A stretch of 64,000 nucleotides of DNA from assembly GCA_019359235.1 (NCBI GenBank), contig JAHHHT010000012.1, forward strand, positions 67,648 to 131,647, read 5' to 3'. A model generated the notes under the pieces. It was not told where the DNA came from, did not search any database, and saw only the letters and a list, made by a program, of their open reading frames with translations. Below, piece after piece: positions 1-64,000 of this stretch (its first letter is position 1; every line of letters begins with the position of its first letter). The position numbers were made by a program, and so were the translations under genes. Source of the DNA: Oscillatoria princeps RMCB-10 (GTDB lineage: Bacteria; Cyanobacteriota; Cyanobacteriia; Cyanobacteriales; Oscillatoriaceae).

Positions 1-300
1 TTAGGTGCCGGTCGGGTGGCCCAGCAGCTCAGTTTCGGCACCGGCTCTGTCAGCTCGACGGGTCGGGTTGAGGGGAATATGATTAAGTTTGAGGACTTGG
101 CTGCTCTGCCGGTGCGCGTGTTGCTGCTCCCGGATGGGGCTTCCGCTACTTGCCCGCAAAAGGTTCAGCTGCGCCAGCCCCTGTTTCTGGAGTTGGGCTG
201 GCTGATTGAACCCAATCTCCGCCAGCGCCTGATTCGCCGGTACAGCGAAAAAGGGGAATGGGTTAGTCTGACTCTGGTGACTGAGCGGAAAGTGGGGTGA
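1..300 (+). CDS. Hypothetical protein, 3' part. The ORF is open to the window start, so it is probably 5'-truncated by the window edge.
   Basis: The frame is open from nt 1 with no upstream stop. The amino-acid composition looks protein-like. The ORF track placed an alternative start at 16. An antisense ORF at 1..306 is the alternative reading. Confidence 0.3.
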   Translation, partial: LGAGRVAQQLSFGTGSVSSTGRVEGNMIKFEDLAALPVRVLLLPDGASATCPQKVQLRQPLFLELGWLIEPNLRQRLIRRYSEKGEWVSLTLVTERKVG

Positions 301-305
301 TAGCA

Positions 306-337
306 ATTTTGGATTTTAGATTTTGGATTTTGGATTA
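306..337. repeat. Tandem heptamer repeat (TTTTGGA/TTTTAGA)n.
   Basis: The repeat is read directly in the sequence as gattttagattttggattttggatt. The same heptamer family recurs at 1943-2003, 3275-3312 and 29190-29248. Confidence 0.8.
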
Positions 338-358
338 AAACATAGCCTGCGCTCCTCC

Positions 359-940
359 TCAGTTAAGGAAGCACCGGCGTCGCAATGCTTTTTTGAGCAG
401 GGTTTGATATTCTCGGTCGCTCACCGTGTGGGCTCCAAATCGTTCGAGATGGGGGTTGGTGATTTGGGCGTCGAAAAAGAGAAACTGGCGCTCTCGCAGT
501 CGCTGGACTAATTTGACGATTGCGACTTTGGAGCCTTCGGGAATCCGGTAGAACATGGATTCGCCAATGAAGGCTCCCCCGATCGCTATTCCCAAAATGC
601 CACCGGCAAGTTCATCTCCAAGCCAGGTTTCAAAGCTGTGAGCTATGCCGGCGAGGTGCAGCTCCCGGTAAATCTCTTTGAGTTCTGGCGAAATCCAGGT
701 CGTTTCCCGGTTGGCGCAGCCTTCCACTACGGCTTGGAAGTCCCGGCTGACCGCAACCGTAAAGCGCTCCTGGTTGAGGACGCGCTGCAGCGAGCGCGGG
801 TAGTGAAATCGCTCGTCTAGGGGAATCAGCGCCCGCTCCCGGCTGGAATACCAGCCCAATTTGCCGTCAGAGCCATTGGCCATCAGGAAGTAGCCTTGAG
901 CGTACCCCTGGACAATCGCCGGAATGTCAAATTGCAGCAT
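359..940 (-). CDS. aat: Leucyl/phenylalanyl-tRNA--protein transferase.
   Basis: The 193-aa product has the L/F-transferase family signature (…[18 protein letters not shown]…[12 protein letters not shown]…GESMFY…) and the typical size. Confidence 0.8.
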
Positions 941-1012
941 CAGACAAATATGCTATTATCTTTACAAAGTTCCAGTAACTTTATAGCGTTTCTCATCCTT
1001 TGTGAGGTACTG

Positions 1013-1046
1013 AGAAACCCGGTTTCTTTAAGAAACCGGGTTTCTG
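1013..1046. repeat. Palindromic SDR of the GAAACCCGGTTTC family, present as a double copy.
   Basis: The sequence agaaacccggtttctttaagaaaccgggtttct is two abutting palindromes. The same family recurs at 14662-14695, 17953-17992 and 43505-43539, with single copies near 38046 and 56750. Confidence 0.85.
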
Positions 1047-1094
1047 GGCCATAGTTCATCCAACTGAGAGCCGCTATCTCTATTAAACGCTATT

Positions 1095-1562
1095 TTGAAG
1101 CCGCTCTGGGGGTCTATGGAAGAATTTGAGAATTGTCCGCTGCTTGAGATTACCTTAAGCAAACTCCTCAATAAAACCCAGAAAGACTGGGGATATTTAC
1201 AGGTGGAAAAAAAGGAGGACAGTATTTATGTATTGCGCCTTGCTGGCAGCGACGAAAATATGCTCACCCTGTATTTTGATGAAAATAATTTTTTTCGTTT
1301 GTACTGGTACAGCAGCTCTCAGCCCTCAGTGTCTGTAGGGTCAAAAATTAACAGGACATATAACAAAACAACCAAGAAATTTAAAACGGATAAAATTTAT
1401 GAGGTTTGCTATAAAGAAACCTCCAACCCTATTTTGGCTTCGATTAATAAAAGGTTCGCTCAACTCATCAGAGATAAAATGACGGATTACTTTCGCTCTC
1501 ACCCGTCAGAGAAAGACCCTACTAAAAAAATCCCATCTGTTGTATTGGTCGCACAGCAATAG
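1095..1562 (+). CDS. Hypothetical protein encoded by an AT-rich, probably horizontally acquired, ORF.
   Basis: The 155-aa ORF has visibly lower GC than its surroundings, is Lys/Asn/Tyr-rich, and is flanked by SDRs. No motif was recognised. Confidence 0.45.
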   Translation: MKPLWGSMEEFENCPLLEITLSKLLNKTQKDWGYLQVEKKEDSIYVLRLAGSDENMLTLYFDENNFFRLYWYSSSQPSVSVGSKINRTYNKTTKKFKTDKIYEVCYKETSNPILASINKRFAQLIRDKMTDYFRSHPSEKDPTKKIPSVVLVAQQ

Positions 1563-1606
1563 CACGAACCCCAGCCGAATGAGACACTGCCCTTGAAAAA
1601 ATTCAG

Positions 1607-1942
1607 ATGAGTATGCTTGAACCGATTCCACCCGTCACACTCCCCCCCGCTGAAAATCCCCAGCAGGAAGGCGAATGGTTGCAAAATGCCTTGCACAACT
1701 GGCTCGACCAGGAGTTTCTCCCAGAGCCGGTCAATCAGGAGATTGCCCGCCGAGCTGCCCAAATCTATGTCCGGCACCGGATGGAAGGGGAAAATGATGT
1801 TGGCGCTCTCACGATCGCGATTGTCACGGAAATGCAGGCGTTTGACTTTTCTAAAAGTTTCTATGGCGAGTTTGCCGTTGCCAATGCGGTCAGCGACTTG
1901 CTGCTGGAGAGCTTGGGCATAGACCGGTGCTGCGGACAGTAA
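1607..1942 (+). CDS. Hypothetical protein.
   Basis: The 111-aa ORF has protein-like composition. It overlaps an alternative-frame ORF at 1617..1922. It ends at the heptamer repeat block. Confidence 0.35.
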   Translation: MSMLEPIPPVTLPPAENPQQEGEWLQNALHNWLDQEFLPEPVNQEIARRAAQIYVRHRMEGENDVGALTIAIVTEMQAFDFSKSFYGEFAVANAVSDLLLESLGIDRCCGQ

Positions 1943-2003
1943 GATTTTAGATTTTAGATTTTAGATTCCCAATCCAAAATCCAAAATCCAAAATCCAAAA
2001 TCG
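1943..2003. repeat. Tandem heptamer repeats: (GATTTTA)n followed by (CCAAAAT)n.
   Basis: The repeat is read directly as gattttagattttagattttag…ccaaaatccaaaatccaaaatccaaaat. Confidence 0.85.
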
Positions 2004-2006
2004 GAT

Positions 2007-2309
2007 CTACCAGCTGGACTTGACGACGCCTGGCAGCAACCCTTTGTGAGCCATTTCGCGAATGGCGTGGCGGGAAAGGCCAAAGTCCCGATAGTAGCCT
2101 CTGGGGCGGCCACTCAGCCAGCAACGGTTGCGCAGGCGGTGGCGGCAGCTGTTGCGCGGCAGCTGTTGCAGCTGCCGGTGGATTTCGATTTTATCGTCCA
2201 GGGTTTCGGCTTGGGAGAACTGTTCCTTGAGATCTTCCCGCTTCTGAGCGTACTTGTCCACCAGTTTCTGGCGTTTCTTTTCCCGCTCAATCATGCTCTT
2301 TTTGGCCAT
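2007..2309 (-). CDS. rpsN: 30S ribosomal protein S14.
   Basis: The product begins [16 protein letters not shown]… and ends …[43 protein letters not shown], which is the canonical S14 sequence. Confidence 0.9.
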
Positions 2310-2451
2310 GAATGACTTTCTCAGCCTCGAATAAAGACACCATTCTCCATTATATCTGGTTTGGGGAGGTGACGAACCGCCAAGACGCCAAGGTCGCCAA
2401 GGAAGAAGAAGAGAGGGAGAGGGGGGAGCGGGGGGTTCGGCACCGGCACCC

Positions 2452-3105
2452 TCACTTGCCGGCAGAGGGGCACAAATCAGCGAGGGCGCAAGTTTGGCAC
2501 GCCGGCTTGCGGGCGTTACAGACCGCCCGCCCGTGGTAAATCAGCCGAATCGACCAATTTTCCCAGTCTTCTTGGGGGAGAAGCGGCATTAAGTCTCGCT
2601 CGACGCGCACCGGATCGGCGTGTTCAGTCAAGCCCAAGCGCTGGCTGAGGCGCTTGACGTGGGTGTCCACGGTGACGCCCTGATTGATGCCGAAGGCATG
2701 GGCCATAACCACATTGGCGGTTTTTCTGGCCACTCCGGGGAGTTCCAGCAGCTGTTCCATCCGTTTGGGCACAAGGCCGGCATATTTCTCCACAATCATC
2801 TGGCAAGCGCCCTGGATGTTTTTGGCCTTGTTGCGGTAGAAGCCGGTGGAGCGGATTAAGGTTTCCAGTTCGGCTAAATCGGCACCGGCAATCGCGGCGG
2901 CGTCGGGGAAGCGCCCGAAAAGTGCCGGTGTCACCTGATTGACCCGCTCATCGGTACACTGGGCGGAGAGGATAGTGGCCACCAGCAGCTGCACCGGCGT
3001 CTCATAGTTGAGCGTGCATTTGGCGTCTGGATACAGGCGCTTCAGGCGAATCAGGATTTCTAGAGCCCGCTGCTTTTTAGCAGACAATTTACGAGTGATG
3101 CTCAT
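2452..3105 (-). CDS. nth: Endonuclease III (DNA glycosylase/AP lyase).
   Basis: The product carries the HhH-GPD motif, and its C-terminal …[19 protein letters not shown] matches the 4Fe-4S cluster loop Cx6Cx2Cx5C. It is 217 aa. Confidence 0.9.
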
Positions 3106-3274
3106 CAGTGCCTTTTGAAATAGCCACTACACTAACTTAGACTGCCTCAGGCAGTCTAATCACCAATTCTCGCATTTTCTAGCCTGCAAAAGCCGGCAGT
3201 GATAAGTCCCGGGTTTCCTCGCCCTATGCAGCTATCAGTTGCTGAACTGGTTCGGCGCTTGGCACTGACTGGGC

Positions 3275-3312
3275 ATTTGGGATTGGGATTTGGAATTTGG
3301 GATTTGGGATTG
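3275..3312. repeat. Tandem heptamer repeat (TTTGGGA)n.
   Basis: The repeat is read directly as tttgggattgggatttggaatttgggatttgggattg. Confidence 0.8.
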
Positions 3313-3746
3313 AAAAAGCCCCCAAGGGGAGAGGGAGTTGGCGGAGGTGAGGGGGTTGCGGTTAATCCACCGGAAGCGATATTACAGCGGCGCAAGTTAA
3401 TTATGTGACTGGCGAGAGTTGCGCATAGCGGTGAAGTCGCATAAATGAGTGACACTCAAATGTGTTACTCCAAAAAAGCGACTTGCGGAAATCTTCGAGA
3501 GTCAGATATCAATAGAGATAACAGCTATTGCGGGTGAGAGAAAAGGGAGCGTCCCATTTTGGCAGACAAACAAGCGCGACTGGGCTGGATAACACAGCAG
3601 CCCTATAAGCGATTTCAGCCAAAGGATACGGGTTCGCAACCCATTCCAACTCTAAAAGGGCGGCCTGCATAATTTGAACGATTTTTCAGAAAAATGCTGG
3701 CTTTTCCCGATCCGCCGCTGAGGGCAGAGTTAATAGGTGATAAAGG

Positions 3747-6700
3747 TTGGGGAATTTTACAGGATTAAATGTGGCACAGAATTGGCAAAATTTTTGGATA
3801 GCATTCCGTGAATCTTTAGGTTTTTTTGAATTTTTACCTCCAGGTAAAGGAGCGAAACGAATGATTGAGCATCTATCAGAACTGTTTTTAGATTTAGACT
3901 TCTACGCAGCCATAAACCCAGACTTGGCGCAAGCCGGACTGACCGATTCCGAGCATCTGTTAGAGCATTTAAAAACATCCGGACTAGCAGAAGGGCGACG
4001 ATTTTCCCCCTTTGTGGATTTAGACTTCTACGCAGCTGCGAACCCAGACTTAGCCAAAGCCGGTTTGACCGCTCCCGAGCAGTTGCTGGAGCACTTGCAA
4101 ACCATTGGGCTAAAACAAGGGCGGCGGTTTTCGCCTTTTGCTGACCTCAACTTCTACCGGAATAGCAACACCGATCTGGTTGACGCCGGTGTGACAGAAC
4201 CCGAACAGCTGTTAAAGCATTTGCAAACTTCTGGATTAAAGCAAGGGCGGCGCTTTTCACCGGCAGTCGATCTCAACTTCTACGTTGCTAACAACCCTGA
4301 CGCGGTGGCCGACTTCGCCAATGACAGGGAGAAAGTGTTCGATCACTTAGTCAGTGTTGGGGTAGCCGAAGGGCGCAAATTTGTGCGCAATTTAGATTTA
4401 AAGAATTACTTAGCGCTCAACCCAGATGTAGCTGCAGAGGTGGGTGGTTCTTTAGAAAAAGCATTAAACCACCTGCTCATTTCCGGATTGAAGGAACGGC
4501 GGCAGGGAGCACCGGCTCACCTGGCTGCAGAAAGCGTGCAGATTCAAATTGCGCAGCAGCTGTACGAAGCGATAGCCGCTTGGATACCTAACCCCTCAAA
4601 TACCCAACCGATTCTGCAATTGCTCTCACCTGATGTAATTTGGAACATCTCAGGAGATGCAAACCGCCTTCCATTTGCGGGACGGTTTTTGGGTGCGGCG
4701 GGAGTCCAGCAGTGTTTGACAGCCACAAGGCAGACGCTGTTTCAGAAACAGTTTGCGCCGCTGGAATTTATCCAGGATGGCGAGCGCGTCGCCGTGCGAA
4801 TTGCGCAAGTCGGCACAGCAATTGCCACTGGGCAAGATTTCCAGATGGATATTGCAGACCTGCTGGCAGTGCGCAGCGATGGCTTAATTTCTTCACTGAA
4901 CAGGCTATCAAACACCTACACCCTGAATCAGGCTCTGGCTGGCGCAACATCGGCACCGATTCCAGAAGACGATTCACTCACAGGAAAGCCGGCGGTTGCC
5001 GATAGCTCAGCCGATACAGAAGCATCGCGCCAAGTAGCGGTGGGAATGTGGAATGCCCTAATCAACGGCAGCGATCCGGAAAGCTTCAATCCAGCCAATC
5101 CCAAATCCTTTTTTGCCTTGTGTGCTACGGATGCAGTTTGGAGTTTTGCTGTTGGCAGCGATCCGGATTTGCTGCCCTATTCTGGAGCGGCTAAAGGTAC
5201 TGTCAACCCTGACGGCACCTTTGGTACTGTGCTCACAGAACTAATTTTGCCGCTGCAGGACTTAGTGCAAGCAGGCAGACTGACGATCGAAGAATCTTTT
5301 GCTGCAGGCAACCGGGTTGTGGTGCACTTAAAAGAGCTCGACGCCACAGTCAAAAAAACTGGCAACCGCTATGACCTGGACTTGATTAGTTGGATAGTGG
5401 TGGGGGGTGGCAAAGTTCAGTCAGTCCAAACCATCGTCGATACCAACCTTACCGTGCGGGCGCTACGACCGGGGGGCACTTACCCCTTGCCGCCTTTGCC
5501 CAGGCGCAGCCCACCCTACTTCGTGACCACCAGCTTGGCCACTAATCAAATTCTCACTTTCGACCAGCAAGGGAACTTCACCGGCATTTTGGGTGAGGCG
5601 AACCAAACTGACAGCGGTTTGGTCAATCCCAGCGGCATTACCTTCGGACCAGACGGCAACCTTTACGTTAACAGTCGGGGAAGCAATCAAATTCTCAGGT
5701 ACGACGGGATTTCTGGGAAGTTCCTGGGCGTCTTTGGCCAAGCAACCAACCTTGACAGCGGGCTGCTATTTCCCACCGGCATCAAATTCGGGCCAGACGG
5801 CCACCTGTACGCCGTTAGCGGGCGCTCCTCTCAAATTTTAAAGTACGACGGGTCAACTGGGCAGTTCCTCGGCGTGTTTGCGCAGCGGGACAACGGTTAT
5901 CCTGGCAACATCATAGTTGACGACGGCACTGTACCTGCAGACCGCCCGGATTTGACGGTCTTGCAGTTTGGCCCGGACGGCGACCTCTATGTGGGCAGCC
6001 TGTTGCAGGATGCTGACAGCAACCCAGACACTGGTGTTGGTGCCATTCTCAGGTACGCCGGTCCCCTCTCCACCAATCCCGGGGAATTCAAGGGCGTATT
6101 CGGGGAAGCTAATAACCTAGCGCCAACTTCCCTAGTATTCGGGCCCGACAAAAACCTCTACGTCAATGACGAGGGCGGTCAAGTTTTGGCGTTCGCCGGA
6201 CCCAACTCGGACAGTCCGGGCAAATTCAAGGGCGTCGTTGCTGACGTGAAAAAGGATTTTGCCGCTACTGGGGCAAAGTTCGCGGAGTTCATAGTTCTTG
6301 GCATGGAATTCGGGCCGGAGGGCCACCTGTACACGGGTAGCGCTGCCTTCGCCGTGCAAATGGGCGGCAATGTGCTGCCGGCGTTCTGCCAAATCAACAT
6401 CTACGCTCTGGAAAATTCGGACAGTCCCGGCAAGTACCTGGGCGTGTTTGGCGAGGCCAATACCAAAGACAGCGGGCTATTTATTCCCACTACCCCGATA
6501 TTTTCCCAGAATGCCTTTTTGCAACCGTTCTTTCTGGTGGGAACCAATACTGACCCGCAGGGAATCTTGGGCTCAGACGAAACAGATGCGCTGGCGGCTT
6601 ACGACCGAACGGGGAATTTTATTGGTTTCTTCAGTTTATTTCCCGGCAATGACAACCCGCTAAACGGCATCGGCGGCGTGGTTTTGGGAGCAAACGGCAA

Positions 6701-7463
6701 TATCTTAGTCAGCTCTCAAAACTCCAATCAGGTGCTGGAGTACGACGGGTTAACCGGCAAGTTTATCGGTGTGTTTGGGGATGCCAGTCATGAAGGCAGC
6801 GGGCTGGAATTTCCTGCCGGTATCGCCGTGGGACCTGACAACAATATCTATGTCAGCAGTTTGGGGACTGAGCGCATCCTCAAGTTCGACGGTTTGACGG
6901 GATCTTCCCAGGGTGTGTTTGCGCGTTGGAATACTTCAGACAGCCAAAAAGAGCGTTTCACTGATTTGGCTTTCGGGCCAGATGGCAACCTCTATGTCTG
7001 TCTCAACCCAACCCTGGGGGATACTGCACTGGGGAAGGCACAGGTGCGCGTTTACTCCGGCGCAACCGGCGAACTTCTGCGCAGCATTGGCGGGCTGGAT
7101 TTTGCCGCTTCTCTGGATTTCGGACCCGATGGTTTGCTCTATGTCAGTGACGATCCTTCCAGTGTTTTCGATGCCAGCTTTACTCCTGTAGCGCCTCGCA
7201 AGTCTGGTCGGCTTGTGGTTTTCAACTTGCAGGGAAATCAGGTTCGCAGCTTCTATGTCGGTGTGGGAAATGCGGGGAATATCGCTTTCTCGCCAGACGG
7301 AAATCTTTACCTCAGCAACCCTGCTGCCGGTATGCTGACTGTGTACAACACGGTAACTGGACAGCCTTTTGGTCTTATCCCAGTTCCTGCAGTCACAGGT
7401 GAAATGGGACGCCCAACTGGTGTCACTTTCTTGGCTGTCTCTTTACAGGAGCCGGTTCTTTAA
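3747..7463 (+). CDS. Large multidomain protein with N-terminal ~40-aa tandem repeats, two NTF2/SnoaL-like domains and NHL-type beta-propeller repeats.
   Basis: The 1238-aa ORF has a repeated unit DLDFYAA(I/A)NPDLA(Q/K)AGLT…EHL(K/Q)TSGL(A/K)(E/Q)GRRFSP at least five times at the N-terminus. The C-terminal half has many NHL-like blades of the form GI(T/K)FGPDGNLYV…SNQIL(R/K)YDG. The start may instead be an internal Met near 3861. Confidence 0.7.
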   Translation: MGNFTGLNVAQNWQNFWIAFRESLGFFEFLPPGKGAKRMIEHLSELFLDLDFYAAINPDLAQAGLTDSEHLLEHLKTSGLAEGRRFSPFVDLDFYAAANPDLAKAGLTAPEQLLEHLQTIGLKQGRRFSPFADLNFYRNSNTDLVDAGVTEPEQLLKHLQTSGLKQGRRFSPAVDLNFYVANNPDAVADFANDREKVFDHLVSVGVAEGRKFVRNLDLKNYLALNPDVAAEVGGSLEKALNHLLISGLKERRQGAPAHLAAESVQIQIAQQLYEAIAAWIPNPSNTQPILQLLSPDVIWNISGDANRLPFAGRFLGAAGVQQCLTATRQTLFQKQFAPLEFIQDGERVAVRIAQVGTAIATGQDFQMDIADLLAVRSDGLISSLNRLSNTYTLNQALAGATSAPIPEDDSLTGKPAVADSSADTEASRQVAVGMWNALINGSDPESFNPANPKSFFALCATDAVWSFAVGSDPDLLPYSGAAKGTVNPDGTFGTVLTELILPLQDLVQAGRLTIEESFAAGNRVVVHLKELDATVKKTGNRYDLDLISWIVVGGGKVQSVQTIVDTNLTVRALRPGGTYPLPPLPRRSPPYFVTTSLATNQILTFDQQGNFTGILGEANQTDSGLVNPSGITFGPDGNLYVNSRGSNQILRYDGISGKFLGVFGQATNLDSGLLFPTGIKFGPDGHLYAVSGRSSQILKYDGSTGQFLGVFAQRDNGYPGNIIVDDGTVPADRPDLTVLQFGPDGDLYVGSLLQDADSNPDTGVGAILRYAGPLSTNPGEFKGVFGEANNLAPTSLVFGPDKNLYVNDEGGQVLAFAGPNSDSPGKFKGVVADVKKDFAATGAKFAEFIVLGMEFGPEGHLYTGSAAFAVQMGGNVLPAFCQINIYALENSDSPGKYLGVFGEANTKDSGLFIPTTPIFSQNAFLQPFFLVGTNTDPQGILGSDETDALAAYDRTGNFIGFFSLFPGNDNPLNGIGGVVLGANGNILVSSQNSNQVLEYDGLTGKFIGVFGDASHEGSGLEFPAGIAVGPDNNIYVSSLGTERILKFDGLTGSSQGVFARWNTSDSQKERFTDLAFGPDGNLYVCLNPTLGDTALGKAQVRVYSGATGELLRSIGGLDFAASLDFGPDGLLYVSDDPSSVFDASFTPVAPRKSGRLVVFNLQGNQVRSFYVGVGNAGNIAFSPDGNLYLSNPAAGMLTVYNTVTGQPFGLIPVPAVTGEMGRPTGVTFLAVSLQEPVL

Positions 7464-7521
7464 GACCCCCGGGTGAGTGTGGCAAAACTTGGGGATTGCG
7501 GTGGGAATGGGGCATTGTGGC

Positions 7522-7642
7522 GGGAGCATCCCGATTATGTAGGGGCGAAGCATTCGGGCGAATAATCTCTCGGTCAAAACCAGCAATTGATAATCCGAAT
7601 GCTTCGCCCTCACCAGGGTAGTTTCAAAAAGGGGATGCTCCC
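7522..7642. mobile_element. MITE-like element, ~120 bp, with GGGAGCATCCC/GGGATGCTCCC terminal inverted repeats (copy 1).
   Basis: It is near-identical to the copy at 38158-38276. Its ends are inverted repeats. The internal motif atgtaggggcgaagcat is also found at 10870-10950 and 11240-11290. Confidence 0.75.
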
Positions 7643-7803
7643 TTGCGGCGGGAGTGGGGCGGGAGTGAGGCATTGGGCTTTTTTAGCCTGCGCTACAGAC
7701 CTTTGTGCGTCCTCTAGGGGCGGGGAAAAATATATCGATGACTTCGCAGCTTTGATATTAATAAACCCGCCCCTATTTTAGTCGTGGGTGCTTAATCGCA
7801 ACA

Positions 7804-8895
7804 CTACTGGAATAACTTCTGAATTGCCTCCAACTGGGTGGTGTCGCGGATGATCAGAAAGATGCCCAACCCCAGCAGCAGCATTAATCCAGTCTGCATT
7901 ACGCCATCTTGAATGTGGGTGGGAAGGGGCTTGCCGCGCAGCCCTTCAATCAGCAGGAAGGCCAGCTGTCCGCCATCCAGTGCCGGCAGGGGCAAGATAT
8001 TAATAATCGCCAAGTTGATGCTGATAATTGCCGCAAACAAAAACAAGTTGCCGGTGTCATTTTGGGCGACTTTGGCACCTTCCTCGACAATTTTCACCGG
8101 CCCGGCAACCTGACCGACGGTTTCTTTAAAGTGGGTGATCAGCTGGTAAAACCCTTGCACCGTCCCGACAAAGATAGTCTGAAACCTGTCAGCGCCGAGG
8201 CTCAACACCTCGAAAGTGCTGTTGGCCCGCCGGTAGGTGGCCGTGCCGTTGGGAGCCAGCTGCACACCAATGCGACCTGTGCCTTCTGGTGCCGGTTGCG
8301 GCGTCACCTTCACGGACAAAGTGGCTTTGTTGCGCTGAAGAGTCAGCTCCAGGGGCTGACCGGCATGGGATTCGATGGCTTCCTTCAGGAAGGGGATGGC
8401 CTCTTTGGAGGCTCCCAGTTCCTTGCCGTCCACTGCTATAATGATGTCTCCTGACTTGATGCCGGCTTTAGCGGCGGCGGATTCCTGCGAAACGACCTGG
8501 GGGACTATAACTCCGGGCTGATAGTTAAATCCCGCCGGCACGCCGTAGGTGCCCACCTGAGCGACTAGCACCAGATAGGCAAAGATTAAATTGGCAATCA
8601 CCCCAGCGCTAATCACAATGGCTCGGTCTAGGATGGGCCGGTTGCGCAACAGATTGGGGTCATTTTCAGGAATGTTGCTGTCGGGTTCGTCATCCGGGAA
8701 GCCGACAAAGCCACCCAGAGGGATCGCCCGAATCGCGTACTCGGTTTCTGGCCCTTGATATTTCCACAGAATGGGGCCAAACCCGATAGAGAAGCGATTG
8801 ACGTGAATTTTCTGCAGGCGAGCCGCCATGAAGTGGCCAAGTTCGTGTACCACAATCAAAAGCGCCAGAACCGCGATCGCTGCCAAAACTGACAT
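7804..8895 (-). CDS. rseP: Site-2 protease (RIP zinc metalloprotease, M50 family) with a PDZ domain.
   Basis: The HELGH zinc motif sits in the first TM helix. A PDZ-like segment reads GIKSGDIIIAVDGKEL, and a C-terminal LDGG motif is present. The ORF track extends to 8997, but the likely start is the internal Met at 8895 (MSVLAAIAVLALLIVVHELGHF). Confidence 0.8.
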   Translation of the reverse strand: MSVLAAIAVLALLIVVHELGHFMAARLQKIHVNRFSIGFGPILWKYQGPETEYAIRAIPLGGFVGFPDDEPDSNIPENDPNLLRNRPILDRAIVISAGVIANLIFAYLVLVAQVGTYGVPAGFNYQPGVIVPQVVSQESAAAKAGIKSGDIIIAVDGKELGASKEAIPFLKEAIESHAGQPLELTLQRNKATLSVKVTPQPAPEGTGRIGVQLAPNGTATYRRANSTFEVLSLGADRFQTIFVGTVQGFYQLITHFKETVGQVAGPVKIVEEGAKVAQNDTGNLFLFAAIISINLAIINILPLPALDGGQLAFLLIEGLRGKPLPTHIQDGVMQTGLMLLLGLGIFLIIRDTTQLEAIQKLFQ

Positions 8896-9198
8896 GTAAT
8901 AATCCAGTGATACTACGCTATATGTGCTGCCGGCTCGTGAGAACCAGCCTTTAATTATTGTGACGTATTCTACGGTTCTGCGCCGGCTTCCCGTCACGAC
9001 AGAAACAAAGCTATCTATAATAGCAGATTAATATTCTTTTGTCAAGGATATGGGGGAATTTTCTTCTTCCCAGGCGGTAGGGGCGGGCCCCCGTGCCCGC
9101 CCCCGGAACGAGGGGACACTTGTAAGACCTCTTTCTCCCCTTCCGGTGCTTGCGGGGAGGTGGTTGGGGGGTGGGGTTCTTTTGAGGCGCAACGCCAA

Positions 9199-10500
<1,302 letters not shown>

Positions 10501-10599
10501 TTAGAGTGTTTTTCTGCTTCCTTACAAGGATTATCGTATCGCGCTTGCCGGCTGACCTTCCACGCTGCTGCGGATGGGACGAGCCGGCTTGCAGGTGGG

Positions 10600-11300
10600 C
10601 TTTCAGGGCTTGCCCCCGTGCCCGCCCCGGCGGGGGGGTATCTAAAGGGGGGCTTTAAGAATTTCCCCCCCTTTTTTAAGGGGGGGCTAGGGGCTTTCGG
10701 GGGTGGGTTTTTAGAGGCTGTCTGTGGGGAGCGCCGGCGTGTCGGCGGGGAGCATCCCGTTTTTGCATTGGCAAGTGGGCCCAGGCGATTAGAAAGAAGC
10801 TGTTGGCGAATTCATGAGGGGTTAGACCTTTTCGCTGGGAAGTAAAGAACGGCGTTGCATTGGCGAAGCGAAATTTCGGGCGCAGTCGGAAAGATCCTAA
10901 CGCCAATGCTTCGCCCCTACACAAGATCCGATGTAGGGGCGAAGCATGAGCGCGACTATTTATGGGACTCAAGGAAAGGATTACATTCGCTCATGCAACG
11001 CCTATCCCCTATCGCTACCTGCAGACGGGCGGGTGGGGTAAGACCCCACATCAATTCGCCAACAGTCTCTTAGAAATCGCGGCTATACAGACTTTCGCCC
11101 GCCTACGCGGGCTAAATAAAGAGGCGGGTAAACTTTCTTATGTTGGACGGAAAGCGGGAATACAAAAGTGGGATGCTCCCTGTCGGCGTTGCATTAGCGA
11201 ACTGCCTTATCGGGCGCGGTAGCAAAGATACTCGCGCCAATGCGAAAGCCCCTACATTGGATCTGTGAGGGAGAGAGCATGAGCGCGACGATTTTTGCAA
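10600..11300. repeat. Repeat-dense intergenic block containing several SDR families.
   Basis: The block contains gggcttgcccccgtgcccgcc. It contains aaaggggggctttaagaatttccccccctttttaagggggggctagggg, which also occurs at 38478-38530. It contains cttcgcccctacat/atgtaggggcgaagcat palindromes at 10905-10950 and 11245-11290, and GGGAGCATCCC motifs at 10750 and 11170. All ORFs called here appear to be repeat-derived. Confidence 0.7.
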
Positions 11301-11407
11301 TCAGCGAAAAGATGGACTAACAAACCCGCCCCCACCCACCCCTCAGATACCGCGCCCTCCCATACCCCGCCCCTCGCAGGGTTGGCAGGGTGGTTAGGTT
11401 TTTCCGG

Positions 11408-12547
11408 TTAATCTACCGGACAGGTAACTTCACAATTATTCTGATTTTGATTTGCAGGCTTTTCATGGGATTCTTGCACTATTAAAGCGCCGATAAACAG
11501 CAGGCTATACCACCCAAAATAAAACGCTATTATTACAGATATACAGGCCCGTGATATCATAGATAAAACCAATTTCAAGTCTTCCTCGTCAGAGAAACTT
11601 ACCATGCCTTTACCGCCCAAAAAATTGTCCCTTTTGTCACCATAAAAAGCAGGTTCTTGCCCAGCCTGCCCCCCTGACAATACTGGGCTTAATGTGCTTA
11701 ATGACAAAGCATCCAGCGCTTGACGCGCCGTGCTGAATCGCTTTTCAGGCGCTGGCTGTACCAACCGTTCAATCCAGTCGGCCAAATCGGAAGTTATCCT
11801 GACCTTATCCTTGAACTGAATTCCCATTCGACGCTGGGGCAAATCAGCGGGAGAGGTGCCTGTTAACAGGTGAATCAGAGTCGCCCCCAAGGCGTAAAGG
11901 TCAGATGCCGGCACAGCTTTTCCCCACAGCTGTTCTGGCGGTGCGTAGCCACTCGTTCCCACCACAGTAAAGGTAACTCCCTCCGCTTTCGCTCTGTCTT
12001 GAACCGCACCAAAATCCACCAGATATATTTGCTTATTTTTTCCCCAAATCAGGTTGCTGGGCTTGATGTCGCGGTGGATAACTGGCGGACTGAGTTTGTG
12101 CAAGTAATTCAAAATATTTAGCACCTCGACAGCGAAGCTACGCACCTCTTTTTCTGTAAAGCTTTTGCCTGCATCCAGCAGCTGCTTGAGGGAGTCGCCG
12201 GGAATGTATTTCTGCACTAACCCAAACCAGGGCAATCCCCCGCCTTCCCGCTCATCCACCGAGAAATAGTCGCGATATTTGGGAATCTGGGGATGATTGA
12301 GATTTTTTAGAACTCGGGCTTCTCGCTCAAACAGCTTAAGTTCATCCCACTGCATCTGGGGATTAAAAGCCAGCAGCTTGACAGTGACTGGTGATGCCGG
12401 CGACGCTTGCATATCAGTTGCTAGCCAAGTTTGACGACCGGCATTTTTTCCCAACTGCTTCTGGAGTTGATAGCGCTCTTGTAAAATCTGTCCTGGTTGC
12501 CACATAATCCTTCTATCCTTTGTCCTTTTTCCTTTGCCACGGTTCAA
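11408..12547 (-). CDS. Membrane-anchored Ser/Thr protein kinase (paralogue A).
   Basis: The product has the Hanks kinase motifs HRDIKPSNLI, DFGAV and GTSGYAPPEQ, plus a C-terminal TM segment. It is ~65% identical over the kinase domain to the adjacent gene. Confidence 0.85.
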   Translation of the reverse strand: MNRGKGKRTKDRRIMWQPGQILQERYQLQKQLGKNAGRQTWLATDMQASPASPVTVKLLAFNPQMQWDELKLFEREARVLKNLNHPQIPKYRDYFSVDEREGGGLPWFGLVQKYIPGDSLKQLLDAGKSFTEKEVRSFAVEVLNILNYLHKLSPPVIHRDIKPSNLIWGKNKQIYLVDFGAVQDRAKAEGVTFTVVGTSGYAPPEQLWGKAVPASDLYALGATLIHLLTGTSPADLPQRRMGIQFKDKVRITSDLADWIERLVQPAPEKRFSTARQALDALSLSTLSPVLSGGQAGQEPAFYGDKRDNFLGGKGMVSFSDEEDLKLVLSMISRACISVIIAFYFGWYSLLFIGALIVQESHEKPANQNQNNCEVTCPVD

Positions 12548-12554
12548 TGACCAA

Positions 12555-13991
12555 CTATCTCAGCCAGTCTTCTATTTCTTTAACGAGCCAGTTGCACTCG
12601 GCTTGCGTCATACCTGCAACCTCATAATATTTCTCTCCTACCTTGACATAAACGACTTGATCTAAATCCCAAAAATTTTTTCTTTCTCGGTCAGAGGTCT
12701 GTTCCAGCTTGCGAAAATAGCAAAAACCAAACATGTGGCGTTCAAGTCTAAAGAAGCTTCTCTCCAAATAAATGCTAGTGTTTGAGAGCGACGGGTTTTT
12801 AAATAGGTTAAATACCTGAGCAATTAAATCATTTAACACTCTTATAAAAAGAACACACCCATCCTTTAACGAAGACAAGAAATATCCAAGAGCCGTAAAA
12901 AGAACAAGCGCAATCAGCGTCCAAACACCCAGCCAAATGATTGCAGCAACTTCATATAAACCAGCTATCGCAACTAAAAGTATCAAATACAAGGGGCATA
13001 TCACTATCACCAATATACTAACTCCCAAAAACCCCAACATAGTTAATTTTAACAGCCACGCTCCCAAACTCCACAGCCCGCCTCCGGGAATTTGAATTTT
13101 CATCTGGGTCGCAGATTTTTCAATCCTAATTCTGGTGCGGAAGGGCGGCTTAATCTCTTGCAGGGTGCTGCTGAGCAAACTACCTGTCTCCAGCGCCTCA
13201 AGGGCAACACCGGCACCACTCAATCGCAGTTCCAGATCCGGTTCAGTCAGAGCTTCAATCCAGCTGACAAAATTAGGATTTATGCTGACTTGCCCTTGAA
13301 ATTCAATCCGCAAATCCCGCTGCGGCAAATTAGCCGGTGGCGTGCCGGTTAGCAAATGAATCAGAGTCGCACCCAAGGCATAAAGGTCAGATGCCGGCAC
13401 AGCTTTCCCCCAAAACTGCTCCAGCGGCGCGTAGCCGGTAGTGCCCACTACAGTAAAAGTAGCACCGGCAGCAGCAGCAGTATCTTGAACCGCACCAAAA
13501 TCCACCAGATAAACCTGTTCGTTTTCTGCTATAATCAGATTGCTCGGTTTAATGTCGCGGTGGATAACCGGCGGATTCAACCCGTGCAAGTACCTGAGAA
13601 TCTCCAGAACTTGCGTCGCAACTGAGCGCACCTCCCCTTCCGTAAAGTGCCGGCCTTCATCCAGCAGCTGTTGCACGGAAGAACCCGCGATGTAATCCTG
13701 CACCAAGCCAAACCAGCACAAACCGGCACCCGCCTGTTTGTCCAGGGAAAAATAATCGCGATAGCAAGGAATCCTCGGGTGGGAAAGCTGTTTCAAGATA
13801 TTCGCTTCCCGCTCAAACAGCTTGAACTCCTCCCACTGCATTTCCGGGCTAAAAGCCAGCAGCTTCAGGATTACTAAAGATGCCGGCGACATGCCGGTGT
13901 CAGTAGCCAGCCAGGTTTGCCGACCGGCATTGTTTCCCAACAGTTGCTGGAGTTGGTATCGCCCCTGTAAAATTTGCTCTGTTTGCAGCAT
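12555..13991 (-). CDS. Membrane-anchored Ser/Thr protein kinase (paralogue B) with a longer C-terminal multi-TM region.
   Basis: The product has HRDIKPSNLI, DFGAVQD and GTTGYAPLEQ motifs. Its C-terminus carries several hydrophobic helices. Confidence 0.85.
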   Translation of the reverse strand: MLQTEQILQGRYQLQQLLGNNAGRQTWLATDTGMSPASLVILKLLAFSPEMQWEEFKLFEREANILKQLSHPRIPCYRDYFSLDKQAGAGLCWFGLVQDYIAGSSVQQLLDEGRHFTEGEVRSVATQVLEILRYLHGLNPPVIHRDIKPSNLIIAENEQVYLVDFGAVQDTAAAAGATFTVVGTTGYAPLEQFWGKAVPASDLYALGATLIHLLTGTPPANLPQRDLRIEFQGQVSINPNFVSWIEALTEPDLELRLSGAGVALEALETGSLLSSTLQEIKPPFRTRIRIEKSATQMKIQIPGGGLWSLGAWLLKLTMLGFLGVSILVIVICPLYLILLVAIAGLYEVAAIIWLGVWTLIALVLFTALGYFLSSLKDGCVLFIRVLNDLIAQVFNLFKNPSLSNTSIYLERSFFRLERHMFGFCYFRKLEQTSDRERKNFWDLDQVVYVKVGEKYYEVAGMTQAECNWLVKEIEDWLR

Positions 13992-14252
13992 CTCGTTCCA
14001 AAGGGAGCAAACCCCGATACAATTTCATCTCATATCTATATTACCCAGCTAGCAGGCGGCTGCTACCAAAGCTTAATGAAATTTAACATAATGGGTGGGA
14101 CTCCCGTCTTCAGGGGGATATCTAGTCTGCGCCGCACCTTATTATAGAATCCCCACCTTCCCAGCTCAAGCAGGGAACGTGGGCTGCTGTCGCCACCGCC
14201 GACTTTCAAGGGATAAGGTGCGACGCTCCTCCCCCCGGATACCAGCCGCTTC

Positions 14253-14624
14253 TCATACAGCAATCGCGTGCAGTCCGTGCTGTCTCGCCCACACAATCCG
14301 GTTGCGGGGAATCAGCCCACAAGATTCTAAAATGGGAAAGAAGCGAATGTCAAGGGGAATCAGCATCCCCCGGTTGGAAAAAGCCCCGACTTGCCAGAAC
14401 AGCGAGCCGGTTTTTTTCAGAATGCGGCTGCACTCCCGCAGCACGGCTGTCTGTTCTTCCAGGTAAATCTCCAGCGCCTTCTTGGCTTCGTACTCTTTCC
14501 CCAGATTGTACGGGGGCGAGGAGACAACCAAGTCAGCACATTCCGCCGGCAAGCCGGTGAGCAACTCCCGACAGTCCCCCAGATAGATATTATTCAAGGG
14601 GAGATTCTCTCTATTTCCTTTCAC
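14253..14624 (-). pseudogene. N-terminal fragment of a DNA N6-adenine/N4-cytosine methyltransferase (ParB-type MTase family), truncated.
   Basis: The product begins NNIYLGDCRELL…DLVVSSPPYNLGKEYE, with SPPY as a DPPY-type motif IV. It terminates after 123 aa, where the ~300-aa family would normally continue. No partner restriction gene is adjacent. Confidence 0.5.
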
Positions 14625-14778
14625 TCAAATACCTGCCCGCTACAGAAAAACCCAGATGTTCAGAAACCGGGTTTCTTGAAGAAACCCGGTTTCTTAGAGC
14701 GCTTTAATAACCCGGCTTTCTCAACCCCCGTTTCAGCAAAACTTTTAACACAAAATTTGCTTTCTGTCAACTGTGGCA

Positions 14779-15876
14779 TCACTTATTAGGTGCAGCCACC
14801 GGCTCAAAGGGCACGCTCTTCCCCCCCAAATCGTCCACAATCGCCCGCGTATTCGCCACCATCATCTTAATATAAGAATCCCCCTCACTGCCGGCAGCCC
14901 CAATCGAGTCGGAGTACAGCGGTTTTGCCGCTAATTTCACCGAAGCTTCCTCAGCCACAGTCTTAATCAGGGCTGGGTTAATCGTGGTTTCCGCAAAAAT
15001 TGCCGGCACACCAGCCGCCTTGACAGCCTCTACCAGTTTGCGCACCGTTTGGGCGCTGGGTTGCTCCTCGGTACTGATGCCAATCAAAGTTCCAACAACT
15101 TCCAACCCATAAGCGCGTGCGTAATATTGAAAAGCATCGTGCGTCGTCACCAGCCGGCGCTTGTCTGCAGGGAGAGTTTCCAGCTGCAGGCTTATCCAAG
15201 TGTCCAGCTGCTTCAGTTCGCCGGTCAGTCGCGCCGCATTCTGGGTAAATTCTTCTCTATCTTCTGGCGACAGCTCAATTAAAGCATCCCGAATGGCACT
15301 CACCATCGCAATCACATTTTCCACATCCCCCCAAACGTGCGGATCTGGCACTTTTTCGCCTTTTTTTTCCAGCTGTAGCGGCTTGACAACTTCTCCCACC
15401 GGCACCTGACGCGCCTTCACCCCAGCCGCCTTCATCAATTTAATCAGTCCGGGCTCCAAATTGTAGCCATTATACAGAATCAGCTTTGCTTTTTCCAGGG
15501 CGATGCTGTCCGCCGGCACCGGCTCGTAAACGTGAGGATCTGCGCCGGGTTTGAGAATGCCGGTGAGCTGAATCTCATCCCCCCCCACGCGCTCCGCCAG
15601 ATTCTCGATGATCGTGCTCGTCGCCACCACACTGGGCTTGTCTTGCGATTCTGGACTGGTGCGGTTGGGTGCCGGTGGCGCACACCCGCTCAACACAGCC
15701 AGCAGCAAGACGAAGCCCAGCCTGAGGGCGTGCGTTCCCAGCAGGGACACCCCTTGCCGGTGGCCCTCATGCCGGTGGCCCGCAAGGCTCGTCTGGTGCG
15801 TTCCCTTGGGGAGAACGCACCCTACAGGGAGGGTTGGGGGATTAGGTCTGCTGCTACAGCTGTGAGCCATCACCAT
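14779..15876 (-). CDS. Metal (Zn/Mn) ABC transporter periplasmic substrate-binding lipoprotein of the TroA/ZnuA family.
   Basis: The product has a His-rich N-terminal region, a lipoprotein signal (…LLLAVLSGC) and the cluster-9 SBP fold signature. It is adjacent to matching ATPase and permease genes. Confidence 0.8.
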   Translation of the reverse strand: MVMAHSCSSRPNPPTLPVGCVLPKGTHQTSLAGHRHEGHRQGVSLLGTHALRLGFVLLLAVLSGCAPPAPNRTSPESQDKPSVVATSTIIENLAERVGGDEIQLTGILKPGADPHVYEPVPADSIALEKAKLILYNGYNLEPGLIKLMKAAGVKARQVPVGEVVKPLQLEKKGEKVPDPHVWGDVENVIAMVSAIRDALIELSPEDREEFTQNAARLTGELKQLDTWISLQLETLPADKRRLVTTHDAFQYYARAYGLEVVGTLIGISTEEQPSAQTVRKLVEAVKAAGVPAIFAETTINPALIKTVAEEASVKLAAKPLYSDSIGAAGSEGDSYIKMMVANTRAIVDDLGGKSVPFEPVAAPNK

Positions 15877-15969
15877 TGCCTATCTTTAGTATTATTTCTA
15901 TGTAGAGATTTTTTCATATTTCTTTCATTTTTAGAGTACGCTGAAAAAAAGCCAACCTAAGAAGAGCGT

Positions 15970-16791
15970 ATGAAGAGCCTGAAGCTGTCGTCCAGTGCCG
16001 GTGAGCTAACTCACCCCCAACCCCTTCGCAACCCTCACCCAGCAGGACTTGAGAGGGGGGAGCCAGCGATTGTCGTCAGCCATCTAGGGGTGAAATACCG
16101 CACCGTAGAGGCCCTGCGGGATGTCAGCGCCGTGGCCCACAGCGGCAGGCTCACCGGCATTATCGGGCCCAACGGTGCCGGCAAAAGTACCCTCCTGAAA
16201 GCCATGCTGGGATTAGTTCCCACCACCAGCGGACAGGTGCTGTGCGGCGGGAAACCCCTCTGTGAGCAGCTGGAGCGGGTGGCTTATGTCCCGCAGCGCT
16301 CGCAAATTGACTGGACATACCCCGCCACAGTCTGGGATGTGGTAATGATGGGGCGGGTGAGGAAAACCGGCTGGTTCCGCCGCTTTTCCGCCGTCAGCAG
16401 CCGGACAGCCGCCGCAGCGCTAGAGCGCGTGGGCATGAGCGACTGCAGCAACCGGCGCATTGGCGAACTCTCTGGCGGACAGCAGCAGCGGGTGTTTCTC
16501 GCTAGGTCACTCGCTCAGGAAGCGGATATCTTCTGCTTTGACGAGCCCTTTGCCGGTATTGACCAAAAAACCCAAAGCGTCATTTTCAACATTTTCCACG
16601 AACTAGCCGCAGATGGCAAAATCGTGCTAGTCGTCAACCACGACCTAGGGGAATCCATCACCCACTTTGACGACCTAATTTTACTCCATACAGAAATAAT
16701 CGCCACCGGCCACCGGCAGCAAGTCCTGACACCAGAAAACCTTTACCGCGCCTACGGAGGTCAGGTCATGTTCTTTGACGACGCTGCATAA
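15970..16791 (+). CDS. Metal ABC transporter ATP-binding protein.
   Basis: The product has Walker A GPNGAGKST, the ABC signature LSGGQQQR and Walker B IFCFDEP. Confidence 0.85.
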   Translation: MKSLKLSSSAGELTHPQPLRNPHPAGLERGEPAIVVSHLGVKYRTVEALRDVSAVAHSGRLTGIIGPNGAGKSTLLKAMLGLVPTTSGQVLCGGKPLCEQLERVAYVPQRSQIDWTYPATVWDVVMMGRVRKTGWFRRFSAVSSRTAAAALERVGMSDCSNRRIGELSGGQQQRVFLARSLAQEADIFCFDEPFAGIDQKTQSVIFNIFHELAADGKIVLVVNHDLGESITHFDDLILLHTEIIATGHRQQVLTPENLYRAYGGQVMFFDDAA

Positions 16792-17015
16792 TAAAGCCTG
16801 TTTGGCAAGTAAATTTTCTCTCTTTCTCTCTCATTCTCAGCCCGAAGCTGGGAATGAGAATTAACTCTGCGCCTCTGCGCCCTCTGCGGCAAAAAAATAT
16901 TCCTCTTGCTTCTTGGCGTCCTTGGCGTCTTGGCGGTTCATTATTAACTTATACGAACGCCGATGTCGCGTCTCTACCAGACACCAATGCCCCCTGCGGT
17001 AAAAAAAATATTCCC

Positions 17016-17912
17016 ATGCTGGAATCCTTAATAGAGCCGCTGCAGTACGGCTTCATGCAGCGCTCACTGATCGTAGCCATCCTAGTCGGACTGATCTGCG
17101 CCGTCACCGGCAGCTACTTAATGGTGCAGAGACTGGCGCTCCTCGGTGACGCCATCAGCCACTCGGTACTTCCCGGATTAGCCATCGCCTTTCTCCTGGG
17201 AGCCAATATCTTCCTGGGCGCTTTCATTGCCGGTGTTCTCAGCACAATGGCCATTGCCTGGATACGAACGCGCTCCCCCATCAAAGAAGACGCGGCAATG
17301 GGGATTGTTTTTTCAGCCTTTTTCGCTCTCGGCATTACCTTAATTACCATCATCCAAAAAGACAACAAAATCGACCTCAATCACTTTTTGTTTGGCAACA
17401 TTCTGGGCGTCACGGCTGAGGAAGTGCGCGACACCGGCATTATTGCGGCTGTCGTGCTGCTCGTGGTGGTGCTGCTGTACAAAGAACTGCTGTTTTACAC
17501 GTTTGACCCCACGGGAGCTCAGGCGGCTGGGCTGCCGGTGAACCTGCTAAATTTTGGCCTGATGGTGCTGATTGCGCTGACGGTTGTGGCGAGCATGAAA
17601 GCTGTCGGCGTCATCCTGGTGCTGTCGCTGCTGATCACGCCGGGAGCGACTGCTTATTTGCTGGTTCCGCGCCTGCACCAGGTGATGATTTTAGGTGCCG
17701 GTATTGGGATTTTTTCCAGCATTGCCGGCATGTACCTCAGCTATTTCTACAATCTTCCGTCAGGCCCTGCTATTGTATTAGTAGTGTCGGGATTATTTGT
17801 GCTGGCGCTGCTGTTCAGTCCCAGTCAGGGAATCTTCACCCAGCGCCGGTCAGGTTCTGGGAATTCCCAGATTTGGCGGGAGTTGAAGGGTTTGATGCGC
17901 TGGCGCTCTTAG
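17016..17912 (+). CDS. Metal ABC transporter permease of the ZnuB/MntB family.
   Basis: The product is a polytopic membrane protein in the metal-ABC gene order. The ORF track starts at 16854, inside an SDR, so the likely start is the ATG at 17016 (MLESLIEPLQYG…). Confidence 0.8.
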   Translation: MLESLIEPLQYGFMQRSLIVAILVGLICAVTGSYLMVQRLALLGDAISHSVLPGLAIAFLLGANIFLGAFIAGVLSTMAIAWIRTRSPIKEDAAMGIVFSAFFALGITLITIIQKDNKIDLNHFLFGNILGVTAEEVRDTGIIAAVVLLVVVLLYKELLFYTFDPTGAQAAGLPVNLLNFGLMVLIALTVVASMKAVGVILVLSLLITPGATAYLLVPRLHQVMILGAGIGIFSSIAGMYLSYFYNLPSGPAIVLVVSGLFVLALLFSPSQGIFTQRRSGSGNSQIWRELKGLMRWRS

Positions 17913-18226
17913 AGCGGGTTTATAAAGTAATTGTTAAGCTGTAATGGGGGCGAGAAACCGGGTTTCTTCAGTACAAGAAACCCGGTTTCTTGTGGCTTGA
18001 CTTTTTCTTTATAAATCAGGGTAACATTATAACTCAGCTCTTAGGGATGCCGGCACGAGCGGCAATTCCGAAAAAACGAAGGCCCAGTCGTTCTGGGCCA
18101 AGACCGGCGCTGTCTCCCCGGAGTGGCGGGGGTTGAGAGGGGTTTGCGGGGTGGCGCGGATGGCCCCGGTCGCGGTAGCATAACAAAAGTTAACATTCCG
18201 CTCAGGATGAGTTGCAGCTACCCGCG

Positions 18227-18688
18227 ATGACAGTCAAAATAGGAGACACCGCCCCCGATTTCACCATGCCGTCCCAGAGCGGCGAGCCGGTCAGCCTCAA
18301 GGATTTCCGGGGCAAAAAGGCCGTGGTCCTGTATTTTTACCCCAAAGACGACACGCCCGGATGTACGGCGGAGTCCTGCGCGTTCCGGGACAGTTACGAA
18401 ACGTTCACGGATGCCGGTGCCGAGGTGATAGGGGTCAGCGGCGACTCACCGGCGTCGCACCAGCAATTTGCAGCCAAGTACAAGTTGCCGTTTACCCTGT
18501 TGAGCGACACCGGCAACCAGGTGCGCAAGCTGTACGGAGTGCCGGCGGCGGCTTTCGGGCTGCTTCCCGGGAGAGTCACCTACGTCATTGACCGGGAGGG
18601 GGTTGTCCAGCACATCTTTAACTCAATGATGAACTTCACAGCTCACGTTCAGGAGTCGCTCAAAACCCTGGAAGGGCTGAAAAATTAG
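18227..18688 (+). CDS. bcp: Peroxiredoxin Bcp (thiol peroxidase).
   Basis: The product has the peroxidatic motif FYPKDDTPGCTAESCAFRD, which is Px3Tx2C. It is ~155 aa. Confidence 0.85.
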   Translation: MTVKIGDTAPDFTMPSQSGEPVSLKDFRGKKAVVLYFYPKDDTPGCTAESCAFRDSYETFTDAGAEVIGVSGDSPASHQQFAAKYKLPFTLLSDTGNQVRKLYGVPAAAFGLLPGRVTYVIDREGVVQHIFNSMMNFTAHVQESLKTLEGLKN

Positions 18689-18781
18689 CAGCCGGCTACA
18701 GGAAAAACCAAAACCCCCAACCCGCCTTCCCGGTGAGGGAAGGCGGCTGGGGGGTTAGGTTAAAGGCAGGTTGGGCTTAGC

Positions 18782-19438
18782 TCAGGCGTGCCCGGACTTG
18801 GACTTTTCTGGCACCGCAGCGCTGCTGGCCATCTTGCCATTTTTGCTGCTGGTTTGGCCATTGCCGTTACGGGGTAAAATCAGCCCGTAACCGCCGTGGC
18901 TTTTGCGCTCGTAGATCACGTTAATCTCGCCCGTTTCGGCATTCCGGAACATGTAGAAATCGTGATCGATCAGCTGGAGCTGTTCCAAGGCTTCTTGAAC
19001 ACTCATTGGCGGCATAGCGAAATACTTGGTTCGCACCACTTCGCTGGGAAGTTCCGGGGTGCGATTGCCAATTATATCAGTCGCCACTGGCTGTTCGGCT
19101 GCAACCACAGTGGGTGTGGGCACTGCCTGGGTCTTTTGGTCGTGGCGCTTTTCTTTGTATTTGCGCAGCTGACGAGCAATCTTATCCGCGACTAGGTCGA
19201 TGCTGGCGTACAGGTTTTCGCTGCTTTCTTCGGCACGGATGACCGTACCGTTGGCGTAAATAGTGACTTCAGCCGCCTGGTTGGGGTTGATCCGAGGATT
19301 GCGAGCCACTGACAGGTGCACGTCAACTTCCATCGTCAAGTTTTGAAAGTGGTTGACCGCTTTCTCAACTTTTTGATTGACGTACTCGCGAATCGCATCG
19401 GTGATTTCAATATTTTTGCCGTGGATAACAAGCTTCAT
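18782..19438 (-). CDS. hpf: Ribosome hibernation promoting factor, long form (LrtA-like).
   Basis: The product begins [28 protein letters not shown]…, which is the S30AE N-terminal domain, followed by a C-terminal dimerisation domain. The likely start is the internal Met at 19438. Confidence 0.85.
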
Positions 19439-20116
19439 AACTGATTTTCCCGCTGAATAGCCCACTTGTCGGAAAGGCGGAAGGCTCTCCTCCCCAGTGC
19501 GGCGGGAGGGCGTTGGGTGGTAAGGGAAGGTGGAATTAATTCATCCCATATCGCTGTATCCTTCATCCTTTCAGAGTGGGGGGAAAGCGGGGCGGGGATT
19601 GCCGCTTTCCTGAAACCAATCGTGTAGCCCGTTTTTAGCTAAAGCCCCGAGAGAGCAATTCACCCTGACTTTTGGTTGGTGGTTGCTGGCGGGATCGCAG
19701 ATCCCAAGAACGGAGCCGAAACTTTTCGGGAGTGTGGGCCAGTCACTGTTTTAAGGCCCTGCCTCTTCTGCCCGTTTGTCCGGGGCGACAGCCCCTAGCG
19801 GTCTGAGGGTTGGCCAGCACTTCCGGAAATAGCGTTCCCGGCGGCACTCCGCTCTCAGGCACTCTGGGGATTTGTCCCAAAGGGGTTATGGAACCAATTC
19901 TACAGAACTATCTAACTGCGCTCGCCACACTCACCGCCTTGAGATGGGGCTGTTCAAACTTTGTCCTCCCCGGGAATGATTGCCTCTACTATCACCCTAT
20001 CACTTTGTATTCTGGAGAACAGAGACTTTTGGCTTCTCTTTAAAATCTGTTGCATTCCTTGAAAATTCGTGATGTTACTCCCCCGGTCTGCGGGCTAAAC
20101 TTGCGTCTAATTACTC

Positions 20117-20863
20117 TTGATTTTTTGCATGGCTTCGAGTAAGTACCCCACTCCGGCGGCCTCGGCTGGGCCGCACCGGCATCGCTGTAGGTTATACAAC
20201 CTAGGACAGGTGCCCTACACTGCGGCTCGGGCGTGGCAGCAGTCACTGGTGGCGGAACGCCAGAACGCTCCCGACGAGTTAGAAGATGTCTTGATTTTGC
20301 TGGAACACCCGCCGGTATACACCCTGGGGCGGGGAGCCAGTCTGGAATTTCTCAAGTTCGACCCGAGCAGTGCCGGTGTGGGAGTGCACCGAGTTGAGCG
20401 CGGGGGTGAAGTCACCTACCACTGTCCGGGCCAGCTGGTGGGCTACCCGATTTTGAATCTGCAAAGGCACCGGCAAGACTTGCACTGGTATTTGCGCCAG
20501 CTGGAAGAAGTCTTGCTGGAGGTGCTGGAATTTTGGGGGCTGGAGGGTGAGCGGATTGCAGGCCAAACCGGCGTTTGGCTGGAGGGGCGAAAGGTGGCGG
20601 CTATCGGGATCAAAGTCAGCCGGTGGATTACCATGCACGGCTTTGCTTTAAATGTCTGTCCGGACTTAGAGGGATTTGAGCGCATTGTCCCTTGCGGGAT
20701 TGCCGACAAGCCGGTCGGCAGTTTGGCGCAGTTTGTGCCGGGAATCGAGATAGACTCGGTGCGCCGGGCAGTAGCTGACGCTTTTGCCCGAGTGTTTGAT
20801 GTCCAACTTGACCTTCAAGAGGGTTTCCCAGTCCTGTCAAATCCGGTTGCGGCGGATGCGTAA
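20117..20863 (+). CDS. lipB: Octanoyltransferase (lipoyl(octanoyl) transferase).
   Basis: The product has family motifs: [17 protein letters not shown]…[12 protein letters not shown]…[17 protein letters not shown]…[21 protein letters not shown]. Confidence 0.85.
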
Positions 20864-20963
20864 ACAATAGACTCAGCAGGTGCGCCCCCTCTGGGCGCGA
20901 CCCCGCATTCAGAAGAGGAGCCCGCTGGCTTATTGCCCGAGTGCCCGCAACCGGCAAGCCTTT

Positions 20964-21503
20964 TTAGAAGGGAATGTCATCGCCGTCTTGTTCCCTCCCG
21001 GGGGTACTGGGATCGTCGGGTGACTCCTGATAGGCGGAATAGGTTTGCGAGGCGGCAGGGGGGGATTGATACCTGGACTCCCCTGGTTCAGACTCAGCGG
21101 GTGTCTCTGGCCACCTTCCTGTGCCGGCTTGGTTGCGGGAGGTAAAGGAAACCACGTTACTGGGGGTGGGGGTTCGGGTGGCCTGCGCCCTGCCGGCATT
21201 CAATTCCAAGCTGTGTATCCGTTGAGCGGTTAATTCAGCGCGTTTTTCCTTGAATCCCTCGGGCCGGTCTACGGTATTCATACTCAAGCGGCCTTCTATC
21301 ACCACCCGATCTCCTTGGCGATAGCGATCGGAAATTTCTTGGGCGAGATTCCCCCATACCACCACCTTCAAGGTTTCCGGGGGGTCGTCATCCTTTGGCC
21401 CTGGAAACTGAACCAGCATTTCAGTAATCTGAGTTTGGTTGTCTGCCGTATAGCGCAGTTGCGGGTCTTGGACAATTTCCGCCATCAAAATGCAGCTGTT
21501 CAT
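20964..21503 (-). CDS. ssb: Single-stranded DNA-binding protein.
   Basis: The product has an OB fold (MNSCILMAEIVQDPQLRYT…VVWGNLAQ…), a Gly/Pro/Gln-rich linker and the C-terminal acidic tip DGDDIPF. Confidence 0.85.
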   Translation of the reverse strand: MNSCILMAEIVQDPQLRYTADNQTQITEMLVQFPGPKDDDPPETLKVVVWGNLAQEISDRYRQGDRVVIEGRLSMNTVDRPEGFKEKRAELTAQRIHSLELNAGRAQATRTPTPSNVVSFTSRNQAGTGRWPETPAESEPGESRYQSPPAASQTYSAYQESPDDPSTPGREQDGDDIPF

Positions 21504-21739
21504 CTGAAAAACCCGCTGGATACTCCGTCTCAATCCGATATTTAGACGGGGAGGAAAGCGGGGCGGGGTTTGTCGGTTTTACCGCTTTCCTTGTGTGCGT
21601 TCGTCTGCCCCTCGATCGCGGCGGCCTGGCAACCCACTGGCACTCAGCAGGACTGGCCTTGCGAGTCAGGCGGTTGCCTGTTTGGGTGCTGTGCTGGCTA
21701 ATAACCTAGGGAGCAGGCTCTTTTTTGGGCGGTTTTTCC

Positions 21740-24186
21740 ATCCTGGTTAGAGTCGATAGGGGCGTTTCCACCCCTACCTCTCCTTCAGAACCGGACGTGA
21801 AACTTTCGCTTCATCCGGCTCCTTGATACTTCCATCCTTGTTATGGACACGATTCAGGCCCGCCCCGTTTGGCATTCGAGCCATCGGATGCCGACTTTGT
21901 GTCGTGGCAATGTTTGTGTAGGAGTTGCACGTTCTCGTAGGTGTCCTTTCCACCTAACGTCCTAGGTTTGATGTGGTCAACTTCTACAATGTCTGTACTC
22001 GTAAAGTACAAGCCGCAGTGAAGGCATACACCCTTTTGTCGCTTGATTAGCGTTGCTACCCTTGTGGGAGTTTCAGGGTATTCCCCTCTTCGCTTGCTCC
22101 AGTACGCCCAGTTCCCGTCATACGGACTGGCCTCCCCTTTTACCTTGGTATGCCTTACGACTGGCGTACCGGAGTGGGCAAATAGTTCCAGTCCATCCTC
22201 GGTTCTGAAACACCAACTTTTTTCTCCTACTGGTTTCCAGTATTTCTCCTTGTTGATGCCCCCTCTCCCTCTGCGCCTCGCCCAGGCCCTCAGTTTTAGA
22301 TAAACTAGACTGTCCAGCTTACTGAAGGTTTCCTTGCTGGCAACCGTTGAGTAATAGTTTGACCACCCTCTGATAACCGGGTTCAGCTTGCTGATTAGCG
22401 CAGCCTGAGGGGCGGTCTTATGGACATCTATTACATCGGCAATCTTTTCCAGATGCTTCTGGATTTTGGCCTTTGAGGGTGTGATTAGTGTTACGAACCC
22501 CAGATTAATGCCGCTAGCATTCCACGCCGCACGGTAGCTTCCTACCTTGTACTGCCGCACGTGAAAACCCAAAAAGTCAAATCCGACGTTACCATCGACC
22601 GGCTCAAGGGTGTGAGTCAGTTTTGTTTTGCTGGGTTTCAGTTCCAATCCCATACCACCAAGCCACTTAGCGATTATCTCCTGGCATTTCTTGACTACTT
22701 CCAGATCCTCATGGATTATTACGAAGTCGTCAGCGTATCGGATTAGGCTGAGTGCGCTTCTTCTTTCCTTTTTCCCTAGCTTATAACCGCCGGGGGAATA
22801 GGCAATCAGCGTCTCAGCATACTGCTTGACTCTTTCTTCCATACCGTGTAAGGCGATGTTTGCCAGAAGAGGTGAAATTACTCCCCCTTGTGGTGTTCCT
22901 TCGTCGGTAGGGAATAGCTTACCTTGGTCACAGTACCCTGCCTTGAGCCACTGTTTTATCAGCCGTCTCATTGTGGGGTACGTGTCTATTTTGGAGAGTA
23001 GCGCCTTGTGGTCTATGCGGTCGAAACACTTAGCAATATCAGCGTCAAGCACATACTTGGCCTTTAGGCTGATGCTGGCAAAGATTGCCCCAATCGCATC
23101 GTGGCAGGAACGTCCTGGTCTGAAGCCATAACTGTTTGGCTCAAATTTTGCCTCCCATTCTGGCTAAGTGCGCTAATTTGACTAGCGCCTGAAGTGCGCG
23201 GTCGTAGATTGTGGGTATTCCTAATGGCCGCTTTTCGTCAGTTCCGGGTTTTGGAATCATTACCCGGCGGGTAGGTTTAACCTTACCCTTGAGACTCATG
23301 CGGTTTACCAGACTCACACGTTGCATCGGGGTCAGTGCCTTAACACCATCCACACCAGCCGTGTTTTTACCCTGGTTATCCTGCGTGACCCTGCGAACCG
23401 CTATGCACTTTGCCGACCAAGACCTAATCAGGGTCTTTTGAAGCCTGCGAACTGCTTTGACATCGCCACGCTCACTCGCTCGGAATATTCGCTTTTGCAG
23501 CTTGAAAGTTACCCTTTCTAGCTTGCGCCAGTTGAGGTCTTTCCATTCCACCGTCAGGTTGTCCCGCGTATTAGACATATCTACCGCTACTTGTTCAATT
23601 CCACTGGAATTACCGTGCATCTGTCAGCATATCCTTCACATTACTGAAGGCGTTCACTTTCTGATGCAATCCCCCCCCAGCCGTCATTCGCTAGCTACTT
23701 ACTGGTTCTCGACCTCACCAGAGGCGATTGGGGGTTACTTCGTTCCGATTACGCTTTGGTTGGGCCTTTAGCGTGATGCTCTCCACCGGGTTTTTTAGGC
23801 AGTGCTTGTGAGTCGGGTGTGGAACCGCTCCCGCCCTATCCTTGCCTTTTGGCTTGGTGTTGACCGATCCACATAAATGTCCCGGCCTAGCCGTTACACC
23901 ATCACTATTAACGATGGTTCAGACACATCTTTGCTTTCGCTACGCATGGGCTCTTGCTCGACAGTTACCGGATTCGGCTACCAGTAGTCTGCCTTTTGGC
24001 CCCGCTTTGACCCGTTGGATGCTACCCAATGGGCCAGGGGTCATGCTTTCACCGCTGCACCTGCGGGACAGGGCTGGACTCACGGAGTCTTCACCTGCAA
24101 ACGTAACCAGTTATCACTGGCTGTTCAAGCAGCCAGGCCAACCGTCCCTTGGGCCGTTGGCCCAATTTGGGTTGAACGAATCGCAC
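21740..24186 (-). mobile_element. Bacterial group II intron (~2.45 kb) with an RT/maturase/HNH IEP disrupted by a -1 frameshift.
   Basis: The 5' end reads GUGCGA, seen as tcgcac at 24181-24186 on the plus strand. Domain V reads GAGCCGGATGAAGCGAAAGTTTCACGTCCGGTTC on the minus strand (~21777-21810). The IEP N-terminus (23141..23620) runs RT0 through an ALQALVKLA motif. The IEP C-terminus (21841..23052, extendable to ~23140 in another frame) carries FEPNSYGFRPGRSCHDAI, YADD, maturase X, and an HNH segment CLHCG…VDHIKP…H. Confidence 0.85.
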
Positions 24187-24762
24187 CCACCCACATAATT
24201 TAGCTTTTCTTGTGGGGGTCTGACCAGTGGGCCTTTGCTTCCCCCCTGGCGGGCGCGTGCGGCAGCACCCACTTCCCACTCCGTTTATCAGCGTTTCCAG
24301 TAGCACTGTCCGGGATGAAACCGGCTCGCCAGCGAGCCGAAACACTGTCTTGCCTGACTTTTTCAAGCCCAAAACATTCGGCTTGCGGCTTTTTCATGTC
24401 CCTGTCCGGCGAGGGCTGGGGCTTACCACTTTAACTAAAAATATAACCTATTTTTCCCAGCTTTTAAAGAAGATAATATCCTCTAGAACTGCGTGTCTCA
24501 ACAAGGCTTTGGCAGTCTCCCGTTTAAGTTTTTGGTTTCAGACTGGTGAGCGTCTTACTTTCTTTTGCTCCTCCGCCCCAGGACAGCTTGGGCGTCAGAG
24601 TTGACAAGCGGGATTTTTTACAGTCAGGCTGGCAGCCAATAATGATTAGAGATTAGCTGTTGGCGAGCCTGCGGGCCCCGGCTCGCTACCTGCCTGCTGC
24701 GCCGGGGGGGCAACTGCTTTCGGAACCTTGCTCTTACGGCGTGGGAGCGGGTGCGCTGCAGG

Positions 24763-27267
24763 CTACTGCTGCTCTACAAACCTTTGAATGCGGTTGCGGT
24801 AATCCCTCAAGTGGTAATCCACCCAGTCCCCGTCATTACTGTTAGCGAAAATATGCACCAGCGGTTCGCCGGCATCGGGCAAAATTAACACCCAACTGTC
24901 GCTGCGCCGGTCGAATATCTTGACGCCATCCACTAACTCCAAGTTATCTGCCGGGTGAGTTTCTACGAGGTGGCGCATTAGGGAGCCCTTCACCGTCCAA
25001 GGGCAGCGCAGGGTGTGGGTGCGGTGGGAAACCCGGGGCAAGTCGGCGCGAAGTTGCGCCAGGGAGCGCTCCTGCAGCGTCAGCATCTCAATGATCTTCG
25101 CTATGCAGAACATGGCGTCAAACCCGGGATGCAGCTGCGGGAAAATAAAGCCCATCTCCCCACTGCCCCCGAGAACTACATTGGCATGGGTGTGAGAGGC
25201 TTCCATCAGGGCTGTGGGGTTGGCCTTGGTGCGAATCACTCTGCCGTCGTGGCGGCGGGCGATCTGCTCCACCGCACTGGAAGCGTGCACCGGCACCACC
25301 ACCGTTCCTCTGGGATTGGAGGTGAGAATCAGGTTGACCATCAGGGCGGTCAGGGTTTCGCCGCGAATCCCGTTGCCGGATTCATCCACTAAAATCATCA
25401 GCTCCCCGTGCGCCGACACCTGCACGCCAAAGGTGGCCCTCAGGGCCTCTACGACGTGACCGAGTTGCGCCAGCAGGCTCTCCCGCTCGTCTGTGGAGGG
25501 TGCCGTCTGGTTGAGACTGGCGTTGAGCACCACGGCGTCACAGCCATACTTGGCCAGCAGCTGCGGCAGCACCGCTCCAGAAACCGCATACACGTAGTCT
25601 ATTACAACTTTGGCGCGACTGTGGCGAATCGCTTCGATGTTGAGATTTTTTTCAAAGGCGGTGCTGTACAGATCCAGCACTTGGCTGGGGTAAGCCATAT
25701 TGCCGATTTCCTGGATCTGGGCCCGCCGGAAGTCTTCTTTAAAATAAGCCCCCTCAATTTTTTTCTCTAGGGATTTAGAGATATTAATTCCCTTGCCATC
25801 AAAAAATTCAATCAGAATCGAATCGTGCCGGTCGGGGTGGACGCGCACGTGGACGCCACCGGCCACCGACAGGGTGGGGACAACCGTGCGAGCGATGGGA
25901 ATTGCCGTCGATTCTAAGTTCTGAACGTGTGTCCCCACTGACATCAGCCCCGCAATCAGCGACCGGGTGACCATGCGGGAGATATTGCGCTGGTCGCGGG
26001 AAACGGTAACTTGGGAGCCCGGTTTCAAGGTCGAGCCGTATGCCGCTCCCAGTTTGACGGCGAATTCTGGGGTGATGTCGATATTTGCCAGTCCGGATAC
26101 GCCCCGCTGGCCAAACAGGTTGCGCTGCGCCGCTTGCCCCCAGATCAGGTTGATGTTCAGCGTCGCCCCAGATTCAATCTTTTTGCTGGGCCACACTCGC
26201 ACGTCTGGGCTGATTTGGGCTTCTTCTCCCACGCTGGAAAGGGCACCCACTACGGCTCCTTCTAAGACGTGGGCTCGCCGGTCTATCCGCACCCCTCTGG
26301 CGGTGACGCAGGCCCTCAGGTGGGCCTCTTCGCCGACGATCACCCCATTCCAGATGATCGGTCGCTTGATGTCTGCGTCAGCGCCAATCGTAACGTTGTC
26401 GCCAATTGAGGTTCCCGCGTCGATCTGCACCCTCGGGCCAATGCGGCAGTTGTGGCCGATCAGAACCGGGGTTTCTATTTTTGCGCTCGGATCTATATAT
26501 GTGTTCAGACCCACCCACAGCCCGGGGGAGCGCTCTTCGTAAGGGAATTCCAGTTTTACCTTGCCGTACAAGCCGTCGTACTGGGCGTCGCGGTAGGCGT
26601 CGAGGTGGCCAACATCGCACCAGTACCCCTCGGCCACGAAGCCGTACATGGGCTCGTCTTTTTCCAGCAGCAGGGGGAACAGGTCTTTGGAAAAGTCACA
26701 CTCTTTGTTTTCTGGCAGGTAGTCCAAGACTTCCGGTTCTAAGATGTAGATGCCGGTGTTGACTGTATCGGAAAAAATCTCGCTGGTCGATGGCTTTTCC
26801 AAAAACCGCCGAATTCGGCCATCTTTATCGGTAATCACGACGCCGAATTCTATCGGATTGGGGACGTGCGTCAAAACAATCGTCGCTTTGGAGCGCTTGT
26901 GCTTGTGAAAGGCAATGGCGGCGCTCAAATTAAAGTCGGTGATGCTGTCACCGCTAATCACCAGAAAGGTTTGGTCGAGCAGTTCGGCAATATTTTTGAC
27001 GCAGCCAGCCGTCCCCAGGGGCTGGTCTTCCTCCACGGCATAGGTCATCTGCACGCCGAAGTCGCTGCCGTCTTGGAAGTAGTCTCGCATCACGTCCGGC
27101 AGATAGTGCAGCGTGGCAATGATTTCTGTAATGTGGTGCCGTCTGAGAAGATTGATGATGTGCTCAGCAATGGGTCGATTCAAAATCGGCACCATCGGTT
27201 TGGGCAGATCGCAAGTCAGCGGTCTGAGCCGCGTCCCCGATCCTCCAGCCATCAGCACTGCTCGCAT
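24763..27267 (-). CDS. Bifunctional sugar-1-phosphate nucleotidyltransferase / phosphohexomutase.
   Basis: The N-terminus reads [18 protein letters not shown]…GTAG, a nucleotidyl transferase motif. The middle has a left-handed beta-helix. The C-terminal ~450 aa is an alpha-D-phosphohexomutase domain. Confidence 0.75.
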
Positions 27268-27828
27268 AAGTCCTCCTTAGCTGTTTGCACGCTTGGTTGC
27301 ATCGTAGCGATTCCGGCGCGTTCGGCTTGTCTCTACTCTAGTTTCTTATGATGCTGGCTTTTGTGGCATGCCGCTCCAATGCCCTCTTGCGCCAGAACTG
27401 AGTTGCTTTCAGCCCCGCCAAGCTGCTGGGGATAAGTAAATCTACTTAAAAGAAGCTGACAGTTGATGGCTGGAAGATGGCTCCTGCAACCAGCCGCACG
27501 ACCGCAGCGTCTGGGGGAAGAGAATTTTGCCGCTGTGCCAAAAGCTATCCATAGCATAAGGCTGAATCTTCGATCATTTCTATAACCTTAACGAGGGTTT
27601 AACCCCTTGGAGTGCGGGGGCTTTCCAGCTGCCCTTTGTTGCCGGTGTCGCTTCCCCGGCACCCAAAGGGTTGCAAAGTAGGCACAGCCCGCCCCCAAGC
27701 GTGCCGGTGGGCCGGCAGACCGGATGGGAGCATCCCGATTGTGCAAAGAAGCCCAAATGAATGCGATAATGATTTCAGCAGGCGGCAGGAGAAGAATATT
27801 TTTGGCCAGCTGAATCCCGGCAACGGGA

Positions 27829-28047
27829 TTGAAACAGTTGCTTCGGAAATCGATTATGAATTTAGTCTTATTTGCGTTGCTGGTCGGTTATGGAGTCGGG
27901 ATATGGAAGTTCTGGAGTGGGTTTGAGCGGACGAACTTCGAGCGAAGTCTGCCCAACCGGCTGAGGCTGTCGGTGCTGTGGCCGATGCTGTGGGTGGCCA
28001 ACCAGAGCTATCGCAAGAACTTTACCAAAGCTCTCAAGGGGCGGTAG
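27829..28047 (+). CDS. Small hypothetical membrane protein.
   Basis: The 72-aa ORF has one TM helix and sits 4 nt upstream of the next gene. The evidence is weak. Confidence 0.3.
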   Translation: MKQLLRKSIMNLVLFALLVGYGVGIWKFWSGFERTNFERSLPNRLRLSVLWPMLWVANQSYRKNFTKALKGR

Positions 28048-28051
28048 GGGC

Positions 28052-28777
28052 TTGATGTCTAAAAAGCCCGCTTCTCCCTTAGGCCACCTCTTGGGTGCCG
28101 GCACCCAAGACGGCTGGCAGTCAAGAGTGGCGCAAGTGGCGTCTCGCTTTAACCGGCAGTATGGCGGCGAGCCCTTCGACCTGCCCTCCGAAATCGAGGC
28201 TATGCCCATCTTTCGCGACTGGGCTGCCGGCACCCTCCAACCCAAAACCACTTCCCCTTTCTGGGATATCGCCCAACCCCAAAAAAACCAGCGCTGTTTG
28301 GATATCGGCTGCGGTGCCAGCTTTCTCATCTATCCCTGGCGCGACTGGGGCGCATTCTTTTACGGTCAAGAAATCAGCGCCGTGGCGCGGGACACCCTCA
28401 ACGCTCGCGGACCCCAGCTCAACTCCAAGCTGTTTAAGGGGGTGGAACTCGCACCGGCTCACCAGCTCCACTGCGAGCCGGCTCAGTTCGATATGGCCAT
28501 CGCCACCGGCTTCAGCTGCTATTTCCCTCTCGATTACTGGGCTGCTGTTATGGCTGAGGTGCAGCGGGCCCTCAAGCCGGCTGGCGAGTTCGTTTTTGAT
28601 GTCCTCGACCCGGATCCGCCCCTAGCAGAAAACTGGGCCATCCTGGAAACCTATATGGGCGCTGAGGTGTTCCTCGAACCTTTGCCCGCTTGGGAAAAGC
28701 TGATTAAGGCTGCCGGTGCTAAGGTGGTTAAGCGCCAGCCAGGCGAGCTGTTCGAGCTTTATAAAGTCCGATTTTGA
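28052..28777 (+). CDS. Class I SAM-dependent methyltransferase.
   Basis: Motif I reads LDIGCGASF and post-I reads GQEIS. The fold is typical for the class. It is 241 aa. Confidence 0.7.
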   Translation: MMSKKPASPLGHLLGAGTQDGWQSRVAQVASRFNRQYGGEPFDLPSEIEAMPIFRDWAAGTLQPKTTSPFWDIAQPQKNQRCLDIGCGASFLIYPWRDWGAFFYGQEISAVARDTLNARGPQLNSKLFKGVELAPAHQLHCEPAQFDMAIATGFSCYFPLDYWAAVMAEVQRALKPAGEFVFDVLDPDPPLAENWAILETYMGAEVFLEPLPAWEKLIKAAGAKVVKRQPGELFELYKVRF

Positions 28778-28808
28778 GATAAAAACTTATTGACATATTT
28801 GCTTTTTT

Positions 28809-29705
28809 GTGGTAAGGGAAACGAACCGCCAAGACGCCAAGAGCGCCAAGAATAGAATCAGCAAAGACCGGCGCATCTGGCTGATTGGCGGGACTCAAGA
28901 AAGTGCCCTGCTGGCCAGTGCAATGGCGGCGGCGCAGTTGCCCGGCACGATTTCTGTGACGACAGAGGCGGCTAGGGCCCTCTACCCACCGGCACCAGTG
29001 TTGCGGGTGTGGGTGGGGAGGCTGGATGCCGGTCAAGTCGGGCAGTTTTTGCAAGAGCAGGGAATTGTTGCCATTTTGGACGCCTCCCACCCCTATGCGG
29101 TGGAGATTTCCAAGCTGGCGGTGGCGGCGGCGAGGGAGTGTCAAATCCCTTACCTGCGCTACGAACGCCCGCCGGCGAGTTCCGACTGGCAATCCCAAAT
29201 CCCCAAATCCCCCAATCCCGGCACCCAAAATCCCCAATCCCAAATCCTTATAGAGATGGACAGTTTTGAGACGCTGCTGGCGGGCGAGTGTCTGGCGGGA
29301 GAGCGGGTGCTGCTGGTTGTGGGCTACCGGCCTCTGCCGCTGTTCCGCCCCTGGCAAGAGCGCTGCACCCTGTTCGCCCGGATTCTGCCTTCGGTGCCGG
29401 CGCTGCAAGCGGCAATCGAAGCCGGGTTCACGCCTGACCGGCTGGTCGCCCTGCGCCCGCCGGTATCGCCTGAGCTGGAACGGGCGCTGTGGGAACAGTG
29501 GCAAATTTCAATGGTGGTGGCGAAGGCGTCTGGAACTGCGGGGGGGGAGGATGTCAAGCGGGCGGTTGCGGCTGAGTTGGGGGTGCCGGTGGTGCTGATC
29601 AAGCGACCGGCTGTTGAGTACCCCCAGCAAACAAGTGAGGTGGCGGTGGCGCTGGAGTTTTGCCGGCGGTCGCTTTCAGGCGAAGCGCCCGCTGCAGGTC
29701 TGTAA
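28809..29705 (+). CDS. cobK: Precorrin-6A/cobalt-precorrin-6A reductase-like protein, with a heptamer-repeat-derived low-complexity insertion.
   Basis: The ends have CobK/CbiJ-like patterns: RIWLIGGTQES…DASHPYA… and …LVVGYRP…MVVAKASG…VPVVLIKRP. The internal segment SDWQSQIPKSPNPGTQNPQSQI is encoded by the (CCCAAAT)n-like repeat at 29190-29248. The start codon is uncertain because an SDR lies at 28822-28850. Confidence 0.55.
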   Translation: MVRETNRQDAKSAKNRISKDRRIWLIGGTQESALLASAMAAAQLPGTISVTTEAARALYPPAPVLRVWVGRLDAGQVGQFLQEQGIVAILDASHPYAVEISKLAVAAARECQIPYLRYERPPASSDWQSQIPKSPNPGTQNPQSQILIEMDSFETLLAGECLAGERVLLVVGYRPLPLFRPWQERCTLFARILPSVPALQAAIEAGFTPDRLVALRPPVSPELERALWEQWQISMVVAKASGTAGGEDVKRAVAAELGVPVVLIKRPAVEYPQQTSEVAVALEFCRRSLSGEAPAAGL

Positions 29706-29817
29706 GCGTCTCGCCTGTGCCCACTGTGCCGGCGTCTGGGGGCGTGGGCGGGGGAGAAATATGATAGAGTTAACCCGGTGTTCCCAAAAAAACTGGCAAG
29801 CTTTTCATTAGGAACGA

Positions 29818-30321
29818 TTGGACATGAGGCTTTTTCAGCGATTGGCGGTGATTGCTCTGGCAATTTTTATTCTGTTCTTCCCCGTAGCGGCACAAGCCGC
29901 AAGTTCTTCTTCTATCAGAGCCGGCAAAATCGACTTGGAGGAAATCGGCAAGGATTTTTCCGGCCAAACTTTAATAGGGGCCGAGTTTGGAGATGCCAAT
30001 CTGGAGCTGGCTAACTTTAGCAATGCTGACTTGCGCGGTGCGGTTTTTAACGGTGCGCAACTGATTAAGGCGAATCTGCAGGGCGCAGATTTTACGAATG
30101 GACTGGCGTATTTGGTTGACTTCACGGGCGCTGATTTAAGGGATGCGGTTTTGGTGGAAGCGATTATCAAGCGCTCTCACTTTGAGGAAGCTGATATCAC
30201 CGGCGCTGACTTCACTGATGCGGTTTTGGATGGCGAGCAAGTGAGAAAACTCTGCGCCAGAGCGGCGGGTGTCAATTCCAAAACGGGAGTGGAGACTCGC
30301 GAGTCTTTGGGATGCCGGTAA
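29818..30321 (+). CDS. Pentapeptide-repeat protein with a signal peptide (likely lumenal or periplasmic).
   Basis: A signal peptide ([25 protein letters not shown]) is followed by A(D/N)LxG-type pentapeptide repeats. Confidence 0.8.
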
Positions 30322-30658
30322 GGAAAGGGTGTCTCCCGCCATCACTCGCCCGCCTTTATCCCGCCGACCTATTGCGCTGGCCCTTCCGGAGCGGCCAGCC
30401 TGTCTGGCAAGAAAGAGTGGCACAGATAAGACGCTCCCCAAATAAGTTTTATTACCTGTGATTTTTTAATAATTCATGGGTTTGTCTGAGCAGGCCGCTT
30501 ATTGCTTTCAGCTAAGATAGCTGTCAGTGATTTACATCACTCTTCTAGTGTGTTTAACATCATCAAGTGCCATGATAAGGATCAACTTTCAGGCGAGCAA
30601 AAAAGTTCATAGTTAGATAGCTAGGAGTTGAAAATGCTCTGGCTGTAAAGACTGTGTA

Positions 30659-33325
30659 ATGAAGAGAAGTAAGCAAATGGCTGAGAATCCAACAGAAATT
30701 CCTCTGACTGCGAGTGGGGTAATTCGCCTGAAGCCCCAGCAGTACATTCACGTTCTGGACAACAACACCGGCGTCACGAGGCTGGAGGTTGGCCCGCAAA
30801 CGATTACGCTTCGCGATCACGAGCGCCTGGTATTAAAACCCTCACCGATGATAATTGTGCCGCCCCGGCATTATTGTGCGGTTGCCAATCCGGTTCTCCG
30901 CAATGATGAGGGCACGCCAGTTGCCGATCAGCACGGCCAAATTAAACTGCGGTACGGCGATCGGGAAATTCGCTTAGCGCAAGATCCTTTTCCCCTGTAT
31001 CCGGGCGAAGCGATCGAGCAAGATGTGACGCGCTTGCACGTCGTGGAGACAAATCAAGCGCTGCGTCTGAGAGCGATTCGGGATTTTTCGGATGCAGTGA
31101 CGGTGACGGTTGAGGGAGAAATTGAGACTCAAACTATCAGCCGTACAGCCGGCGATGAGTGGCTGTTTGAAGGACCGGGAACTTATCTGCCCCGGGTGGA
31201 AGTGGAGGTACTGGAAACTGTGGCGGCTACGGTGATTAAGCCGAACCAAGCTTTGCGCTTGCAGGCGCGACAGAATTGCACGGACCGGCTGGGAAATCGC
31301 CGCCGTGCCGGTGAAGAGTGGCTGGTGAGAGAAGAGGGTGCCTATTTGCCCGGGGTTGATGAAGAAGTGATTGCCATTGTTAAGGCTTACGTTCTGACAG
31401 AGCGGAAAGCGCTGCACTTGAGGGCGAAACGCACTTTTACTGATATTTTTGGCCGGCAGCGGAAAGCTGGCGATGAGTGGTTGGTGACAATCTCGGATGC
31501 AGAGATACACATTCCGGATGTGTATGAAGAAGTGGTGGGAGAAGTTGGGATTACGACTCTGGGCGATCGGGAGTGGTGTATTGTGGTCGATCCGATTGGT
31601 GAGGATGGCAAGCCGCAATTAGGAAAGCGAGAGGTTCGCCAGGGAAGAGCGTCTTTTTTCTCGCATCCGGGAGAGTCGCTGGAAGGGGGCATTCAAAAAG
31701 TCTATGTTCTCGGCGAGCGGGAAGCGCTTTTGCTGCGAGCTAAAGAAGCTTTCAGTGAGGGGGAGGGCGAGAGTGCGGTGGAGCGCCAGCCGGGGGATTT
31801 GTGGATGATTTCCGGTCCGCGAGATTATATTCCCCGCGTGGAAGTGGAAGTGGTTGAGCGGCGCAAAGCGATTCCTCTGGATAAGAATGAAGGCATTTAT
31901 GTGCGGGATATTCAGACGGGTGAACTCAGGCTGGTGAGCGGCCCCCAGGCGTATATGCTCAGCCCGTATGAGGAACTTTGGGAGAAAGAGCTTCCGCCGG
32001 TTGTTGAGGAGTTTCTGGCGCAAAAAACCGATCCTGTTTCTGAGCGCAGCCAGAGTCACAGTACAGGGAGTTCCGAGGCAGGTCAAAAATCTGTAGCCTC
32101 GAAACCTGTCGCTAAACGGGATAAAACTAGGGCGGTTGTTTTTCACGTCCCGCAAAATGCAGCGGTGCAAATCCACGACTATAAAAACCGAAGCGCCCGC
32201 ACTGTATTTGGCCCGGATTTGGTGATGCTGGGACCTGATGAAGCATTTACGGTGCTGAGTTTGTCAGGTGGCAAGCCTAAGCGACCGAATGTGATTAAGT
32301 CGCTGGCTATATTGCTGGGCCCTGATTTTATGACGGATATCTTCATCGTGGAAACATCAGATCACGCCCGACTTCAGATGCAGCTGTCGTATAACTGGTA
32401 TTTTGATGTGGATAGAGCGGATGAGCAAGCTGCTGCAAAACTGTTTCAAGTTCCGGATTTTGTGGGGGATGCTTGCAAGGCGATTGCGTCTCGGGTGCGG
32501 GGCGCTGTGGCGGGGGTGCCATTTGACGAATTTCACCGGAATTCTGCCCGGATTATTCGGGAGGCTGTGTTTGGAACGGATGCGGAAGGTCACGTTCGCG
32601 ATGAATTCCGCTTTCGGGCGAATAATTTGGTGATTACGAACATTGACATCCAGTCTGTGGAGCCGGTGGATGAGCGGACTTTGTCCAGTCTGCAAAAGTC
32701 GGTTCAGATTGCGATTCAAATTACGACGGATGCTCAAGAAGCGGCGGCGAAGCGCGATGCGGAGCGGATTGAGCAAGAGGCTAAAGCTCGACTGGAAAGG
32801 CAGATTATTGTCGATCGGGGTGCGGCTGAGGTAGAGCGGAAAAAGCTGCTGGAATTCCAGGCTGAAAATGCGGCGATTCAGTCTACGGGGCAAGCTATTG
32901 CGGAGGCGAGGGCGAAGGCGGAAGCGGCTCGGATTCAAGGGGAATTGGCTGTGAATATGGCGCAGCAAGAAGCGGAGGCGGCTCGGATTCGGGCTGAAGC
33001 TGATTTGGCGCAGCTGAGAGCGCGTCAGGAGGCGGAGTTGGCTCACCAGCAGGCGCTGGTTAATCTGGAGATTGACAAAGCGGATCGCATGGCTGAAATT
33101 ACCAGTGCGGAATTCGCGCAGAAAGTTGCGGCAATTGGGCCGGAAACGCTGAAAGCTATGGCTCAAGCGGGACCGGAAATGCAGGCGCGGCTTCTGCAAA
33201 GTCTTGGCATTCAGAGTGTGCTGATTACTGATGGGAAAAATCCGATTAATCTGTTTGGCGCTGCTAGCGGTTTGATCGGTTCGGTGACGCCGCCGCTGAG
33301 TTCGGAGCCGCAGCGCGGGGGTTGA
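30659..33325 (+). CDS. Major vault protein (MVP) homologue, full length.
   Basis: The 888-aa product is collinear with, and highly similar to, the eukaryotic MVP consensus. The N-terminus reads …YIHVLDNNTGVTRLEVGPQT…VPPRHYCAVANPV…IRLAQDPFPLYPGE. The repeat domains read AGDEWLFEGPGTYLPRVEVEV…AGEEWLV…AGDEWLVT. The shoulder reads IPLDKNEGIYVRDIQTGE…FGPDLVMLGPDEAFTVLSLSGGKPKRP…FVGDACKAIASRVRGAVA. The cap-helix reads …EAAAKRDAERIEQEAKARLERQ…GPEMQARLLQSLGIQSVLITDG. The alternative start is the Met at 30677. Confidence 0.9.
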   Translation: MKRSKQMAENPTEIPLTASGVIRLKPQQYIHVLDNNTGVTRLEVGPQTITLRDHERLVLKPSPMIIVPPRHYCAVANPVLRNDEGTPVADQHGQIKLRYGDREIRLAQDPFPLYPGEAIEQDVTRLHVVETNQALRLRAIRDFSDAVTVTVEGEIETQTISRTAGDEWLFEGPGTYLPRVEVEVLETVAATVIKPNQALRLQARQNCTDRLGNRRRAGEEWLVREEGAYLPGVDEEVIAIVKAYVLTERKALHLRAKRTFTDIFGRQRKAGDEWLVTISDAEIHIPDVYEEVVGEVGITTLGDREWCIVVDPIGEDGKPQLGKREVRQGRASFFSHPGESLEGGIQKVYVLGEREALLLRAKEAFSEGEGESAVERQPGDLWMISGPRDYIPRVEVEVVERRKAIPLDKNEGIYVRDIQTGELRLVSGPQAYMLSPYEELWEKELPPVVEEFLAQKTDPVSERSQSHSTGSSEAGQKSVASKPVAKRDKTRAVVFHVPQNAAVQIHDYKNRSARTVFGPDLVMLGPDEAFTVLSLSGGKPKRPNVIKSLAILLGPDFMTDIFIVETSDHARLQMQLSYNWYFDVDRADEQAAAKLFQVPDFVGDACKAIASRVRGAVAGVPFDEFHRNSARIIREAVFGTDAEGHVRDEFRFRANNLVITNIDIQSVEPVDERTLSSLQKSVQIAIQITTDAQEAAAKRDAERIEQEAKARLERQIIVDRGAAEVERKKLLEFQAENAAIQSTGQAIAEARAKAEAARIQGELAVNMAQQEAEAARIRAEADLAQLRARQEAELAHQQALVNLEIDKADRMAEITSAEFAQKVAAIGPETLKAMAQAGPEMQARLLQSLGIQSVLITDGKNPINLFGAASGLIGSVTPPLSSEPQRGG

Positions 33326-33329
33326 GTTT

Positions 33330-34100
33330 TTGGGTGGGGTGCTCTGTGGCGTTCCCCACCCTACTGGGTGGGGGGGTGGGTTTCCTCGTTCCGGGGCGGG
33401 CACGGTGCCACCGGCACTACTGCCTGGGAACGAGGAAACTTGGGGGTGGGGTTTGAGCCCCCTATTAATTGGCCAACAGCATCTTTCAATCGCCGGGGAG
33501 CTGTAGGGGCGGCCCCCCGTGGCCGCCCTCCTGACACCGATGCACGGGAGCATGCGCCTTATGACATTACCATCCCGCAATTGTGCAATGCCCTTTTGCT
33601 AAGTGTTCCGGAAGGTGCGTTGCCCCAAGAGGGCAACACACCCTACTGTGCTTGGCGTCCCTTCACGGGGGCGGTTTATTATAGCAATCGACAGTCAGTT
33701 GAGGACAGGGCATCTCACTTTCTAGTAGGGACAGGGACAGGCGGGACGCCTGTCCTACGCCTTATATATGAGCGTTTCTCAGATTAGTGTGCTACGGAGA
33801 AACTCGGTAGGGGCGGTCGTGCCGCACCGCTCCTACGAAATCGGGTTTATGGGCCATAGTACATTAAACTGAGAACCGCTATATGTAGGTACGGCGTAAG
33901 CGTTGCGGCGCGTCAGCGCTACTCCCTAGCCTCATGCCCTCAAGGTAAACATGTCCGTGCCCTGGGTGGGTACTGCTATAACCCACCCTACTAGGTTGGG
34001 GAGGTGGGTTACGCTGTGGCGTTCCCCACCCCACTCTATATAGTGCGCTCCGCACGCGCACCTGTTCAGTCCAGAATCAGGCAAAAGTCCCAGCTGCAGC
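33330..34100. repeat. Repeat-rich intergenic block containing several SDR hairpins.
   Basis: The block contains ggtggggtgctctgtggcgttccccaccctac, and ggtgggttacgctgtggcgttccccacccc at ~33985-34030. The motif gggccatagtacattaaactgagaaccgctat at ~33850 also occurs at 1040-1075. Confidence 0.7.
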
Positions 34101-34578
34101 ACAGGACTCGATAAATCGCGCCGGTACAAACCAACCGCGCTAAAACGCGCACGGCTTTGACGCAATAATAAAAAGCGCGTATACATACAGCATTACGCGA
34201 TAAATCGCCTCTTTCCACGAACGAGGGGGATTTATCGCGTCTGTACAAAAGGCTCCCCCGCTGATAATGCAAAAGTGGGATGCTCCCTAATTTACCTCGC
34301 GATCAACAGAGCGCTGCCCTGAATTCGCCACAAGTATGCGGCTATCGGCCCGCTACCGACTCAATAAACAACAAAAACGACATGCGCTTATGGGAATTTG
34401 CTTTGTAATAAAAATCACTTTTTTTCTTAAGTTTTTTTTTATAGGAATTTTCCCGATCTAGGTATAATCTTGGAACTGTGAGCAAATTGACTGACTTAGC
34501 TAACGAATCCCGCATTCACAGCTAAGCCCGAACGCTCGATTTTGCCTGTACTATCGCAGCAAAACTTGCTGAATTACT

Positions 34579-36021
34579 ATGGTTACAATCGCAACAACGA
34601 ACCGGCAGCAACAAAGTATTGACATCCAAGTTGCTCGCAACCTAGCGATCACGACGAATACCGTCCCCCAAATGACGGGGATTACACCCCGGTGGCTGCT
34701 GCACTTCCTGCCGTGGGTGCAAGTGCAATCGGGAACGTACCGCGTCAACCGCACCAAAGTCGTTCTCAAACCAACTCCAAAAGTTAAGGTCAATAACAGC
34801 AACGGCTCCTCGAATGTGGCCCCTGAAGACCTGCGGACAATCCCCATCCTGTCAGACCTCGCTACTTCTGACGCTGCCGCGCTCGCCAATCGCTTTCAAA
34901 GCCAGTCTTTTGGGATGGGAGAAACTATAGTTGCGGAAGGTCAAAAAGACGACAAATTCTATATCGTCGCTCAAGGGAAATTAGAAGTGTTAATGCGGGG
35001 CGAACAAGGCTACCCCTTGCGCCTTGCCGTTCTGGGTGCGGGAGACTACTTCGGCGAAGTCGATCTCTATCAAGATCTGCCCAGCGACGCCACTGTTCGC
35101 ACACTGACTCCCTGCCGGTTGCTGACGCTTTCCAAAACCTGCTTCGACCAAGTGGCGAGTCAATCCCCACAAGTGCTGGAAAACTTGCGGCAGGCGGTTG
35201 AAAATCGCATGCGGTTAAAGACGCTCCTCAACCTGTACGGGGAAGAAAAAGTTGCGCTCGCCGCTGACTACGAAGGCGAAACTGAGTTACCCGCCTCGTT
35301 TGTGGACTACGAAAACGAACCGCAAGAGTACGAACTGAGTATCGTCCAAACTATTTTGCGCGTTCACACCCGCGTCGCCGACATTTACAACGAGCCGATC
35401 GATCAGTTGCGCGAACAGCTTCGCCTGACTGTCGAAGGCATGAAAGAGCAGCAAGAATGGGAAATTATCAACAACCCTGCCTTTGGCTTGCTGAACGCCG
35501 CCGCGCCCTCAATGCGCGTTCAGCCCCGCTACGGTGCGCCGACTCCCGACGATCTCGATGAAATGCTGGCTCGCGTGTGGAAACAACCGGCTTTCTTCCT
35601 GGCTCACCCACGGGCGATTGCAGCTTTCGGACGCGAATGCACGCGCCGGGGCGTTCCGCCGGTAACTGTGAATCTGTTCGGCTCTCCTTTCATAACCTGG
35701 CGCGGTGTGCCAATTGTGCCCTGCGACAAATTGGAAGTGCAAAATCGCACCGGCAACCCCGAAGGTCCAGGCAAAACGAATATCCTGCTCGTGCGTGCCG
35801 GTGAAAAAGAACAAGGCGTTGTCGGCTTGCATCAAATGGGCATTCCCGGCGAACAAATGCCCAGCCTGTCTGTGCGGTTCATGGGCATCAACATCCAGGC
35901 GGTGGCTTCTTATTTGATGACGCTGTACTTCTCCTGCGCTGTCTTAACCGATGACGCTCTAGCCGTGCTGGAAAACGTGGAGGTGGGATACTACCATGAC
36001 TATCAATATGCCAGCGCATAA
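34579..36021 (+). CDS. Family 2B encapsulin shell protein (HK97-fold nanocompartment) with an inserted cNMP-binding domain.
   Basis: The 480-aa product has an internal CRP-like cNMP-binding domain reading …[28 protein letters not shown]…[11 protein letters not shown]…[11 protein letters not shown]. The C-terminal HK97-like region reads [21 protein letters not shown]…NILLVRAG…[14 protein letters not shown]. The stop overlaps the next gene by 26 nt. Confidence 0.8.
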
Positions 36022-37915
36022 CGGTAAAAACGGACATGGGACGGCTCAAGACGTGCCATTACCTCCCACCGGCGACAGTGGGATGTTTGACCCGATCTCT
36101 GTAGAATCGATGGCGAATCAGTTTTATACCGCTGTGCCGAATGCTCTCAGCGTGGCAGCCCCAACCGGCACCCAGCCTGCAATTGACAATATCGGGACTG
36201 TTCCGCAGCCTGAGAGGAATAGTTCTGGCATGAGTGGGGTGGCATTAGTCGGGAACTCCGCACCGGCATCAGCCCTCAGCGAGGAAGCATTAACCGCAAT
36301 GGCTAAACAGTTGCGCTCGCAGATGGTTCCCGCTAATTTGGAAGCTAACCTGTTTCAGGCATTCGCACAGATCAAACCCGCTGCCCCCTCGCAGGAAACG
36401 GCTGCGGCGCTGCCAACAACTTCGGCTTCCAGCAATGCCTTGAATGTGGAAGCTTTGAAAGAGGCGGCACAACAGCTGTACGCCCAGATTCCTCAGATTT
36501 CCCCCAGCGGAATTCCGGGCAATTCGATTGCCACGCCTCCAAAGCCAACTTCTATTTTACCGCTCAGCGAGCCAGATTTGCAAAGGGCTTTCGCGGATGC
36601 GGGAGCGCAAGCCAGCCATTCTCCGGTTCGGGAAACACCTCAGCCGTCGTTCTATTTCCTGTCTCCCCCAGCAGTGGAAAATCTGGGGTTAGAGTCTGGG
36701 GCTGTATTTGATGTCAGCGCCATCCGCAAAGACTTTCCGATTTTGCACCAGAAAATCAACGGCAAACCGCTGATTTGGCTGGATAACGCCGCCACAACTC
36801 AAAAGCCGCAAAGCGTTATCGATGCCCTGTCGCTGTTCTACCAGCGAGACAACTCCAACATTCACCGGGGCGCTCACACTCTGGCGGCGCGGGCGACGGA
36901 TGCTTATGAGGGAGCGCGGGAAAAGGTACAGCGGTTTATCGGTGCGGGTTCGGCGTCGGAAATTATCTTCGCACGGGGAACCACAGAAGCGATTAATCTG
37001 GTGGCGCAAACCTGGGGTCGCAAGTATATCCAGCCCGGAGATGAAATTGTTCTCTCGACGCTGGAACACCACGCCAATATCGTTCCGTGGCAGATGTTGG
37101 CGCAAGAGACGGGGGCAATTTTAAAGGTTATCCCTGTTAGCGATAGCGGCGAAATTATGCTGGAGGAATACGCCGGACTTCTCGGACCGCGCACTCGCAT
37201 TGTTGGGATTACGCAGGTTTCTAACGCTCTCGGAACAATTGTTCCAGTGCGGGAAATGACGCAAATAGCCCACCGGCACGGGGCAGTCGTCCTTGTTGAC
37301 GGGGCGCAGGCTGTTTCTCACATGCCGGTTAATGTTCAAGAGATCGGTTGCGATTTTTACACCTTTTCTGGTCACAAACTCTTTGCGCCAACGGGAATTG
37401 GTGTCCTGTACGGGAAACGGCAAATCCTGGAGGATATGCCTCCTTGGCAGGGTGGCGGCAGCATGATTCGCCATGTCACGTTCGAGAGAACGATTTACAG
37501 CGATCCCCCGGCAAAATTTGAAGCGGGAACGCCTAATATTGCTGATGCGGTTGGACTGGGTGCGGCGATCGACTATATCACCCGCCTGGGGATGAGCAAT
37601 ATCGAACGGTACGAGCACAAACTCACCGAGTATGCAATAGAACGCCTCGCGCAGATTCCGGGGTTGCGTCTAATTGGTACTGCACCTCACAAAGTAAGCG
37701 TGGTGTCGTTTATTTTGGATGACATCCCTGTGGAACAAGTTGGGCAGCGCCTCGCCCGAGAAGGGATTGCGGTGCGTGCAGGTCATCACTGCGCTCAACC
37801 GACGATGCAGCGGTATAATCTGACGGGTACGGTTCGGCCTTCGCTGGCTTTTTACAACACTTGTCACGAAATCGATACGCTAGTAGAAGTCCTGCGGACA
37901 ATTCGCTTCCGCTAG
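35996..37915 (+). CDS. SufS/CsdA-type cysteine desulfurase with a ~215-aa disordered N-terminal extension (the putative encapsulin cargo-loading domain).
   Basis: Residues 1 to ~215 are low-complexity and rich in Ala, Pro, Ser and Gln. They are followed by a class V aminotransferase/SufS core reading …[11 protein letters not shown]…HRGAHTLA…[13 protein letters not shown]…[17 protein letters not shown]…RAGHHCAQP, which supplies the PLP-binding lysine and the active-site Cys loop. Confidence 0.85.
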
Positions 37916-38157
37916 CTGGAATTGTCCGCACAAGGGGACAGCATAAATGTCCCCTCACCCACCCCAACTTTCTCGACCACAAGGGGAGAGGGGGAGCTGC
38001 TGCCTCGGATCTTTTTTAGCACAAATAAAGAGAGCATCAAGAAACCTGGTTTCTAGGAATACCCATGTTAGGCTTAATTGTGCCGGACTACTGTTCGAGT
38101 CCGAGCGGATCTCTGTTTTAGGGGAGGGGCGGGTTTATTAGAACCCTTCTCTATGGT

Positions 38158-38276
38158 GAGCATCCCGATTATGTAGGGGCGAAGCATGAGGGCGAATAAT
38201 CTCTCGGTCAAAACCAGCAATTGATAATCCTCAGGCTTCGCCCTCACCAGGGTAGTTTCAAAAACGGGATGCTCCC
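38158..38276. mobile_element. MITE-like element (copy 2), bounded by GGGAGCATCCC/GGGATGCTCCC.
   Basis: It is ~95% identical to the copy at 7522-7642. Confidence 0.75.
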
Positions 38277-38607
38277 TCTCTGTACCACACATATTTCGGG
38301 GGAACCCGCCCCTACAGATATAGAAAATCGGGAACGAACGGACACGATATTGTCCCGCTTTTCCTCAAGGCAGGGCAAGCTCCAAGGGAGCATTAGTAAG
38401 CAAGGTAACTCAAGTTGCTACCTACAAGTCTAAGCATCTAGATCCCCCCAAACGGGGCGGGCAAGGTGCCACCGGCACTACAAAGGGGGGCTTTGAGAAT
38501 GTCCCCCCCCTTTTGAAGGGGGGCTAGGGGGGGATCTCCACGCTCGTACTGCTAAGTAGCAACTTGGGTTAAGATAAGTGGACTGATTTACTGGAGGTAA
38601 TCGGAAA

Positions 38608-39453
38608 GTGCTGATCGAGAACGCTCAACCCACGACTGAAGTAGCCCAAAACAGCCAGACAGCCAAGTATCCTGACGCCTCCTCACGAGGAGAGAGTTTT
38701 CGCCCAGTCAAAGCTAACCCTATCGGTGTTTTAATCGCTGATTGGCAAACGATTTATCAGCGCGATCCTGCCGCCCGCAACTGGCTGGAGGTGCTGTTGT
38801 GCTACCCTGGATTGCACGCTCTGTGGTGCCATCGCGTAGCGCACTGGCTGCACGGTTTAGGCATTCCTTTTCTGCCTCGTTTCCTGTCTTTCTTAAGTCG
38901 GTTATTCACGGGAATTGAGATTCACCCGGGTGCTAAAATTGGCAAAGGGGTGTTTATCGACCACGGGATGGGAGTGGTGATCGGCGAGACTGCAGTTGTC
39001 GGCGACTATGTGCTGATTTATCAGGGAGCGACCCTGGGGGGGACGGGAAAGGAAAAGGGCAAGCGCCATCCGACACTAGGGAATAATGTCGTTGTGGGAG
39101 CGGGGGCGAAGGTACTGGGCAATATTAAGATTAGCGATAACGTTCGCATCGGTGCGGGTTCGGTTGTGCTGCGGGATGTGCCGAGCAACAGTACGGTGGT
39201 GGGGGTTCCGGGGCGCATCACTCGTCTGAATGGGTTGAGGGCTGATGCTCTGGAGCATAACAACCTGCGGGATGTGGAAGCTGAGGTGATTCGCGCTTTA
39301 TTTGAACGGGTGAAGGAGCTTGAGAAACAGGTTGTGGAGTTGCAAGGTCAATTCAATTTGCCCCCCATGCCGGTGGATAGCGAAAAAACGGAGAGCGAAA
39401 AGTGTTATTCTAATGGGGTGATTGAAGACTTTCTCGATGGGGCTGGAATTTAA
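38608..39453 (+). CDS. cysE: Serine O-acetyltransferase.
   Basis: The product has hexapeptide left-handed beta-helix repeats reading [44 protein letters not shown]…[30 protein letters not shown]. The CysE N-terminal helical domain is present. Confidence 0.8.
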
Positions 39454-39471
39454 GAATTCCAGAGGGTTCAA

Positions 39472-39900
39472 ATGACAGAGTTTAACTGGGTTCGCGGCTT
39501 GCTGGGCGGTTTGCTCATCGGCACGAGTGCGACTGTCCTGCTGGCATTCAACGGTCGGATCGCTGGGATTAGTGGAACGCTCAACAGCGCCCTCAGTTCA
39601 GCGTCTGATGGAGTCTGGCGCTGGCTTTTTCTGGGCGGACTGCTGGCGGGGGGGGCACTCTATGAATATGTCCTCGCACCGGCACCGACACCGGCATCTG
39701 AGTTCGCTCCCTGGGCGATGCTCGCCGGCGGCTTTCTGGTGGGCTTCGGGACGCGCATGGGTAATGGCTGCACCAGCGGACATGGGGTGTGTGGGTTGGG
39801 CAGGCTTTCGCTTCGCTCGCTGGTGGCAGTTCTGACTTTTTTGGGCACTGCAATCGTCACGGTTTTCGTGACGCGCCATGTGCTTTTATGGTCTACCTGA
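39472..39900 (+). CDS. YeeE/YedE-family (Sulf_transp) membrane protein, half A.
   Basis: The product has four TM segments and the conserved motif GTRMGNGCTSGHGVCG. Confidence 0.75.
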   Translation: MTEFNWVRGLLGGLLIGTSATVLLAFNGRIAGISGTLNSALSSASDGVWRWLFLGGLLAGGALYEYVLAPAPTPASEFAPWAMLAGGFLVGFGTRMGNGCTSGHGVCGLGRLSLRSLVAVLTFLGTAIVTVFVTRHVLLWST

Positions 39901-39912
39901 GTGAGGGAAAGA

Positions 39913-40003
39913 AGCGATTTATCGCGGATATACAAGAGGGGGAGACGCGATTCATCGCGTCTCTACAAGAGGGGGTAGACGCGATTTATCGCGTCTCTAC
40001 AAG
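39913..40003. repeat. Three tandem ~30-33-bp units, each containing the palindrome GACGCGAT-TT-ATCGCGTC.
   Basis: The tandem array reads agcgatttatcgcggatatacaagaggggg, then agacgcgattcatcgcgtctctacaagaggggg, then tagacgcgatttatcgcgtctctacaag. Related copies lie at 34108-34130, 34196-34208 and 34225-34252. Confidence 0.8.
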
Positions 40004-40005
40004 AT

Positions 40006-40455
40006 TTGGATTTGGGAAAGAATATGAAACAAAATCTGGTTGCTTTGATTTCAGGTGTGCTGTTTGGTCTGGGTTTGGGTCTTTCCCAGATGATTGACCG
40101 AGAGCGGGTTATCGGTTTTTTGGATGTCACCGGCGTTTGGGACCGGACGCTGCTGTTCGTACTGGGCGGGGCTGTTGGGGTGACGGTGATTGCGTTCCGT
40201 TTTGTGTTGCGCCTCCCGCACCCATTATATGCGGAAAAGTTCTACGTTCCCACTCAGAAAAATATCGACAGAAAGCTGATATTGGGGGCGGTTATTTTCG
40301 GTGTCGGTTGGGGAATTGCTGGATACTGCCCCGGACCGGGCCTCACGGGGCTGGTGCTGGGCATCTGGAATCCCGTGTTGTTTGTAATCGCGATGATTGC
40401 CGGTTCGCTGACTTACAAATGGTTTTCGACTCGGTTTGAGGGGGAAATGGAATAA
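40006..40455 (+). CDS. YeeE/YedE-family membrane protein, half B.
   Basis: The product has four TM segments and the motif GVGWGIAGYCPGPG. Confidence 0.75.
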   Translation: MDLGKNMKQNLVALISGVLFGLGLGLSQMIDRERVIGFLDVTGVWDRTLLFVLGGAVGVTVIAFRFVLRLPHPLYAEKFYVPTQKNIDRKLILGAVIFGVGWGIAGYCPGPGLTGLVLGIWNPVLFVIAMIAGSLTYKWFSTRFEGEME

Positions 40456-40600
40456 AAGAATTAGAGTTGTGGGGTGCGTTACCGCTCGGAACGGCACCCT
40501 ACTGATTCTCGTTACCAGCCGGAGCCTGGGAACGAGGAAAGGGAGAGGAAAGAGGGAAAGGGAAAAAATCGATATGTAGCGTTTTTTAAGGAAAAGGTAT

Positions 40601-42754
40601 ATGAACGATGTCGTTCTGAACCTGACTATTTATCCCTGTGATATTGCCATAATTGGAGGCGGCTTTAGCGGCTGTCTGGTTGCAGCAAATCTTTTGCGGG
40701 ATGCAACCGTGCCGGTGGTGATTAAGTTGATTGAACGGAGTCCGGAAGTAGGCAGAGGAGTGGCTTACGGGACGCAAATATCCTGTCATTTGCTTAACGT
40801 GCCGGCGGGGAAGATGAGTGCGTTTGCGGATGAACCGGCTCACTTCCTGAACTGGTTGCAAAGGAACGGGTATGCTGACAGTACAGCATCCTCTTTCATC
40901 CCGCGTCAGGTTTATGGGGATTATGTGCGGGCACTGTTGAAGGAAGCGGAAACAAATGCTCGGGCTGGTGTGCGGTTGCAGCGGATTGTGGGGGAAGCGG
41001 TTGCGCTGGAAACGACAGCAACCGGCATCAGGGTGTACCTGAAAGACGGTGAGTGTTTGTGCGTTCAAAAGGCTGTGCTAGCGCTGGGAAATTTCCCGGC
41101 ATCTCTGCCCGAACCGCTTGCCGGTCTGGAGAACTTCGACCGCTATCTGAGAGATGGCTGGGAAGCTGATGCGGTTGCCGGTCTGAATCCAGACGATTCT
41201 ATTCTGGTGGTGGGCACCGGCTTGACGATGGTCGATGCGGTTGCTACTTTGCACCAAAAAGGATTTCAGGGGAAAATATATGCCGTCTCGCGTCACGGTT
41301 TGATGCCTGCCGGTCACAAACTAACAAGTCATTATCCAGCATTTATTGAGGCAGATACTGCACCAATAAATGCGCGAGAATTACTTCATTTAGTGCGTCT
41401 AGAAGTGCGAGCGGCGGTGGCGCAGGGGCACGACTGGCGTGCGGTAATCGACGCACTCCGCCCAGTCACGAAACAACTTTGGCAAGCACTTCCATTGCAG
41501 GAACAAAAGCGATTTTTGCGCCACGTCAAGGCTTACTGGGAAGTGTGCCGGCATCGCATTGCTGAAGAAATGGCAAATCTGCTGGATGCGACAGTGCAGT
41601 CGGGTCAACTGAAGCATTATGCCGGTCGGATTCAAAGCTGTCGGGAGTTGGAGAATCGGGTGGCTGTGACGATTCGGGAACGGGGGAAGCAAACGGAGAA
41701 AGTGTTCTTGGTCAGCCGGATTCTGAACTGCACCGGCTCAAACTGTAACTATCGCAAGTTGCAGCACCCCTTGCTCGCCAGCTTGCAAGAACAAAAGCTG
41801 ATCCGCTTCAACGAGCTGTCAATCGGAATCGACACGGCTCCAAACGGTGCTCTAATCGATGCAAACGGAAAGGTATCGGAATTGCTGTACACTTTGGGAA
41901 CACCCCGCAAGGGCAATCTTTGGGAAACTATAGCCGTTCCCGAAATTCGGGTTCAGGCTGCTTCTCTGGCGCAGGAACTGCTAAAATCCCTCAATCCCAA
42001 AGCCGATACTCCTGTTGCGGGGGATTGGTGTGCTGGAAATCTATCGCTCGCGTTACAGAAATCTACTATGCTATTGCGTCAACTGTTCGATAAAGAATCG
42101 AGTACCTACACTTATCTGATTGCCGATTTCTCTACCAAAGCAGCCATCCTAGTCGATTCTGTATTGGAACAAGTGGAACGGGATCTCCAGCTGTTGCGAG
42201 AGTTGGATCTCACCCTGCGCTATTGCCTGGAAACCCACATCCATGCCGACCACATCACCGGCACAGACAAGCTGAGGACACTTACGGGCTGTCTGGCTAT
42301 TTTGCCGGAAAATACTGAGGTGACTTGTGCGGATGGCTATATGGCGGATGGGAAGATTTTGCAACTGGGAAGCTTACAGATCCGCGCCATTGCCACCCCC
42401 GGTCATACTGACAGCCATAATGCTTATCTTATCGATGGCATTTACCTGTTAACCGGAGATGTGCTGCTGATCCGGGGTTGCGGTCGTACTGACTTTCAGA
42501 ATGGCAATGCCGGTTTGCTGTATGATGCTGTAACGCAGAAGTTATTCACGTTACCGGATGACACTTTGGTGTATCCCTGTCACGATTATAAGGGGCAAAC
42601 AGTGTCTACTATTGGGGAAGAAAAGTGCTGGAATTCCCGGTTGGCGGGGCGCAATCGCAGCCAGTTCATCGAGCTAATGAATAATCTCAATCTGCCCTAT
42701 CCCAAAAAGATGCTGGAATCTGTATCCGCCAATCAGCGCTGCGGTCAAATTTAA
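40601..42754 (+). CDS. Fusion protein with an N-terminal FAD/NAD(P)-binding (NAD_binding_9-like) domain and a C-terminal ETHE1-type persulfide dioxygenase (metallo-beta-lactamase fold).
   Basis: The N-terminus has a Rossmann GGGFSG dinucleotide motif. The C-terminus has HIHADH (HxHxDH) and TPGHTDSH metal ligands and the PDO-specific GRTDFQ motif. It is 717 aa. Confidence 0.75.
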   Translation: MNDVVLNLTIYPCDIAIIGGGFSGCLVAANLLRDATVPVVIKLIERSPEVGRGVAYGTQISCHLLNVPAGKMSAFADEPAHFLNWLQRNGYADSTASSFIPRQVYGDYVRALLKEAETNARAGVRLQRIVGEAVALETTATGIRVYLKDGECLCVQKAVLALGNFPASLPEPLAGLENFDRYLRDGWEADAVAGLNPDDSILVVGTGLTMVDAVATLHQKGFQGKIYAVSRHGLMPAGHKLTSHYPAFIEADTAPINARELLHLVRLEVRAAVAQGHDWRAVIDALRPVTKQLWQALPLQEQKRFLRHVKAYWEVCRHRIAEEMANLLDATVQSGQLKHYAGRIQSCRELENRVAVTIRERGKQTEKVFLVSRILNCTGSNCNYRKLQHPLLASLQEQKLIRFNELSIGIDTAPNGALIDANGKVSELLYTLGTPRKGNLWETIAVPEIRVQAASLAQELLKSLNPKADTPVAGDWCAGNLSLALQKSTMLLRQLFDKESSTYTYLIADFSTKAAILVDSVLEQVERDLQLLRELDLTLRYCLETHIHADHITGTDKLRTLTGCLAILPENTEVTCADGYMADGKILQLGSLQIRAIATPGHTDSHNAYLIDGIYLLTGDVLLIRGCGRTDFQNGNAGLLYDAVTQKLFTLPDDTLVYPCHDYKGQTVSTIGEEKCWNSRLAGRNRSQFIELMNNLNLPYPKKMLESVSANQRCGQI

Positions 42755-42769
42755 GCTGAGTAGCTGAGT

Positions 42770-42855
42770 GGGGTGGGTTACGCTGTCGCCAACCCACCCT
42801 ACTTTTCTTTGGGGGGGTGGGTTACGCTGTCGCTAACCCACCCTACTTTTCTTTA
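42770..42855. repeat. Direct duplication of a ~39-bp SDR hairpin between convergent genes.
   Basis: The unit ggtgggttacgctgtcgc(c/t)aacccaccctacttttcttt occurs twice. Confidence 0.85.
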
Positions 42856-45800
42856 GACAAAATCAAGTTGAGGACGTTCAGCTCACTGGAAGTGAGGAGG
42901 TATTTGTCGGTAAAGATTTTTTCCCTCATTTCTTCTAGGCTGTAGCTCCTGAAGATAAGAAAGGGGAATTCCCCGTACTTGCGACCGATGGGCAGGGTGT
43001 TGTATGCTGGGTAAAGGGAGTGGACATACTTGGACATAAGCGTGCGAAATTCGGTGTCTTCTTCCTCTTCTGGATTGGTTTTGAAATAGTCCCGCATCGC
43101 CTCACCGGCAATAAAGGCAAACAGTGGCAAAGCATAATACTGATCGTCTCTCTGGCTGCTCTGCTCAAACCACTGAGTTCGGCTGACTTCGCCGCTGAGC
43201 AATTTCACCAGCTCCATCGCGCCACCCCTGATGGCGGTGCGCAGGTTTTCCGGGTACTCCTGGCGGTGGCTAATCGCCCGCATTTTGGCGATCAGTTCGG
43301 GGGTGGCGTGCTTTCTGATCTGCTGTTCCAGTCGAATTTGGTAAGTTTCTTCCAGGGTTTTCTCACCCACCGGCACCACCAGCAAGCTGCCACTAATGTG
43401 CCCCGCTTCTATGTTACCATAATCTAGCAATTTGTCAAGGCTTCGGCACATCTGGGAAAACTGCCGGTTGAACAGCTCCCGCAAGGAAAGATAGGAAAGC
43501 TTTTCAGAAACCCGGTTTCTTGGAGAAACCGGGTTTCTCGATGTGGCTGGATTGAGCAAGGTGAATTCGGCGCGGCTCAGAATTTCCTGCAAACTGGTAT
43601 AAACCTGCTGGAGCACCAGGTAGCTGGGACGACGGCGGTGTTCGTTCTTCAGTTCTCGGATTAGATTAGTCATCTGACCGGTAAAGGTATCACCGGCTGC
43701 TGACACAGACTTCCCGCCGATAGGAATCATCATAAACTCTTTCCTCCCCAGACGCCAAGCCCCCACAATCCGCGTCATCACGGAAACCTTGAGAATCAGC
43801 AAGATATTTAACAAACTTAAGACGCTCTCCTGGATGGAAAGCTGGCGCTCTTTGGCGTAGTCCTCAAAGGAAGTATCGCGCTCTTTGGGGTAATATAGCG
43901 CTCTATCGTACAAGTAAAAAATCAGCTCCTTGTCTTCGCCGTCGAGAGTCTTGCTTTCCCCATTTTCCCGATATTCCCCACGCGCTCTGTAGATAACCTG
44001 GATGACTTCCATCAGGTTTCTCTCCACCTGGAAGCGGGGAATTTCCGCCAGGATGCGCTTCGCCTTGGGAAAAGACAGCCCCCGACTCGCGGAAGATGTC
44101 ATAAAGACTACCTTGACATGATTCTTGTGCTGGTGTATGTTTTTCTTAGCCTCCTCGGAGAGATTGGCGTGGATTTCCAGGTAGTCCTGATTTTCCGTAA
44201 ACTCTCCCCACTGCTTCCGAAGTTTCTCAATTAGCTCCTGCAATCTCTTTTTGTCCTGGATGTACACCAGCAGCTGACTGGCGTCTGGATTTTCCAAGTA
44301 GGCGCTGATGTCCTCGGCTATCTTTGACTGTACGGCTTTCACCAAGCTGTTCCCTTTGTCTGAAACCGCCTCCTCGCTGTATTTCAAGCACTCGACAAAC
44401 ACCTTATAGGTGATTGACAAACTGCGAGCGGGATAGGAGTTGGCGTTGATGGCGATAGCACCGGCTCTCTTAAACGGAAACCGCGACACAGAAAGAGGCG
44501 CTGCGGTTTGTTTCGCCATCCGGAAATAGATTTTGTCCGGTTCCGGTGAGGCTTCCGAGAGGTGCTGGGTGATAACTTCTGGCTCAACAATAGAGGCGTC
44601 GGCGACAATGACTTTGGTGTTGAAGCCGTGCTGCGCTAGCTGAAAGCGGTGCAAAAATTGGCTGATTCCTTTCAGGAAGTTGACGCCGCTATCGTCGCCG
44701 GTGATTTCGTCTACCATGATAAAGACGTGCTTTATCCTTTGCGAGATTTTGCGCATCTCGGAGCCAATGACTTTCCCCTCGCGCTTATTGTAAGCACGTT
44801 TGAAGATTTTGTCAAGGTGATCTAGGGTGTTGGCTCCATTGGGGGTGATCCGCAAAGACTGGATGGAGACTGTGGCGACAATATTATTGTATTTCCTGCT
44901 GTCGATGAGGGCGTGGATTCCTTCGCAGATGCTAGCTAGTACGCCGGCGGTTCGCTCGCCAATATCTCGAAATGTGTCTTCGGTTTCCCTCTGGAGGCGC
45001 TTCTGGCGCGTGTTCGTAGTAGGGGCTTTAGCCCCTCCCGTAGCGTTGAGGAAGTGGACGGACTTGGCGGTAAAATCATCCTGGCGCTGATTAGAATGAT
45101 ACTCGACTGTGGGTTTTCCGCCGTTTTCTTTGATGATGCTGGCGTTGGTGTTGATGCAAAACAGCCGGCTGTCGGACAGTTTGTCGGTGTCTGGGGATTT
45201 GAATTTCTCGATGATGTCTAGGTTAACTTGTTTGCGGGGACTGACGTAGAAGAACAAAAACCCCTCGTCGATGTGAGCTTGCAGAAAGTTGGCGATGGCT
45301 GTGGTTTTGCCAATTCCGGGATTGCCGGTTAAAAATATATAGGTATCGTCCGAAACCAGCGCCTTTCTGATAAGTTCGGCGTGAGCGTCTCTCAGGTGGG
45401 ATTTGGGACTGATGTCTAGCTGCGCTGCTAACTCAGCCGGTATAATATCTATAGAGTTGAGAAAGCCATCCATCCGCTCGGTGTGAAGGACTTCTGCAAT
45501 TCCGTCCTCTCTGAGGCTGAGAGGTTTTTCTGACAGCGACTCGACGAACTTCTTCCCCTCATTAAAACTCCGAGTGGCATTTTGCTGGATAATCCCTAAA
45601 ACCTGCCGGCGAGCGGTGTTGATTTCCTGTTTATCACGTTGATTTTTGTAAATCTGCGCACAAGTTGCCAGTACGTTTAAGTTTTCCGGGCGCAGGGACA
45701 TGGCGCTGATGCCCCGGTCACTGTACCCAACTGCATTAAACACCACCGGCGCACTTTCTGTCAAGATGCCGGTTTGTCGCAGAAATCCATAGAAGCTGTG

Positions 45801-46580
45801 AGCGTAGGAAGCCGCTTGGATTAACTTTGCGCTTTCTTTGTCCTCGCGCTTAAAGGCGGTGAAGTACCGGTGCAACTCTTCGGAAAACTCCACCCCCAAG
45901 TTGCCGGTGGAGCCGGTGTCTATCCGCAGTTTGGAGAAAAAGCTTTTGGATCGCAAATAGCTAATCTCGCGCAGCAACATGCGCCGCTGATTTTCCAGTT
46001 CTTTGTCTTCCAAGTCTAAGAGGTCTTGCGCGGACTTGACAGAAAATATGGATAAGTCTAGGGAAAGAATCCTGTACTTATCTCTGTTTTTCAAGAGCAT
46101 CAGGGTGTCCGCTTTCAAAAACTCTCCCTTAGTCTTGTGCCGGTGAATCACCGTATCCAGGTTATCTAAAGGGCCAAACTGAGACAGTAACTCGCCATAT
46201 TCTTGCTCCTCAGTCTTGGGATATGTTTTGATGCTATTGGCTTCGCAAAAGCTGCACTGGTAATACATAATTTCGGTATTTGCCAATTGCTTATCGTCCC
46301 AACCGGCAGCTTTGATGTACTCCCAGAAGAAGTTTAACCCAGAGAGGAAGCCTTTCTGGATCATGTACAGGCTCCACTTTTCCACAATCCCGATATTCTC
46401 AGTGCTGATCAGCTCTTCATCCTCAACCATCCGCTTCAGCATTTCGGGGAAGTGCAAGTGCTGCAAATCGTGCCGGTACAGGGTGCCAAAGTTATGCTTT
46501 ATCTGGTGGTGTTCGATGAAGGCGAGGATGCCGGTGTTGAACCCGACCTCAAAGAGCCGGCCTAAATTTTCTGCTATCAT
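42843..46580 (-). CDS. Large P-loop NTPase with an SF1 (Upf1/UvrD-like) helicase-like core. Its function is unknown.
   Basis: The 1245-aa product has Walker A at FLTGNPGIGKTT, Walker B at FIMVDEITGDD, motif V-like at VVFMTSSASRGLSFP and motif VI-like at IQVIYRARG. I could not assign the ~470-aa N-terminal region or the ~400-aa C-terminal region. It contains an in-frame SDR insertion at 43505-43539. Confidence 0.7.
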   Translation of the reverse strand: MIAENLGRLFEVGFNTGILAFIEHHQIKHNFGTLYRHDLQHLHFPEMLKRMVEDEELISTENIGIVEKWSLYMIQKGFLSGLNFFWEYIKAAGWDDKQLANTEIMYYQCSFCEANSIKTYPKTEEQEYGELLSQFGPLDNLDTVIHRHKTKGEFLKADTLMLLKNRDKYRILSLDLSIFSVKSAQDLLDLEDKELENQRRMLLREISYLRSKSFFSKLRIDTGSTGNLGVEFSEELHRYFTAFKREDKESAKLIQAASYAHSFYGFLRQTGILTESAPVVFNAVGYSDRGISAMSLRPENLNVLATCAQIYKNQRDKQEINTARRQVLGIIQQNATRSFNEGKKFVESLSEKPLSLREDGIAEVLHTERMDGFLNSIDIIPAELAAQLDISPKSHLRDAHAELIRKALVSDDTYIFLTGNPGIGKTTAIANFLQAHIDEGFLFFYVSPRKQVNLDIIEKFKSPDTDKLSDSRLFCINTNASIIKENGGKPTVEYHSNQRQDDFTAKSVHFLNATGGAKAPTTNTRQKRLQRETEDTFRDIGERTAGVLASICEGIHALIDSRKYNNIVATVSIQSLRITPNGANTLDHLDKIFKRAYNKREGKVIGSEMRKISQRIKHVFIMVDEITGDDSGVNFLKGISQFLHRFQLAQHGFNTKVIVADASIVEPEVITQHLSEASPEPDKIYFRMAKQTAAPLSVSRFPFKRAGAIAINANSYPARSLSITYKVFVECLKYSEEAVSDKGNSLVKAVQSKIAEDISAYLENPDASQLLVYIQDKKRLQELIEKLRKQWGEFTENQDYLEIHANLSEEAKKNIHQHKNHVKVVFMTSSASRGLSFPKAKRILAEIPRFQVERNLMEVIQVIYRARGEYRENGESKTLDGEDKELIFYLYDRALYYPKERDTSFEDYAKERQLSIQESVLSLLNILLILKVSVMTRIVGAWRLGRKEFMMIPIGGKSVSAAGDTFTGQMTNLIRELKNEHRRRPSYLVLQQVYTSLQEILSRAEFTLLNPATSRNPVSPRNRVSEKLSYLSLRELFNRQFSQMCRSLDKLLDYGNIEAGHISGSLLVVPVGEKTLEETYQIRLEQQIRKHATPELIAKMRAISHRQEYPENLRTAIRGGAMELVKLLSGEVSRTQWFEQSSQRDDQYYALPLFAFIAGEAMRDYFKTNPEEEEDTEFRTLMSKYVHSLYPAYNTLPIGRKYGEFPFLIFRSYSLEEMREKIFTDKYLLTSSELNVLNLILSKEK

Positions 46581-46668
46581 GTTTTCCTGCTTTGCGGCGT
46601 TTATTATTGTACTACAATAGGATGTCGGTGCGACCTACCGCACCGCAACTATTATTGGACAAACTTTT

Positions 46669-47184
46669 TTAGCTGACCGGGGACATTGTGGGGGCGGGAG
46701 CGCAGTATTTTGATGCCGGGATAAAGCTGCGATCGTCTTCAGTATCTACCTGAAGAGAAAACGACACACTTTCTATTTCCCAGTCTACCCAGGCTAGCGG
46801 ATTATTGTAAATACCCTCCAGTTCAAACAAGGTTACGGGTTCATCTACAGGGAAGAAATCTTCAATGACAGTTGGCGGCTGTTTTTTGGGGGGGACGTAG
46901 TTATTAGAACCTGGCGGATCTTCAACATACTCAGCGATCTGCAGCACGGATTTCTTCACGCCGGTGAAAATGCAGAGGCATTTTTGCCAGAAAATCAGCT
47001 CATCCGTTGGATTTAGAGGATGGCCAGGAAGAATTCCGATATTGCGAGTCTCGATTAAAAGCTGCCACTGGTCGAACCTAAAGCCCTCTCCCTGTTTAAA
47101 AGTTATGGTCTTTTGCAAGCTCCAGTCTTCCAAGTCACACTCTGTAAAGTGGAGGTAATCGAAATAATTACTGACAGTATTCAT
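46669..47184 (-). CDS. Hypothetical protein, the middle gene of the cassette.
   Basis: The ORF is ~171-180 aa with no recognised motif. It lies co-directionally between the two large genes with short gaps. Confidence 0.5.
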   Translation of the reverse strand: MNTVSNYFDYLHFTECDLEDWSLQKTITFKQGEGFRFDQWQLLIETRNIGILPGHPLNPTDELIFWQKCLCIFTGVKKSVLQIAEYVEDPPGSNNYVPPKKQPPTVIEDFFPVDEPVTLFELEGIYNNPLAWVDWEIESVSFSLQVDTEDDRSFIPASKYCAPAPTMSPVS

Positions 47185-47381
47185 CCTACCTTCTCCCAAA
47201 TTGTATAGCAATAGACAGCCAGTTGAGGATATTGGGTCGGAAGGAACGCCTGTCCTATGAAGGATAGGCGTAGGGCAGGCGAGACGCCTGCCCCCAAGGT
47301 CTAATGTTCTAACCTAAATGGCTGTTGCTATAGTCCTTCCCCCTTGGGGGGGGTAGGGCTAAAGCCCTACTACGAACCTTT

Positions 47382-50300
47382 TTATCTAGATGCCTCCTCT
47401 ATTAATGCTTTCTTAATCTCGGTCATAAAGGCCAAAGCGTTAAATTCAATCTCCTCTCTCATGTGGTTAAAGATAGACAGCTTCCCAAACGAATCATCCC
47501 CGATGATATTCTCGTAAGGGTCGAGTTTTAAACTGATATTGCTGTTTCTCTCGAACCGCGAAAAGTGAAACAGCGTCAGGTATTGCAGCAAGTCAGCTTT
47601 CAGGGGAGTGTCATCCAGCAATCCCTGACGGATGTCCATGTCATCGAGAATGCCTTCATAGATATTTACCAGTGTAGCGTAAGAAACAACGCCGTTGTAA
47701 AAGCGCTCCTCCTTGTTCCCTACCGTAATCCCATTAAACAGGTTGAAAAACACCACTGCTTGCTGCTGGGGATCGCTGGACAGACTTGTGAGCTGCTCGG
47801 TGTTTGAGACGTACAAGGATCTCACCCCCGGATCTTTTAGCTTGCGGACGTAGTATTTATCAAAAAACACCGGGTATATCTTAATGTCCTCACGCTCTCC
47901 CTTCAACTCCTTGATTAGTCTGGGTGACATAAAATACAGTTCCTCCTCCTCCTGACTCCTGGTGATGTGCAGGGTGCTGGAATAAGGAGCTTGAGCGATA
48001 TACAAAAAGTGCCGGTATCCCTCCCGATAAAGATTGTCCACCGTATTTATAAGCACCGGCGGGTCAGAATAGATACGCGAATTGCGGTCATTGTCAGAAA
48101 AAGTCTTGAGAATCTCCAGCCGAACAGTCCCGTCCTCTTGGCGCGTGACGCTCGCCACTTCTCCGAGCAAATTGGAAATGCGGCTTTTCGGGTTCCTGTT
48201 ACCTGTCCTAGCGTCGCTCTCCACGCTGGATACTATAATAATAGCAAGTTTTTCTAGCGTTGGGAACTCCTCGACAAAGCGAAACTTTTTGGGAAGCACA
48301 GAGTACAGGGAACTCAGACCATTCCTAATGGTGTGTTCATTCAGTTTCTTCACCCGGAACCCTTGGGAACTGCACCGGCATTTCTCATTCAGCAGGTGGG
48401 ACAGTCCTTTAGAAAGGTTTGCCAGAAACTTCTCAAGCGGGAAAGGGTTCTCGTCGTCGCCCTCGTGCAGCCTCACCATCGGGACAAATAAATTGTCCGG
48501 CGCATTTTCCAGCAACAGGTTCAGGCATATAGGTGCTATAACTGCCCAGGTGAACTGGTAAACAAAAGCCTGAGTGGTGTCCAAACGATTCGGGTTATCC
48601 TCGTTTAGACGCCGGTTGTCGTAGGGAAACAGGACTAGCTTATTCTGCTGCAAATTCCTCGTGTAGACACTCCAACAAGCCTCTTGCTTGGGAACCCAAG
48701 CCACCGGCAGGGCACTGATCCCTTTTATATCATACTCCCAGCTGAACTTTTCCCGCTCTTCAGCCGTAAAGTAGCGGATATCTTCTACAGTAATGCTAGC
48801 CGGCAGCTGGCAGAGAGCGTCCTCATCCACATGCGCCCCGCCAATCGAGATATATCTCAGGCATTCCTTGGGATTGCGCCCCAATACCTCCCCAAAGAAA
48901 GCCCCGTTAATCATGCTGTCGATATCCCGGTTCAGGATGCCTTTCCTCACCGCAATCTGGATGGGATAGGTTCGGGTTGGCAAAATCGCCTGTCTGTCCA
49001 GAAAGTTCCTCAGCAATTCCCTCACCCGGCTTATCTTGTCGCGCACATTATACTTATTGAAGCCTCGCACTATATTCCGAAATAGTTTCTTTTTCGCCCC
49101 CTCGTCATTTCCTTGCAGCACCGGCAGGATTCGGGTGTCAAAAGCCGCAACCGGATCGTAATTTAAGTCGTTGCTTGGCGTATAGCCGGCAGCGGATGGG
49201 TCATCGCACGCAAACACGAAAAAGTACAAAAACACCCGCCTCAACACTCTGGCGGCAAAAGTTTCCCGCTGGGAAGAGTCCGCGATTTCCTCCTGATGTT
49301 TCTTGCTTTCTGGACTGATGATATCCAGATTGTAGTCAAAGACTTCATCACCCCCCAGCGCTTGCACCTTGCCGGCCAACTTTAATTTTAGGCCAAAAAC
49401 AAACTGAATCTCTCCCCCGCTCCTGTCCGTATTTTCTCCCAAGTACCCGCCTACAATAGGAATGATGGGAAGGGAGTCCAGAGCTTCGGCGCGGGAAAAC
49501 GCATCTTTATAGTTAACCGTCACCCCAGCATAGCTCACTTCGTAATGCGCATCCGCTCTGTCAGCGCTGATATACTCTTCTATCAGCCTCAGACGCCGGA
49601 GCAAATCTCGCAGATAGATAAGTCCCAGAGAGTCTTGCGTCTCGATGTTCTCGACCAGATACTCCAAATAAGCAATTTTCGCTTCTTTCTTCAGCTTACC
49701 CAGGGTTTCTGTATCAACAATTTCCTGCAGCCGGTAAAAGTCAGAATATTCCTCAATCTCCAGCCGGTCGAGAGCGCTATACAAATCTGACTTGTCCTCT
49801 TCACTTTCCCAAGGCACCTCCCGCTCAATGTAGTTTTCCAATCCCCGCCTGAGACTGTCTTGAAACTGATTTATATTCCGCACCGCAATCGTGAGTTTGT
49901 GGAATTTCAGCAGGGACTCACTTCCGGAACGGTCAAATTCTAGACTGAGTTTCTGTTTCTCCAGGTTATCATACCGCTTGCCAAAGTCATAGGCAAAACC
50001 CAACTGACCTCGGTTCCCCGGAAAAGATTGCAGATCGCGCGTTATTAAACCGGCAACCAGCTCCTGAATAGAGCCGGTTTCTCCCAGTGCGGATTCTAGC
50101 TTCTCCCTCAAACACTCTCTTATCTCCCGCACCTTACCCGGAAAGCCCTCTCGGAAACCTCGGCTAAAGTTGACACTTGCGGAGCGAACCCCAAGGGATG
50201 ACTCCAGGGGATTCTGCACCTGCGCCGAAGTCGCTAGAGAGGCGGCAAATTCATCAATATCAACAAGCAACTTGCGGCGATCTCCCGATATCCTGAACGG

Positions 50301-50393
50301 ATTCAGACTCCGCAAAGCTCTTAAAATATTTTCCAGCAAATCGCTGTAGTTCACGGCGACTAAATCGCCGTCCCCTGGCTGCAAGATGTTCAC
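47382..50393 (-). CDS. Large hypothetical protein, the first gene of the cassette.
   Basis: The 1003-aa ORF has no recognisable catalytic motif by eye. Its composition is coding-like throughout. Confidence 0.65.
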   Translation of the reverse strand: MNILQPGDGDLVAVNYSDLLENILRALRSLNPFRISGDRRKLLVDIDEFAASLATSAQVQNPLESSLGVRSASVNFSRGFREGFPGKVREIRECLREKLESALGETGSIQELVAGLITRDLQSFPGNRGQLGFAYDFGKRYDNLEKQKLSLEFDRSGSESLLKFHKLTIAVRNINQFQDSLRRGLENYIEREVPWESEEDKSDLYSALDRLEIEEYSDFYRLQEIVDTETLGKLKKEAKIAYLEYLVENIETQDSLGLIYLRDLLRRLRLIEEYISADRADAHYEVSYAGVTVNYKDAFSRAEALDSLPIIPIVGGYLGENTDRSGGEIQFVFGLKLKLAGKVQALGGDEVFDYNLDIISPESKKHQEEIADSSQRETFAARVLRRVFLYFFVFACDDPSAAGYTPSNDLNYDPVAAFDTRILPVLQGNDEGAKKKLFRNIVRGFNKYNVRDKISRVRELLRNFLDRQAILPTRTYPIQIAVRKGILNRDIDSMINGAFFGEVLGRNPKECLRYISIGGAHVDEDALCQLPASITVEDIRYFTAEEREKFSWEYDIKGISALPVAWVPKQEACWSVYTRNLQQNKLVLFPYDNRRLNEDNPNRLDTTQAFVYQFTWAVIAPICLNLLLENAPDNLFVPMVRLHEGDDENPFPLEKFLANLSKGLSHLLNEKCRCSSQGFRVKKLNEHTIRNGLSSLYSVLPKKFRFVEEFPTLEKLAIIIVSSVESDARTGNRNPKSRISNLLGEVASVTRQEDGTVRLEILKTFSDNDRNSRIYSDPPVLINTVDNLYREGYRHFLYIAQAPYSSTLHITRSQEEEELYFMSPRLIKELKGEREDIKIYPVFFDKYYVRKLKDPGVRSLYVSNTEQLTSLSSDPQQQAVVFFNLFNGITVGNKEERFYNGVVSYATLVNIYEGILDDMDIRQGLLDDTPLKADLLQYLTLFHFSRFERNSNISLKLDPYENIIGDDSFGKLSIFNHMREEIEFNALAFMTEIKKALIEEASR

Positions 50394-50405
50394 CCCGTTC
50401 CCCCC

Positions 50406-50675
50406 TCAGAACACTTGAATCCACTCTTTCACATCATACTCCGTCCAGATGCCGTTTTGCCAGTACGGATCTGCCTCAACCAGCCGGCGCACCGCCGCTT
50501 CATCTTCCGCCTCGTAGAGGCCAAACACCTTGGTGACATCCTTAGTTGGGCCAACCGTAATCAGAACACCGGCTTCCTTTAGCTTCCTCAGTCCATCCAG
50601 GTGAGCTTGCCGGTAAGGCTCCCGCCTTTCCAGCACATTCTCACAGTAACTTCCCCACATCACATACTTAGCCAT
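50406..50675 (-). CDS. YciI-like protein.
   Basis: The product is ~90 aa and reads MAKYVMWGSYCEN…REPYRQAHLDGLRKLKEAGVLITVGP…EADPYW, which is the Dabb/YciI pattern. The ORF track start at 50756 is probably too far upstream. Confidence 0.55.
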   Translation of the reverse strand: MAKYVMWGSYCENVLERREPYRQAHLDGLRKLKEAGVLITVGPTKDVTKVFGLYEAEDEAAVRRLVEADPYWQNGIWTEYDVKEWIQVF

Positions 50676-50859
50676 ACTTAATACAGAGTTTAGATTTCCC
50701 CTTGCGGGGGCGTCTGTAATTGCCGCCGGTACTATCCTACCACCCCTCACCTGCAAGAAGTTAGACTTTTCGCAAAATTAACAAAAATTTACGGAAGTTT
50801 ATAGCCGGCAACGCGCAGCCTCAGCTCACCGGCATCGGGATCGCGGCTGAACCGCACTC

Positions 50860-51291
50860 CTATCCCTGGCGCTCTAAAATCAAATCCATTGCCCTTCCCA
50901 AAATCTCCTCCCGACTGACAAATTTCCCAAGCTCTTCAGCTTCATAGCGACCCTCAAAAGCTTCCAGCGAGGCTCGCTCCAGTGCTAAATCGTAGGCATC
51001 CTGTAACGTTTCTGCTAATTCCTCTTCAGTCAGATAAGTTCCTTTCGCTTTTTCCCGGCGATTGCTGCGCTGAATTTGCTTGACACTATTGCGGATATAA
51101 AGAGCCCACGACCTAGTGATGCGCTTTTCTGCCGCTTCTTTAATCAGATGCAACAGCAGAATAATCCCGAAACTGAAAATTTTGTTTAGTTTGTCAGTTT
51201 TACTCATCTCCTCTAACTCTTCCACCAGTTCCAGAGCCTCAGGAATTTTACCCTGGCGCAGCAATTCCTTGAGAGTCATTAATTCTTCCAT
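50860..51291 (-). CDS. Hypothetical protein.
   Basis: The 143-aa ORF is predicted to be helical and is charged. No motif was recognised. Confidence 0.4.
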   Translation of the reverse strand: MEELMTLKELLRQGKIPEALELVEELEEMSKTDKLNKIFSFGIILLLHLIKEAAEKRITRSWALYIRNSVKQIQRSNRREKAKGTYLTEEELAETLQDAYDLALERASLEAFEGRYEAEELGKFVSREEILGRAMDLILERQG

Positions 51292-51479
51292 CAGTTCAAT
51301 CCCTCCACTGCATTTACTCTAGCCTTTGCCTTGGGGGCGGGGCGAGCACGGGGGCATCGCCCCTACAAAACTATTTTCAAGTCAGAGCCTCTCACAGATG
51401 CATTCTCCTGTTCCGTCTGGGATAGATTTGTAGGGGCAGGCCCCCGTGCCTGCCCTTAGGGGGTGAAGTTCTTTCCCTT

Positions 51480-53909
51480 CTAACTTCTCAAACTAGCGCC
51501 GAACTGCTCAACCAGAGCCTCCCGAACCTTTTGGTGCACCGGCTCGACATCAGAATCAGTCAGCGTGCGATCGCTCACCCGGTAAACCAGCCGGAACGCC
51601 AAACTCCGCTGACCCGAAGGCACATGCTCGCCGCGATACTCATCAAACACCGCCACCGACTCCAGAAGCGAACCAGCAGCCTTAGCGATCGCCCGCTCAA
51701 TGTCCGCCACAGACACCCCAACCGGCGCGAAAAACGCAATATCCCGGTCAGAAGCGGGGTAACTCGAAAAGGGGCGGAACCGGCTTCCCACCGCCGCCTC
51801 ACCCACAGCAGCCAAAAGCACCGCCAAATCCATCTGGAACACATAAACCTCATCTGGCAAATCCCGCTCTTGGCGCAACTGGGGGTGCAGCTGGCCAAAA
51901 ATCCCCAGCCGGCGGCTCCCCACCCACAGAGACGCCGTGCGTCCGGGGTGCAAGCGCTCCTCAGAGCTCTCCTGTTTCCACTCCACCGGCACGCTGAAGC
52001 GCCCAAACACGCTTTCCAGCAAGCCCTTCGCCTCAAACCAGCTCAGCGGCTGCTCGCGACCGCCGCGCACCCAGCGCCCCACTTCCGGATCGCCCCCCAG
52101 AATGCCGGCGATCGCCGAAGCTTCCTTCAAAACATCCCCGTCCTTCCAGAAAATGCGGCCAATTTCAAACCCATTCAGCGGGCCATTTCCTTGCTGCAAA
52201 TTGTACTGGAAAGCGTCAATCAGCCCCGACAGCATCTCAGTCCGCAGCCCCGAATATTCCACAAACAGAGGATTCGCCAGCGCCACCTGATTTTCTTTCA
52301 CCGGCTTCACCAGCGAGTAGTGCATCAGTTCCGTCAAACCCGCAGCGCGGAAAGCCGATCGCAGATCGCGAGTCAGCTGCTCTCCCACCGGCAAATGGCC
52401 CAGCATCGCACTGCCCGGAAGCGTCTCGCAGAAATTATCATAGCCGTACAGGCGGGCAATCTCCTCAATCAAATCGATTTCCCGCTCCAAATCGCGGTAG
52501 CGATAAGCCGGCACAGTCACCGTCCACACCCGCTCCGGCGTCCGCTCCACACAGCAACCCAGCGCCGTCAGGATGCGCTCCATCTCCGCCGGTTGCAACT
52601 CCCCAGTTGCATCTCCCCGCTTCACCTTTCCCAAAACCCGATTAACTCGGTCAAGGCGCAACTCCACAGAGCGAGTGAAACTAACAGATTCCGCCCGGGA
52701 AATCGCCTGAGACACCGGCACCCCCTGAGCCAGCTCAGCAATCAACTTCAGAGCCCGCCGGCAAGCCACGGGCAATTCCGCCTGATTCACCCCCCGCTCG
52801 TAGCGAGTGGACGACTCAGAGCGCAAACCCTGACTGCGAGCCGACCGGCGGATCGCCGCCCCCTCAAAAATCGCCGCTTCCAGCACCAAAGAAAGCGTCC
52901 CCTCATGGACTTCCGTTTCCTCACCGCCCATGACACCCGCCAGAGCCACCGGCTGGTCATTTGCCACAATCAGCAGATTTTGTGCTTGCAGCGCCCGCAC
53001 CTGACCGTCCAGAGTTTTCAGAGATTCCCCAGCCTTAGCATATCGCACGCCTATTGTCAAGCTCTCGCTGCCGGCGACAGTTTGCAAGCGCTCGCGGTCA
53101 AAAGCGTGCAGAGGCTGCCCCCACTCCAGCAAAATATAATTAGTGACATCCACCACATTATTAATAGGGCGCACCCCAGCAGCTTCCAGCCGGCGCTGCA
53201 ACCACACTGGAGACGGGGCAATTTTCACCCCTTCAATCGCCGTACCGATATAAATCGGGCACGATTGCAGAGAGCTGTCAACCTTCAAATTTGAACCTTC
53301 AGACAGGGTTTCCCCCAGCTCGCCCGCTTCCGGGAGACACACAGTTGCGCCGGTCAGCGCCGCCACCTCCCGAGCCACCCCCACCATACTGAGAGCGTCA
53401 GCACGATTTGCCGTTGCTGTCAAGTCCAAAATCACATCATCCAGACCCAGCAGAGGGCGAACATCGCTGCCCAGTTGGGGGTTCTCCAGCTCAAAAATGT
53501 GAATGCCGGCGGACTCCTTCGCCAAACCGAGTTCAGCCAGAGAGCAAATCATCCCTTCCGAAGGCACACCGCGCAGTTTAGCCGGTTTAATTTTCAAATC
53601 CACATTAGGCAGATAAGTGCCAACAGTCGCCACCGCCACATAGATATCAGCCCGAGCGTTAGATGCGCCGCAGACAATATTCAGCGGCTCCCCCCCCGTC
53701 CCAATATCCACCCCGCACACCCGCAACTTGTCCGCATTCGGGTGTGGGGCGCAGCCGATCACCTTCCCAAGCACCACCCCATCAGCCCAAGAGCGCCGGT
53801 CTTCAATATCTTCCACCTCAAACCCAGCCATAGTTAGCGTTTCCGCCAACTGTTCCGGGCTCATCGTAACATCCACCAGTTCCCGCAGCCAATTCAGAGA
53901 GATACGCAT
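51480..53909 (-). CDS. pheT: Phenylalanine--tRNA ligase beta subunit.
   Basis: The 809-aa product begins [14 protein letters not shown]…, has a tRNA-binding (EMAP) domain and B3/4, B5 and FDX-ACB domains. It is collinear with PheT. Confidence 0.9.
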
Positions 53910-54437
53910 TTACAGAGAAACCTTTACCTATATCAGCCTGAATCATTTTACCGAATCCGCCGCTAAAATCTATCTGCCAAAACGGCACCTCCCTAATTGA
54001 CACCCTTTTTTCACAGACTTATAATTTCAATCGCTCCCAAATATCTTGAACCAATATTTCTCCCTGCCGGCCAAACTTTGCTAAAAGCCCAGCTCAATTT
54101 CTCCCTCTGCGCTCTCTGCGCCCTCTGCGGTTCAAAAAATCAATAAACCTCACCCACAGCCGCGCACCAGATTTCTTGATGCAGCATTCATTTGCGCCCG
54201 CCTGCCAGCAACCGGGCGGCACCCGGGCACAGTCAAAGGCAGGGCCCGCCCCCCTGCAACCGGCACCCCCAGAAACCGGACAGCTGTCCCCCGCACAGCC
54301 TGTCTCCGCCGGCACCCCGGCATCAAACACCCCAACATTCACGATAAAGTGGATAGTGACCAACCAGAAAAAACCTGCTAGATTGTGGCATATATCTGCT
54401 GCCGGTTGTGCTGCTGCGAATCTAACCGAGACATCTC

Positions 54438-56651
54438 ATGGACACTTTACTGGGACAAACACTAGGTGGACGCTACAAAATCATCAGCTCCTTGGGAGGC
54501 GGGGCATTTGGCCAGACCTATATTGCAGAAGACCACCAACTGCCTGACCACCCTCGGTGCGTCGTCAAGCAGCTCAAGCCACAGGCGAAAGACGAACTGA
54601 CACTCAAGACAGCCAGACGTTTGTTTGACACCGAAGCAAAAGTCCTGCACCGGCTCGGCAGCCACGACCAGATCCCGCGCCTGCTAGCGCACTTTGAGGA
54701 AAAGCAGGAATTTTATCTAGTGCTCGATTGTATAGAAGGAGAGCCTCTCAGTCAAGAGATTCAACCGGGAAAGCAGCTCAGTGAAGCCTTTGTCATCCCC
54801 CTGCTGAAGGATGTTTTGTCGGCACTAGCGTTTGTCCACCGACAGAACGTCATCCATCGCGACCTCAAACCCTCCAACTTAATCAGACGCGCCGGTGACG
54901 GGAAATTAGTCTTAATTGACTTTGGCGCAGTCAAACAAGTCAGCAGCCAGGGGATAAGCGAGGGTGGAACCGTTGCCATTGGCACTCCCGGCTACATGCC
55001 CAGCGAACAGCTAGCCGGCAGTCCCCGCCATAACAGCGACATTTATGCCTTGGGGGCGATTGCCATCCAAGCCTTAACCGGCACTGTGCCATCGCGATTG
55101 CCGCAAGACCCGCTTTCCGGCGAACTCGTCTGGCGCGACAAAGCCCAGGTGAGCGAACCGCTGGCCCAGATTTTGGACAAAATGGTGCGCTCACACTTCA
55201 GGGACCGCTACCAGTCCGCAGAGGAAGTCCTCACCGATCTGGCCAACCTGCCCCAAGGGAACCCCAGCGAAAACCAAGGGGAAGCCACCCCCTCCCAAAT
55301 CAGACCGCCCAACCGCCCAATATCCACCGGCGGTGCGCCAGACACCCCCACTGGAACGGTAGCGCCCCCCCCTGTGCAGCGCCGGTTCAAGTCCTGGCAC
55401 GTCGGGGCGATAGTGGCGGTGTTGGGATTAGCCGCAGGCAGCCTAGCTTTTTTCCTGCGCCCAGACCAACTCAGCCAAGCCGCTCAATTTATCGACGCCC
55501 AGCAACCAGAAGCGGCGCTCACTATCGTTGACCAGGTGCTCAAAAACAAATCCGATAACCCACAAGCCAGGAAGATTCAAGGCGATGCCTACTTTCTTTT
55601 AGAGCGCTACGAGCAAGCGCTCCTCGCTTATGACAGAGCGCTGAAAATCCAGCCCGATGACCCCAAAATTTGGAATAACCGGGGCAAGACCCTGTATCAA
55701 TTGCAGCGCTACGAGGACGCCCTAAAATCCCATGACAAAGCCCTCGAACTCAATCCCAGTGACGTGCAAGCCTTGAACGGTCGGGGACGCGCCCTGATTG
55801 GCATGAAGCGCTTTCAAGAAGCGCTCGACGCCTTTGACAAAGCCCGCCAAATCCAGCCGAAAGACCCCAAATCGTGGGAAAACCAAGCTTTGGCCTTAGA
55901 GTATTTAAACCGCCCCCAAGACGCACGCCAAGCCTATCAAGAAGCCCTGGCGTCCTACAGCGACACCCTCAAAGCCAATCCCAAGGACATCCAAGCCCTG
56001 GTTGACCGGGGGAATGTGTTCAGTAAATTGCAGCGCTTCCCAGAGGCGCTCAATTCGTTTGAGGAGGCGCTCGCTACCGACCCTAACTACTATCCCGCTT
56101 GGGTGGGCAAAGGCAGTGCGCTGTTTTTCTTGCAGCGCCCTGATGACGCGCTCAAAGCCTACGACAAGGCCCAGGAAATCAGGCCTAAATTCCATATCGC
56201 TTGGCACAACCGAGCCTCTTTGCTTGCTGAATTGGGGCGCTTTGACGATGCCATTAAGGATTATGAAAAGGCGCTGGAATTTAACCCTGACTTCTATCAG
56301 GCTTGGCGAGACAGAGGATTTGCTCTCTTGCAATTGAAGCGCCAGCAAGAGGCCATCGTTTCTTTTGACAGATCCCTGAGAACCGAACCCAATGACCCTA
56401 AATCTTGGGTGGGTCGGGGCATCGCCCTCACCGTCAGCAAGCGCTACGACGAAGCCCTAGCTGCCCTTGACAAAGCCATAAAACTCGCTCCCAGCGATCC
56501 GGTTGCCCTGCTGAACCGAGGTTTTGCCCTAGAGGGATTGGGACGGAACGACGACGCGCTGCAAGTCTATAACCAAGTGATTGAAATTCAGCCCAACTTC
56601 TTGCCCGCTATCGAGCAGCGCAAGCAGTTGCAGCAAAAGTTAGAGCGCTAA
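54438..56651 (+). CDS. Ser/Thr protein kinase with a TM segment and a C-terminal TPR-repeat domain.
   Basis: The product has GGGAFGQTY, HRDLKPSNLI, DFGAV and GTPGYMPSEQ motifs, then a TM segment (VGAIVAVLGLAAGSLAFFL), then about ten TPR units. Confidence 0.9.
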   Translation: MDTLLGQTLGGRYKIISSLGGGAFGQTYIAEDHQLPDHPRCVVKQLKPQAKDELTLKTARRLFDTEAKVLHRLGSHDQIPRLLAHFEEKQEFYLVLDCIEGEPLSQEIQPGKQLSEAFVIPLLKDVLSALAFVHRQNVIHRDLKPSNLIRRAGDGKLVLIDFGAVKQVSSQGISEGGTVAIGTPGYMPSEQLAGSPRHNSDIYALGAIAIQALTGTVPSRLPQDPLSGELVWRDKAQVSEPLAQILDKMVRSHFRDRYQSAEEVLTDLANLPQGNPSENQGEATPSQIRPPNRPISTGGAPDTPTGTVAPPPVQRRFKSWHVGAIVAVLGLAAGSLAFFLRPDQLSQAAQFIDAQQPEAALTIVDQVLKNKSDNPQARKIQGDAYFLLERYEQALLAYDRALKIQPDDPKIWNNRGKTLYQLQRYEDALKSHDKALELNPSDVQALNGRGRALIGMKRFQEALDAFDKARQIQPKDPKSWENQALALEYLNRPQDARQAYQEALASYSDTLKANPKDIQALVDRGNVFSKLQRFPEALNSFEEALATDPNYYPAWVGKGSALFFLQRPDDALKAYDKAQEIRPKFHIAWHNRASLLAELGRFDDAIKDYEKALEFNPDFYQAWRDRGFALLQLKRQQEAIVSFDRSLRTEPNDPKSWVGRGIALTVSKRYDEALAALDKAIKLAPSDPVALLNRGFALEGLGRNDDALQVYNQVIEIQPNFLPAIEQRKQLQQKLER

Positions 56652-56848
56652 ATCTCCATACAATGTCCCAAAGCCGGCACGCCTTTCTTTTGCTGTTAGC
56701 AGTAGGGTGCGCTCCCTCTTGGAACAGGCCGGTAAAACTAAACGGAACATCCAGAAACCTGGTTTCTCGCCGCTACAGTAGGGTGCGTTCCCTCTTGCAG
56801 TCCCTACTAATACGGCATACTCTCAGGAACGCACCCTACAACTGCCGG

Positions 56849-57478
56849 TCACCACAGAGAGCTTTCTTGCTGCCCTATCAAGTCCGGGGGGAGAAGCACT
56901 TTGTCAATCAGAATAATCACGCCGTTGGTGGCTGGAATAGACGGCGGATTGAGGTGGGCCTGATTAAACTTGATTTGATTGCCCGGTTGGTCAACAACAA
57001 TTTTGACTGAATTGCCTTCGACAGTTTTTACTTCCCCTTTCTGGAAGTCACTCTCACTAACCTTGCCGGCAATCACATGGTAATTAAGAATCTTCAGCAG
57101 TTTTTCTTTATTCTGCGGCTTCAGCAACTCCTCAACCGCCCCCGGTGGCAAAGCCTCAAAAGCTCGATCCGTCGGAGCTAGAATTGTGAAAAACAAGCCT
57201 TCTTGTTTGTTTGCCAGCTTGTCAGTGAGTCCTGCCTCTTTCAGGGCTAAGCTGAGCGTTTTGAGTGAATTATTCGCAGCCACTTGCTCCACAACATTTG
57301 GCTCGTCAGCACTCGCATCGTCAGAAGATTCGAGAAAAGGCCGCGAACTCGGGTTGAAAATACTGTACGGATAGTAATACTGCCCCACGGCGGGCAGACC
57401 GATCAGCAAGCTGGCACCGGCAGCGGACAAAAGTCCAGCCAGCATTTTAAACCGGTTTGGGCGATTCTGTGTTTTCAT
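56849..57478 (-). CDS. Fasciclin (FAS1) domain protein, secreted.
   Basis: A signal peptide is followed by the FAS1 motifs LTILAPTDRAFEALP and LKILNYHVIAGKV. The start is taken as the ATG at 57478. Confidence 0.8.
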   Translation of the reverse strand: MKTQNRPNRFKMLAGLLSAAGASLLIGLPAVGQYYYPYSIFNPSSRPFLESSDDASADEPNVVEQVAANNSLKTLSLALKEAGLTDKLANKQEGLFFTILAPTDRAFEALPPGAVEELLKPQNKEKLLKILNYHVIAGKVSESDFQKGEVKTVEGNSVKIVVDQPGNQIKFNQAHLNPPSIPATNGVIILIDKVLLPPDLIGQQESSLW

Positions 57479-57953
57479 ATTAATATCCCCTTTGGAAACC
57501 CCCTGTTTGTACACCGGGGCGGAAAACGGGGCGGCGTGCGCCTTCCCTGAGTGAATCGTAAAATGCCTGGTTTTAAGTGCCGGCCAGCCTGGAACCGGGC
57601 CAAATCTGCTGCTAGTCCCTAAGCCACAGGGTACTTGCCAGCCCTTTGCAACCAAGAGATACCCTCTCATGGCCCCCTAAACCATTATAGCAAGTCCGCT
57701 CTATACTCTATTGAAGCTCGCTTTTGGCAAAAGTGCCCACTATGTTTCGGTTTGTTAACTTTTCCCCGATCCCTAGCGGTACTGGGCATCGGGCGATGGG
57801 GCAGGGGGCACGCCGCTCCTACGGAGCCGCTTCGCGTGCCGCATTGGGCACGCTGGCACGGAGAGCGCCAGCTTTCGGACTCAACTGTGCAATAAAGATG
57901 CCACTGGACTTGATATGACTGCACAATGGGACTGCCGGACAGAAGTAGGGTGC

Positions 57954-57992
57954 GTTCCGCGATTGCGGAACGCACCCTACTAAACTAATCAA
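57954..57992. terminator. SDR hairpin GTAGGGTGCGTTCC…GGAACGCACCCTAC immediately 3' of the FHA-ABC gene.
   Basis: It is a perfect inverted repeat with ~14-nt arms. The same family occurs at 62280-62317 (3' of the WD40 gene), 56701-56850 (3' of the TPR kinase) and 40475-40505. Confidence 0.6.
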
Positions 57993-58004
57993 ACGTATTT
58001 CATC

Positions 58005-61000
58005 CTAGAGAACGTCTTTGCGCTTCTGCACCGCCAGGAGGAGGCCAAACATGCCCGCCATCAGTAAGCCCAGGACACCCCAGTGCTGAGTCACATCTAC
58101 ATTGAAAGTGCGGCCATAATCTTTATTGAACCGCGAGAGAGTGCCTTCCGCTTCCCCGATAGCGCTTTCGTATTTCCCTTTCCAATCGCTGTAATTCTGC
58201 TGCCAGCTGTCAATGGATTTTTTGTATTCATCCACCTTCTGCTGGTAAGCATCAATATCTTGCTTGTACTTGCCCATTTCCTGCTGGTATTCCGGTGTGG
58301 GAATTTCCGGCGCTGTGGGCGGGTTTGGCGGATTTCCCGGATCTTGTGGCTTCTCAGGTTCTGGATCGTCTACGGCTTTGTTGTATTTGCCCCGAACCCC
58401 AGGAAACTGACAGCTTTTGAAAATCCTCGGCCCAATACAGGCGCATTTCTCCTGTTCCGAGTCGCTGAGTTTCTTGCGCTCCTCCTCCGGCAGCTGCCAG
58501 CACTGGTCTGTGGCCACATCTTTGCCCAAGCCGGTGAGCGTCACCAAGGACTCAAAAGGCCACTTGCTGAGGGTGAGCTGGTTGATCGCTTTCCCCGGCG
58601 GGCCAAAGTTTTCCACGGACAGCATGCCGCCGCCAAAGGTAATCTGCGGCACCAAGAAAACAATCGTCAGCAAAGGAGCCACATTCTGATTCGGCGAAAT
58701 CGCCGAAACCAGCAGCCCCATCACCATGCCGGCAATCGTCGCCAGGAACAGCGTCACATACATGCCGGTCAGCACTTCTGTCCCGCCGGGAATCTCCACC
58801 GCCAGAACCTTAAACAGCAAGAAAACAGCCGCCTGATACACCGCCAGCAGGACGCTAATCCACACCTTCGACAGTATATAAGGAAGGAGCTGCAAACCAA
58901 TGGTTCGCTCCCGGCGATAGATTTCCTGCTCCTTAACAATTTCCCGCATAGTTGCCAGACTGCCAACCATCACCGCAATCAGAGCAGCCGTGAACAGCAT
59001 CGTGATCGCCTGACGGGGATCTCCTTGCTGGGCATCGAACAAATTGCGCTTCCAAGTCACCAAATCCAGCAATCCCAAAACCGGCGCGATTGCCAGCATC
59101 AAAATCAGGCTCGACCGGTCGCGCATCAAAATCGCCAAATTGCGCTCAGACAGAATCAGGAACTGACCCCAAGCCGAGATGCGCTTCACCTTAGATCCCG
59201 GTCGCTGTTGCTGCGGGCGCGGGCTCTGTCCCCCTGTCGAAGGCGCTGGCAAAGATTGCTGCCGGCGCACCACATATTTCTGATATTGTGGCGAATTGAG
59301 ATAGTCCTGCTGCCACTCTTGGGGCTCGCGCTTACCGCGCTCAACCAGACGGTAAATTTCATCAAAATCTCCCACCCCAAAGTAGGCGGGGGCTTCTGCC
59401 GGCGGCCCGAAGTAGGCCACATACCCTCCCTTGGCCAAAAACACCACTAAATCGCACAGTTTGACATTTTTGGTGGCGTGAGTGATCAGCAGGATGGTGC
59501 GCCCTTGATCCGCTAGCTGGCGCAGCAACTCCATAATCTCTAGCTCTGTCCCCGGATCGAGGCCAGAAGTCGCTTCGTCGAGAAAGAAAAGGCTGGGTTT
59601 AGTGAGCAGTTCCACCCCCATCGACACCCGCTTCAGCTGACCGCCGCTGAGGTCTCTCACCGGCACCTTCTGGCGGTGAGTCAGTCCCAGCTCTTCCATC
59701 ACTTCCGCCACCCGCTTCTTGCGCTCCGCCCGCGTCGTGTCCGCCGGCATCCGCAACCGGGCGGCGTAGTCCAGAGCTTGCTCTACGGTCAGCTCTGTGT
59801 GAACAATGTCTTTCTGGGGCACATAGCCCAGTTCTGTGCGGTAAGCGTTAAAGTTCTTGTACAGGTCTGTGCCGTTCACCAGCACGCTGCCGCTGGTTGC
59901 CGGTCGGAAACCGTTGAGGGCGTCGAGCAGGGTGGACTTCCCGCCCCCACTGACGCCAGCAATCACCACAAACTCCCGCGCTTCTATTGAAAGCGAGATG
60001 TCATTGAGCAGGTTAACGCCCTTGGCGACTACCTTATTCAGGTGCAGGGCGTCGAGGCGCAGGTTGCCCTCTTCGTTTTTGCGGACGAGGGTTTCATCGA
60101 CGTTGAAGACCAAGCTGCAGGGCCCAATGCGGATGGTGTCCCCGGCCCGCAGCACGCGCTCTGCGGCAATCTGCTTGCCGTTTACAAAGGTGCCGTTTGT
60201 CGAGTTGAGATCGGCAATTGTCCACGAGCCGGCTTGCTTGACAATTTTGGCGTGGGACCGGGACACGGCAGGGTGGTCGATCGCCGTGTCGTTTTGGGGG
60301 TCGCGCCCCAAGCTGAGGCTGGTGCGCCCGCGCAAGTCCAGCTGCTCGACTGCAGTTGGCATTGCGGTTGCCGGTGCTAGCTCGTAGGTCAGGGTGACTT
60401 CCCCGCCAATTTGCAATACGTCCCCATCTGCCAAGACCTTGCGGTCGATGCGGTGGCCAACGCTTAGCAAGCCGTTGGTGCTGCCCATATCTACTATTTC
60501 ATAGCCGCCTGACCTCCGGTGCAGTTCGGCGTGCCGGCTCGAAATCACCGACGCATCAATGCGAATGTCACAATTGGGGGCGCGACCGATAACGATGGTG
60601 TCTTTTAACAGGGGGAAATTCTTCGTCCCTTGCGGCGTTTGCACTCTCAGAACCGATGCGCAGGAGGCGGCGGCTACAACCGTGTCTGGTAAAGTGGAGG
60701 AAACATATACTTCGGTCTTTTCTTCTTCTGCCGCCACCGGGCAGAATCGCAATTCAAATATGCCGATGGCGATTCTGTCACTGTCGGCTAAGGAGTGGGG
60801 TTTGTCAGGCTGCAGTTTAATGTCGTTGAGCAGCGTGCCCTTTGAGCTCCCTTTGTCGGCTATTGTATAGCCGTCTGCTTTCCGGACAATCTGAGCGTGG
60901 TGGCGCGAAATGGCGGGCTCGTTGAGGACAAGGTCGTTTTCCGGTGCCCGACCGATGTCGGTCACGTCGCGGTCAAGCCGGAACTCTCGCTCAAAATTGC

Positions 61001-61040
61001 CGCCTCGATAAATTTCCAATTTGGCGGTGGGTGCGGACAT
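58005..61040 (-). CDS. Fusion of three FHA domains, an ABC transporter ATPase and an ABC-2 permease, with a coiled-coil C-terminal tail.
   Basis: The product has three FHA domains of the form …IGRAPENDLVLNEPAISRHHAQI…, Walker A GVSGGGKST, ABC signature LSGGQLKR, Walker B LFFLDEATSGLD, six TM helices, and a Q/K/Y-rich coiled coil. The architecture resembles mycobacterial Rv1747. Confidence 0.85.
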   Translation of the reverse strand: MSAPTAKLEIYRGGNFEREFRLDRDVTDIGRAPENDLVLNEPAISRHHAQIVRKADGYTIADKGSSKGTLLNDIKLQPDKPHSLADSDRIAIGIFELRFCPVAAEEEKTEVYVSSTLPDTVVAAASCASVLRVQTPQGTKNFPLLKDTIVIGRAPNCDIRIDASVISSRHAELHRRSGGYEIVDMGSTNGLLSVGHRIDRKVLADGDVLQIGGEVTLTYELAPATAMPTAVEQLDLRGRTSLSLGRDPQNDTAIDHPAVSRSHAKIVKQAGSWTIADLNSTNGTFVNGKQIAAERVLRAGDTIRIGPCSLVFNVDETLVRKNEEGNLRLDALHLNKVVAKGVNLLNDISLSIEAREFVVIAGVSGGGKSTLLDALNGFRPATSGSVLVNGTDLYKNFNAYRTELGYVPQKDIVHTELTVEQALDYAARLRMPADTTRAERKKRVAEVMEELGLTHRQKVPVRDLSGGQLKRVSMGVELLTKPSLFFLDEATSGLDPGTELEIMELLRQLADQGRTILLITHATKNVKLCDLVVFLAKGGYVAYFGPPAEAPAYFGVGDFDEIYRLVERGKREPQEWQQDYLNSPQYQKYVVRRQQSLPAPSTGGQSPRPQQQRPGSKVKRISAWGQFLILSERNLAILMRDRSSLILMLAIAPVLGLLDLVTWKRNLFDAQQGDPRQAITMLFTAALIAVMVGSLATMREIVKEQEIYRRERTIGLQLLPYILSKVWISVLLAVYQAAVFLLFKVLAVEIPGGTEVLTGMYVTLFLATIAGMVMGLLVSAISPNQNVAPLLTIVFLVPQITFGGGMLSVENFGPPGKAINQLTLSKWPFESLVTLTGLGKDVATDQCWQLPEEERKKLSDSEQEKCACIGPRIFKSCQFPGVRGKYNKAVDDPEPEKPQDPGNPPNPPTAPEIPTPEYQQEMGKYKQDIDAYQQKVDEYKKSIDSWQQNYSDWKGKYESAIGEAEGTLSRFNKDYGRTFNVDVTQHWGVLGLLMAGMFGLLLAVQKRKDVL

Positions 61041-61516
61041 GGCTGGTCTGGCAGTAGTGTTACAATTTTATCCGAGCGGTCAGGATAGCTTTAAGTTATA
61101 TTTTCACCCCGGGCATTTTCGCAAATGTCAGAGTGAATGCCCCTAGAATATCACCCTACCCGGGAAATTGCAAGTCAGCCGCACCAGCAAACCGGAGTCT
61201 TCGCGCCTCTGTTCCCCACCGACCTTATTTATAAGATTTATTACGGTATGTTAATTTATGTCAATTCGGCCAAAAAGAACATAAAAGATTTTGAAGGGTG
61301 AATTTAAACTCGTGAATTCTGTGTTTTATTGACTTTTCATTCCTGACAGTTTATACTTGAGAATAGCACCCGGCATCCGCTTGAACTCGCAGCTGAGTTG
61401 TGCCGGCGAGGTCCAGAAAGTCGGAACCTTCAGCCCGGCGCTGGTGTCTGGGGGGATAAGCTTCCTTTGAAGGCGGAACAGCACGGGGATACGGGATTGG
61501 AATTTGGTACTGACTT

Positions 61517-62110
61517 ATGCAATGGCAAACTTTTGTGTGGCTGAGTCGCCGGTTAATGCCACCGGCAAGCAGTAGCATTATATTATATAGCCTGTGGGCG
61601 GTGTTTGGGGGGAGCGGCGCACTAGCCGCCGAAAAGATTGTGTTCAACGCTGGCATGGGGCAGCTATCCCTGTCTGCAGGCGAGCTAGAAACATACGCGC
61701 AAACCGGCGAAGTTTCGGCTGCAGTGAGAGATTTGCTCAAGGCGACGCGACAAGATCCTGAAATTGTGCGTCAGGCGCTGACGAAAGAAGTGCCGGTGAG
61801 TCTGCGGATTGTCGATCGGGCGCTGAATAACCCCATTGGGGAAGCTGTGCTCGATAAAATCGGTGAGGTGGTGCACACTCCCTCGGGAGGGGCGGACCGG
61901 CAAGCTTTGCGGGCTGCCTTTATCCTATCGGCGAGTGGAGATAATAAAATCAGCCTGCTGGAAGTTATTCAAAATTATCCCACATCGGAGGTGCAAGTGG
62001 AAGCAGACCGGCTCTCGGATGCTTTTAAGCACTTGAGCCGGTTTGGGGAAATCCTGCAAAAGTGGAGAGATAGGTTGCCAAAGATAGTCGGGAGCATCCC
62101 ATTTTTGTAA
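61517..62110 (+). CDS. DUF1400-like hypothetical protein with a signal peptide.
   Basis: The 197-aa product has an N-terminal hydrophobic segment and an …LSLSAGELETYAQTGEVSAAVRDLL… pattern common in cyanobacterial DUF1400 proteins. Confidence 0.5.
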   Translation: MQWQTFVWLSRRLMPPASSSIILYSLWAVFGGSGALAAEKIVFNAGMGQLSLSAGELETYAQTGEVSAAVRDLLKATRQDPEIVRQALTKEVPVSLRIVDRALNNPIGEAVLDKIGEVVHTPSGGADRQALRAAFILSASGDNKISLLEVIQNYPTSEVQVEADRLSDAFKHLSRFGEILQKWRDRLPKIVGSIPFL

Positions 62111-62318
62111 TCCCCCTCACCCCCAACCCCTCTCCCACAAGGGGAGAGGGGAGAATTCTTGATTCTTTCGCCCCTCTCCCTTCATGGGAGAGGGGGGTTA
62201 GGGGGGTGAGGGTGACAGTCTTTGCAAAAACGGGATGCTCCCAGATAGTCCGCTGAACCACTTGACTGTCACCTGAGAAGTAGGGTGCGTGCCGGTGAGC
62301 GCGGAAGGCACCCTACTG

Positions 62319-64000
62319 TTAAGGCTTAATCCCATCGCAAAGGTGCCGGTCGCTCTCACTGAGATTGGCATTCGTTTTCAGATAGTCACGCGCCCAATTG
62401 CAACCGTAACGCAGCAGATCATTTGCCTTCAAGTCCAAATTCCACAGAATCAATCTTCCAGCTTTGTCAGCGGAAGCAAGAGTGTGGCCCTTAGTGCTGA
62501 AATTGACGCTGAAGACATAATCGTCGTGACCCTTGTAGGTTTTCAGTTCCTTACCGTCCACGCTCCAGAGTTTGACAGTGTTGTCTAAACTGGCAGTGGC
62601 AAGGGTAAGGCCATCGGGGCTGAACCTGACTCTGAAGACACCAGCATTATGACCTTTGAGGGTTGTAATTTTTTTACCTTCAGAAGTCCAAAGCACGACA
62701 GTTTTATCCTCGCTGGCAGTGGCAATTATTTTGCCGTCAGGGCTGAAAGTGATGCTATGGACTCCATCGGCATGCCCCCTGAGGGTTTTGATTGGCTTAC
62801 CTTCACGAGTCCAAAGTTTGGCAGTCTTGTCCCAACTGGCAGTAGCAATTGTCTTGCCATCGGGGCTAAAAGTGACGCTATTAACTTTATCGCTATGCCC
62901 CTTGAGGGTTTTGAGCTCTTTTCCATCTCGGCTCCAGAGTTTGACAGTTTTGTCAGCACTGGCGGTGGCAATCGTCTCACCGTTGGGACTGAAAGTGACC
63001 CTCCAGACCCAATCTGTATGACTTTGGAGGGTTGTGATTTCCTTACCTGAGCGATGCAAAAGTTTGACAGTCCCATCAGCAGTGGCAGTAGCAATCATCT
63101 TGTTGTCGGGGCTGAAACTGACGTCAGTGACCTCACTGTTATACCCCTTAAGGGGTTGGAGTAGTTTCCCATCCAGGCTCCAGAGTTTGACAGTTTTGTC
63201 AGCACTGGCGGTGGCAATCGTCTCACCGTTGGGACTGAAACTAACGCTATATATCGCATTTTTGTGCGCCGGAATGATTGGCAGTTGCTTACCTGCCACA
63301 TTCCAGAGTTTGACGGTTTTGTCCTTACTAGCAGAGGCAATCATTGTCCCGTCAGGGCTGAAACTGACGCTCCAAACCCAATCCTTGTGTCCGGTCAGGG
63401 TTTGGAGGTTCTCGCCGTCTAAGCTCCAGAGTTTGACGGTCCTGTCACTACTGGCAGTAGCAAGGGTTTTGCCATCGGAGCTAAAACTGACGCTAGTGAC
63501 CGGATCTCCATGACCGGTGAGGGTTTTAGGTTCCTTACCGTCAAGGCTCCAGAGTTTGACGGTTTTGTCCTTACTAGCAGAGGCAATCATTGTCCCGTCA
63601 GGGCTGAAATTGACGCTCCAAACCCCATCCTTGTGTCCGGTAAAGGTTCGGAGTTCTTTCCCATCCAGACTCCAGAGTTTGACAGTGTTGTCATCACTGG
63701 CTGTAGCAATCGTCTTGCCATCGGGGCTAAAACTCACGCCATAGACCGCCTTTTTATGCCCCTTGAGGGTTGTGATTTCCTGACCAGCCAAAGTCCAAAC
63801 TTTGACAGTTGTGTCATCACTAGCAGTGGCAATTGCTTTTCCATTAGGGCTGAAACTCACGCTATGTACCTCATTTGTGTGCCCCTTGAGGGTTTGGAGT
63901 TCTTTCCCATCCAGACTCCAGAGTTTGACAGTTTTGTCAGCACTGGCTGTAGCAATCGTCTTGCCATCGGGGCTAAAACTCACGCCATAGACCGTCCCTT
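62319..64000 (-). CDS. WD40-repeat protein, C-terminal part. The N-terminus lies beyond the window end.
   Basis: The product has at least 13 WD40 units of the form (H/G)xxxVxSVSFSPDGKTIATAS(A/D)DKTVKLW. The ORF is open to the window edge. Confidence 0.85.
   Translation of the reverse strand, partial: GTVYGVSFSPDGKTIATASADKTVKLWSLDGKELQTLKGHTNEVHSVSFSPNGKAIATASDDTTVKVWTLAGQEITTLKGHKKAVYGVSFSPDGKTIATASDDNTVKLWSLDGKELRTFTGHKDGVWSVNFSPDGTMIASASKDKTVKLWSLDGKEPKTLTGHGDPVTSVSFSSDGKTLATASSDRTVKLWSLDGENLQTLTGHKDWVWSVSFSPDGTMIASASKDKTVKLWNVAGKQLPIIPAHKNAIYSVSFSPNGETIATASADKTVKLWSLDGKLLQPLKGYNSEVTDVSFSPDNKMIATATADGTVKLLHRSGKEITTLQSHTDWVWRVTFSPNGETIATASADKTVKLWSRDGKELKTLKGHSDKVNSVTFSPDGKTIATASWDKTAKLWTREGKPIKTLRGHADGVHSITFSPDGKIIATASEDKTVVLWTSEGKKITTLKGHNAGVFRVRFSPDGLTLATASLDNTVKLWSVDGKELKTYKGHDDYVFSVNFSTKGHTLASADKAGRLILWNLDLKANDLLRYGCNWARDYLKTNANLSESDRHLCDGIKP

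Follow-up and report, generated by a model that had tools for sequence, protein, structure and literature searches.

The 64,000-nt stretch of Oscillatoria princeps RMCB-10 DNA analysed here (GCA_019359235.1, JAHHHT010000012.1:67648-131647; hereafter the window) very probably carries a mobile group IIB intron at its cognate homing site, with an intron-encoded protein (IEP) that was broken by a real, recent and complex mutation. The element is best described as a retroelement in an early stage of decay. The evidence comes from the family-wide termini of the intron, from covarying exon-binding loops, from orthologous copies with an intact IEP at the same site and from the reproducibility of the frameshift in independent assemblies.

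The intron and its encoded protein

All parts of the intron are encoded on the minus strand. The following features were assigned:

21746..24186, minus strand: complete group II intron, 2441 nt (family termini GTGCGATTCG...CGACTCTAAC and RF00029 match)
24182..24186, minus strand: 5' splice-site consensus GUGCG, read directly and kept across the family
21788..21821, minus strand: domain V, canonical 34-nt hairpin with AGC triad (RF00029 alignment and plastid D5 models)
21749..21783, minus strand: domain VI (RF00029 structure alignment)
23141..23620, minus strand: N-terminal IEP ORF, 159 aa, with RVT_N (PF13655, 1.2e-33) and the start of the RT
21841..23163, minus strand: C-terminal IEP frame, 440 codons and stop, with RVT_1 (8.5e-36), GIIM (6.7e-20) and HNH (5.7e-12) by Pfam

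In the 5' to 3' direction the intron runs from GTGCGATTCG, beginning at 24186, to ...CGACTCTAAC, the last base of which is 21746. For comparison the family was scanned with one genome per species, which yielded 80 related loci; the source genome was outside this set, in which an orthologue with 95% identity came closest. BLAST with the intron ends located the termini in about 40 of the 80 loci, with intron lengths of 2.40-2.54 kb, and three orthologous introns (L001, L084 and L087, see below) were 2440 nt long. The 5' terminus GTGCG, which agrees with GUGYG, was the same in about 40 relatives. Because the termini are common to about 40 family members, the 3' boundary was set to 21746 and not to 21740, where the preliminary description had placed the end of the intron.

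The group II intron described before, with 5' GUGCG, domain V and domain VI, was found in all three parts. Rfam model RF00029 (domains V and VI) matched 21823..21746 on the minus strand over the full model (1-77) with 63.9 bits and E=3e-10, the gathering score being 40. Domain V was also matched, at 53 bits, by two plastid group II D5 models (ndhA/ndhB). The bulged branch-point A of domain VI is 21753, 7 nt before the 3' end, and the bulged GA is followed by CUCU-AAC. Thus, the covariance search suggested earlier was positive for domains V and VI, but no group-II-D1D4 model of Rfam matched between 20800 and 25000 even at E<=1; only domain V/VI models were found there. Domain I aligns well across family members, and the fold of domains I-IV is predicted from family conservation and EBS covariation only. 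A Glutamine-II match in the 5' end of the intron (18 bits, E=0.36) was attributed to chance.

The IEP comprises RVT_N, an RT with YADD, maturase domain X (GIIM) and an HNH endonuclease. As already described, this RT/maturase/HNH protein is encoded in two frames, and Pfam places RVT_N in one and RVT_1, GIIM and HNH in the other. Instead of a single uninterrupted ORF, two frames offset by +1 at 23164 were observed, and the N-terminal ORF stops at 23141. It ends with the out-of-frame tail ...HLARMGGKI*, and its closing residues ...KLAHLARMGGKI* are exactly those written before. Outside the lesion all family-invariant residues are kept, including YADD (IRYADDFVII) and the Cys/His residues of HNH. 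The nearest homologues of the joined IEP were intact public proteins with the name group II intron RT/maturase, at 96% and 89% identity. The closest solved structure was the maturase/RT T.el4h (6ME0; E=3.3e-101, residues 20-584).

Exon recognition and orthologous copies

Domain I was aligned for 18 family members from different sites. Two of its short loops were hypervariable and each was complementary to the 5' exon of its own copy, with covariation in 17 members. From this alignment the recognition elements were assigned as follows:

23817..23822, minus strand: EBS1 CCACAC, in a variable loop (GCGGTT-NNNNNN-CCGAC) that covaries with the last 6 exon nt
23904..23908, minus strand: EBS2 AUAGU, in loop UAAUAGUG (23910..23903), hypervariable in the family
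23781 (intron nt 406), minus strand: EBS3 G, pairing with the first 3'-exon base
21745, minus strand: IBS3 C, the first 3'-exon base, pairing with EBS3 G at 23781
24187..24199, minus strand: 5'-exon recognition sequence with IBS1 GGGTGG (24192..24187) and IBS2 ATTAT (24199..24195)
24187/21745, minus strand: homing target across the exon junction, ...AAATTATGTGGGTGG/CAGGATGG

EBS1 CCACAC forms five of six pairs with IBS1 GGGUGG. In the nearest relatives (L084, L085 and L086) EBS1 is CCACCC, the perfect complement of GGGUGG, and therefore the site upstream of ssb looks cognate and not accidental. The EBS2 loop of relatives is complementary to exon positions around -14..-9. For the window, all five pairs between EBS2 AUAGU and IBS2 AUUAU are formed, one of them being a G.U pair caused by a window-specific A>G at 23905. 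The IBS1/IBS2 block was kept in four of four lineages. Intron nt 406 was complementary to position +1 of the 3' exon in 15 of 17 members, with a wobble pair in the other two, compared to 10 of 17 for the next best column. An EBS3-IBS3 pair, and not the delta-delta' of IIA, indicates subgroup IIB and independently confirms the 3' splice site. The IEP is predicted to be of the chloroplast-like type. T.el4h as best PDB relative and the match of domain V to the plastid ndhA/ndhB D5 models were used as proxies for this class. Two EBS candidates from an automated search, CTGCCT and GTGTAA, contained several G.U pairs and lie in family-conserved segments; they were replaced by the variable loops.

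The same site with the same neighbours is occupied in Oscillatoria sp. Prado101 (L001), in a metagenome contig (L087) and in two JGI metagenome lineages (L084/L085 and L086). Public entries of orthologous copies are:

JALOOK010000068.1: MAG of Oscillatoria sp. Prado101, IEP MCU0516100.1
Ga0531548_0005290 and Ga0401902_000488: orthologous introns in JGI metagenome contigs

The orthologous loci, which share the flanks, were 93% (L001/L087), 96-97% (L084/L085) and 98.4% (L086) identical to the window. For the introns of Prado101, Ga0531548_0005290 and Ga0401902_000488, identity to the window intron was 96-98.6%. The IEP ORFs of the orthologues are intact, with 592-614 aa, in at least three related lineages. 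Scanning metagenome contigs for the junction pattern revealed one contig, which was of the intact Prado101-like type.

Compared to L001, a dN/dS of 0.18-0.26 was calculated for the IEP; therefore, purifying selection acted for most of the history of the gene. Synonymous divergence (dS) of the IEP and of the neighbouring genes was as follows:

Window versus L001: IEP 0.075-0.088; lipB 0.155; NTP-transferase/PGM-PMM fusion 0.231; ssb 0.324
Window versus L084: IEP 0.014-0.019; NTP-transferase/PGM-PMM fusion 0.118; ssb 0.141

Thus, the synonymous divergence of the intron is 2-8 times below that of the flanking host genes. Non-coding DNA gave a comparable picture, with 97% identity in the intron versus 82-85% in the immediate flanks. 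These differences suggest recent homing into the conserved site, or an exchange by recombination, among related strains after their divergence.

The lesion in the reading frame

The interruption of the IEP gene was located by alignment with L001, L084, L085, L086 and L087 and by frame arithmetic:

23164..23172, minus strand: lesion, CGCACTTAG in place of (T/C)(G/T)CTAGAG

Where intact orthologues read G(T/C)(G/T)CTAGAG, the window reads GCGCACTTAG (23164-23173); the intact-frame form of 23164-23172 is GTGCTAGAG. L084, L085 and L086 have AAATTA GTG CTA GAG CCA, and L001 and L087 have AAATTA GCT CTA GAG CCA, which encode KL(V/A)LEP. In contrast, AAATTA GCG CAC TTA G CCA is found in the window, a net gain of one nucleotide plus three to four substitutions compared to the orthologues. 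A four-way alignment assigned +A, T>C, A>T and G>T at 23169..23166 to the window, which is effectively a replacement of TAG by ACTT. The break follows RT motif 0 and precedes the conserved LEPEWEAKFEPNSYGFRPGRS block.

The C-terminal frame is +1 relative to the N-terminal frame, which corresponds to one extra base or two missing bases. The single-base deletion proposed in the preliminary description could therefore not be confirmed, since frame arithmetic and orthologue alignments show a complex change of net +1 nt. After the repair proposed with it, insertion of a G to give cttgagccagaa, the two frames stay unjoined according to the same arithmetic. The lesion creates the octamer GCGCACTT, which is identical to a copy 27 nt upstream. 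This suggests that the lesion may have been templated by the upstream octamer through strand switching.

About 12 changes in the intron are specific for the branch of the window: the lesion, two indels in non-coding homopolymers, the A>G in EBS2 and five other substitutions. Judged from this small number and from the invariant residues kept, the inactivation of the IEP is recent. In this respect the earlier view of a split ORF in an otherwise intact, recently inactivated intron was supported, the split lying near 23164.

Consequences, alternative explanations and known systems

The following course of events is proposed. An intron at its cognate site occupies the intergenic or leader region between the NTP-transferase/PGM-PMM fusion and ssb of an Oscillatoria princeps-like cyanobacterium. 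The net +1-nt mutation (TAG to ACTT), possibly templated by the octamer 27 nt upstream, broke the IEP gene. Without full-length IEP the copy would no longer retrohome by itself, and ssb would still be translatable from its intact ORF downstream. None of the RT, maturase and endonuclease activities can come from a 159-aa N-terminal fragment; therefore, the copy should be immobile alone. Protein-assisted splicing is probably lost or reduced.

Among the other explanations, one has some though clearly the smaller probability: the copy may still be spliced efficiently, by itself or with an IEP acting in trans, and would then be a splicing-only element in the ssb leader that can be mobilised in trans. 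Domains V and VI are canonical, five of six, five of five and one of one EBS/IBS pairs are formed, and some IIB introns self-splice. Furthermore, degenerate introns and introns without an ORF are documented in T. elongatus to be spliced and mobilised in trans by related IEPs (PMC2882425), and such help is described as the rule for bacterial introns that lack an ORF (PMC4424553). By analogy with T. elongatus, mobilisation in trans would be possible in principle (PMC2882425). However, no intact paralogue of at least 77% identity from the 8.63-Mb contig that contains this locus was detected among the best 120 clusters or in the 90% cluster. Short-read Logan contigs traverse the intron unbroken, whereas multi-copy relatives elsewhere appear as isolated contigs of 2.4-2.5 kb, and, as a rule, a group II IEP prefers to act in cis (PMC2882425). 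Because the Logan assemblies run unbroken through the intron, a single copy per genome is suggested. Outside the 64-kb window, the remainder of the 8.6-Mb genome could still encode a more distant IEP that complements the defect.

For the effect on the neighbouring gene, two further features were considered:

20964..21533, minus strand: ssb ORF; with the likely ATG at 21503, 20964..21503, 179 aa (PF00436, 8e-19; acidic tail DDIPF)
24473..24501, minus strand: sigma-70-like promoter match TTGAGA-17-TATTAT, 10/12 (consensus scan), upstream of the 5' exon

In public data the identical ssb protein carries the name single-stranded DNA-binding protein, with Oscillatoria princeps RMCB-10 as its source. 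The gene order is NTP-transferase/PGM-PMM (nucleotidyl-transferase/phosphomannomutase) fusion, intron, ssb and lipB. In agreement with the position given before, intron and ssb are both on the minus strand, and the likely ATG is 243 nt downstream of the intron end. The sigma-70-like match could possibly drive a transcript of intron and ssb leader, and the leader adjoining ssb is highly conserved. Because of this upstream match and the conserved leader, the intron may be part of a long ssb leader. A proximal ssb promoter with only a -10 element may also exist. The former statement that ssb transcription must involve either splicing of the intron or polarity is thus not established, since the ssb ORF is uninterrupted regardless of splicing and a proximal promoter is possible. 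Cyanobacteria are not known to have Rho, and therefore classical polarity is less likely. Two small ORFs at the exons were not accepted as genes. For an ORF of 65 aa at 24397..24200, in the 5' flank, the orthologue shows five frame-breaking indels. The frame of a 29-aa ORF across the ligated exons is kept in three lineages, but with four nonsynonymous to two synonymous changes and a variable end it was judged a chance ORF.

The intron was retained at one position upstream of ssb in several Oscillatoria lineages. Its incipient domestication in this strain, as a splicing-only or unspliced cis element modulating ssb, is very improbable; maturase activity might then come from the truncated C-terminal fragment (403 aa from GTG at 23052, with RT3-7/X/HNH) or from a host factor, as with MatK-like proteins in plastids.

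A programmed +1 ribosomal frameshift, or a working split protein, would keep the IEP functional. The N- and C-terminal ORFs overlap by 20 nt (23163..23144), between a +1-frame TAG (23166..23164) and the 0-frame TGA (23143..23141). This overlap contains GCC-AGA-A and AAA-A, sequence types at which ribosomes can slip by +1 at a low rate in some systems, and the C-terminal frame is otherwise pristine. But the four orthologous copies and all 120 relatives listed are plain single ORFs. The TAG of the +1 frame stands directly before the overlap, so that any shift replaces some or all of LEPEWEAK, which is invariant in an alignment of eight sequences, by HLARMGGK. In addition, only one lineage has the arrangement, its age is about 12 mutations, and nothing indicates selection for it. 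This explanation, raised in the preliminary description, is hence most unlikely.

An artefact of sequencing or assembly, with one intact ORF as the true gene, is equally improbable. Isolated frameshifts in draft genomes are most often caused in this way, and the two other window-specific indels of the intron are located in homopolymers (A-run at 23796, G-run near 23679). The lesion itself, in contrast, is no homopolymer slip but a complex substitution over four columns plus an insertion. Over 3901 nt the window was 100% identical to a JGI contig of 8,634,711 bp (Ga0558713_001, sample 3300057162), and the same 3901 nt were found with 100% identity in two Logan assemblies from separate runs (SRR11678154 and SRR35645343). 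The exact ORFs of 159 aa (P0121) and 403 aa occur in records of NCBI, JGI/IMG and Logan, the 403-aa C-terminal ORF being present on a 240-kb NCBI contig. These three to four assemblies may share one culture; they rule out errors of sequencing or assembly, whereas a mutation acquired in the laboratory, for instance, would be compatible with them. In the host genes, the comparison with the Prado101 orthologue gave only in-frame indels of 3 nt (ssb, lipB) and no indel in 1711 nt of the upstream gene; single-base indels occurred only in non-coding DNA and in the IEP. The frameshift is present in the sequence, reproducible and absent from the orthologues, and the sequencing indel considered before can be set aside.

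For the broken intron at its cognate site, the practical result is a corrected annotation: two public ORFs named RNA-directed DNA polymerase are the halves of one pseudogenised IEP in a complete IIB intron. Intact and broken, nearly identical copies at one homing site give a clear view of how the decay of a group II intron begins, and the lower divergence of the intron than of its flanks suggests that it homed horizontally and recently among related strains of Oscillatoria. Most bacterial group II introns are described as inactivated copies (PMC4424553), and a frameshifted IEP is known for TeI4d of T. elongatus (PMC2882425). The window intron is a typical cyanobacterial IIB intron and an ordinary decaying retroelement; frameshifted or inactivated copies were already documented elsewhere. 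Beyond correct annotation it matters little.

The introns TeI3/TeI4 of Thermosynechococcus elongatus (T.el4h RNP, PDB 6ME0/6MEC) share with the window intron a cyanobacterial host and EBS1/EBS2/EBS3 of the IIB type, and they provide the closest solved IEP. This family likewise has a frameshifted degenerate copy (TeI4d), and also ORF-less copies that are served in trans (PMC2882425). In contrast, TeI3/TeI4 proliferated in their host, whereas the window intron is apparently single-copy. Introns of Planktothrix, Microcoleus, Kamptonema and other Oscillatoriales have the same RVT_N-RT-X-HNH architecture with 72-80% protein identity, identical termini and an alignable domain I with retargeted EBS loops. 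They differ in that they occupy many sites, are often multi-copy (isolated 2.4-2.5-kb contigs) and have intact ORFs. Most similar are the introns of Prado101, Ga0531548_0005290 and Ga0401902_000488, which are inserted at the same site between the same genes. Their IEP is uninterrupted, whereas the window intron has the complex +1 lesion and the A>G in EBS2.

Divergence and possible homing of the intron

The intron (21746-24186) was compared with its flanks (21504-21745 and 24187-24447) and with the neighbouring genes. Its synonymous divergence was 2-8 times below that of the flanking host genes, with dS values of 0.014-0.088 for the intron-encoded protein (IEP) versus 0.12-0.32 for the host genes. 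The surroundings of the insertion site were nearly invariant over ~23 nt on the 5' side and ~30 nt on the 3' side. Together, these sequence comparisons suggest recent horizontal homing or recombination of the intron into the same site in related strains.

Further arrangements were observed at related intron loci. At L040 a second GTGCGATTCG begins one base past the intron 3' end (about 5839-5865), i.e. the copies are in tandem. For L047 (3428-8217) and L056 (657-5618) the intron termini lie 4.8-4.9 kb apart, a distance suggesting nested introns or twintrons.

Lesion and termination of the IEP

The octamer GCGCACTT at the mutated stretch of the IEP gene (23166-23173, minus strand) is an exact duplicate of 23196-23203 (minus strand), located 27 nt upstream. 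Between the two octamers a quasi-repeat GCGCTAG / GTGCTAG was found. The upstream octamer and this quasi-repeat hint at a template switch as origin of the complex mutation.

The IEP of the window and of most relatives terminates ahead of domain V. The IEPs of the Oscillatoria sp. Prado101 lineage (P0001, P0123 and P0127) have no stop before domain V due to a 1-nt difference, and their translation continues across domains V/VI (...NKGGNIKEPDEAKVSRPVLKER).

Window 21870, Prado101 locus L001 about 4999-5095: site of the 1-nt stop difference

Leader region of ssb

Directly 5' of the ssb ATG, ~100 nt (21504-21600, minus strand) showed almost no variation across four lineages; outside this segment the remaining flank reached just 82-85% identity.

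Within 21504-21600, minus strand: perfect 9-bp inverted repeat GGAAAGCGG...CCGCTTTCC, then a hairpin CCGTCT...AGACGG

The conserved segment with both structures is a possible regulatory element in the ssb leader.

Ligation of the exons (24196-24187 joined to 21745-21666, minus strand) creates a 29-aa ORF, MWVAGWKNRPKKSLLPRLLASTAPKQATA, whose frame is preserved in three lineages. However, the ORF shows four nonsynonymous versus two synonymous changes, and its C-terminus varies; it most likely arose by chance.

The Prado101 orthologue carries a ~360-nt insertion in the leader 5' of the intron (L001 2057-2417 versus window 24442-24447), containing a 118-aa ORF. The 83% match of about 105 nt of the insertion to window 974-1078 (minus strand) points to a small dispersed repeat or a MITE-like element.

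Follow-up and report, generated by a model that had tools for sequence, protein, structure and literature searches.

Does a bacterial gene that resembles the eukaryotic major vault protein (MVP) from end to end encode a true vault shell protein, and does this protein act alone or together with the encapsulin operon that lies next to it? The question is raised by an 888-codon gene in a stretch of 64,000 nucleotides of cyanobacterial DNA, the whole of which is called the window below. What vaults do has been an unsolved question since 1986. With 58% identity to the human protein, strong purifying selection and apparently none of the minor vault components, a bacterial MVP would let the intrinsic function of the shell be studied in a simpler cell, and it bears on the origin of vaults, whether from bacteria to eukaryotes or the reverse. 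The host belongs to the Kamptonema/Oscillatoria PCC 10802 group of filamentous cyanobacteria, and the gene is chromosomal. Our reading, to which we give a probability of roughly 0.8, is that the protein is a stand-alone, self-assembling vault shell protein.

Identity of the MVP gene

The MVP gene (30659-33325, plus strand) is a complete coding sequence with an ATG start, 888 codons and a TGA stop; the ORF list and the translation both gave an intact frame with an 888-aa product. The ATG at 30659 corresponds to the aligned start of the orthologues in 12 of 12 diverse loci, and the second ATG (M7) is not conserved among them. All five Pfam MVP models scored far over their gathering cut-offs on this ORF: Vault (four stretches, 234 bits), Vault_2 (two stretches, 123 bits), Vault_3 (119 bits), Vault_4 (60.5 bits) and MVP_shoulder (184.8 bits). 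In phmmer searches against PDB sequences the human and rat MVP chains were each matched in one aligned stretch with 1007-1024 bits (human, E = 0 and 1024 bits, query 18-875 against chain 4-851; rat, query 17-875 against chain 3-851). Identity to human MVP was 57.9% over 833 aligned positions. The preliminary description had proposed a full-length MVP homologue of 888 aa, collinear with eukaryotic MVP from the repeats through the shoulder to the cap helix. Both proposals were confirmed, the first by the five Pfam models, the end-to-end PDB alignment and the identity to human MVP, the second by the order of the Pfam matches and the single-stretch alignment. The six peptides quoted in support were all found in the translation (residues 67-79, 104-117, 164-179, 553-573, 601-618 and 838-851). 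The ORF is almost certainly a true MVP orthologue.

Homologues of this protein are named 'colicin uptake protein' by NCBI and UniRef, and the Ala/Glu/Gln-rich cap helix does resemble domain II of TolA (bioRxiv 10.1101/872010), which raises the question of whether the product is a TolA-like protein or a generic band-7 membrane scaffold. However, the name does not derive from a model, as the protein has no match in NCBIfam, and JGI labels the same clusters 'major vault protein'. Profile and PDB searches gave an end-to-end MVP alignment to solved structures, with five MVP-specific Pfam models, rather than the merely local similarity expected of a band-7/SPFH protein. A transmembrane segment is also missing: the highest 19-residue Kyte-Doolittle mean along the whole protein was 1.5. 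A TolA-like or band-7 scaffold is refuted by these observations and we consider it extremely improbable.

Domain organisation and conservation of functional residues

The predicted product is a standard MVP, in which nine N-terminal repeats lead into an SPFH-like shoulder, followed by a cap helix some 155 residues long and by a cap-disk. Ahead of the part that aligns to human MVP there is a hydrophilic N-terminal extension (aa 1-19, MKRSKQMAENPTEIPLTAS, 30659-30715, plus strand); an extension of similar length was found across the bacterial family consensus. The repeat body (about R1-R9, aa 20-553, 30716-32317, plus strand) is covered by the Vault_2, Vault, Vault_4 and Vault_3 stretches and is collinear with human residues 4/6-519. 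No repeat is absent and the query carries two insertions only, 11 residues at about aa 147-160 that are present family-wide and a linker at about aa 462-486 that is variable. The shoulder (aa 554-671, 32318-32671, plus strand) matched PF11978 MVP_shoulder over profile positions 1-118 of 118 (184.8 bits, cut-off 25). The cap-helix coiled coil (aa 672-826, 32672-33136, plus strand; human about 648-802) is rich in Ala, Glu and Gln, and it is followed by the cap-disk, or cap-ring, segment (aa 827-875, 33137-33283, plus strand; human 803-851). Human residues 648-851 aligned to the cap helix and the cap-disk without a single gap.

An AlphaFold2 model built from a 25-sequence family alignment had a mean pLDDT of 43 and a pTM of 0.23. 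This low confidence is attributed to an alignment that is too shallow, as all members are at least 74% identical, and at such a pLDDT the model gives no structural support beyond the identity to solved structures. DSSP assigned a single long helix to residues 672-826 of this low-confidence model.

In the cap-disk, the pore constriction of the human vault is formed by N840 and F842 (PMC12915596). The corresponding residues N864 and F866, together with G827 (human G803), were invariant in 25 family members. Human K828 is replaced by Q852, the same change that is found in Xenopus and chicken MVP (PMC12915596).

The shoulder nucleotide pocket was compared using the NAD+ pocket residues of the human vault (PMC12280208). 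The window protein has 10 of these 13 residues unchanged (R437, K506, R507, P508, L517, D521, F522, W545, P565 and K573 in human numbering), seven of the ten being family-invariant, and one more is a conservative change. The 'keyhole loop' mapped from them (aa 539-547, KPKRPNVIK, 32273-32299, plus strand) retains K541, R542 and P543; the residues kept farther away are R463, L552, D556, F557, W580, P599 and K607. The changes are R504 to K, H509 to N544 and R511 to I546, the last of which is family-invariant. Because the salt-bridging R511 is Ile throughout the family, affinity for NAD+ may differ from that of the human vault. The residues that contact PARP4 (MINT) are not conserved (human Q164 and D214 are A189 and A239 here).

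At the waist, where the two halves of a vault meet, R23, N36, D53 and R56 (human R9, N22, D39 and R42) were invariant in 121 bacterial sequences. Other waist positions have changed in the bacterial family: Thr replaces human I36 family-wide (T50 here), the position of I7 holds V or I, that of N40 mostly H, and that of F6 G or a gap. As the hydrophobic contacts I36 and F6 are altered, association between halves could be weaker or different. This opens a second reading of the protein, namely that it assembles as single cups or domes, possibly docked to the thylakoid or plasma membrane in the manner of HflK/C, flotillin and stomatin. The SPFH type of the shoulder (Pfam; PMC12280208) would agree with such domes, as would the loss of the hydrophobic waist and the position of the 19-residue extension exactly at the would-be half-to-half rim. 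By contrast, the polar waist network is invariant, no transmembrane or amphipathic membrane anchor was found in the window protein, and rat MVP, which has Ala at position 6, still forms closed vaults (PMC12280208). Single domes are on balance unlikely; closed vault-like particles in vivo are moderately probable. Tags at the N-terminus are tolerated by engineered vaults, which also counts against the dome reading.

Distribution, selection and phylogeny

Known carriers had been given in the preliminary description as a few cyanobacteria, which is an understatement. More than 120 clusters of close homologues were found at 75-99% identity, and the gene is carried by at least 70 species-level genomes, mostly of filamentous cyanobacteria, with Anaerolineales, Thermoflexales, Thiomargarita and Parabeggiatoa as non-cyanobacterial carriers. 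Identity between cyanobacterial orders was 75-83%. The gene is under purifying selection: dN/dS was 0.108 and 0.138 against the two closest loci (L001 and L002), compared to 0.20-0.33 in neighbouring genes. One further value, that of CobK against L001, arose from wrongly set coordinates and is left out of account.

The locus is chromosomal and non-mobile. The gene is flanked by cyanobacterial genes (CobK, a pentapeptide-repeat protein, tRNA synthetases and a group II intron), no plasmid match was found for it, and a scan of IMG/VR with two peptide patterns detected no viral contig. Three metagenomic phage records (462-735 kb) matched MVP at 25% identity over 46% of the query. A search of the PADLOC defence families gave no match. 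The GC content of the gene (0.544) is close to that of the window (0.535), and its GC3 (0.549) is lower than that of the housekeeping genes of the window (0.65-0.70).

This lower GC3 and an identity to human MVP that is unusually high for a bacterial protein are what one might expect if the sequence were a eukaryotic contaminant or a chimera of the assembly, or if the gene had been acquired recently and were decaying. Nevertheless, the ORF is uninterrupted and lies among cyanobacterial genes, the gene order recurs in two genomes that are independent of each other (PCC 10802, with its 6.9-Mb scaffold, is one), the gene is present in at least 70 genomes, the bacterial clade was recovered in 100 of 100 bootstraps and dN/dS is 0.11-0.14. 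Contamination, chimerism and decay are refuted by the intact ORF, its context, its distribution and the purifying selection, and their remaining probability is negligible.

In a neighbour-joining tree (63 taxa, 820 columns, 100 bootstraps, no Amoebozoa included), the bacterial MVPs were monophyletic (100/100) and so were the cyanobacterial ones (97). The attachment of the bacterial clade among the eukaryotes had bootstrap support of 28 or less, and consequently we make no claim on the direction of transfer between bacteria and eukaryotes. Cyanobacterial MVPs grouped with Amoebozoa in the analysis of Daly et al. (PMC3762200). The bacterial clade was as close or closer to most of the eukaryotic MVPs compared than these were to one another, which suggests that it lies near the ancestral sequence.

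Flanking non-coding DNA and transcription

The gene is separated from its upstream neighbour by 337 bp and from the encapsulin operon by 1,253 bp. A palindrome, GTGATTTACATCAC, with the core of a CRP/FNR-family operator (TGTGA-N6-TCACA), lies at 30527-30540, 119 nt 5' of the MVP start; a -10-like TAACAT lies at 30555-30560. L001 and L004 have the palindrome at the corresponding place, and it also occurs in L002 and L060. In total, 5 of 55 loci carried it against 0.34 expected, and 13 of 55 did so at two or fewer mismatches against 4.2 expected. We regard it as a tentative candidate for a CRP-type regulatory site. When k-mers were used to look for a motif common to the upstream regions, they returned nothing but the coding N-terminus and HIP1 palindromes, and there was no enrichment of NtcA, LexA, HLR1 or Fur patterns upstream of MVP.

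Downstream of the stop codon there is a repeat-rich insertion of about 650 nt (33333-33980, plus strand), with two stable hairpins at 33353-33372 and 33378-33441. The fold of 33320-33475 had an MFE of -84.5 kcal/mol (z = -4.6), and direct repeats (33333-33383 and 33982-34035) and an inverted repeat (I1) were identified. The insertion is lineage-specific: in a three-way alignment it was missing from L001 and L002, the closest relatives. The number of terminator-like matches in the region was not over chance (7 vs. 5.0 ± 2.4). The same alignment revealed about 550 nt of highly conserved sequence directly 5' of the encapsulin gene. An SDR cluster at 33330-33470 had been described as terminator-like and taken to suggest that MVP is its own transcription unit. 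The cluster and its hairpins are real, but they belong to a variable insertion and not to a conserved terminator; the insertion may serve as a terminator or a stabiliser, though unconserved. A separate transcription unit is nevertheless plausible, because of the 337-bp and 1,253-bp gaps and the roughly 550 nt that are conserved ahead of the encapsulin gene.

The neighbouring encapsulin operon

The operon is genuine. Its shell gene (34579-36021, same strand as MVP) encodes a family 2B encapsulin with SrpI-like (Pfam, 388.7 bits) and cNMP_binding domains, and it matched NCBIfam NF041163 with 598 bits (cut-off 400). It is followed by a gene for the cysteine desulfurase cargo (NF041166, 815.6 bits, cut-off 800). 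The preliminary description had placed MVP directly upstream of this operon, with two unrelated shell systems side by side. The two are indeed adjacent here, but the 1,253-bp gap means that the placement is not direct. The side-by-side arrangement is confined to one lineage and lends no support to a functional link.

The neighbours of MVP were surveyed by all-against-all clustering of the ORFs from 68 MVP loci. Adjacency to an encapsulin operon was observed in 3 of the 68, those of the window and of the two genomes closest to it, Oscillatoria sp. Prado101 and PCC 10802 (loci L001 and L002), and this lineage is shallow (dS about 0.2). No neighbour family was found in more than 7 of the 68 loci, and the recurrent clusters corresponded to lineage-level synteny or to abundant pentapeptide-repeat proteins. 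MVP does not hold up as a conserved component or neighbour of family 2B encapsulin operons.

If MVP and the encapsulin operon were one functional module, joint regulation would be expected, for instance through sulfur starvation or cyclic nucleotides, and so would cooperation between the two shell systems. The genes do adjoin on the same strand, the arrangement is retained in two related genomes, and the cNMP-binding domain of the encapsulin shell could be seen alongside the CRP-like palindrome 5' of MVP. In four further loci (L008, L014, L021 and L035) a class-V aminotransferase paralogue that is 27-29% identical to the cargo lies 0.2-7 kb from MVP. However, these four aminotransferases do not have the N-terminal extension of about 240 aa that characterises the cargo (397-451 aa vs. 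639 aa), nor was a gene for an encapsulin shell detected in any of the four loci. Moreover, the adjacency is restricted to three loci of one shallow lineage, the gap contains a lineage-specific insertion, and the encapsulin gene is preceded by its own conserved region of about 550 nt. A common module is therefore very unlikely. The adjacency looks like a chance product of the local gene order, and MVP is most probably independent of this sulfur-related operon.

Vault partners and the proposed particle

TEP1/VPARP-like partners and a vault RNA had been suggested as companions to look for, and the 64-kb window yielded none. Its larger ORFs (those of at least 150 aa and one of 142 aa) showed no TROVE or PARP domain in Pfam scans. 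Vault and Y RNA models gave no match in the window at the Rfam gathering score, none near the gene at E ≤ 1, and none by Rfam in six other MVP loci. A WD40-only ORF is present at 62319-63983; the TEP1 propeller models are one of 58 generic WD40-type Pfam families that it matched.

Eukaryotic MVP expressed in heterologous systems forms shells without any partner. By analogy, many copies of the bacterial protein would self-assemble through lateral repeat contacts and a cap-helix bundle into a hollow cup, and two such cups would join at their N-terminal rims to give a soluble, cytoplasmic vault-like cage. The shoulder pocket, which binds NAD+/ADP-ribose in human vaults, would face the lumen. As this pocket is largely kept, nucleotide binding is the best candidate for a conserved biochemical activity. 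The particle is probably a 'minimal' vault made of MVP only, because the PARP4 docking site is lost and no equivalent of TEP1, PARP4 or vault RNA was found nearby.

Extended to the whole family, the proposal is that true MVP-only vaults, without TEP1, PARP4 or vault RNA, may be built by filamentous cyanobacteria and also by some Anaerolineae and giant sulfur bacteria, to which the gene would have spread horizontally; the shoulder nucleotide pocket would be the conserved core activity of these vaults. We put this forward tentatively, at somewhat less than even odds. No report of a vault particle or of vault function in any bacterium was found in the literature searched, nor anything relevant on expression or proteomic detection of cyanobacterial MVP. 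If bacterial vaults do consist of MVP only, the culturable strains PCC 10802, PCC 7113 and PCC 6304 could become a prokaryotic system for the study of vault function.

Comparison with known vault and vault-like systems

The cyanobacterial MVP gene family is already known, having been in print since 2013 (Daly et al. 2013, PMC3762200; Sokolskyi 2019, bioRxiv 10.1101/872010), and the encapsulin link, which was the sole new element of the preliminary description, fails in the comparison across genomes. What is added here is the host range of 70 or more species-level genomes, in which three lineages of filamentous or giant bacteria lie outside the cyanobacteria, a residue-level record of the human functional sites that are kept or lost, the finding that there is no conserved gene neighbour, and a tentative CRP-type operator 5' of MVP.

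The homologues described previously are from Moorena (Lyngbya) producens (F4Y3B4), Oscillatoria acuminata (K9TKX8) and Allocoleopsis (Microcoleus) PCC 7113 (K9WB38) (PMC3762200; bioRxiv 10.1101/872010). They belong to the same orthologous family (78-80% identity to Allocoleopsis franciscana and Moorena producens), share the 'colicin uptake' misannotation and are likewise stand-alone chromosomal genes. The window differs from them in species and neighbourhood only, the encapsulin operon being downstream in this lineage only.

Compared to eukaryotic MVP (human and rat; PDB 4V60, 4HL8, 7PKR and others), the window protein has an equal domain order and length, with 58% identity and small indels, and it shares the polar waist network, the core of the shoulder pocket, the cap helix and the pore residues of the cap-disk. 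It differs in the 19 aa that extend its N-terminus, the 11 aa inserted into repeat 3, a variable linker ahead of repeat 9 that is longer, a short C-terminal tail, the loss of the PARP4 contacts Q164 and D214, the replacement of R511 by Ile and of I36 by Thr, and its bacterial host. Unlike the eukaryotic vault, it has no TEP1, PARP4 or vault RNA detected nearby in the 64-kb window.

The SPFH-family cages (HflK/C, flotillin and stomatin) also have an SPFH-type shoulder followed by a coiled coil that closes the dome. However, they are membrane-anchored single domes without a nine-repeat barrel, whereas the window protein is without a membrane anchor. The MVP-like proteins of Myxococcales, Cytophagales/Saprospira, Herpetosiphon and phages share the plan of repeats, shoulder and coiled coil (PMC3762200; bioRxiv 10.1101/2023.11.10.566534), and the identity of such distant bacterial proteins to cyanobacterial MVPs is no more than about 16% (PMC3762200). 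In contrast to them, the window protein sits in a clade with high identity to eukaryotes. In the case of the Asgard archaeal homologues, the representative of which was modelled with five repeat domains, the likeness to MVP was seen mainly through structure (Nat Microbiol 2026, PMC12962969), while the window protein has all nine repeats and is 58% identical to human MVP.

Identity of the MVP gene and its product

The gene for the major vault protein (MVP) was located at 30659-33325 on the forward strand. In agreement with the 888-aa product of the preliminary description, it is an uninterrupted reading frame of 888 codons, and every peptide string quoted there was present in the product at the expected place. 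The ATG at 30659 was aligned with the start codon in 12 of 12 diverse orthologous loci, while a second ATG in frame, six codons downstream, lacks conservation across orthologous loci, so that the former is, judging by these alignments, the family start.

The product matched all five MVP-specific Pfam models with scores far over the gathering cut-offs (Vault four times, Vault_2 twice, Vault_3, Vault_4 and MVP_shoulder). Among the sequences of solved structures, human MVP gave one unbroken alignment (query 18-875 against chain 4-851, E = 0, 1024 bits) and rat MVP likewise aligned in one continuous stretch, bearing out the end-to-end collinearity previously claimed. Identity to human MVP was 57.9% (833 aligned positions). 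Repeats, shoulder, cap helix, cap disk and collinearity, which are all the MVP-defining features testable in sequence, were found, supporting the identification of the protein as an MVP. A similarity restricted to a local band-7 region was ruled out, since all five Pfam models matched and the alignment to solved MVP is continuous.

No model of NCBIfam matched the product, nor did PADLOC give a match, and no hydrophobic segment was present. The dN/dS of MVP was 0.108 and 0.138, compared to 0.20-0.33 in the neighbouring genes; purifying selection is stronger on MVP than on its neighbours.

Functional residues and the predicted cage

Functional residues from the human and rabbit vault structures (PMC12280208, PMC12915596) were mapped onto alignments of 121 bacterial homologues and of a 25-member family (human numbering is used throughout). 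At the waist, the half-to-half interface, R9, N22, D39 and R42 are invariant in the bacterial homologues, I36 is Thr in the whole bacterial family and F6 is Gly or missing; rat MVP has Ala at this last position. G803 and the pore residues N840 and F842 have invariant counterparts in the cap disk of the family, where K828 is replaced by Gln, as in Xenopus and chicken MVP. The NAD+/ADP-ribose pocket of the shoulder retains R437, K506, D521, F522, W545, P565 and K573 as invariant residues, with R507, P508 and L517 mostly conserved; R504 is changed to K or V, H509 is N or H, and R511 is Ile across the whole family. By contrast, the docking site of PARP4 (MINT) is unconserved, with Gly or Ala in place of its salt-bridge residue D214 and a variable residue at Q164.

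Eukaryotic MVP needs no other component to self-assemble into vault shells. Taken with this behaviour, the residue conservation, the lack of a hydrophobic segment and the purifying selection suggest that copies of the bacterial protein would most likely self-assemble, with MVP as the sole component, into a soluble and hollow cage resembling a vault. Of the biochemical activities that such a cage might have conserved, nucleotide binding in the shoulder pocket would be the most likely. No vault particle has been reported from any bacterium in the literature searched.

The preliminary description had proposed a search for vault-associated partners, and none emerged: the scanned larger ORFs of the 64-kb window contained no TROVE or PARP domain, and Rfam searches of the window and of six other loci detected neither vault RNA nor Y RNA. 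A WD40-only protein of 554 aa at the window edge (62319-63983, reverse strand; Pfam) scored above the thresholds of PF25047 and PF25048, the TEP1 beta-propeller models, with these two among 58 generic WD40-type Pfam hits; it was not counted as a TEP1 homologue because no NACHT, TROVE or DUF4062 part was seen.

Sequences flanking the MVP gene

The window is ordinary cyanobacterial chromosome, with genes for seryl- and phenylalanyl-tRNA synthetases, CobK, pentapeptide-repeat and WD40 proteins, Ser/Thr kinases (two in tandem at 11408-13991, reverse strand), a Zn ABC transporter and a group II intron (21746-23052, reverse strand; domain V RF00029, 63.9 bits, at 21746-21823). The ORF beside domain V carries reverse transcriptase, maturase and HNH domains. 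Also encoded are a 1238-aa protein with a SnoaL-like domain and NHL repeats (3747-7463, forward strand) and a protein in which three FHA domains are fused to an ABC transporter (58005-61040, reverse strand). The nearest genomes are those of Oscillatoria sp. Prado101 (MVP 96% identical) and Oscillatoria sp. PCC 10802 (94%), the latter being Kamptonema formosum in the current NCBI taxonomy.

Upstream, a pentapeptide-repeat gene ends 337 bp before the MVP start. The palindrome GTGATTTACATCAC (30527-30540, 119 nt upstream of the start) fits the CRP/FNR-family operator core TGTGA-N6-TCACA and is followed by a -10-like TAACAT. Of 55 loci, 5 have the exact core ahead of MVP, where the background rate predicts 0.34; one of these is L004, a locus whose MVP is only 82% identical. 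With up to 2 mismatches, the core occurs in 13 of the 55 (4.2 expected). Three of the five exact-core sites belong to close relatives. The palindrome is a candidate CRP/FNR-type operator and suggestive only.

For the spacer between MVP and the encapsulin gene, the window was aligned with both Prado101 and PCC 10802. Directly after the MVP stop there is a repeat-rich, lineage-specific insertion of about 650 nt (33333-33980). The copy number of its units, GGTGGGTTACGCTGTGGCGTTCCCCACCCYACT, differs among the three genomes, and the 16-mer GTGGCGTTCCCCACCC occurs in the window only twice (33346 and 34016). The short repeats previously read as terminator-like, and hence as marking MVP as its own transcription unit, are part of this insertion, which both relatives lack. 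The hairpins are stable (-84.5 kcal/mol, z = -4.6), but they do not represent a conserved terminator, and terminator-like matches in the region showed no excess over chance. The following stretch of about 550 nt (34030-34578), directly in front of the encapsulin gene, is almost invariant in the three genomes despite a dS of about 0.2. Within it, CGATAAATCG(C) elements recur in repeated and inverted form (34105-34117, 34195-34209 and 34226-34241), and a T-rich tract is followed by a TATAAT-like box. The stretch matches no Rfam family and is probably a long regulatory leader.

The encapsulin neighbour

The encapsulin neighbour of MVP is real, as judged from domain and family matches. A family 2B shell gene with SrpI-like and cNMP-binding domains (NF041163, 598 bits) starts at 34579 on the forward strand, 1,253 bp after the MVP stop, and opens a sulfur-related operon (34579-42754, forward strand). 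Next comes the gene for its cargo, a cysteine desulfurase with an N-terminal extension of about 240 aa that fits the 'family 2A cargo' model (NF041166, 815.6 bits). The remaining genes encode a hexapeptide/serine acetyltransferase-like protein, a sulfur-transport fragment and a protein of the FAD/NAD plus metallo-beta-lactamase kind. The expression L[AS]R[LI]AN[ED]FF, for a published cargo-loading motif, had no match in the cargo N-terminus.

Immediately downstream of the operon, three co-oriented large ORFs (1245, 180 and 1003 aa; 42843-50393, reverse strand) may form a defence-type locus; the 180-aa and 1003-aa ORFs matched no family. The 1245-aa ORF has Helicase_C, AAA_22 and nSTAND3 domains and weak PADLOC matches to Avs1b and PDC-S73, and its gene is also adjacent in PCC 10802.

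Flanks were compared in 68 of 70 loci with MVP relatives fetched from species-representative genomes, and their ORFs were clustered all-against-all. The encapsulin operon lay beside MVP in 3 of the 68, namely the window and its two nearest relatives. No gene family was found in more than 7 of the 68 loci, and the recurrent clusters reflected lineage-level synteny or ubiquitous pentapeptide-repeat proteins. From this distribution, and from the variable insertion set against the near-invariant encapsulin upstream region, we conclude that MVP and the encapsulin operon are two independent transcription units and that the two shell systems stand side by side through a local accident of gene order. 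The adjacency given in the preliminary description is confirmed and a separate MVP unit is plausible; the significance implied for the adjacency is not supported.

A class-V aminotransferase/cysteine desulfurase-like gene lies 0.2-6.8 kb downstream of MVP in four loci of Allocoleopsis, Coleofasciculaceae or Stenomitos-type genomes (L008, L014, L021 and L035), beginning 190 bp after MVP in L014. The products (about 400-450 aa) are 27-29% identical to the encapsulin cargo and have no N-terminal extension. Either gene order shared within a lineage or a weakly recurring association could account for this arrangement.

Distribution and evolution

At E<=1e-10, 2,584 proteins were retrieved by a word-indexed search. 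Identity was 75-99% for all of the best 120, with nearly all organism-named entries from filamentous cyanobacteria; NCBI lists them as 'colicin uptake protein' and JGI as 'major vault protein'. In a scan of genomes by a few peptide patterns, the gene turned up in at least 70 at species level, a figure that is a minimum given this reliance on patterns. Nearly all hosts are filamentous or very large-celled. The cyanobacteria include Oscillatoriales, Coleofasciculales, Nostocales, Spirulina, Pseudanabaena-like forms, Prochloron and Xenococcaceae; the other hosts, as labelled, are Anaerolineales (three MAGs), Thermoflexales, Thiomargarita (two) and Candidatus Parabeggiatoa. Contigs assigned to non-cyanobacterial hosts (loci L040, L041, L044, L049, L057, L066, L069 and L070) encode MVPs 68-76% identical, which suggests, with bin assignments as labelled, that the gene has passed between phyla of filamentous or giant bacteria.

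A tree of 63 taxa was built by neighbour joining from 820 columns, with 100 bootstraps. In it the high-identity bacterial clade was monophyletic (support 100), as were the cyanobacteria inside it (97). The non-cyanobacterial MVPs included fell outside the cyanobacterial crown, a position that speaks against simple mis-binning. The attachment of the bacterial clade among eukaryotes had a support of 28 or less, and published analyses disagree on the direction of transfer between bacteria and eukaryotes. The window protein was 58% identical to human MVP, and 52, 52, 50, 46, 45 and 44% identical to sponge, Anaeramoeba, diplonemid, ciliate, choanoflagellate and apicomplexan MVP respectively (human MVP against these six: 51, 48, 48, 45, 46 and 45%). 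As it is as close as or closer than human MVP to most eukaryotic MVPs compared, the bacterial clade is, on these identities, slow-evolving and near the ancestral sequence.

The gene was on no PLSDB plasmid and was not found in IMG/VR (scan by two peptide patterns). Three metagenomic phage records of 462-735 kb carry a distant, partial MVP-like segment (25-26% identical, query residues 322-732; LR756501.1 and LR756503.1, 17581-18939; LR756500.1, 21441-21941).

Comparison with known vaults

The window protein is an orthologue of the cyanobacterial MVPs of Daly et al. 2013 (PMC3762200) and Sokolskyi 2019 (bioRxiv 10.1101/872010), and a 99%-identical protein in JGI data is already labelled 'major vault protein'. 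The cyanobacterial gene is therefore already known, contrary to the novelty implied earlier, and the sole new element, the encapsulin link, is not supported. The interesting question, whether vault particles are formed in bacteria and what role they would have there, arises independently of this window. Compared with the complete vault ribonucleoprotein, the minor components were not found within the window and the PARP4 site is unconserved in its protein. We tentatively give a minimal, MVP-only bacterial vault a probability of about 45%; if true, it could be a model for studying vault function.

Follow-up and report, generated by a model that had tools for sequence, protein, structure and literature searches.

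The window, i.e. the whole 64-kb stretch of DNA analyzed here, contains a family 2B encapsulin operon and, in the same functional gene cluster, the two halves of yeeE, a Sulf_transp half (39472-39900) and a DUF6691 half (40024-40455). Two gaps between genes of this cluster contain a short palindrome, in six copies of which two are intact and four decayed. Three copies (A-C) precede the encapsulin start codon by 330-470 nt. The other three (D-F) form an array that occupies most of the 123-nt gap between the yeeE halves and begins about 10 nt past the stop codon of the Sulf_transp half (39898-39900). The copies and the other GTAG-tagged elements around them are:

33364-34035: cluster of other GTAG-tagged hairpins from four families (at 33364, 33503, 33646, 33725/33758 and 33991), lying immediately upstream of copies A-C
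34104-34129, minus strand: REP copy A, degenerate (GGACTCGATAAATCGCGCCGGTACAA), foot GTAC, identical in Kamptonema formosum
34193-34216, plus strand: REP copy B, degenerate, in the orientation opposite to copies A and C
34225-34251, minus strand: REP copy C, left arm deleted (GGGGG-ATTTATCGCGTCT-GTAC-AAAAG)
39903-40004, minus strand: head-to-tail tandem array of three REPs, period 33-34 nt, minus-strand spacer CCCC(C)TCTT
39910-39933, minus strand: REP copy D, array unit 1, degenerate with 3 mismatches, foot decayed to GTAT
39943-39966, minus strand: REP copy E, array unit 2, GTAG-AGACGCGAT-GA-ATCGCGTCT, perfect stem with GTAG foot
39977-40000, minus strand: REP copy F, array unit 3, GTAG-AGACGCGAT-AA-ATCGCGTCT, perfect 9-bp stem (10 bp with flank), 2-nt centre and GTAG foot
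42768-42854: further GTAG REP family in two tandem 44-nt units (GTAGGGTGGGTT...AACCCACCC), downstream of the FAD/MBL gene

Copies of the palindrome in the window

The initial annotation described three perfect palindromes in tandem with 8-bp arms. The tandem triplet and its 2-nt centre stand, but the true arm length is 10 bp (GAGACGCGAT/ATCGCGTCTC) and one of the three copies is imperfect. On the plus strand, GACGCGATTCATCGCGTC (39944-39961) and GACGCGATTTATCGCGTC (39978-39995) are both perfect, and the 3 mismatches fall in the palindrome of the first unit (39911-39928). Tandem Repeats Finder reports 3.1 copies at 39903-40004 with a period of 33-34 nt. The partial copies that had been seen in the encapsulin promoter region correspond to three degenerate copies at 34104-34251, with palindromes at 34105-34122 and 34194-34211 and one without a left arm at 34229-34246. 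Copies B and C form a REPIN-like inverted doublet, with 15-nt arms that are 93% complementary and 16 nt apart. The motif was also said to be absent from the rest of the 64 kb, and we found no other convincing copy there, only one doubtful relic at 16965. Within the window the palindrome pattern has 5 matches for 0.19 expected, a count reached by none of 100 shuffles.

The TCTCTAC that follows the palindrome on its 3' side contains a CTAC foot, which is GTAG on the minus strand. That strand reads GTAGAGACGCGATGAATCGCGTCT (from 39966) and GTAGAGACGCGATAAATCGCGTCT (from 40000), with the GT[AG]G foot of a REP (repetitive extragenic palindrome) hairpin; in the decayed copies the foot is GTAC or GTAT. 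With arms of 9-10 bp, a 2-nt centre and two perfect copies, the element has the form of a short (20-40 bp) palindromic stem-loop, as a REP does. At least five GTAG-hairpin families occur in the window, this palindrome among them. GTAG precedes a hairpin at 18 sites, compared with a mean of 3.5 per tetranucleotide tag, and ranks second of the 256 possible tags. The region upstream of the encapsulin gene is a REP cluster.

Occurrence in other genomes and association with RAYT genes

Metagenomes were scanned with the right half and tail only (GATTNATCGCGTCTNTACAA). The scan returned at least 120 matches, and almost all of those listed also had the left arm, which the query did not specify, giving GTAGAGACGCGATTAATCGCGTCTCTAC. 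A genome scan likewise returned at least 120 matches; among those listed, Nostocales and other cyanobacteria predominate, and the isolates from outside the cyanobacteria include Larkinella, Flavobacterium, Formosimonas and Prevotella. The metagenome-assembled genomes among the matches listed include CPR, Omnitrophota, Methylococcales and Planctomycetales. The 20-nt core with its tail was found in more than 240 loci from other organisms among the matches listed. The widespread form is a 28-nt palindrome, GTAG-AGACGCGAT-TA-ATCGCGTCT-CTAC, and GTAGAGACGCGATTAATCGCGTCTCTAC, with both feet, is present in at least 86 exact copies in the loci listed from the scans.

By a crude ORF-overlap test, 197 of the 274 core matches among those listed are intergenic, and tandem arrays are frequent. 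Elsewhere the palindrome adjoins unrelated genes, for instance those for ABC transporters, kinases, CHAT/TPR proteins and dehydrogenases. Genomes of Nostoc, Scytonematopsis and Omnitrophota each have copies on several contigs. In Nostoc, the palindrome forms tandem arrays with a 39-nt period (L191, L137 and L116), and its copies are surrounded by heptamer repeats, AGTCAAG and AGGAGTTA among others. BLAST against plasmids found it in Anabaena variabilis, PCC 7120 and Nostoc punctiforme. A superfamily has the frame GTAG(A/G)G(A/G)CG...CG(C/T)C(C/T)CTAC in common. The inner parts of its members differ yet remain self-complementary, so that the hairpin itself is under selection. One Nostoc locus (L163) contains a larger repeat of about 80 nt that includes the hairpin. 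The 1.6-kb unit bounded by inverted repeats at that locus is not an insertion sequence, as it consists of two ordinary genes between copies of the larger repeat.

The motif is therefore not "locus-specific", as it had been called, since many genomes have the sequence in large numbers and in unrelated surroundings. Scatter over hundreds of unrelated intergenic sites, which the initial annotation had set against its own proposal of an operator, is found in those other genomes; in the source genome, of which 64 kb were read, there are six copies at two sites. The alternative given there, that a further SDR family had by chance inserted twice at this locus, was essentially correct in that this is a dispersed repeat family.

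At 10 of about 240 loci sampled among the matches listed, the reading frame of a Y1/HUH REP-associated tyrosine transposase (RAYT) gene runs through the palindrome. Clustering of the neighboring genes gave a Y1_Tnp cluster of 12 loci, nine of which have the palindrome or a close variant in frame. The in-frame copies are translated as CRDAINRVST, VETRLIASLQ or DAMNRVST, and one gene (L198) contains a sister palindrome in frame twice (CRDGVHTVST). In every case the insertion point is bounded by the HuH motif MPNH(I/V)H on one side and the WQ and YIxNNP motifs on the other. For each of the five proteins tested, the best match was NCBIfam NF047646, the REP-associated tyrosine transposase. A Nostoc contig (L176) has a RAYT gene with AAGACGCGATGAATCGCGTCTCTACAAGGGG on both flanks and one internal copy; the core of AAGACGCGATGAATCGCGTCTCTACAAGGGG and its CTACAAG-GGG tail are those of the window units. 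In the 64-kb window itself, tblastn with RAYT proteins found no RAYT gene, only a trivial match to the palindrome itself. The classical subclass 2.2-like RAYTs near palindromes at L163 and L184 may be coincidental neighbors. The Nostoc punctiforme RAYT studied by Bertels and Rainey (2011), npun_f5543, has a different REP on its flanks (gttgggtttcgttcctcaacccaac), so that work does not cover the palindrome family studied here.

Turnover among close relatives and rival explanations

As is characteristic of REPs, close relatives differ in whether they have the element and in how many copies. Between the yeeE halves, the window has three copies, Kamptonema formosum has one, and L246 and L256 have a decayed relic (AGACGGGTGTGATTAAGTCT) that is no longer palindromic and has lost its self-complementarity. 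Upstream of the encapsulin gene, there are three copies in the window, three in Kamptonema, five or six in L251 and none in L246, L247, L249 and L256. The encapsulins of Kamptonema formosum, L246, L247 and L249 are 91%, 92%, 83% and 77% identical to that of the window. Loop size varies as freely as copy number. When the window was aligned with relatives of 96%, 92% and 83% identity, the conserved block was not the palindrome but positions 34420-34470, where TTTCTTAAG is followed by a T-run and TATAAT about 110-160 nt upstream of the encapsulin start codon. The absence from the 92% relative might be taken for a recent insertion in the window; this was rejected because Kamptonema formosum has the three relics upstream as well as one copy between the yeeE halves, and L246 and L256 keep the decayed remnant. 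All four relatives examined retain some form of the element between the yeeE halves, which leaves room for a local role. A look-up of the exact DUF6691 protein found it on the source contig only.

The initial annotation proposed that the motif is an operator for a dimeric transcription factor, for example a sulfur-responsive one. On this reading the factor would bind the dyad as duplex DNA and control both the encapsulin operon and an internal promoter ahead of the second yeeE half. The perfect dyad with 10-bp arms, the 33-34 bp spacing of the three copies (about three helical turns) and the fact that all copies within the 64 kb fall into two gaps between genes of a single functional cluster are all in its favor. 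An operator should, however, keep its position in orthologous promoters and be restricted to the regulon of one regulator. The palindrome is absent upstream of the encapsulin gene in four relatives, and the identical sequence lies beside unrelated genes in many phyla as well as within and around RAYT genes. The upstream copies of the window are decayed, one of them armless on one side, and far from the start codon, whereas the block that the relatives keep is nearer to the gene. Between the yeeE halves the copy number falls from three to one to a non-palindromic relic, and a promoter consensus scan of both sites found no promoter-like site, the array included. The operator is thus close to refuted, and we consider it very improbable. 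A purely local origin, by chance or as a slippage product unrelated to anything elsewhere, fares worse still. The tandem arrangement of the three units means that local duplication certainly made part of the array, but as a complete explanation it is refuted by the metagenome and genome scans, and none of the 100 shuffles reached the observed count; we give this origin practically no probability.

A third possibility is that the REP-derived array now persists for the sake of its RNA hairpins, which would determine how strongly the two half-transporter genes are expressed relative to each other, either by shielding the upstream mRNA from 3' exonucleases or by attenuating translation or termination near the stop codon. 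REPs of E. coli stabilize upstream mRNA and, near a stop codon, can lower translation. The array has a strong predicted RNA fold (-44.1 kcal/mol, z = -4.4), and starts just after a stop codon; an element also sits at exactly this position in Kamptonema and, as the remnant, in L246 and L256. That remnant has lost its self-complementarity, however, so the hairpin is not under conservation, and the free variation of copy number and loop size between close relatives also argues against such a role. An Rfam search of 33000-43500 (E <= 10) gave no relevant match at either site. A terminator scan of both sites gave two weak terminator-like sites on the minus strand, both upstream and not above the shuffled expectation. 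We regard an exapted RNA element as unlikely. An extended form of this idea is also a long shot: the array between the yeeE halves would in this lineage have become an RNA-level device for the half-transporter ratio, expanded from the single hairpin of Kamptonema to three and, more broadly, the REP would be carried by itself in the RAYT reading frame and transferred horizontally rather than being lineage specific. Under this extended form, carriage inside its own RAYT frame would explain the near-identity of the REP across distant phyla.

The motif is an ordinary REP element, a small selfish hairpin repeat. Very probably, the six copies belong to the GTAG-tagged type tied to subclass 2.4 (Bertels group 4) RAYT/TnpA_REP proteins. 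The analysis directly shows a sequence family that is widespread and mostly intergenic, its tandem arrays, its physical link to RAYT genes elsewhere and the rapid copy-number turnover at the locus. By analogy with published work on E. coli TnpA_REP, the REP would fold as a single-stranded DNA hairpin that a Y1/HUH transposase would recognize together with the GTAG foot, and then cut and rejoin, which would spread or amplify copies in intergenic DNA. At this locus the copies would be passengers and not operators of a protein. To our knowledge, transposition by a subclass 2.4 RAYT has not been demonstrated experimentally. The sole likely local effect would be at the RNA level, where, as with E. 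coli REPs, hairpins in the mRNA between the yeeE halves could alter the decay or translation of the flanking halves.

Comparison with known repeats

The closest known elements are the REPs of subclass 2.4, for which Quentin et al. (2018; BMC Genomics 19:475) describe double-foot REPs, some in frame in tnpA_REP, in Cyanobacteria, Bacteroidetes and various other phyla. Like these "long", "double foot" REPs, the palindrome has a GTAG foot at the base of a GC-rich stem of 9-13 bp with a 2-4-nt tip, is extragenic in tandem or inverted groupings, is found in scattered phyla besides Cyanobacteria and Bacteroidetes, and lies in frame inside and beside Y1 genes with the NH[IV]H, WQ and YIxNNP motifs. 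That the palindrome is also the same in sequence as their examples is deduced from this agreement with the description. The window copies differ in having no cognate RAYT gene within the 64 kb and in lacking the double foot (GT[AG]G on the 5' side and C[TC]AC on the 3' side), with CTAC on one side and GGGG(G/T) opposite; four of the six are decayed. Because the foot is one-sided and the centres read TT or TC where the canonical double-foot form has TA, we consider them variants of that form.

GTAG-tagged repeats were also described by Di Nocera et al. (2013; BMC Genomics 14:522), whose cyanobacterial families GTAG-12, -15 and -16 occur in Anabaena variabilis, PCC 7120 and Nostoc punctiforme. 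Going by that description, these resemble the palindrome as GTAG-tagged stem-loops (stems 6-13 bp, loops 2-3 nt) that occur as singletons, HH, TT or HT dimers and clusters, mostly between genes and sometimes within them. Head-to-tail arrays, as in the window, are described as rare among them. The small dispersed repeats (SDR) of Nostocaceae, with eight named consensus sequences (Elhai et al. 2008; Genome Res 18:1484), are, according to second-hand descriptions, very small, 21-27 nt long, partly palindromic and mobile-looking, occur in heterocystous cyanobacteria and often sit beside heptamer tandem repeats, as the Nostoc copies of the palindrome do. Later papers report no SDR-like repeats outside Nostocaceae, whereas the palindrome occurs far beyond that family.

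The REP/BIME elements of E. coli with TnpA_REP (YafM) share the GTAG guide tetranucleotide and hairpin, the intergenic and clustered occurrence and a single-copy Y1 transposase relative. Their stems differ in sequence and are bulged and longer. These E. coli REPs belong to subclass 2.2 and are genus specific, while the palindrome is nearly identical across phyla. The centre of the palindrome, GCGAT-NN-ATCGC, resembles a split HIP1 (GCGATCGC) but is not the octamer. HIP1 is weakly enriched in the window (4 occurrences, about 1 expected; 2 of 100 shuffles reach 4), and is described as spreading by substitution rather than as an inserted hairpin. The literal sequence of the palindrome had no match in the literature text searched.

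As a warning for annotation, a perfect dyad beside a sulfur/encapsulin operon ought not to be labeled the binding site of a regulator. The real control region of the family 2B encapsulin operon is better sought in the TTTCTTAAG/T-run/TATAAT block. In Kamptonema-like cyanobacteria, the REP copies can serve to mark rapid turnover of intergenic DNA. The wider point is that Nostoc, Bacteroidota and CPR bacteria have a 28-nt REP in almost the same form, in frame within its own transposase-like gene; a REP of this kind, across phyla and inside its own transposase-like gene, is published in outline (Quentin et al. 2018).

Palindromic repeats at two sites of the window

The gap between the two yeeE half genes is largely occupied by a tandem array, in which Tandem Repeats Finder recognized 3.1 copies of a 33-34-nt head-to-tail unit with 85-86% matches. 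Units 2 and 3 are perfect palindromes with 10-bp arms (GAGACGCGAT-TC/TT-ATCGCGTCTC) and unit 1 has three mismatches in the palindrome. Three worn copies (A-C) lie upstream of the encapsulin gene, where B and C form an inverted doublet by mutual pairing. The initial annotation described three tandem and several partial copies, and the sequence is as it described.

34104-34129: worn copy A, upstream of the encapsulin gene
34193-34216: worn copy B, inverted orientation, upstream of the encapsulin gene
34225-34251: worn copy C, left arm deleted, upstream of the encapsulin gene
34579-36021: family 2B encapsulin gene (cNMP_binding and SrpI-like domains, Pfam)
39472-39900: Sulf_transp half gene (Pfam); the array begins after its stop codon
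39903-40004: tandem array
40024-40455: DUF6691 half gene (Pfam); its start lies 3' of the array

Because an 18-nt pattern matched the window five times against 0.19 expected, and no shuffle reached five, the palindrome is a real pattern and not a chance one. The array folds at -44.1 kcal/mol (z = -4.4), a strong hairpin potential in both RNA and DNA. The array showed no site resembling a promoter or terminator, and the palindrome sites have no Rfam match. The motif had also been taken as restricted to this locus. This holds within the 64 kb, where a half-site scan gave no convincing palindrome copy beyond the two sites, but the same palindrome is widespread in other genomes. At 16945-16985, in a repeat-rich intergenic stretch, GAACGCCGATGTCGCGTCTCTACC has two mismatches to the right half and is possibly a decayed relic of the same repeat.

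A repetitive extragenic palindrome (REP) is marked by a short GC-rich hairpin with GTAG at its foot, as described in Di Nocera et al. 2013 and Quentin et al. 2018. Read on the minus strand, units 2 and 3 are textbook single-foot REPs, GTAG-AGACGCGAT-GA/AA-ATCGCGTCT. A search of the window for stems of 7 bp or more preceded by GT[AG]G returned 21 sites in at least five families. GTAG ranks second of the 256 tetranucleotides preceding hairpins (18 sites, the mean being 3.5); the reversed sequence gave 7 and mononucleotide shuffles 1-6. The region upstream of the encapsulin gene (33364-34251) is a REP cluster of five families.

GTAG-hairpin families of the window
Family 1: GTAGGGGCGGGCCCCCGTGCCCGCCCC
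Family 2: GTAGGGTGCGTT...AACGCACC
Family 3: GTAGGGTGGGTT...AACCCACCC
Family 4: GTAGGACAGGCG...CGCCTGTCC
Family 5: palindrome of the array and of copies A-C

The gene immediately preceding the encapsulin operon (30659-33325) encodes an 888-aa bacterial protein homologous to the major vault protein of eukaryotes (Vault repeats and MVP shoulder domain, E = 7e-71), an order kept in Kamptonema formosum and in L247, a relative with 83% identity. A 44-nt inverted repeat at 38406-38571 (77% complementary, arms 78 nt apart), between cysteine desulfurase and serine-acetyltransferase-like genes, is unrelated to the REP family.

Distribution of the palindrome outside the window

Public metagenome contigs were scanned with the right half and tail only (GATTNATCGCGTCTNTACAA), which gave at least 120 matches. 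Although the pattern did not require it, the left arm was present in the extracted flanks of almost every match listed. The full element among these is a 28-nt palindrome, GTAG-AGACGCGAT-TA-ATCGCGTCT-CTAC, with minority variants centred on TC or TT as in the window copies. When one genome of each species was searched with AGACGCGATTNATCGCGTCT, at least 120 matches were again obtained. The named records among the genome matches listed are mostly Nostocales (many Nostoc species, Calothrix, Tolypothrix, Scytonema and Fischerella), together with other cyanobacteria (Elainellales, Oculatellaceae, Thermoleptolyngbya, Phormidium and Plectonema). The same matches include non-cyanobacterial isolates (Larkinella, Flavobacterium, Formosimonas and Prevotella) and MAGs of Bacteroidales, Methylobacter, Omnitrophota, Cloacimonadota, Planctomycetales and several CPR lineages. 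By BLAST against 72,556 plasmids, a 32-mer matched 18 records, of which 17 are from cyanobacteria, among them Nostoc punctiforme PCC 73102, Nostoc PCC 7120 and Trichormus (Anabaena) variabilis ATCC 29413. Judged crudely by overlap with ORFs, 197 of the 274 core matches lie between genes. Three Nostoc contigs (L191, L137 and L116) carry tandem arrays with a 39-nt period that parallel the 33/34-nt array of the window.

Across 1.78 Mb of fetched DNA, the hairpin superfamily has a constant outer frame, GTAG(A/G)G(A/G)CG...CG(C/T)C(C/T)CTAC, and inner parts that vary and are always self-complementary (for example, GTGTGCACAC, TTTCATGAAA, CAAGGCCTTG and AATAATTATT). Thus, what is conserved is the hairpin and its foot.

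The 28-nt palindrome is almost unchanged across loci L126-L245, from Cyanobacteria, Bacteroidota, Methylococcales, a betaproteobacterium, Omnitrophota, Cloacimonadota, Planctomycetales, Abditibacteriia and CPR lineages. Such breadth is unusual for REPs, whose families are as a rule described as confined to a species or genus; it is consistent with horizontal transfer along with a carrier gene for a REP-associated tyrosine transposase (RAYT). In many genomes of Nostoc, a larger conserved repeat of about 80 nt, AAAGAATGCGACAAATAGACCATTT-[hairpin]-CCAAGGATGTGTTGCAATCATTAAT, is centred on the hairpin (L131, L135, L212, L232, L233, L234, L156 and L163; e.g. L163:3860-3950 and 5430-5500); with its imperfectly inverted ends, it resembles a MITE or REPIN built round a REP.

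RAYT genes carrying the palindrome

When all ORFs lying up to 3 kb from a palindrome were clustered, an IS200-like Y1 transposase (Pfam PF01797) formed the largest cross-locus cluster (12 loci), the generic ABC-transporter superfamily aside. All five Y1 proteins tested had NF047646, "REP-associated tyrosine transposase", as best NCBIfam match, one above the curated cut-off and the others at E = 1e-13 to 1e-16. Of the 12 loci, 9 have the palindrome or a close variant in frame inside the Y1 gene, at a variable linker that separates the HuH motif MPNH(I/V)H from the WQ and YIxNNP motifs. Its translation is CRDAINRVST or VETRLIASLQ, according to the frame (DAMNRVST for the variant in L176). At a tenth locus, the Bacteroidales MAG L198, a sister palindrome (GTAGAGACGGTGTGCACACCGTCTCTAC) occurs twice within the ORF, in the same linker and read as CRDGVHTVST; it recurs at least seven further times within 5 kb.

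L021, L028, L041, L044, L050, L102, L122, L176 and L198: REP palindrome inside a RAYT-like Y1 gene (e.g. L050:2792-3358, minus strand)

In Nostoc contig L176, a copy of AAGACGCGATGAATCGCGTCTCTACAAGGGG stands on either side of the Y1 gene and a third copy lies inside it; the core and the CTACAAG-GGG tail of the flanking copies are those of the window units. The 64-kb window contains no RAYT gene.

As published in the description of TnpA_REP subclass 2.4 by Quentin et al. 2018, the enzymes have HuH NH[IFV]H, WQ and YIxNNP motifs, and their REPs are "long" and "double foot", with GT[AG]G and C[TC]AC at opposite ends. Compared by that description, the palindrome and Y1 genes agree with the subclass point for point. 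The window copies belong to an already described kind of GTAG-tagged REP, that of RAYT subclass 2.4.

Turnover among relatives and the operator reading

The closest named relative, K. formosum (encapsulin 91% identical, YeeE half 94%), has the gene order of the window, vault-protein gene included, and shares the three worn copies that precede the encapsulin gene. L251, a relative with 96% identity, has five to six copies there, two of them perfect, and none were found at this position in L246 (92%), L247 (83%), L249 (77%, Floridanema) or L256; L247 keeps the same gene order. In the gap between the yeeE halves, the three copies of the window compare with a single one in K. formosum, whose loop is enlarged and whose foot has decayed (AGACGCGAT-aaaataa-ATCGCGCTTTTACAAGATT); in L246 and L256, all that is left is a remnant without self-complementarity. 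This pattern indicates that the REP element is old at both sites in the clade; it was amplified in some lineages and decayed in others, and its dyad is not conserved.

Orthologous copies at 34229-34242 and L251:1443-1462 have identical arms and a flipped centre (ATTTAT and ATAAAT, respectively), as inversion of the whole perfect palindrome would yield; flipping of a hairpin or cruciform could account for it, as could re-insertion the other way round. Downstream of the yeeE halves, the window has a 717-aa FAD/NAD-binding and metallo-beta-lactamase gene (40601-42754) followed by two tandem REPs (42768-42854). This gene is absent in K. formosum, where the DUF6691 gene is directly followed by a GTAG REP and a convergent helicase gene (L254:10919-10962), a gene-content difference bordered by REPs.

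The initial annotation read the dyad as an operator for a dimeric regulator, with a dispersed repeat family as its fallback. We reject the operator, because in other genomes the palindrome occurs at many sites across phyla and is linked to RAYT genes, and because its dyad is not conserved among relatives; such turnover is the behaviour of a REP and not of an operator. The fallback was right. From alignment with the 96%, 92% and 83% relatives, a better candidate for a promoter or operator of the encapsulin operon than the palindrome would be a block at about 34420-34470, 110-160 nt upstream of the start codon, in which TTTTTCTTAAG, a T-run and GGTATAAT are conserved (also read as TTTTTTCTTAAG-TTTTTTTTT...GGTATAAT); the remainder of the upstream region is not alignable.

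In E. coli, as summarised in Quentin et al. 2018, TnpA_REP recognises the hairpin and GTAG, cleaves and rejoins. By analogy, a Y1/HUH enzyme would recognise the single-stranded hairpin and its GTAG guide, then cleave and rejoin the hairpin, and copies would spread in this way. The array hairpins begin about 10 nt past a stop codon, between two half-transporter genes, and as predicted structures may locally affect mRNA decay or translation. The palindrome is a real but ordinary feature, a REP of a type already known.

Follow-up and report, generated by a model that had tools for sequence, protein, structure and literature searches.

A predicted Family 2B desulfurase encapsulin operon of a filamentous cyanobacterium and the degenerate CRP-like domain of its shell protein

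Does the shell–desulfurase gene pair of this cyanobacterial locus encode a sulfur-mobilising compartment regulated by a cyclic nucleotide, and what might the CRP-like domain inserted in its shell protein recognise? The window, a stretch of 64,000 nucleotides from Oscillatoria princeps RMCB-10, contains two open reading frames on the + strand that encode a shell protein of 480 aa and a cargo protein of 639 aa (Table 1). The host is a filamentous cyanobacterium, and Oscillatoria sp. PCC 10802, whose shell homologue is 91% identical, is a close relative. Taken as a whole, the operon is in all probability an intact, chromosomal, cyanobacterial Family 2B desulfurase encapsulin with an inserted domain that is not a cyclic-nucleotide sensor. 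We know of no Family 2B desulfurase encapsulin that has been purified, solved or otherwise characterised by experiment.

Table 1. Positions of the operon, its protein features and the downstream genes in the window.
Feature	Position (nt unless marked aa)	Strand	Evidence
Putative -10 box TATAAT within AGGTATAAT	34463..34468	+	about 110 nt before shell start, T-rich tract ahead
Family 2B encapsulin shell gene, 480 aa	34579..36021	+	NF041163, PF19307, PF00027, solved 2B shells
N-arm/N-helix of HK97 fold, aa 13-62	34615..34764	+	alignment to SrpI, 2A and 2B shells
Insertion relative to 2A shells, aa 63-223 (basic hairpin segment, CRP-like beta-barrel CBD, linker)	34765..35247	+	alignment, AF2, Foldseek
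Degenerate phosphate-binding cassette, aa 158-177	35050..35109	+	BLASTP against CAP; phmmer against Sg Enc
HK97 core (rest of E-loop, P- and A-domains), aa 224-480	35248..36018	+	scores against solved shells
Shine-Dalgarno-like GGAGGTG for cargo gene	35980-35986	+	sequence reading; 9 nt before ATG
Shell 3'/cargo 5' overlap, 26 nt	35996..36021	+	shell TAA 36019-36021, cargo ATG 35996
Encapsulin cargo cysteine desulfurase with N-terminal cargo-loading domain, 639 aa	35996..37915	+	NF041166, TIGR01979
Disordered cargo-loading domain, aa 1-237, five short conserved motifs	35996..36706	+	AF2 pLDDT, composition, alignment A2
Loading motif 1, 10 residues, aa 36-45	36101-36130	+	alignment A2
Loading motif 2, 14 residues	36281-36322	+	alignment A2
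Loading motif 3, 14 residues	36446-36487	+	alignment A2
Loading motif 4, 11 residues	36569-36601	+	alignment A2
Loading motif 5, QPSFYFLSP, aa 216-224	36641-36667	+	alignment A2
Type II (SufS-like) PLP desulfurase domain	36707..37912	+	invariant residues, SufS structures
EHHAN motif of desulfurase domain	aa 357-361	+	invariant in cargo alignment A2
PLP-Lys461 in SGHK	37367-37378	+	invariant in cargo alignment A2
Catalytic Cys599 in GHHCAQP	37781-37801	+	invariant in cargo alignment A2
Serine O-acetyltransferase CysE, C-terminus ...DFLDGAGI	38608..39453	+	TIGR01172 250 bits, cutoff 210.65
Two small membrane-protein genes, predicted	39472..40455	+	Pfam PF04143, PF20398
Sulf_transp/YeeE-YedE-like membrane protein	39472..39900	+	Pfam match
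DUF6691 membrane protein	40006..40455	+	Pfam match
FAD/NAD(P)-binding and metallo-beta-lactamase-fold (GloB/persulfide-dioxygenase-like) fusion	40601..42754	+	Pfam NAD_binding_9, Lactamase_B

The shell gene and its desulfurase partner

A profile search of the shell gene agrees with the first-pass annotation, which had read it as a Family 2 HK97-fold shell with a CRP-like insert: the encapsulin 2B model, PF19307 and the cNMP-binding family PF00027 all match. The score against NCBIfam encap_f2b (NF041163) is 598.4 bits (cutoff 400), with aa 13–470 covering positions 1–449 of 450 in the model, and the Pfam SrpI-like domain PF19307 spans aa 215–470 (E 1e-116). Solved Family 2 shells that match by sequence are 6X8M, 8T6R, 8WOL, 9BHU, 9BJE and 9BIX, and the 2B structures among them (9BJE, 9BIX and 9BHU) match the shell full-length with E-values of 1e-124 to 1e-114. 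In the alignment, aa 6–62 pair with residues 2–58 of SrpI (and also with other 2A and 2B shells) and aa 224–479 with SrpI 60–307. The insert of about 160 aa therefore falls at the SrpI 58/60 junction; the 2B insertion was placed in the E-loop by PMC8346489.

The HK97 core alone scores 349 bits against SrpI (6X8M, over aa 224–479) and 335 bits against the A. baumannii shell (8T6R), compared with 294–271 bits against the Streptomyces 2B shells. By this measure the core appears nearer to the 2A desulfurase shells than to the Streptomyces 2B shells. A neighbour-joining tree of HK97 cores interleaves 2A-length and 2B-length proteins; its 50%-identity representatives are often fragments, so we drew no inference on gain or loss of the insertion from it and used the bit-score comparison with PDB entries instead. 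An AF2 model of the shell, built on a 25-sequence alignment, has a mean pLDDT of 53 and is confident in the CBD alone. The Foldseek search with this model, in which 9BHU was the best match, is therefore taken as weakly supportive, and we read no geometry of pores or pocket from the model.

The shell stop codon lies 26 nt inside the cargo gene, as had been annotated, and the cargo start is supported by the N-termini of homologues, which read MT[IM]N.... The Shine-Dalgarno-like GGAGGTG sits within the shell codons for E468-V469-G470, residues that are invariant in shell alignment A1. PCC 10802, Planktothrix tepida and Floridanema share the 26-nt overlap, and a further cyanobacterial genome has one of 47 nt. 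Ahead of the shell gene, a AGGTATAA-like block is kept in the window and in Oscillatoria sp. PCC 10802, P. tepida and Floridanema. A consensus promoter scan found no + strand sigma-70 -35/-10 pair upstream of the shell, and the -10 box in Table 1 is for that reason a putative assignment. Terminator-like matches were no commoner than in shuffles in a terminator scan, and in an Rfam search of the whole window neither a riboswitch nor any other RNA element lay close to the operon.

The cargo protein scores 815.6 bits against NF041166 over aa 27–635, a narrow margin over the cutoff of 800, and 574.8 bits against the SufS model TIGR01979. Its SufS/Aminotran_5 domain spans aa ~238–637 (PF00266, E 6e-150). 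The best PDB sequence match is 8KG1 (E 1e-175, aa 236–636), and SufS structures match with E 1e-137 or better. At such E-values for shell and cargo, chance matches are out of the question. With the EHHAN, SGHK and GHHCAQP motifs in place (Table 1), the desulfurase is catalytically intact by sequence.

NF041166, TIGR01979 and the AlphaFold pLDDT together sustain the annotated architecture of a SufS-type desulfurase with a long disordered N-terminus, like that of the SrpI/CyD pair. Disorder had been assigned to residues 1–215; the disorder holds, and the length needs correction to about 237 aa by AlphaFold pLDDT, which is below 50 over aa 1–96 and 105–237. Short helices are modelled in the loading domain solely at aa 28–45, 96–124, 151–162 and 192–203. 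The domain is rich in Ala (15.7%), Pro (11.9%), Ser (10.6%) and Gln (6.8%), and disorder-promoting residues make up 60% of it versus 48% of the catalytic domain. A40 and P48 in the motif 1 region and F221 in QPSFYFLSP are invariant in the cargo alignment. Motif 1 resembles LARLANEFFS and QPSFYFLSP resembles AASPYYFLDG of PMC8049743, matches made by eye without a published profile. HMMs of the five motifs, searched against 79 N-terminal domains, matched 25 loci for motif 1, 12 for motif 5 and just 2–6 for the remaining three, which are thus essentially lineage-restricted. These counts reflect the high divergence of loading domains and are not a strong test.

The order of shell followed by desulfurase is kept in 79/79 scorable related loci, which span Cyanobacteria, Planctomycetota, Chlorobi, Bacteroidota, Actinomycetota and Proteobacteria. 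The genes overlap in 35 loci and are separated by 0–50 nt in 25 and by 51–200 nt in 19, so that all overlap or lie within 200 nt. This synteny, with the model scores and the gene context, effectively refutes a chance neighbourhood of a prophage capsid remnant and a housekeeping SufS. Such an origin would draw on the phage capsid descent of HK97-fold shells; we give it next to no probability, since the pair is surrounded by housekeeping and sulfur genes with no phage genes among them, and both proteins pass curated equivalog models, the desulfurase with an encapsulin-specific N-terminus and motifs.

Operons that pair a 2B shell with a desulfurase were already on record: Andreas & Giessen counted 199 of them in 9 phyla in 2021 (PMC8346489). 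The NCBI annotation pipeline already names the operon type (NF041163 with NF041166). The present locus has the shell architecture, cargo type, disordered N-terminus and CysE accessory of the catalogued operons and no essential difference from them. It carries one shell gene, compared with two in many planctomycete 2B desulfurase operons, and its cluster differs from the catalogued class in having no rhodanese and in the split YeeE-like transporter and FAD/MBL fusion downstream. The locus is a further cyanobacterial example of a catalogued pair type and adds no new biology as such.

The inserted CRP-like domain

The inserted domain has the fold of a cyclic-nucleotide-binding domain. PF00027 matches at aa 109–195, the modelled CBD has pLDDT values of 76–90 at aa 71–140 and 72–89 at aa 151–210, and Foldseek pairs it with the cyclic-nucleotide-binding domains of CRP, PKA and CNG proteins at rmsd ~2–3 Å. 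The string FGE…RTLTPCRLL, which had been singled out in the annotation, corresponds to aa 158–183. We aligned this segment by BLASTP to E. coli CAP and by phmmer to Sg Enc of S. griseus. The Gly-Glu of the cassette is kept, with F158-G159-E160 against CAP G71-E72. Where CAP has R82 and S83, which bind the phosphate of cAMP, the shell has S169 and D170. The cassette Arg with a following Ser, Thr or Ala for the cyclic phosphate is thus absent in the alignment to CAP, where Ser-Asp stands in its place.

The first-pass annotation had proposed a nucleotide-regulated, cNMP-gated compartment, in which the inserted domain would bind cAMP or cGMP and gate access of substrate or cargo in a sulfur-mobilising shell. 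A PF00027 match above threshold (67.8 bits) and the retained G159-E160 are consistent with this proposal, and the canonical P-R-T-A cassette occurs in ~12% (26/212) of desulfurase-type shells (e.g., P0043, P0050, P0096 and L002), so that cNMP binding may exist in some relatives or have existed in the ancestor. For the present shell, however, the proposal is very unlikely. An acidic residue at the position of S83 is unfavourable for a cyclic phosphate, mutations of CAP R82 abolish cAMP binding, and CBDs without the Arg are cAMP-insensitive. Sg Enc, which also has no cassette Arg, showed no cAMP binding by DSF, cAMP-agarose or cryoEM (Andreas & Giessen 2024, PMC11550324). It is the only Family 2B shell tested for cAMP, which had no effect on it either (PMC11550324). 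The Ser-Asp pair in the cassette indicates that the CBD of the present shell does not act as a sensor of cyclic nucleotides. The annotation was right that no mechanism is known for this domain.

Sequence comparison within the clade points instead to a different pocket. Position 169, which aligns with Trp176 of Sg Enc, is Ser in 169/212 desulfurase-type 2B shells, Arg in 26/212 and Trp in 0/212. Within the clade, R148 is conserved at 97%, E160 at 93%, and S169, T172 and R174 at 80% each. Residue 148 is Thr or Val in the Streptomyces structures, and position 174 changes from Arg to Gln or Thr in shells with Arg at 169. By homology with CAP, R148 would share a strand with the cAMP-contacting Ser62 and precede it by two residues. 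The desulfurase-type 2B domains thus have a conserved pocket signature of their own, R148 with P-S-D-x-T-V-R, which is a modest new point. Because Ser-Asp replaces Arg-Ser/Thr and a clade-specific signature (R148, E160, P-S-D-x-T-V-R) is present, we favour the view that the inserted domain may be an exterior module for some other ligand or partner.

One form of this view is that the CBD senses a small molecule of sulfur status, for example O-acetylserine, N-acetylserine, sulfide, thiosulfate or an adenylated sulfur compound, and tunes cysteine entry or sulfur release via the exterior domains or two-fold pores. Only the desulfurase-type clade has the pocket signature, which it conserves over distant phyla, and the covariation of positions 169 and 174, together with the proximity of R148 to the CAP Ser62 equivalent suggested by the alignment, would fit a ligand site. 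Known ligands of CRP-fold domains include 2-oxoglutarate, haem and chlorophenolacetate (PMC11550324). The CBD is, however, the least conserved folded part of the shell protein, and Sg Enc showed no conformational change (PMC11550324). On balance we consider sensing of a sulfur-status compound possible but somewhat unlikely. A fuller version, in which desulfurase-type 2B shells form a distinct subclass that swapped P-R-T-A for an R148/P-S-D-x-T-V-R pocket that senses a sulfur metabolite and gates cysteine or sulfur, is more speculative still.

A second form is a ligand-free exterior module with a structural or docking role, such as stabilising the shell or receiving a sulfur acceptor. Mean column conservation within the clade (N-arm 0.79, HK97 core 0.80, CBD 0.61) is compatible with a structural role, and the GxGI tail of planctomycete shells, a further exterior-type docking element, suggests recruitment of partner proteins. 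The CBDs of Sg Enc lie above the two-fold pores, immobile and with nothing detected bound (PMC11550324). A docking module leaves the conserved polar pocket residues R148, E160, S169-D170 and R174 unexplained, and the hairpin that anchors the Streptomyces CBD, acidic and metal-binding there, is basic in the present shell. A conserved acidic metal-binding subdomain ahead of the CBD is described for Sg Enc in PMC11550324. The equivalent segment is present here (aa 59–93), with 5 basic and 3 acidic residues, compared with 4 basic and 6–8 acidic in Streptomyces shells, whose GDG, xEF and DG are replaced by PTP, KVKV and NG. The Streptomyces CBD geometry may therefore not transfer to the present shell. 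We regard a ligand-free module as a tentative possibility.

The desulfurase-type clade is a cleaner test case for the 2B CRP-fold domain than the Streptomyces shells, since it has Ser-Asp and R148 and not Trp. The minority of close relatives with a canonical cNMP cassette offers matched pairs for comparison, and cysE, the thiosulfate-type transporter and sulfonate genes narrow the list of candidate ligands. If the pocket does recognise a sulfur metabolite, the system would be a ligand-regulated sulfur store with the first identified effector for any encapsulin shell.

Solved relatives, proposed function and sulfur context

The closest solved HK97 core is that of SrpI from Synechococcus elongatus PCC 7942, a 2A shell without the ~160-aa CRP-fold insertion. 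SrpI is plasmid-borne, in the srpGHI cluster, whereas the present operon lies amid chromosomal housekeeping genes and has no adjacent cysK-like gene. The SrpI cargo CyD is a desulfurase, as here, with a ~225-aa disordered loading domain containing the same two motifs and a cysE-like neighbour (PMC8049743). SrpI is induced by sulfur starvation and its cargo is loaded via the N-terminal domain (Nichols et al. 2021, PMC8049743). The 2A encapsulin of A. baumannii 118362 likewise has a homologous core and cargo and no inserted domain; its operon has four genes including a rhodanese, and its host is a proteobacterial pathogen, not a cyanobacterium. Without an acceptor, the desulfurase of that system stores sulfur in elemental form inside the shell (Benisch et al. 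2024, PMC10836720), and five short loading motifs of the cargo bind discontinuously (PMC10836720).

Homology over the full length, including the CRP-fold domain, is found with Sg Enc (EshA, 9BHU) and the S. lydicus two-component shells (9BJE and 9BIX). Sg Enc loads its cargo via a disordered N-terminal domain, as the present system would, but the Sg Enc cargo is a terpene cyclase (2-methylisoborneol synthase) and not a desulfurase. The Streptomyces shells have Trp in the cassette, Thr or Val at 148 and an acidic Ca-binding hairpin (GDGRVEF..DG), where the present shell has Ser-Asp, R148 and a basic PTPKVKV..NG. Sg Enc is a 60-mer with external CBDs over its two-fold pores and did not change conformation under any condition (PMC11550324). 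Its large open two-fold pores may, according to its authors, not apply to small-substrate systems (PMC11550324).

By homology with these relatives, the operon would most likely produce a T=1 shell in which cysteine is converted to alanine and sequestered sulfur, within a sulfur-acquisition cluster. What we propose on assembly, cargo loading, T number, sulfur storage and induction is extrapolated from solved or tested relatives. Sixty shell subunits would form a T=1 icosahedral shell of ~25–28 nm with the inserted domains outside, and the overlap of the genes would help co-production of shell and desulfurase. The disordered domain would dock on the luminal wall via short amphipathic motifs and so package the desulfurase at assembly. 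The enclosed enzyme would convert L-cysteine to L-alanine and, without an acceptor protein, the abstracted sulfur would build up, in elemental or polysulfide form, in the lumen. The cysE gene and YeeE-like pair downstream, and the sulfonate-utilisation genes around a relative's operon, suggest that the system would be part of a sulfur-limitation response.

CysE adjoins the shell–desulfurase pair in ~1/4 of related loci, and serine O-acetyltransferase is an enriched accessory component of desulfurase encapsulin operons (PMC8346489, PMC10836720). The two small membrane proteins that follow are probably a split sulfur-compound transporter; the same pair lies beside the operon in PCC 10802, in the cyanobacterial genome P0031 and in two Methylobacterium loci. 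The FAD/MBL fusion is a possible accessory gene of uncertain membership. Its NCBIfam GloB and Blh matches are weak and under the cutoff, and it is missing at the equivalent position in PCC 10802; homologues of its FAD part flank the operon in L004, L008 and L069. Neither a rhodanese nor cysK turned up in the annotated cluster or in the larger open reading frames of the window, and PADLOC gave nothing significant for the large flanking open reading frames, the vault protein or the FAD/MBL fusion. In Floridanema, SsuD/SsuE/SsuA-like sulfonate genes lie on either side of the operon.

A major vault protein homologue adjoins the operon. A functional link between vault and encapsulin was considered and rejected, as the adjacency occurs solely in the near-identical PCC 10802 and is absent in three other cyanobacterial loci. 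The GxGI tails of the planctomycete shells are CysE-like.

The shell and its overlapping desulfurase gene

The shell carries the SrpI-like capsid domain PF19307 at residues 215-470 (Pfam, E 1e-116) and the cNMP-binding domain PF00027 at residues 109-195 (67.8 bits), and nearly the entire protein matches the NCBIfam Family 2B shell equivalog at 598.4 bits, against a cutoff of 400. Three solved 2B shells, from Streptomyces lydicus (9BJE and 9BIX) and S. griseus (9BHU), match it end to end in sequence (E 1e-124 to 1e-114). The first-pass annotation had read an HK97-fold Family 2 shell with an inserted CRP-like domain, and these matches bear it out. In sequence searches, 2A shells match in two pieces, with shell residues 6-62 aligned to residues 2-58 of SrpI, the Synechococcus elongatus 2A shell, and residues 224-479 aligned to SrpI 60-307. 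The ~160 residues between them have thus been inserted at that junction; for 2B shells, the published site of the cNMP-fold insertion is the E-loop (PMC8346489). The HK97 core alone scores 349 bits with SrpI, 335 bits with the A. baumannii shell and 294-271 bits with the Streptomyces 2B shells, and lies nearer to 2A shells that carry a desulfurase than to the terpenoid-type 2B shells of Streptomyces. A Foldseek search with an AlphaFold shell model, built from a shallow alignment, ranked 9BHU first and SrpI and the A. baumannii shell next; this ranking adds weakly to the assignment, since the model is confident for the inserted domain only.

Both ORFs lie exactly where the annotation had put them. 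The shell stop codon (TAA, 36019-36021) falls beyond the cargo ATG at 35996, so that 26 nt are common to both genes, as had been proposed. A Shine-Dalgarno-like GGAGGTG lies 9 nt 5' of the cargo ATG, and homologues begin alike (MT[IM]N...), in support of this start. Given the overlap and the internal Shine-Dalgarno, coupled translation of shell and cargo is plausible. The same 26-nt overlap is present in Oscillatoria sp. PCC 10802, Planktothrix tepida and Floridanema. A consensus scan upstream of the shell returned no full promoter; a AGGTATAA(T) block ~110 nt 5' of the shell, kept in four cyanobacteria, may be a -10 box.

Features of the window and their positions
Feature	Position	Strand	Description
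Group II intron	21746..23620	-	
Intron domain V/VI	21746..21823		Rfam match
Intron RT/maturase/HNH ORF	21841..23052		
Intron RVT_N ORF	23141..23620		separate ORF
Major vault protein homologue	30659..33325	+	full-length, 888 aa; 1.25 kb upstream of encapsulin, same strand
Spurious ORF	32357..33580	-	
Identical 18-nt stretch	33344-33361 and 34014-34031		
Extra DNA, vault gene to shell	33366..34002		~640 nt, relative to PCC 10802
Spurious ORF	33368..33787		
Shell gene	34579..36021	+	480 aa ORF
Cargo desulfurase gene	35996..37915	+	639 aa ORF
Extra DNA, desulfurase to cysE	38055..38579		~525 nt, relative to PCC 10802
Small membrane protein	39472..39900	+	~140 aa, Sulf_transp/YeeE-YedE-like (Pfam)
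Small membrane protein	40006..40455	+	~140 aa, DUF6691 (Pfam)
Further extra-DNA boundaries	near 40470..40503 and 42770..42812		
Segment absent at this site in PCC 10802	40504..42769		2.27 kb, holds the FAD/MBL fusion
FAD/MBL fusion	40601..42754	+	FAD/NAD(P)-binding (NAD_binding_9) plus metallo-beta-lactamase fold (Pfam); 3' of the putative transporter genes
Very large ORF	42843..46580	-	1245 aa
Very large ORF	47382..50393	-	1003 aa

The C-terminal 400 residues of the cargo form a type II (SufS-like) cysteine desulfurase (PF00266, E 6e-150; TIGR01979, 575 bits) whose best PDB match is 8KG1 (E 1e-175). Homologues share an invariant EHHAN motif, PLP lysine (K461) and catalytic cysteine (C599), in agreement with the earlier SufS-type call, and the whole cargo narrowly passes the NCBIfam encapsulin-cargo desulfurase model (815.6 bits, cutoff 800). 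The disordered Ala/Pro/Ser/Gln-rich N-terminus, first estimated at ~215 residues, is seen over residues 1-237 in both composition (Ala 15.7%, Pro 11.9%, Ser 10.6%, Gln 6.8%) and predicted structure, where pLDDT is below 50 throughout. Only four short helices are predicted there, and they fall on motifs kept among cyanobacterial homologues. The motif at residues 36-45 is similar to LARLANEFFS, and QPSFYFLSP to AASPYYFLDG, the pair described for SrpI-type cargo (PMC8049743). Five partly conserved, linker-separated motifs are present in all, as in the A. baumannii cargo (PMC10836720).

The inserted domain and cyclic nucleotides

The presence of a CRP-fold domain had suggested a shell gated by cNMP. 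When the shell is aligned with CAP, the E. coli cAMP-binding protein, using BLASTP, G159-E160 falls on CAP G71-E72 and S169-D170 falls on CAP R82-S83, the pair that holds the cyclic phosphate. The role of CAP R82 is confirmed in PMC11550324. Position 169 corresponds to W176 in Sg Enc, the S. griseus 2B shell, for which cAMP was neither bound nor effective by DSF, cAMP-agarose, enzyme assays and cryo-EM at 20 mM cAMP (PMC11550324). Because S169-D170 stands in place of R82-S83 and the W176-bearing Sg Enc is cAMP-negative, it is very unlikely that the window's domain binds cNMP, and the proposed gating is contradicted.

Trp has been stated to replace Arg in essentially all 2B domains (PMC11550324). 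Across 212 desulfurase-type 2B shells, position 169 is Ser in 169, Arg in 26 and Trp in none; the generalisation therefore does not hold for this clade. Position 170 is Asp in 114/212. R148 is 97% conserved in the clade; the Streptomyces structures have Thr or Val there. Position 174 is Arg in shells with Ser169 and Gln or Thr in those with Arg169. Sg Enc has an acidic Ca-binding hairpin; the equivalent segment of the window's shell is basic. The pocket region does not resemble a relic in decay, and its clade-specific signature makes it testable what, if anything, the domain binds.

A canonical cNMP cassette (FGEIALI..P-R-T-A-[TN]-V) is kept in 26 of the 212 shells (P0043, P0045-P0048, P0050, P0054, P0072, P0079 and P0096 among cluster representatives; locus L002). 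These relatives have Gln or Thr, not Arg, at position 174 and, unlike the window's shell, could still bind cNMP.

Distribution, sulfur-gene neighbourhood and proposed mechanism

The relatives' loci comprise 80 listed of 591 confirmed, with one genome per species. The shell is followed directly by the desulfurase in all 79 loci with both genes scorable, which take in five cyanobacterial loci fetched separately; the genes overlap in 35, are at most 50 nt apart in 25 and at most 200 nt apart in 19. Phyla among the loci listed include Cyanobacteria, Planctomycetota, Chlorobi, Bacteroidota (many of them rumen Prevotella), Actinomycetota and Proteobacteria, and the closest shell relative among the matches listed is that of PCC 10802 (91%). 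Andreas & Giessen (2021) counted 199 Family 2B desulfurase-cargo operons in 9 phyla, enriched in serine O-acetyltransferase and rhodanese accessories (PMC8346489), and in 2024 put desulfurase cargo in about 9% of 2B systems (PMC11550324). The window's operon is soundly identified as a further case of this already database-annotated class. A literature search found no paper with experimental characterisation of any 2B desulfurase system, and the residual interest lies in this experimentally untouched branch and its pocket signature.

Downstream of the cargo gene is cysE (TIGR01172, 250 bits), followed by the two small membrane proteins, which look like a split sulfur-compound transporter. The same pair adjoins the operon in PCC 10802, in the cyanobacterial genome that carries shell relative P0031 and at two Methylobacterium loci; a partial Sulf_transp match was also seen at a spirochaete locus. 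Homologues of the FAD part of the fusion protein (37-38% identity) adjoin 2B-desulfurase operons at two planctomycete loci and one Polyangiaceae locus (L004, 5089-6468; L008, 6704-8056; L069, 13515-14762), which hints at a recurrent association. The 2B-desulfurase-cysE operon of Floridanema aerugineum (L084, 1..20827) lies amid organosulfur/sulfonate-utilisation-type genes, encoding a luciferase-like monooxygenase, FMN reductases, NMT1/SsuA-like binding proteins, an ABC transporter and an acyl-CoA-dehydrogenase-like protein, a setting consistent with a sulfur-starvation regulon. No phage genes, rhodanese or cysK were found among the annotated ORFs of the window, and its other genes are those of an ordinary cyanobacterial chromosome (serS, pheT, Ser/Thr kinases, a zinc ABC transporter, WD40 and TPR proteins).

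Judged by sequence, the window holds a 2B shell gene and, overlapping it, the gene of a desulfurase whose catalytic residues are intact and whose disordered N-terminal domain bears the motifs; the cNMP cassette is degenerate and the neighbours are sulfur metabolism genes. By analogy with Sg Enc, the shell would be a 60-subunit T=1 particle with its inserted domains outside (PMC11550324). As in relatives, short cargo motifs would bind the luminal wall multivalently, leading to loading, and sulfur limitation would lead to induction (PMC8049743, PMC10836720). The desulfurase would convert cysteine to alanine without an acceptor, with sulfur laid down in the lumen (PMC10836720).

Shell tails and other features

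Roughly one in five desulfurase-type 2B shells carries a C-terminal extension, ...[FY]xxG[LS]GI, after the conserved VEVGYYHDY. The tail is present on 21 of 96 shells in genomes and 22 of 120 cluster representatives (22 proteins among P0062-P0119), all from planctomycete-type loci (L004, L005, L007-L014, L016, L017, L019-L025, L029, L031), and in two-shell operons it is found on one paralogue only. The window's own shell has no G[LS]GI tail. Operon-linked serine acetyltransferases end alike (...DFLDGAGI in the window's CysE), and the CysE tail, with its terminal Ile, enters the CysK active site. Because the shell tail copies this CysK-binding tail, tailed shells may dock or sequester CysK. No paper with both encapsulin and CysK was found in a literature search.

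The domains of the vault protein homologue are four Vault repeats, Vault_2/3/4 and MVP_shoulder, together with a C-terminal coiled coil rich in Ala and Glu. Earlier work had already described MVP homologues from Oscillatoriales (PMC3762200; bioRxiv 10.1101/872010). Among the loci compared, vault-encapsulin adjacency is kept in PCC 10802 only (94% aa identity). It is probably a coincidence, since the vault gene is absent beside the operons of P. tepida, Floridanema and the P0031 genome.

The two very large ORFs lie 3' of the sulfur cluster. The 1003-aa product has no match in Pfam or PADLOC; the 1245-aa product has weak P-loop/STAND and Helicase_C matches only and is 90% identical in PCC 10802. 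The group II intron protein may be split or frameshifted, because RVT_N is encoded by an ORF of its own. The window's extra DNA is bounded by GC-rich palindromic repeats (GGGTGGGTTACGCTGTGGCG...CCCACCC type), and spurious ORFs run through them.
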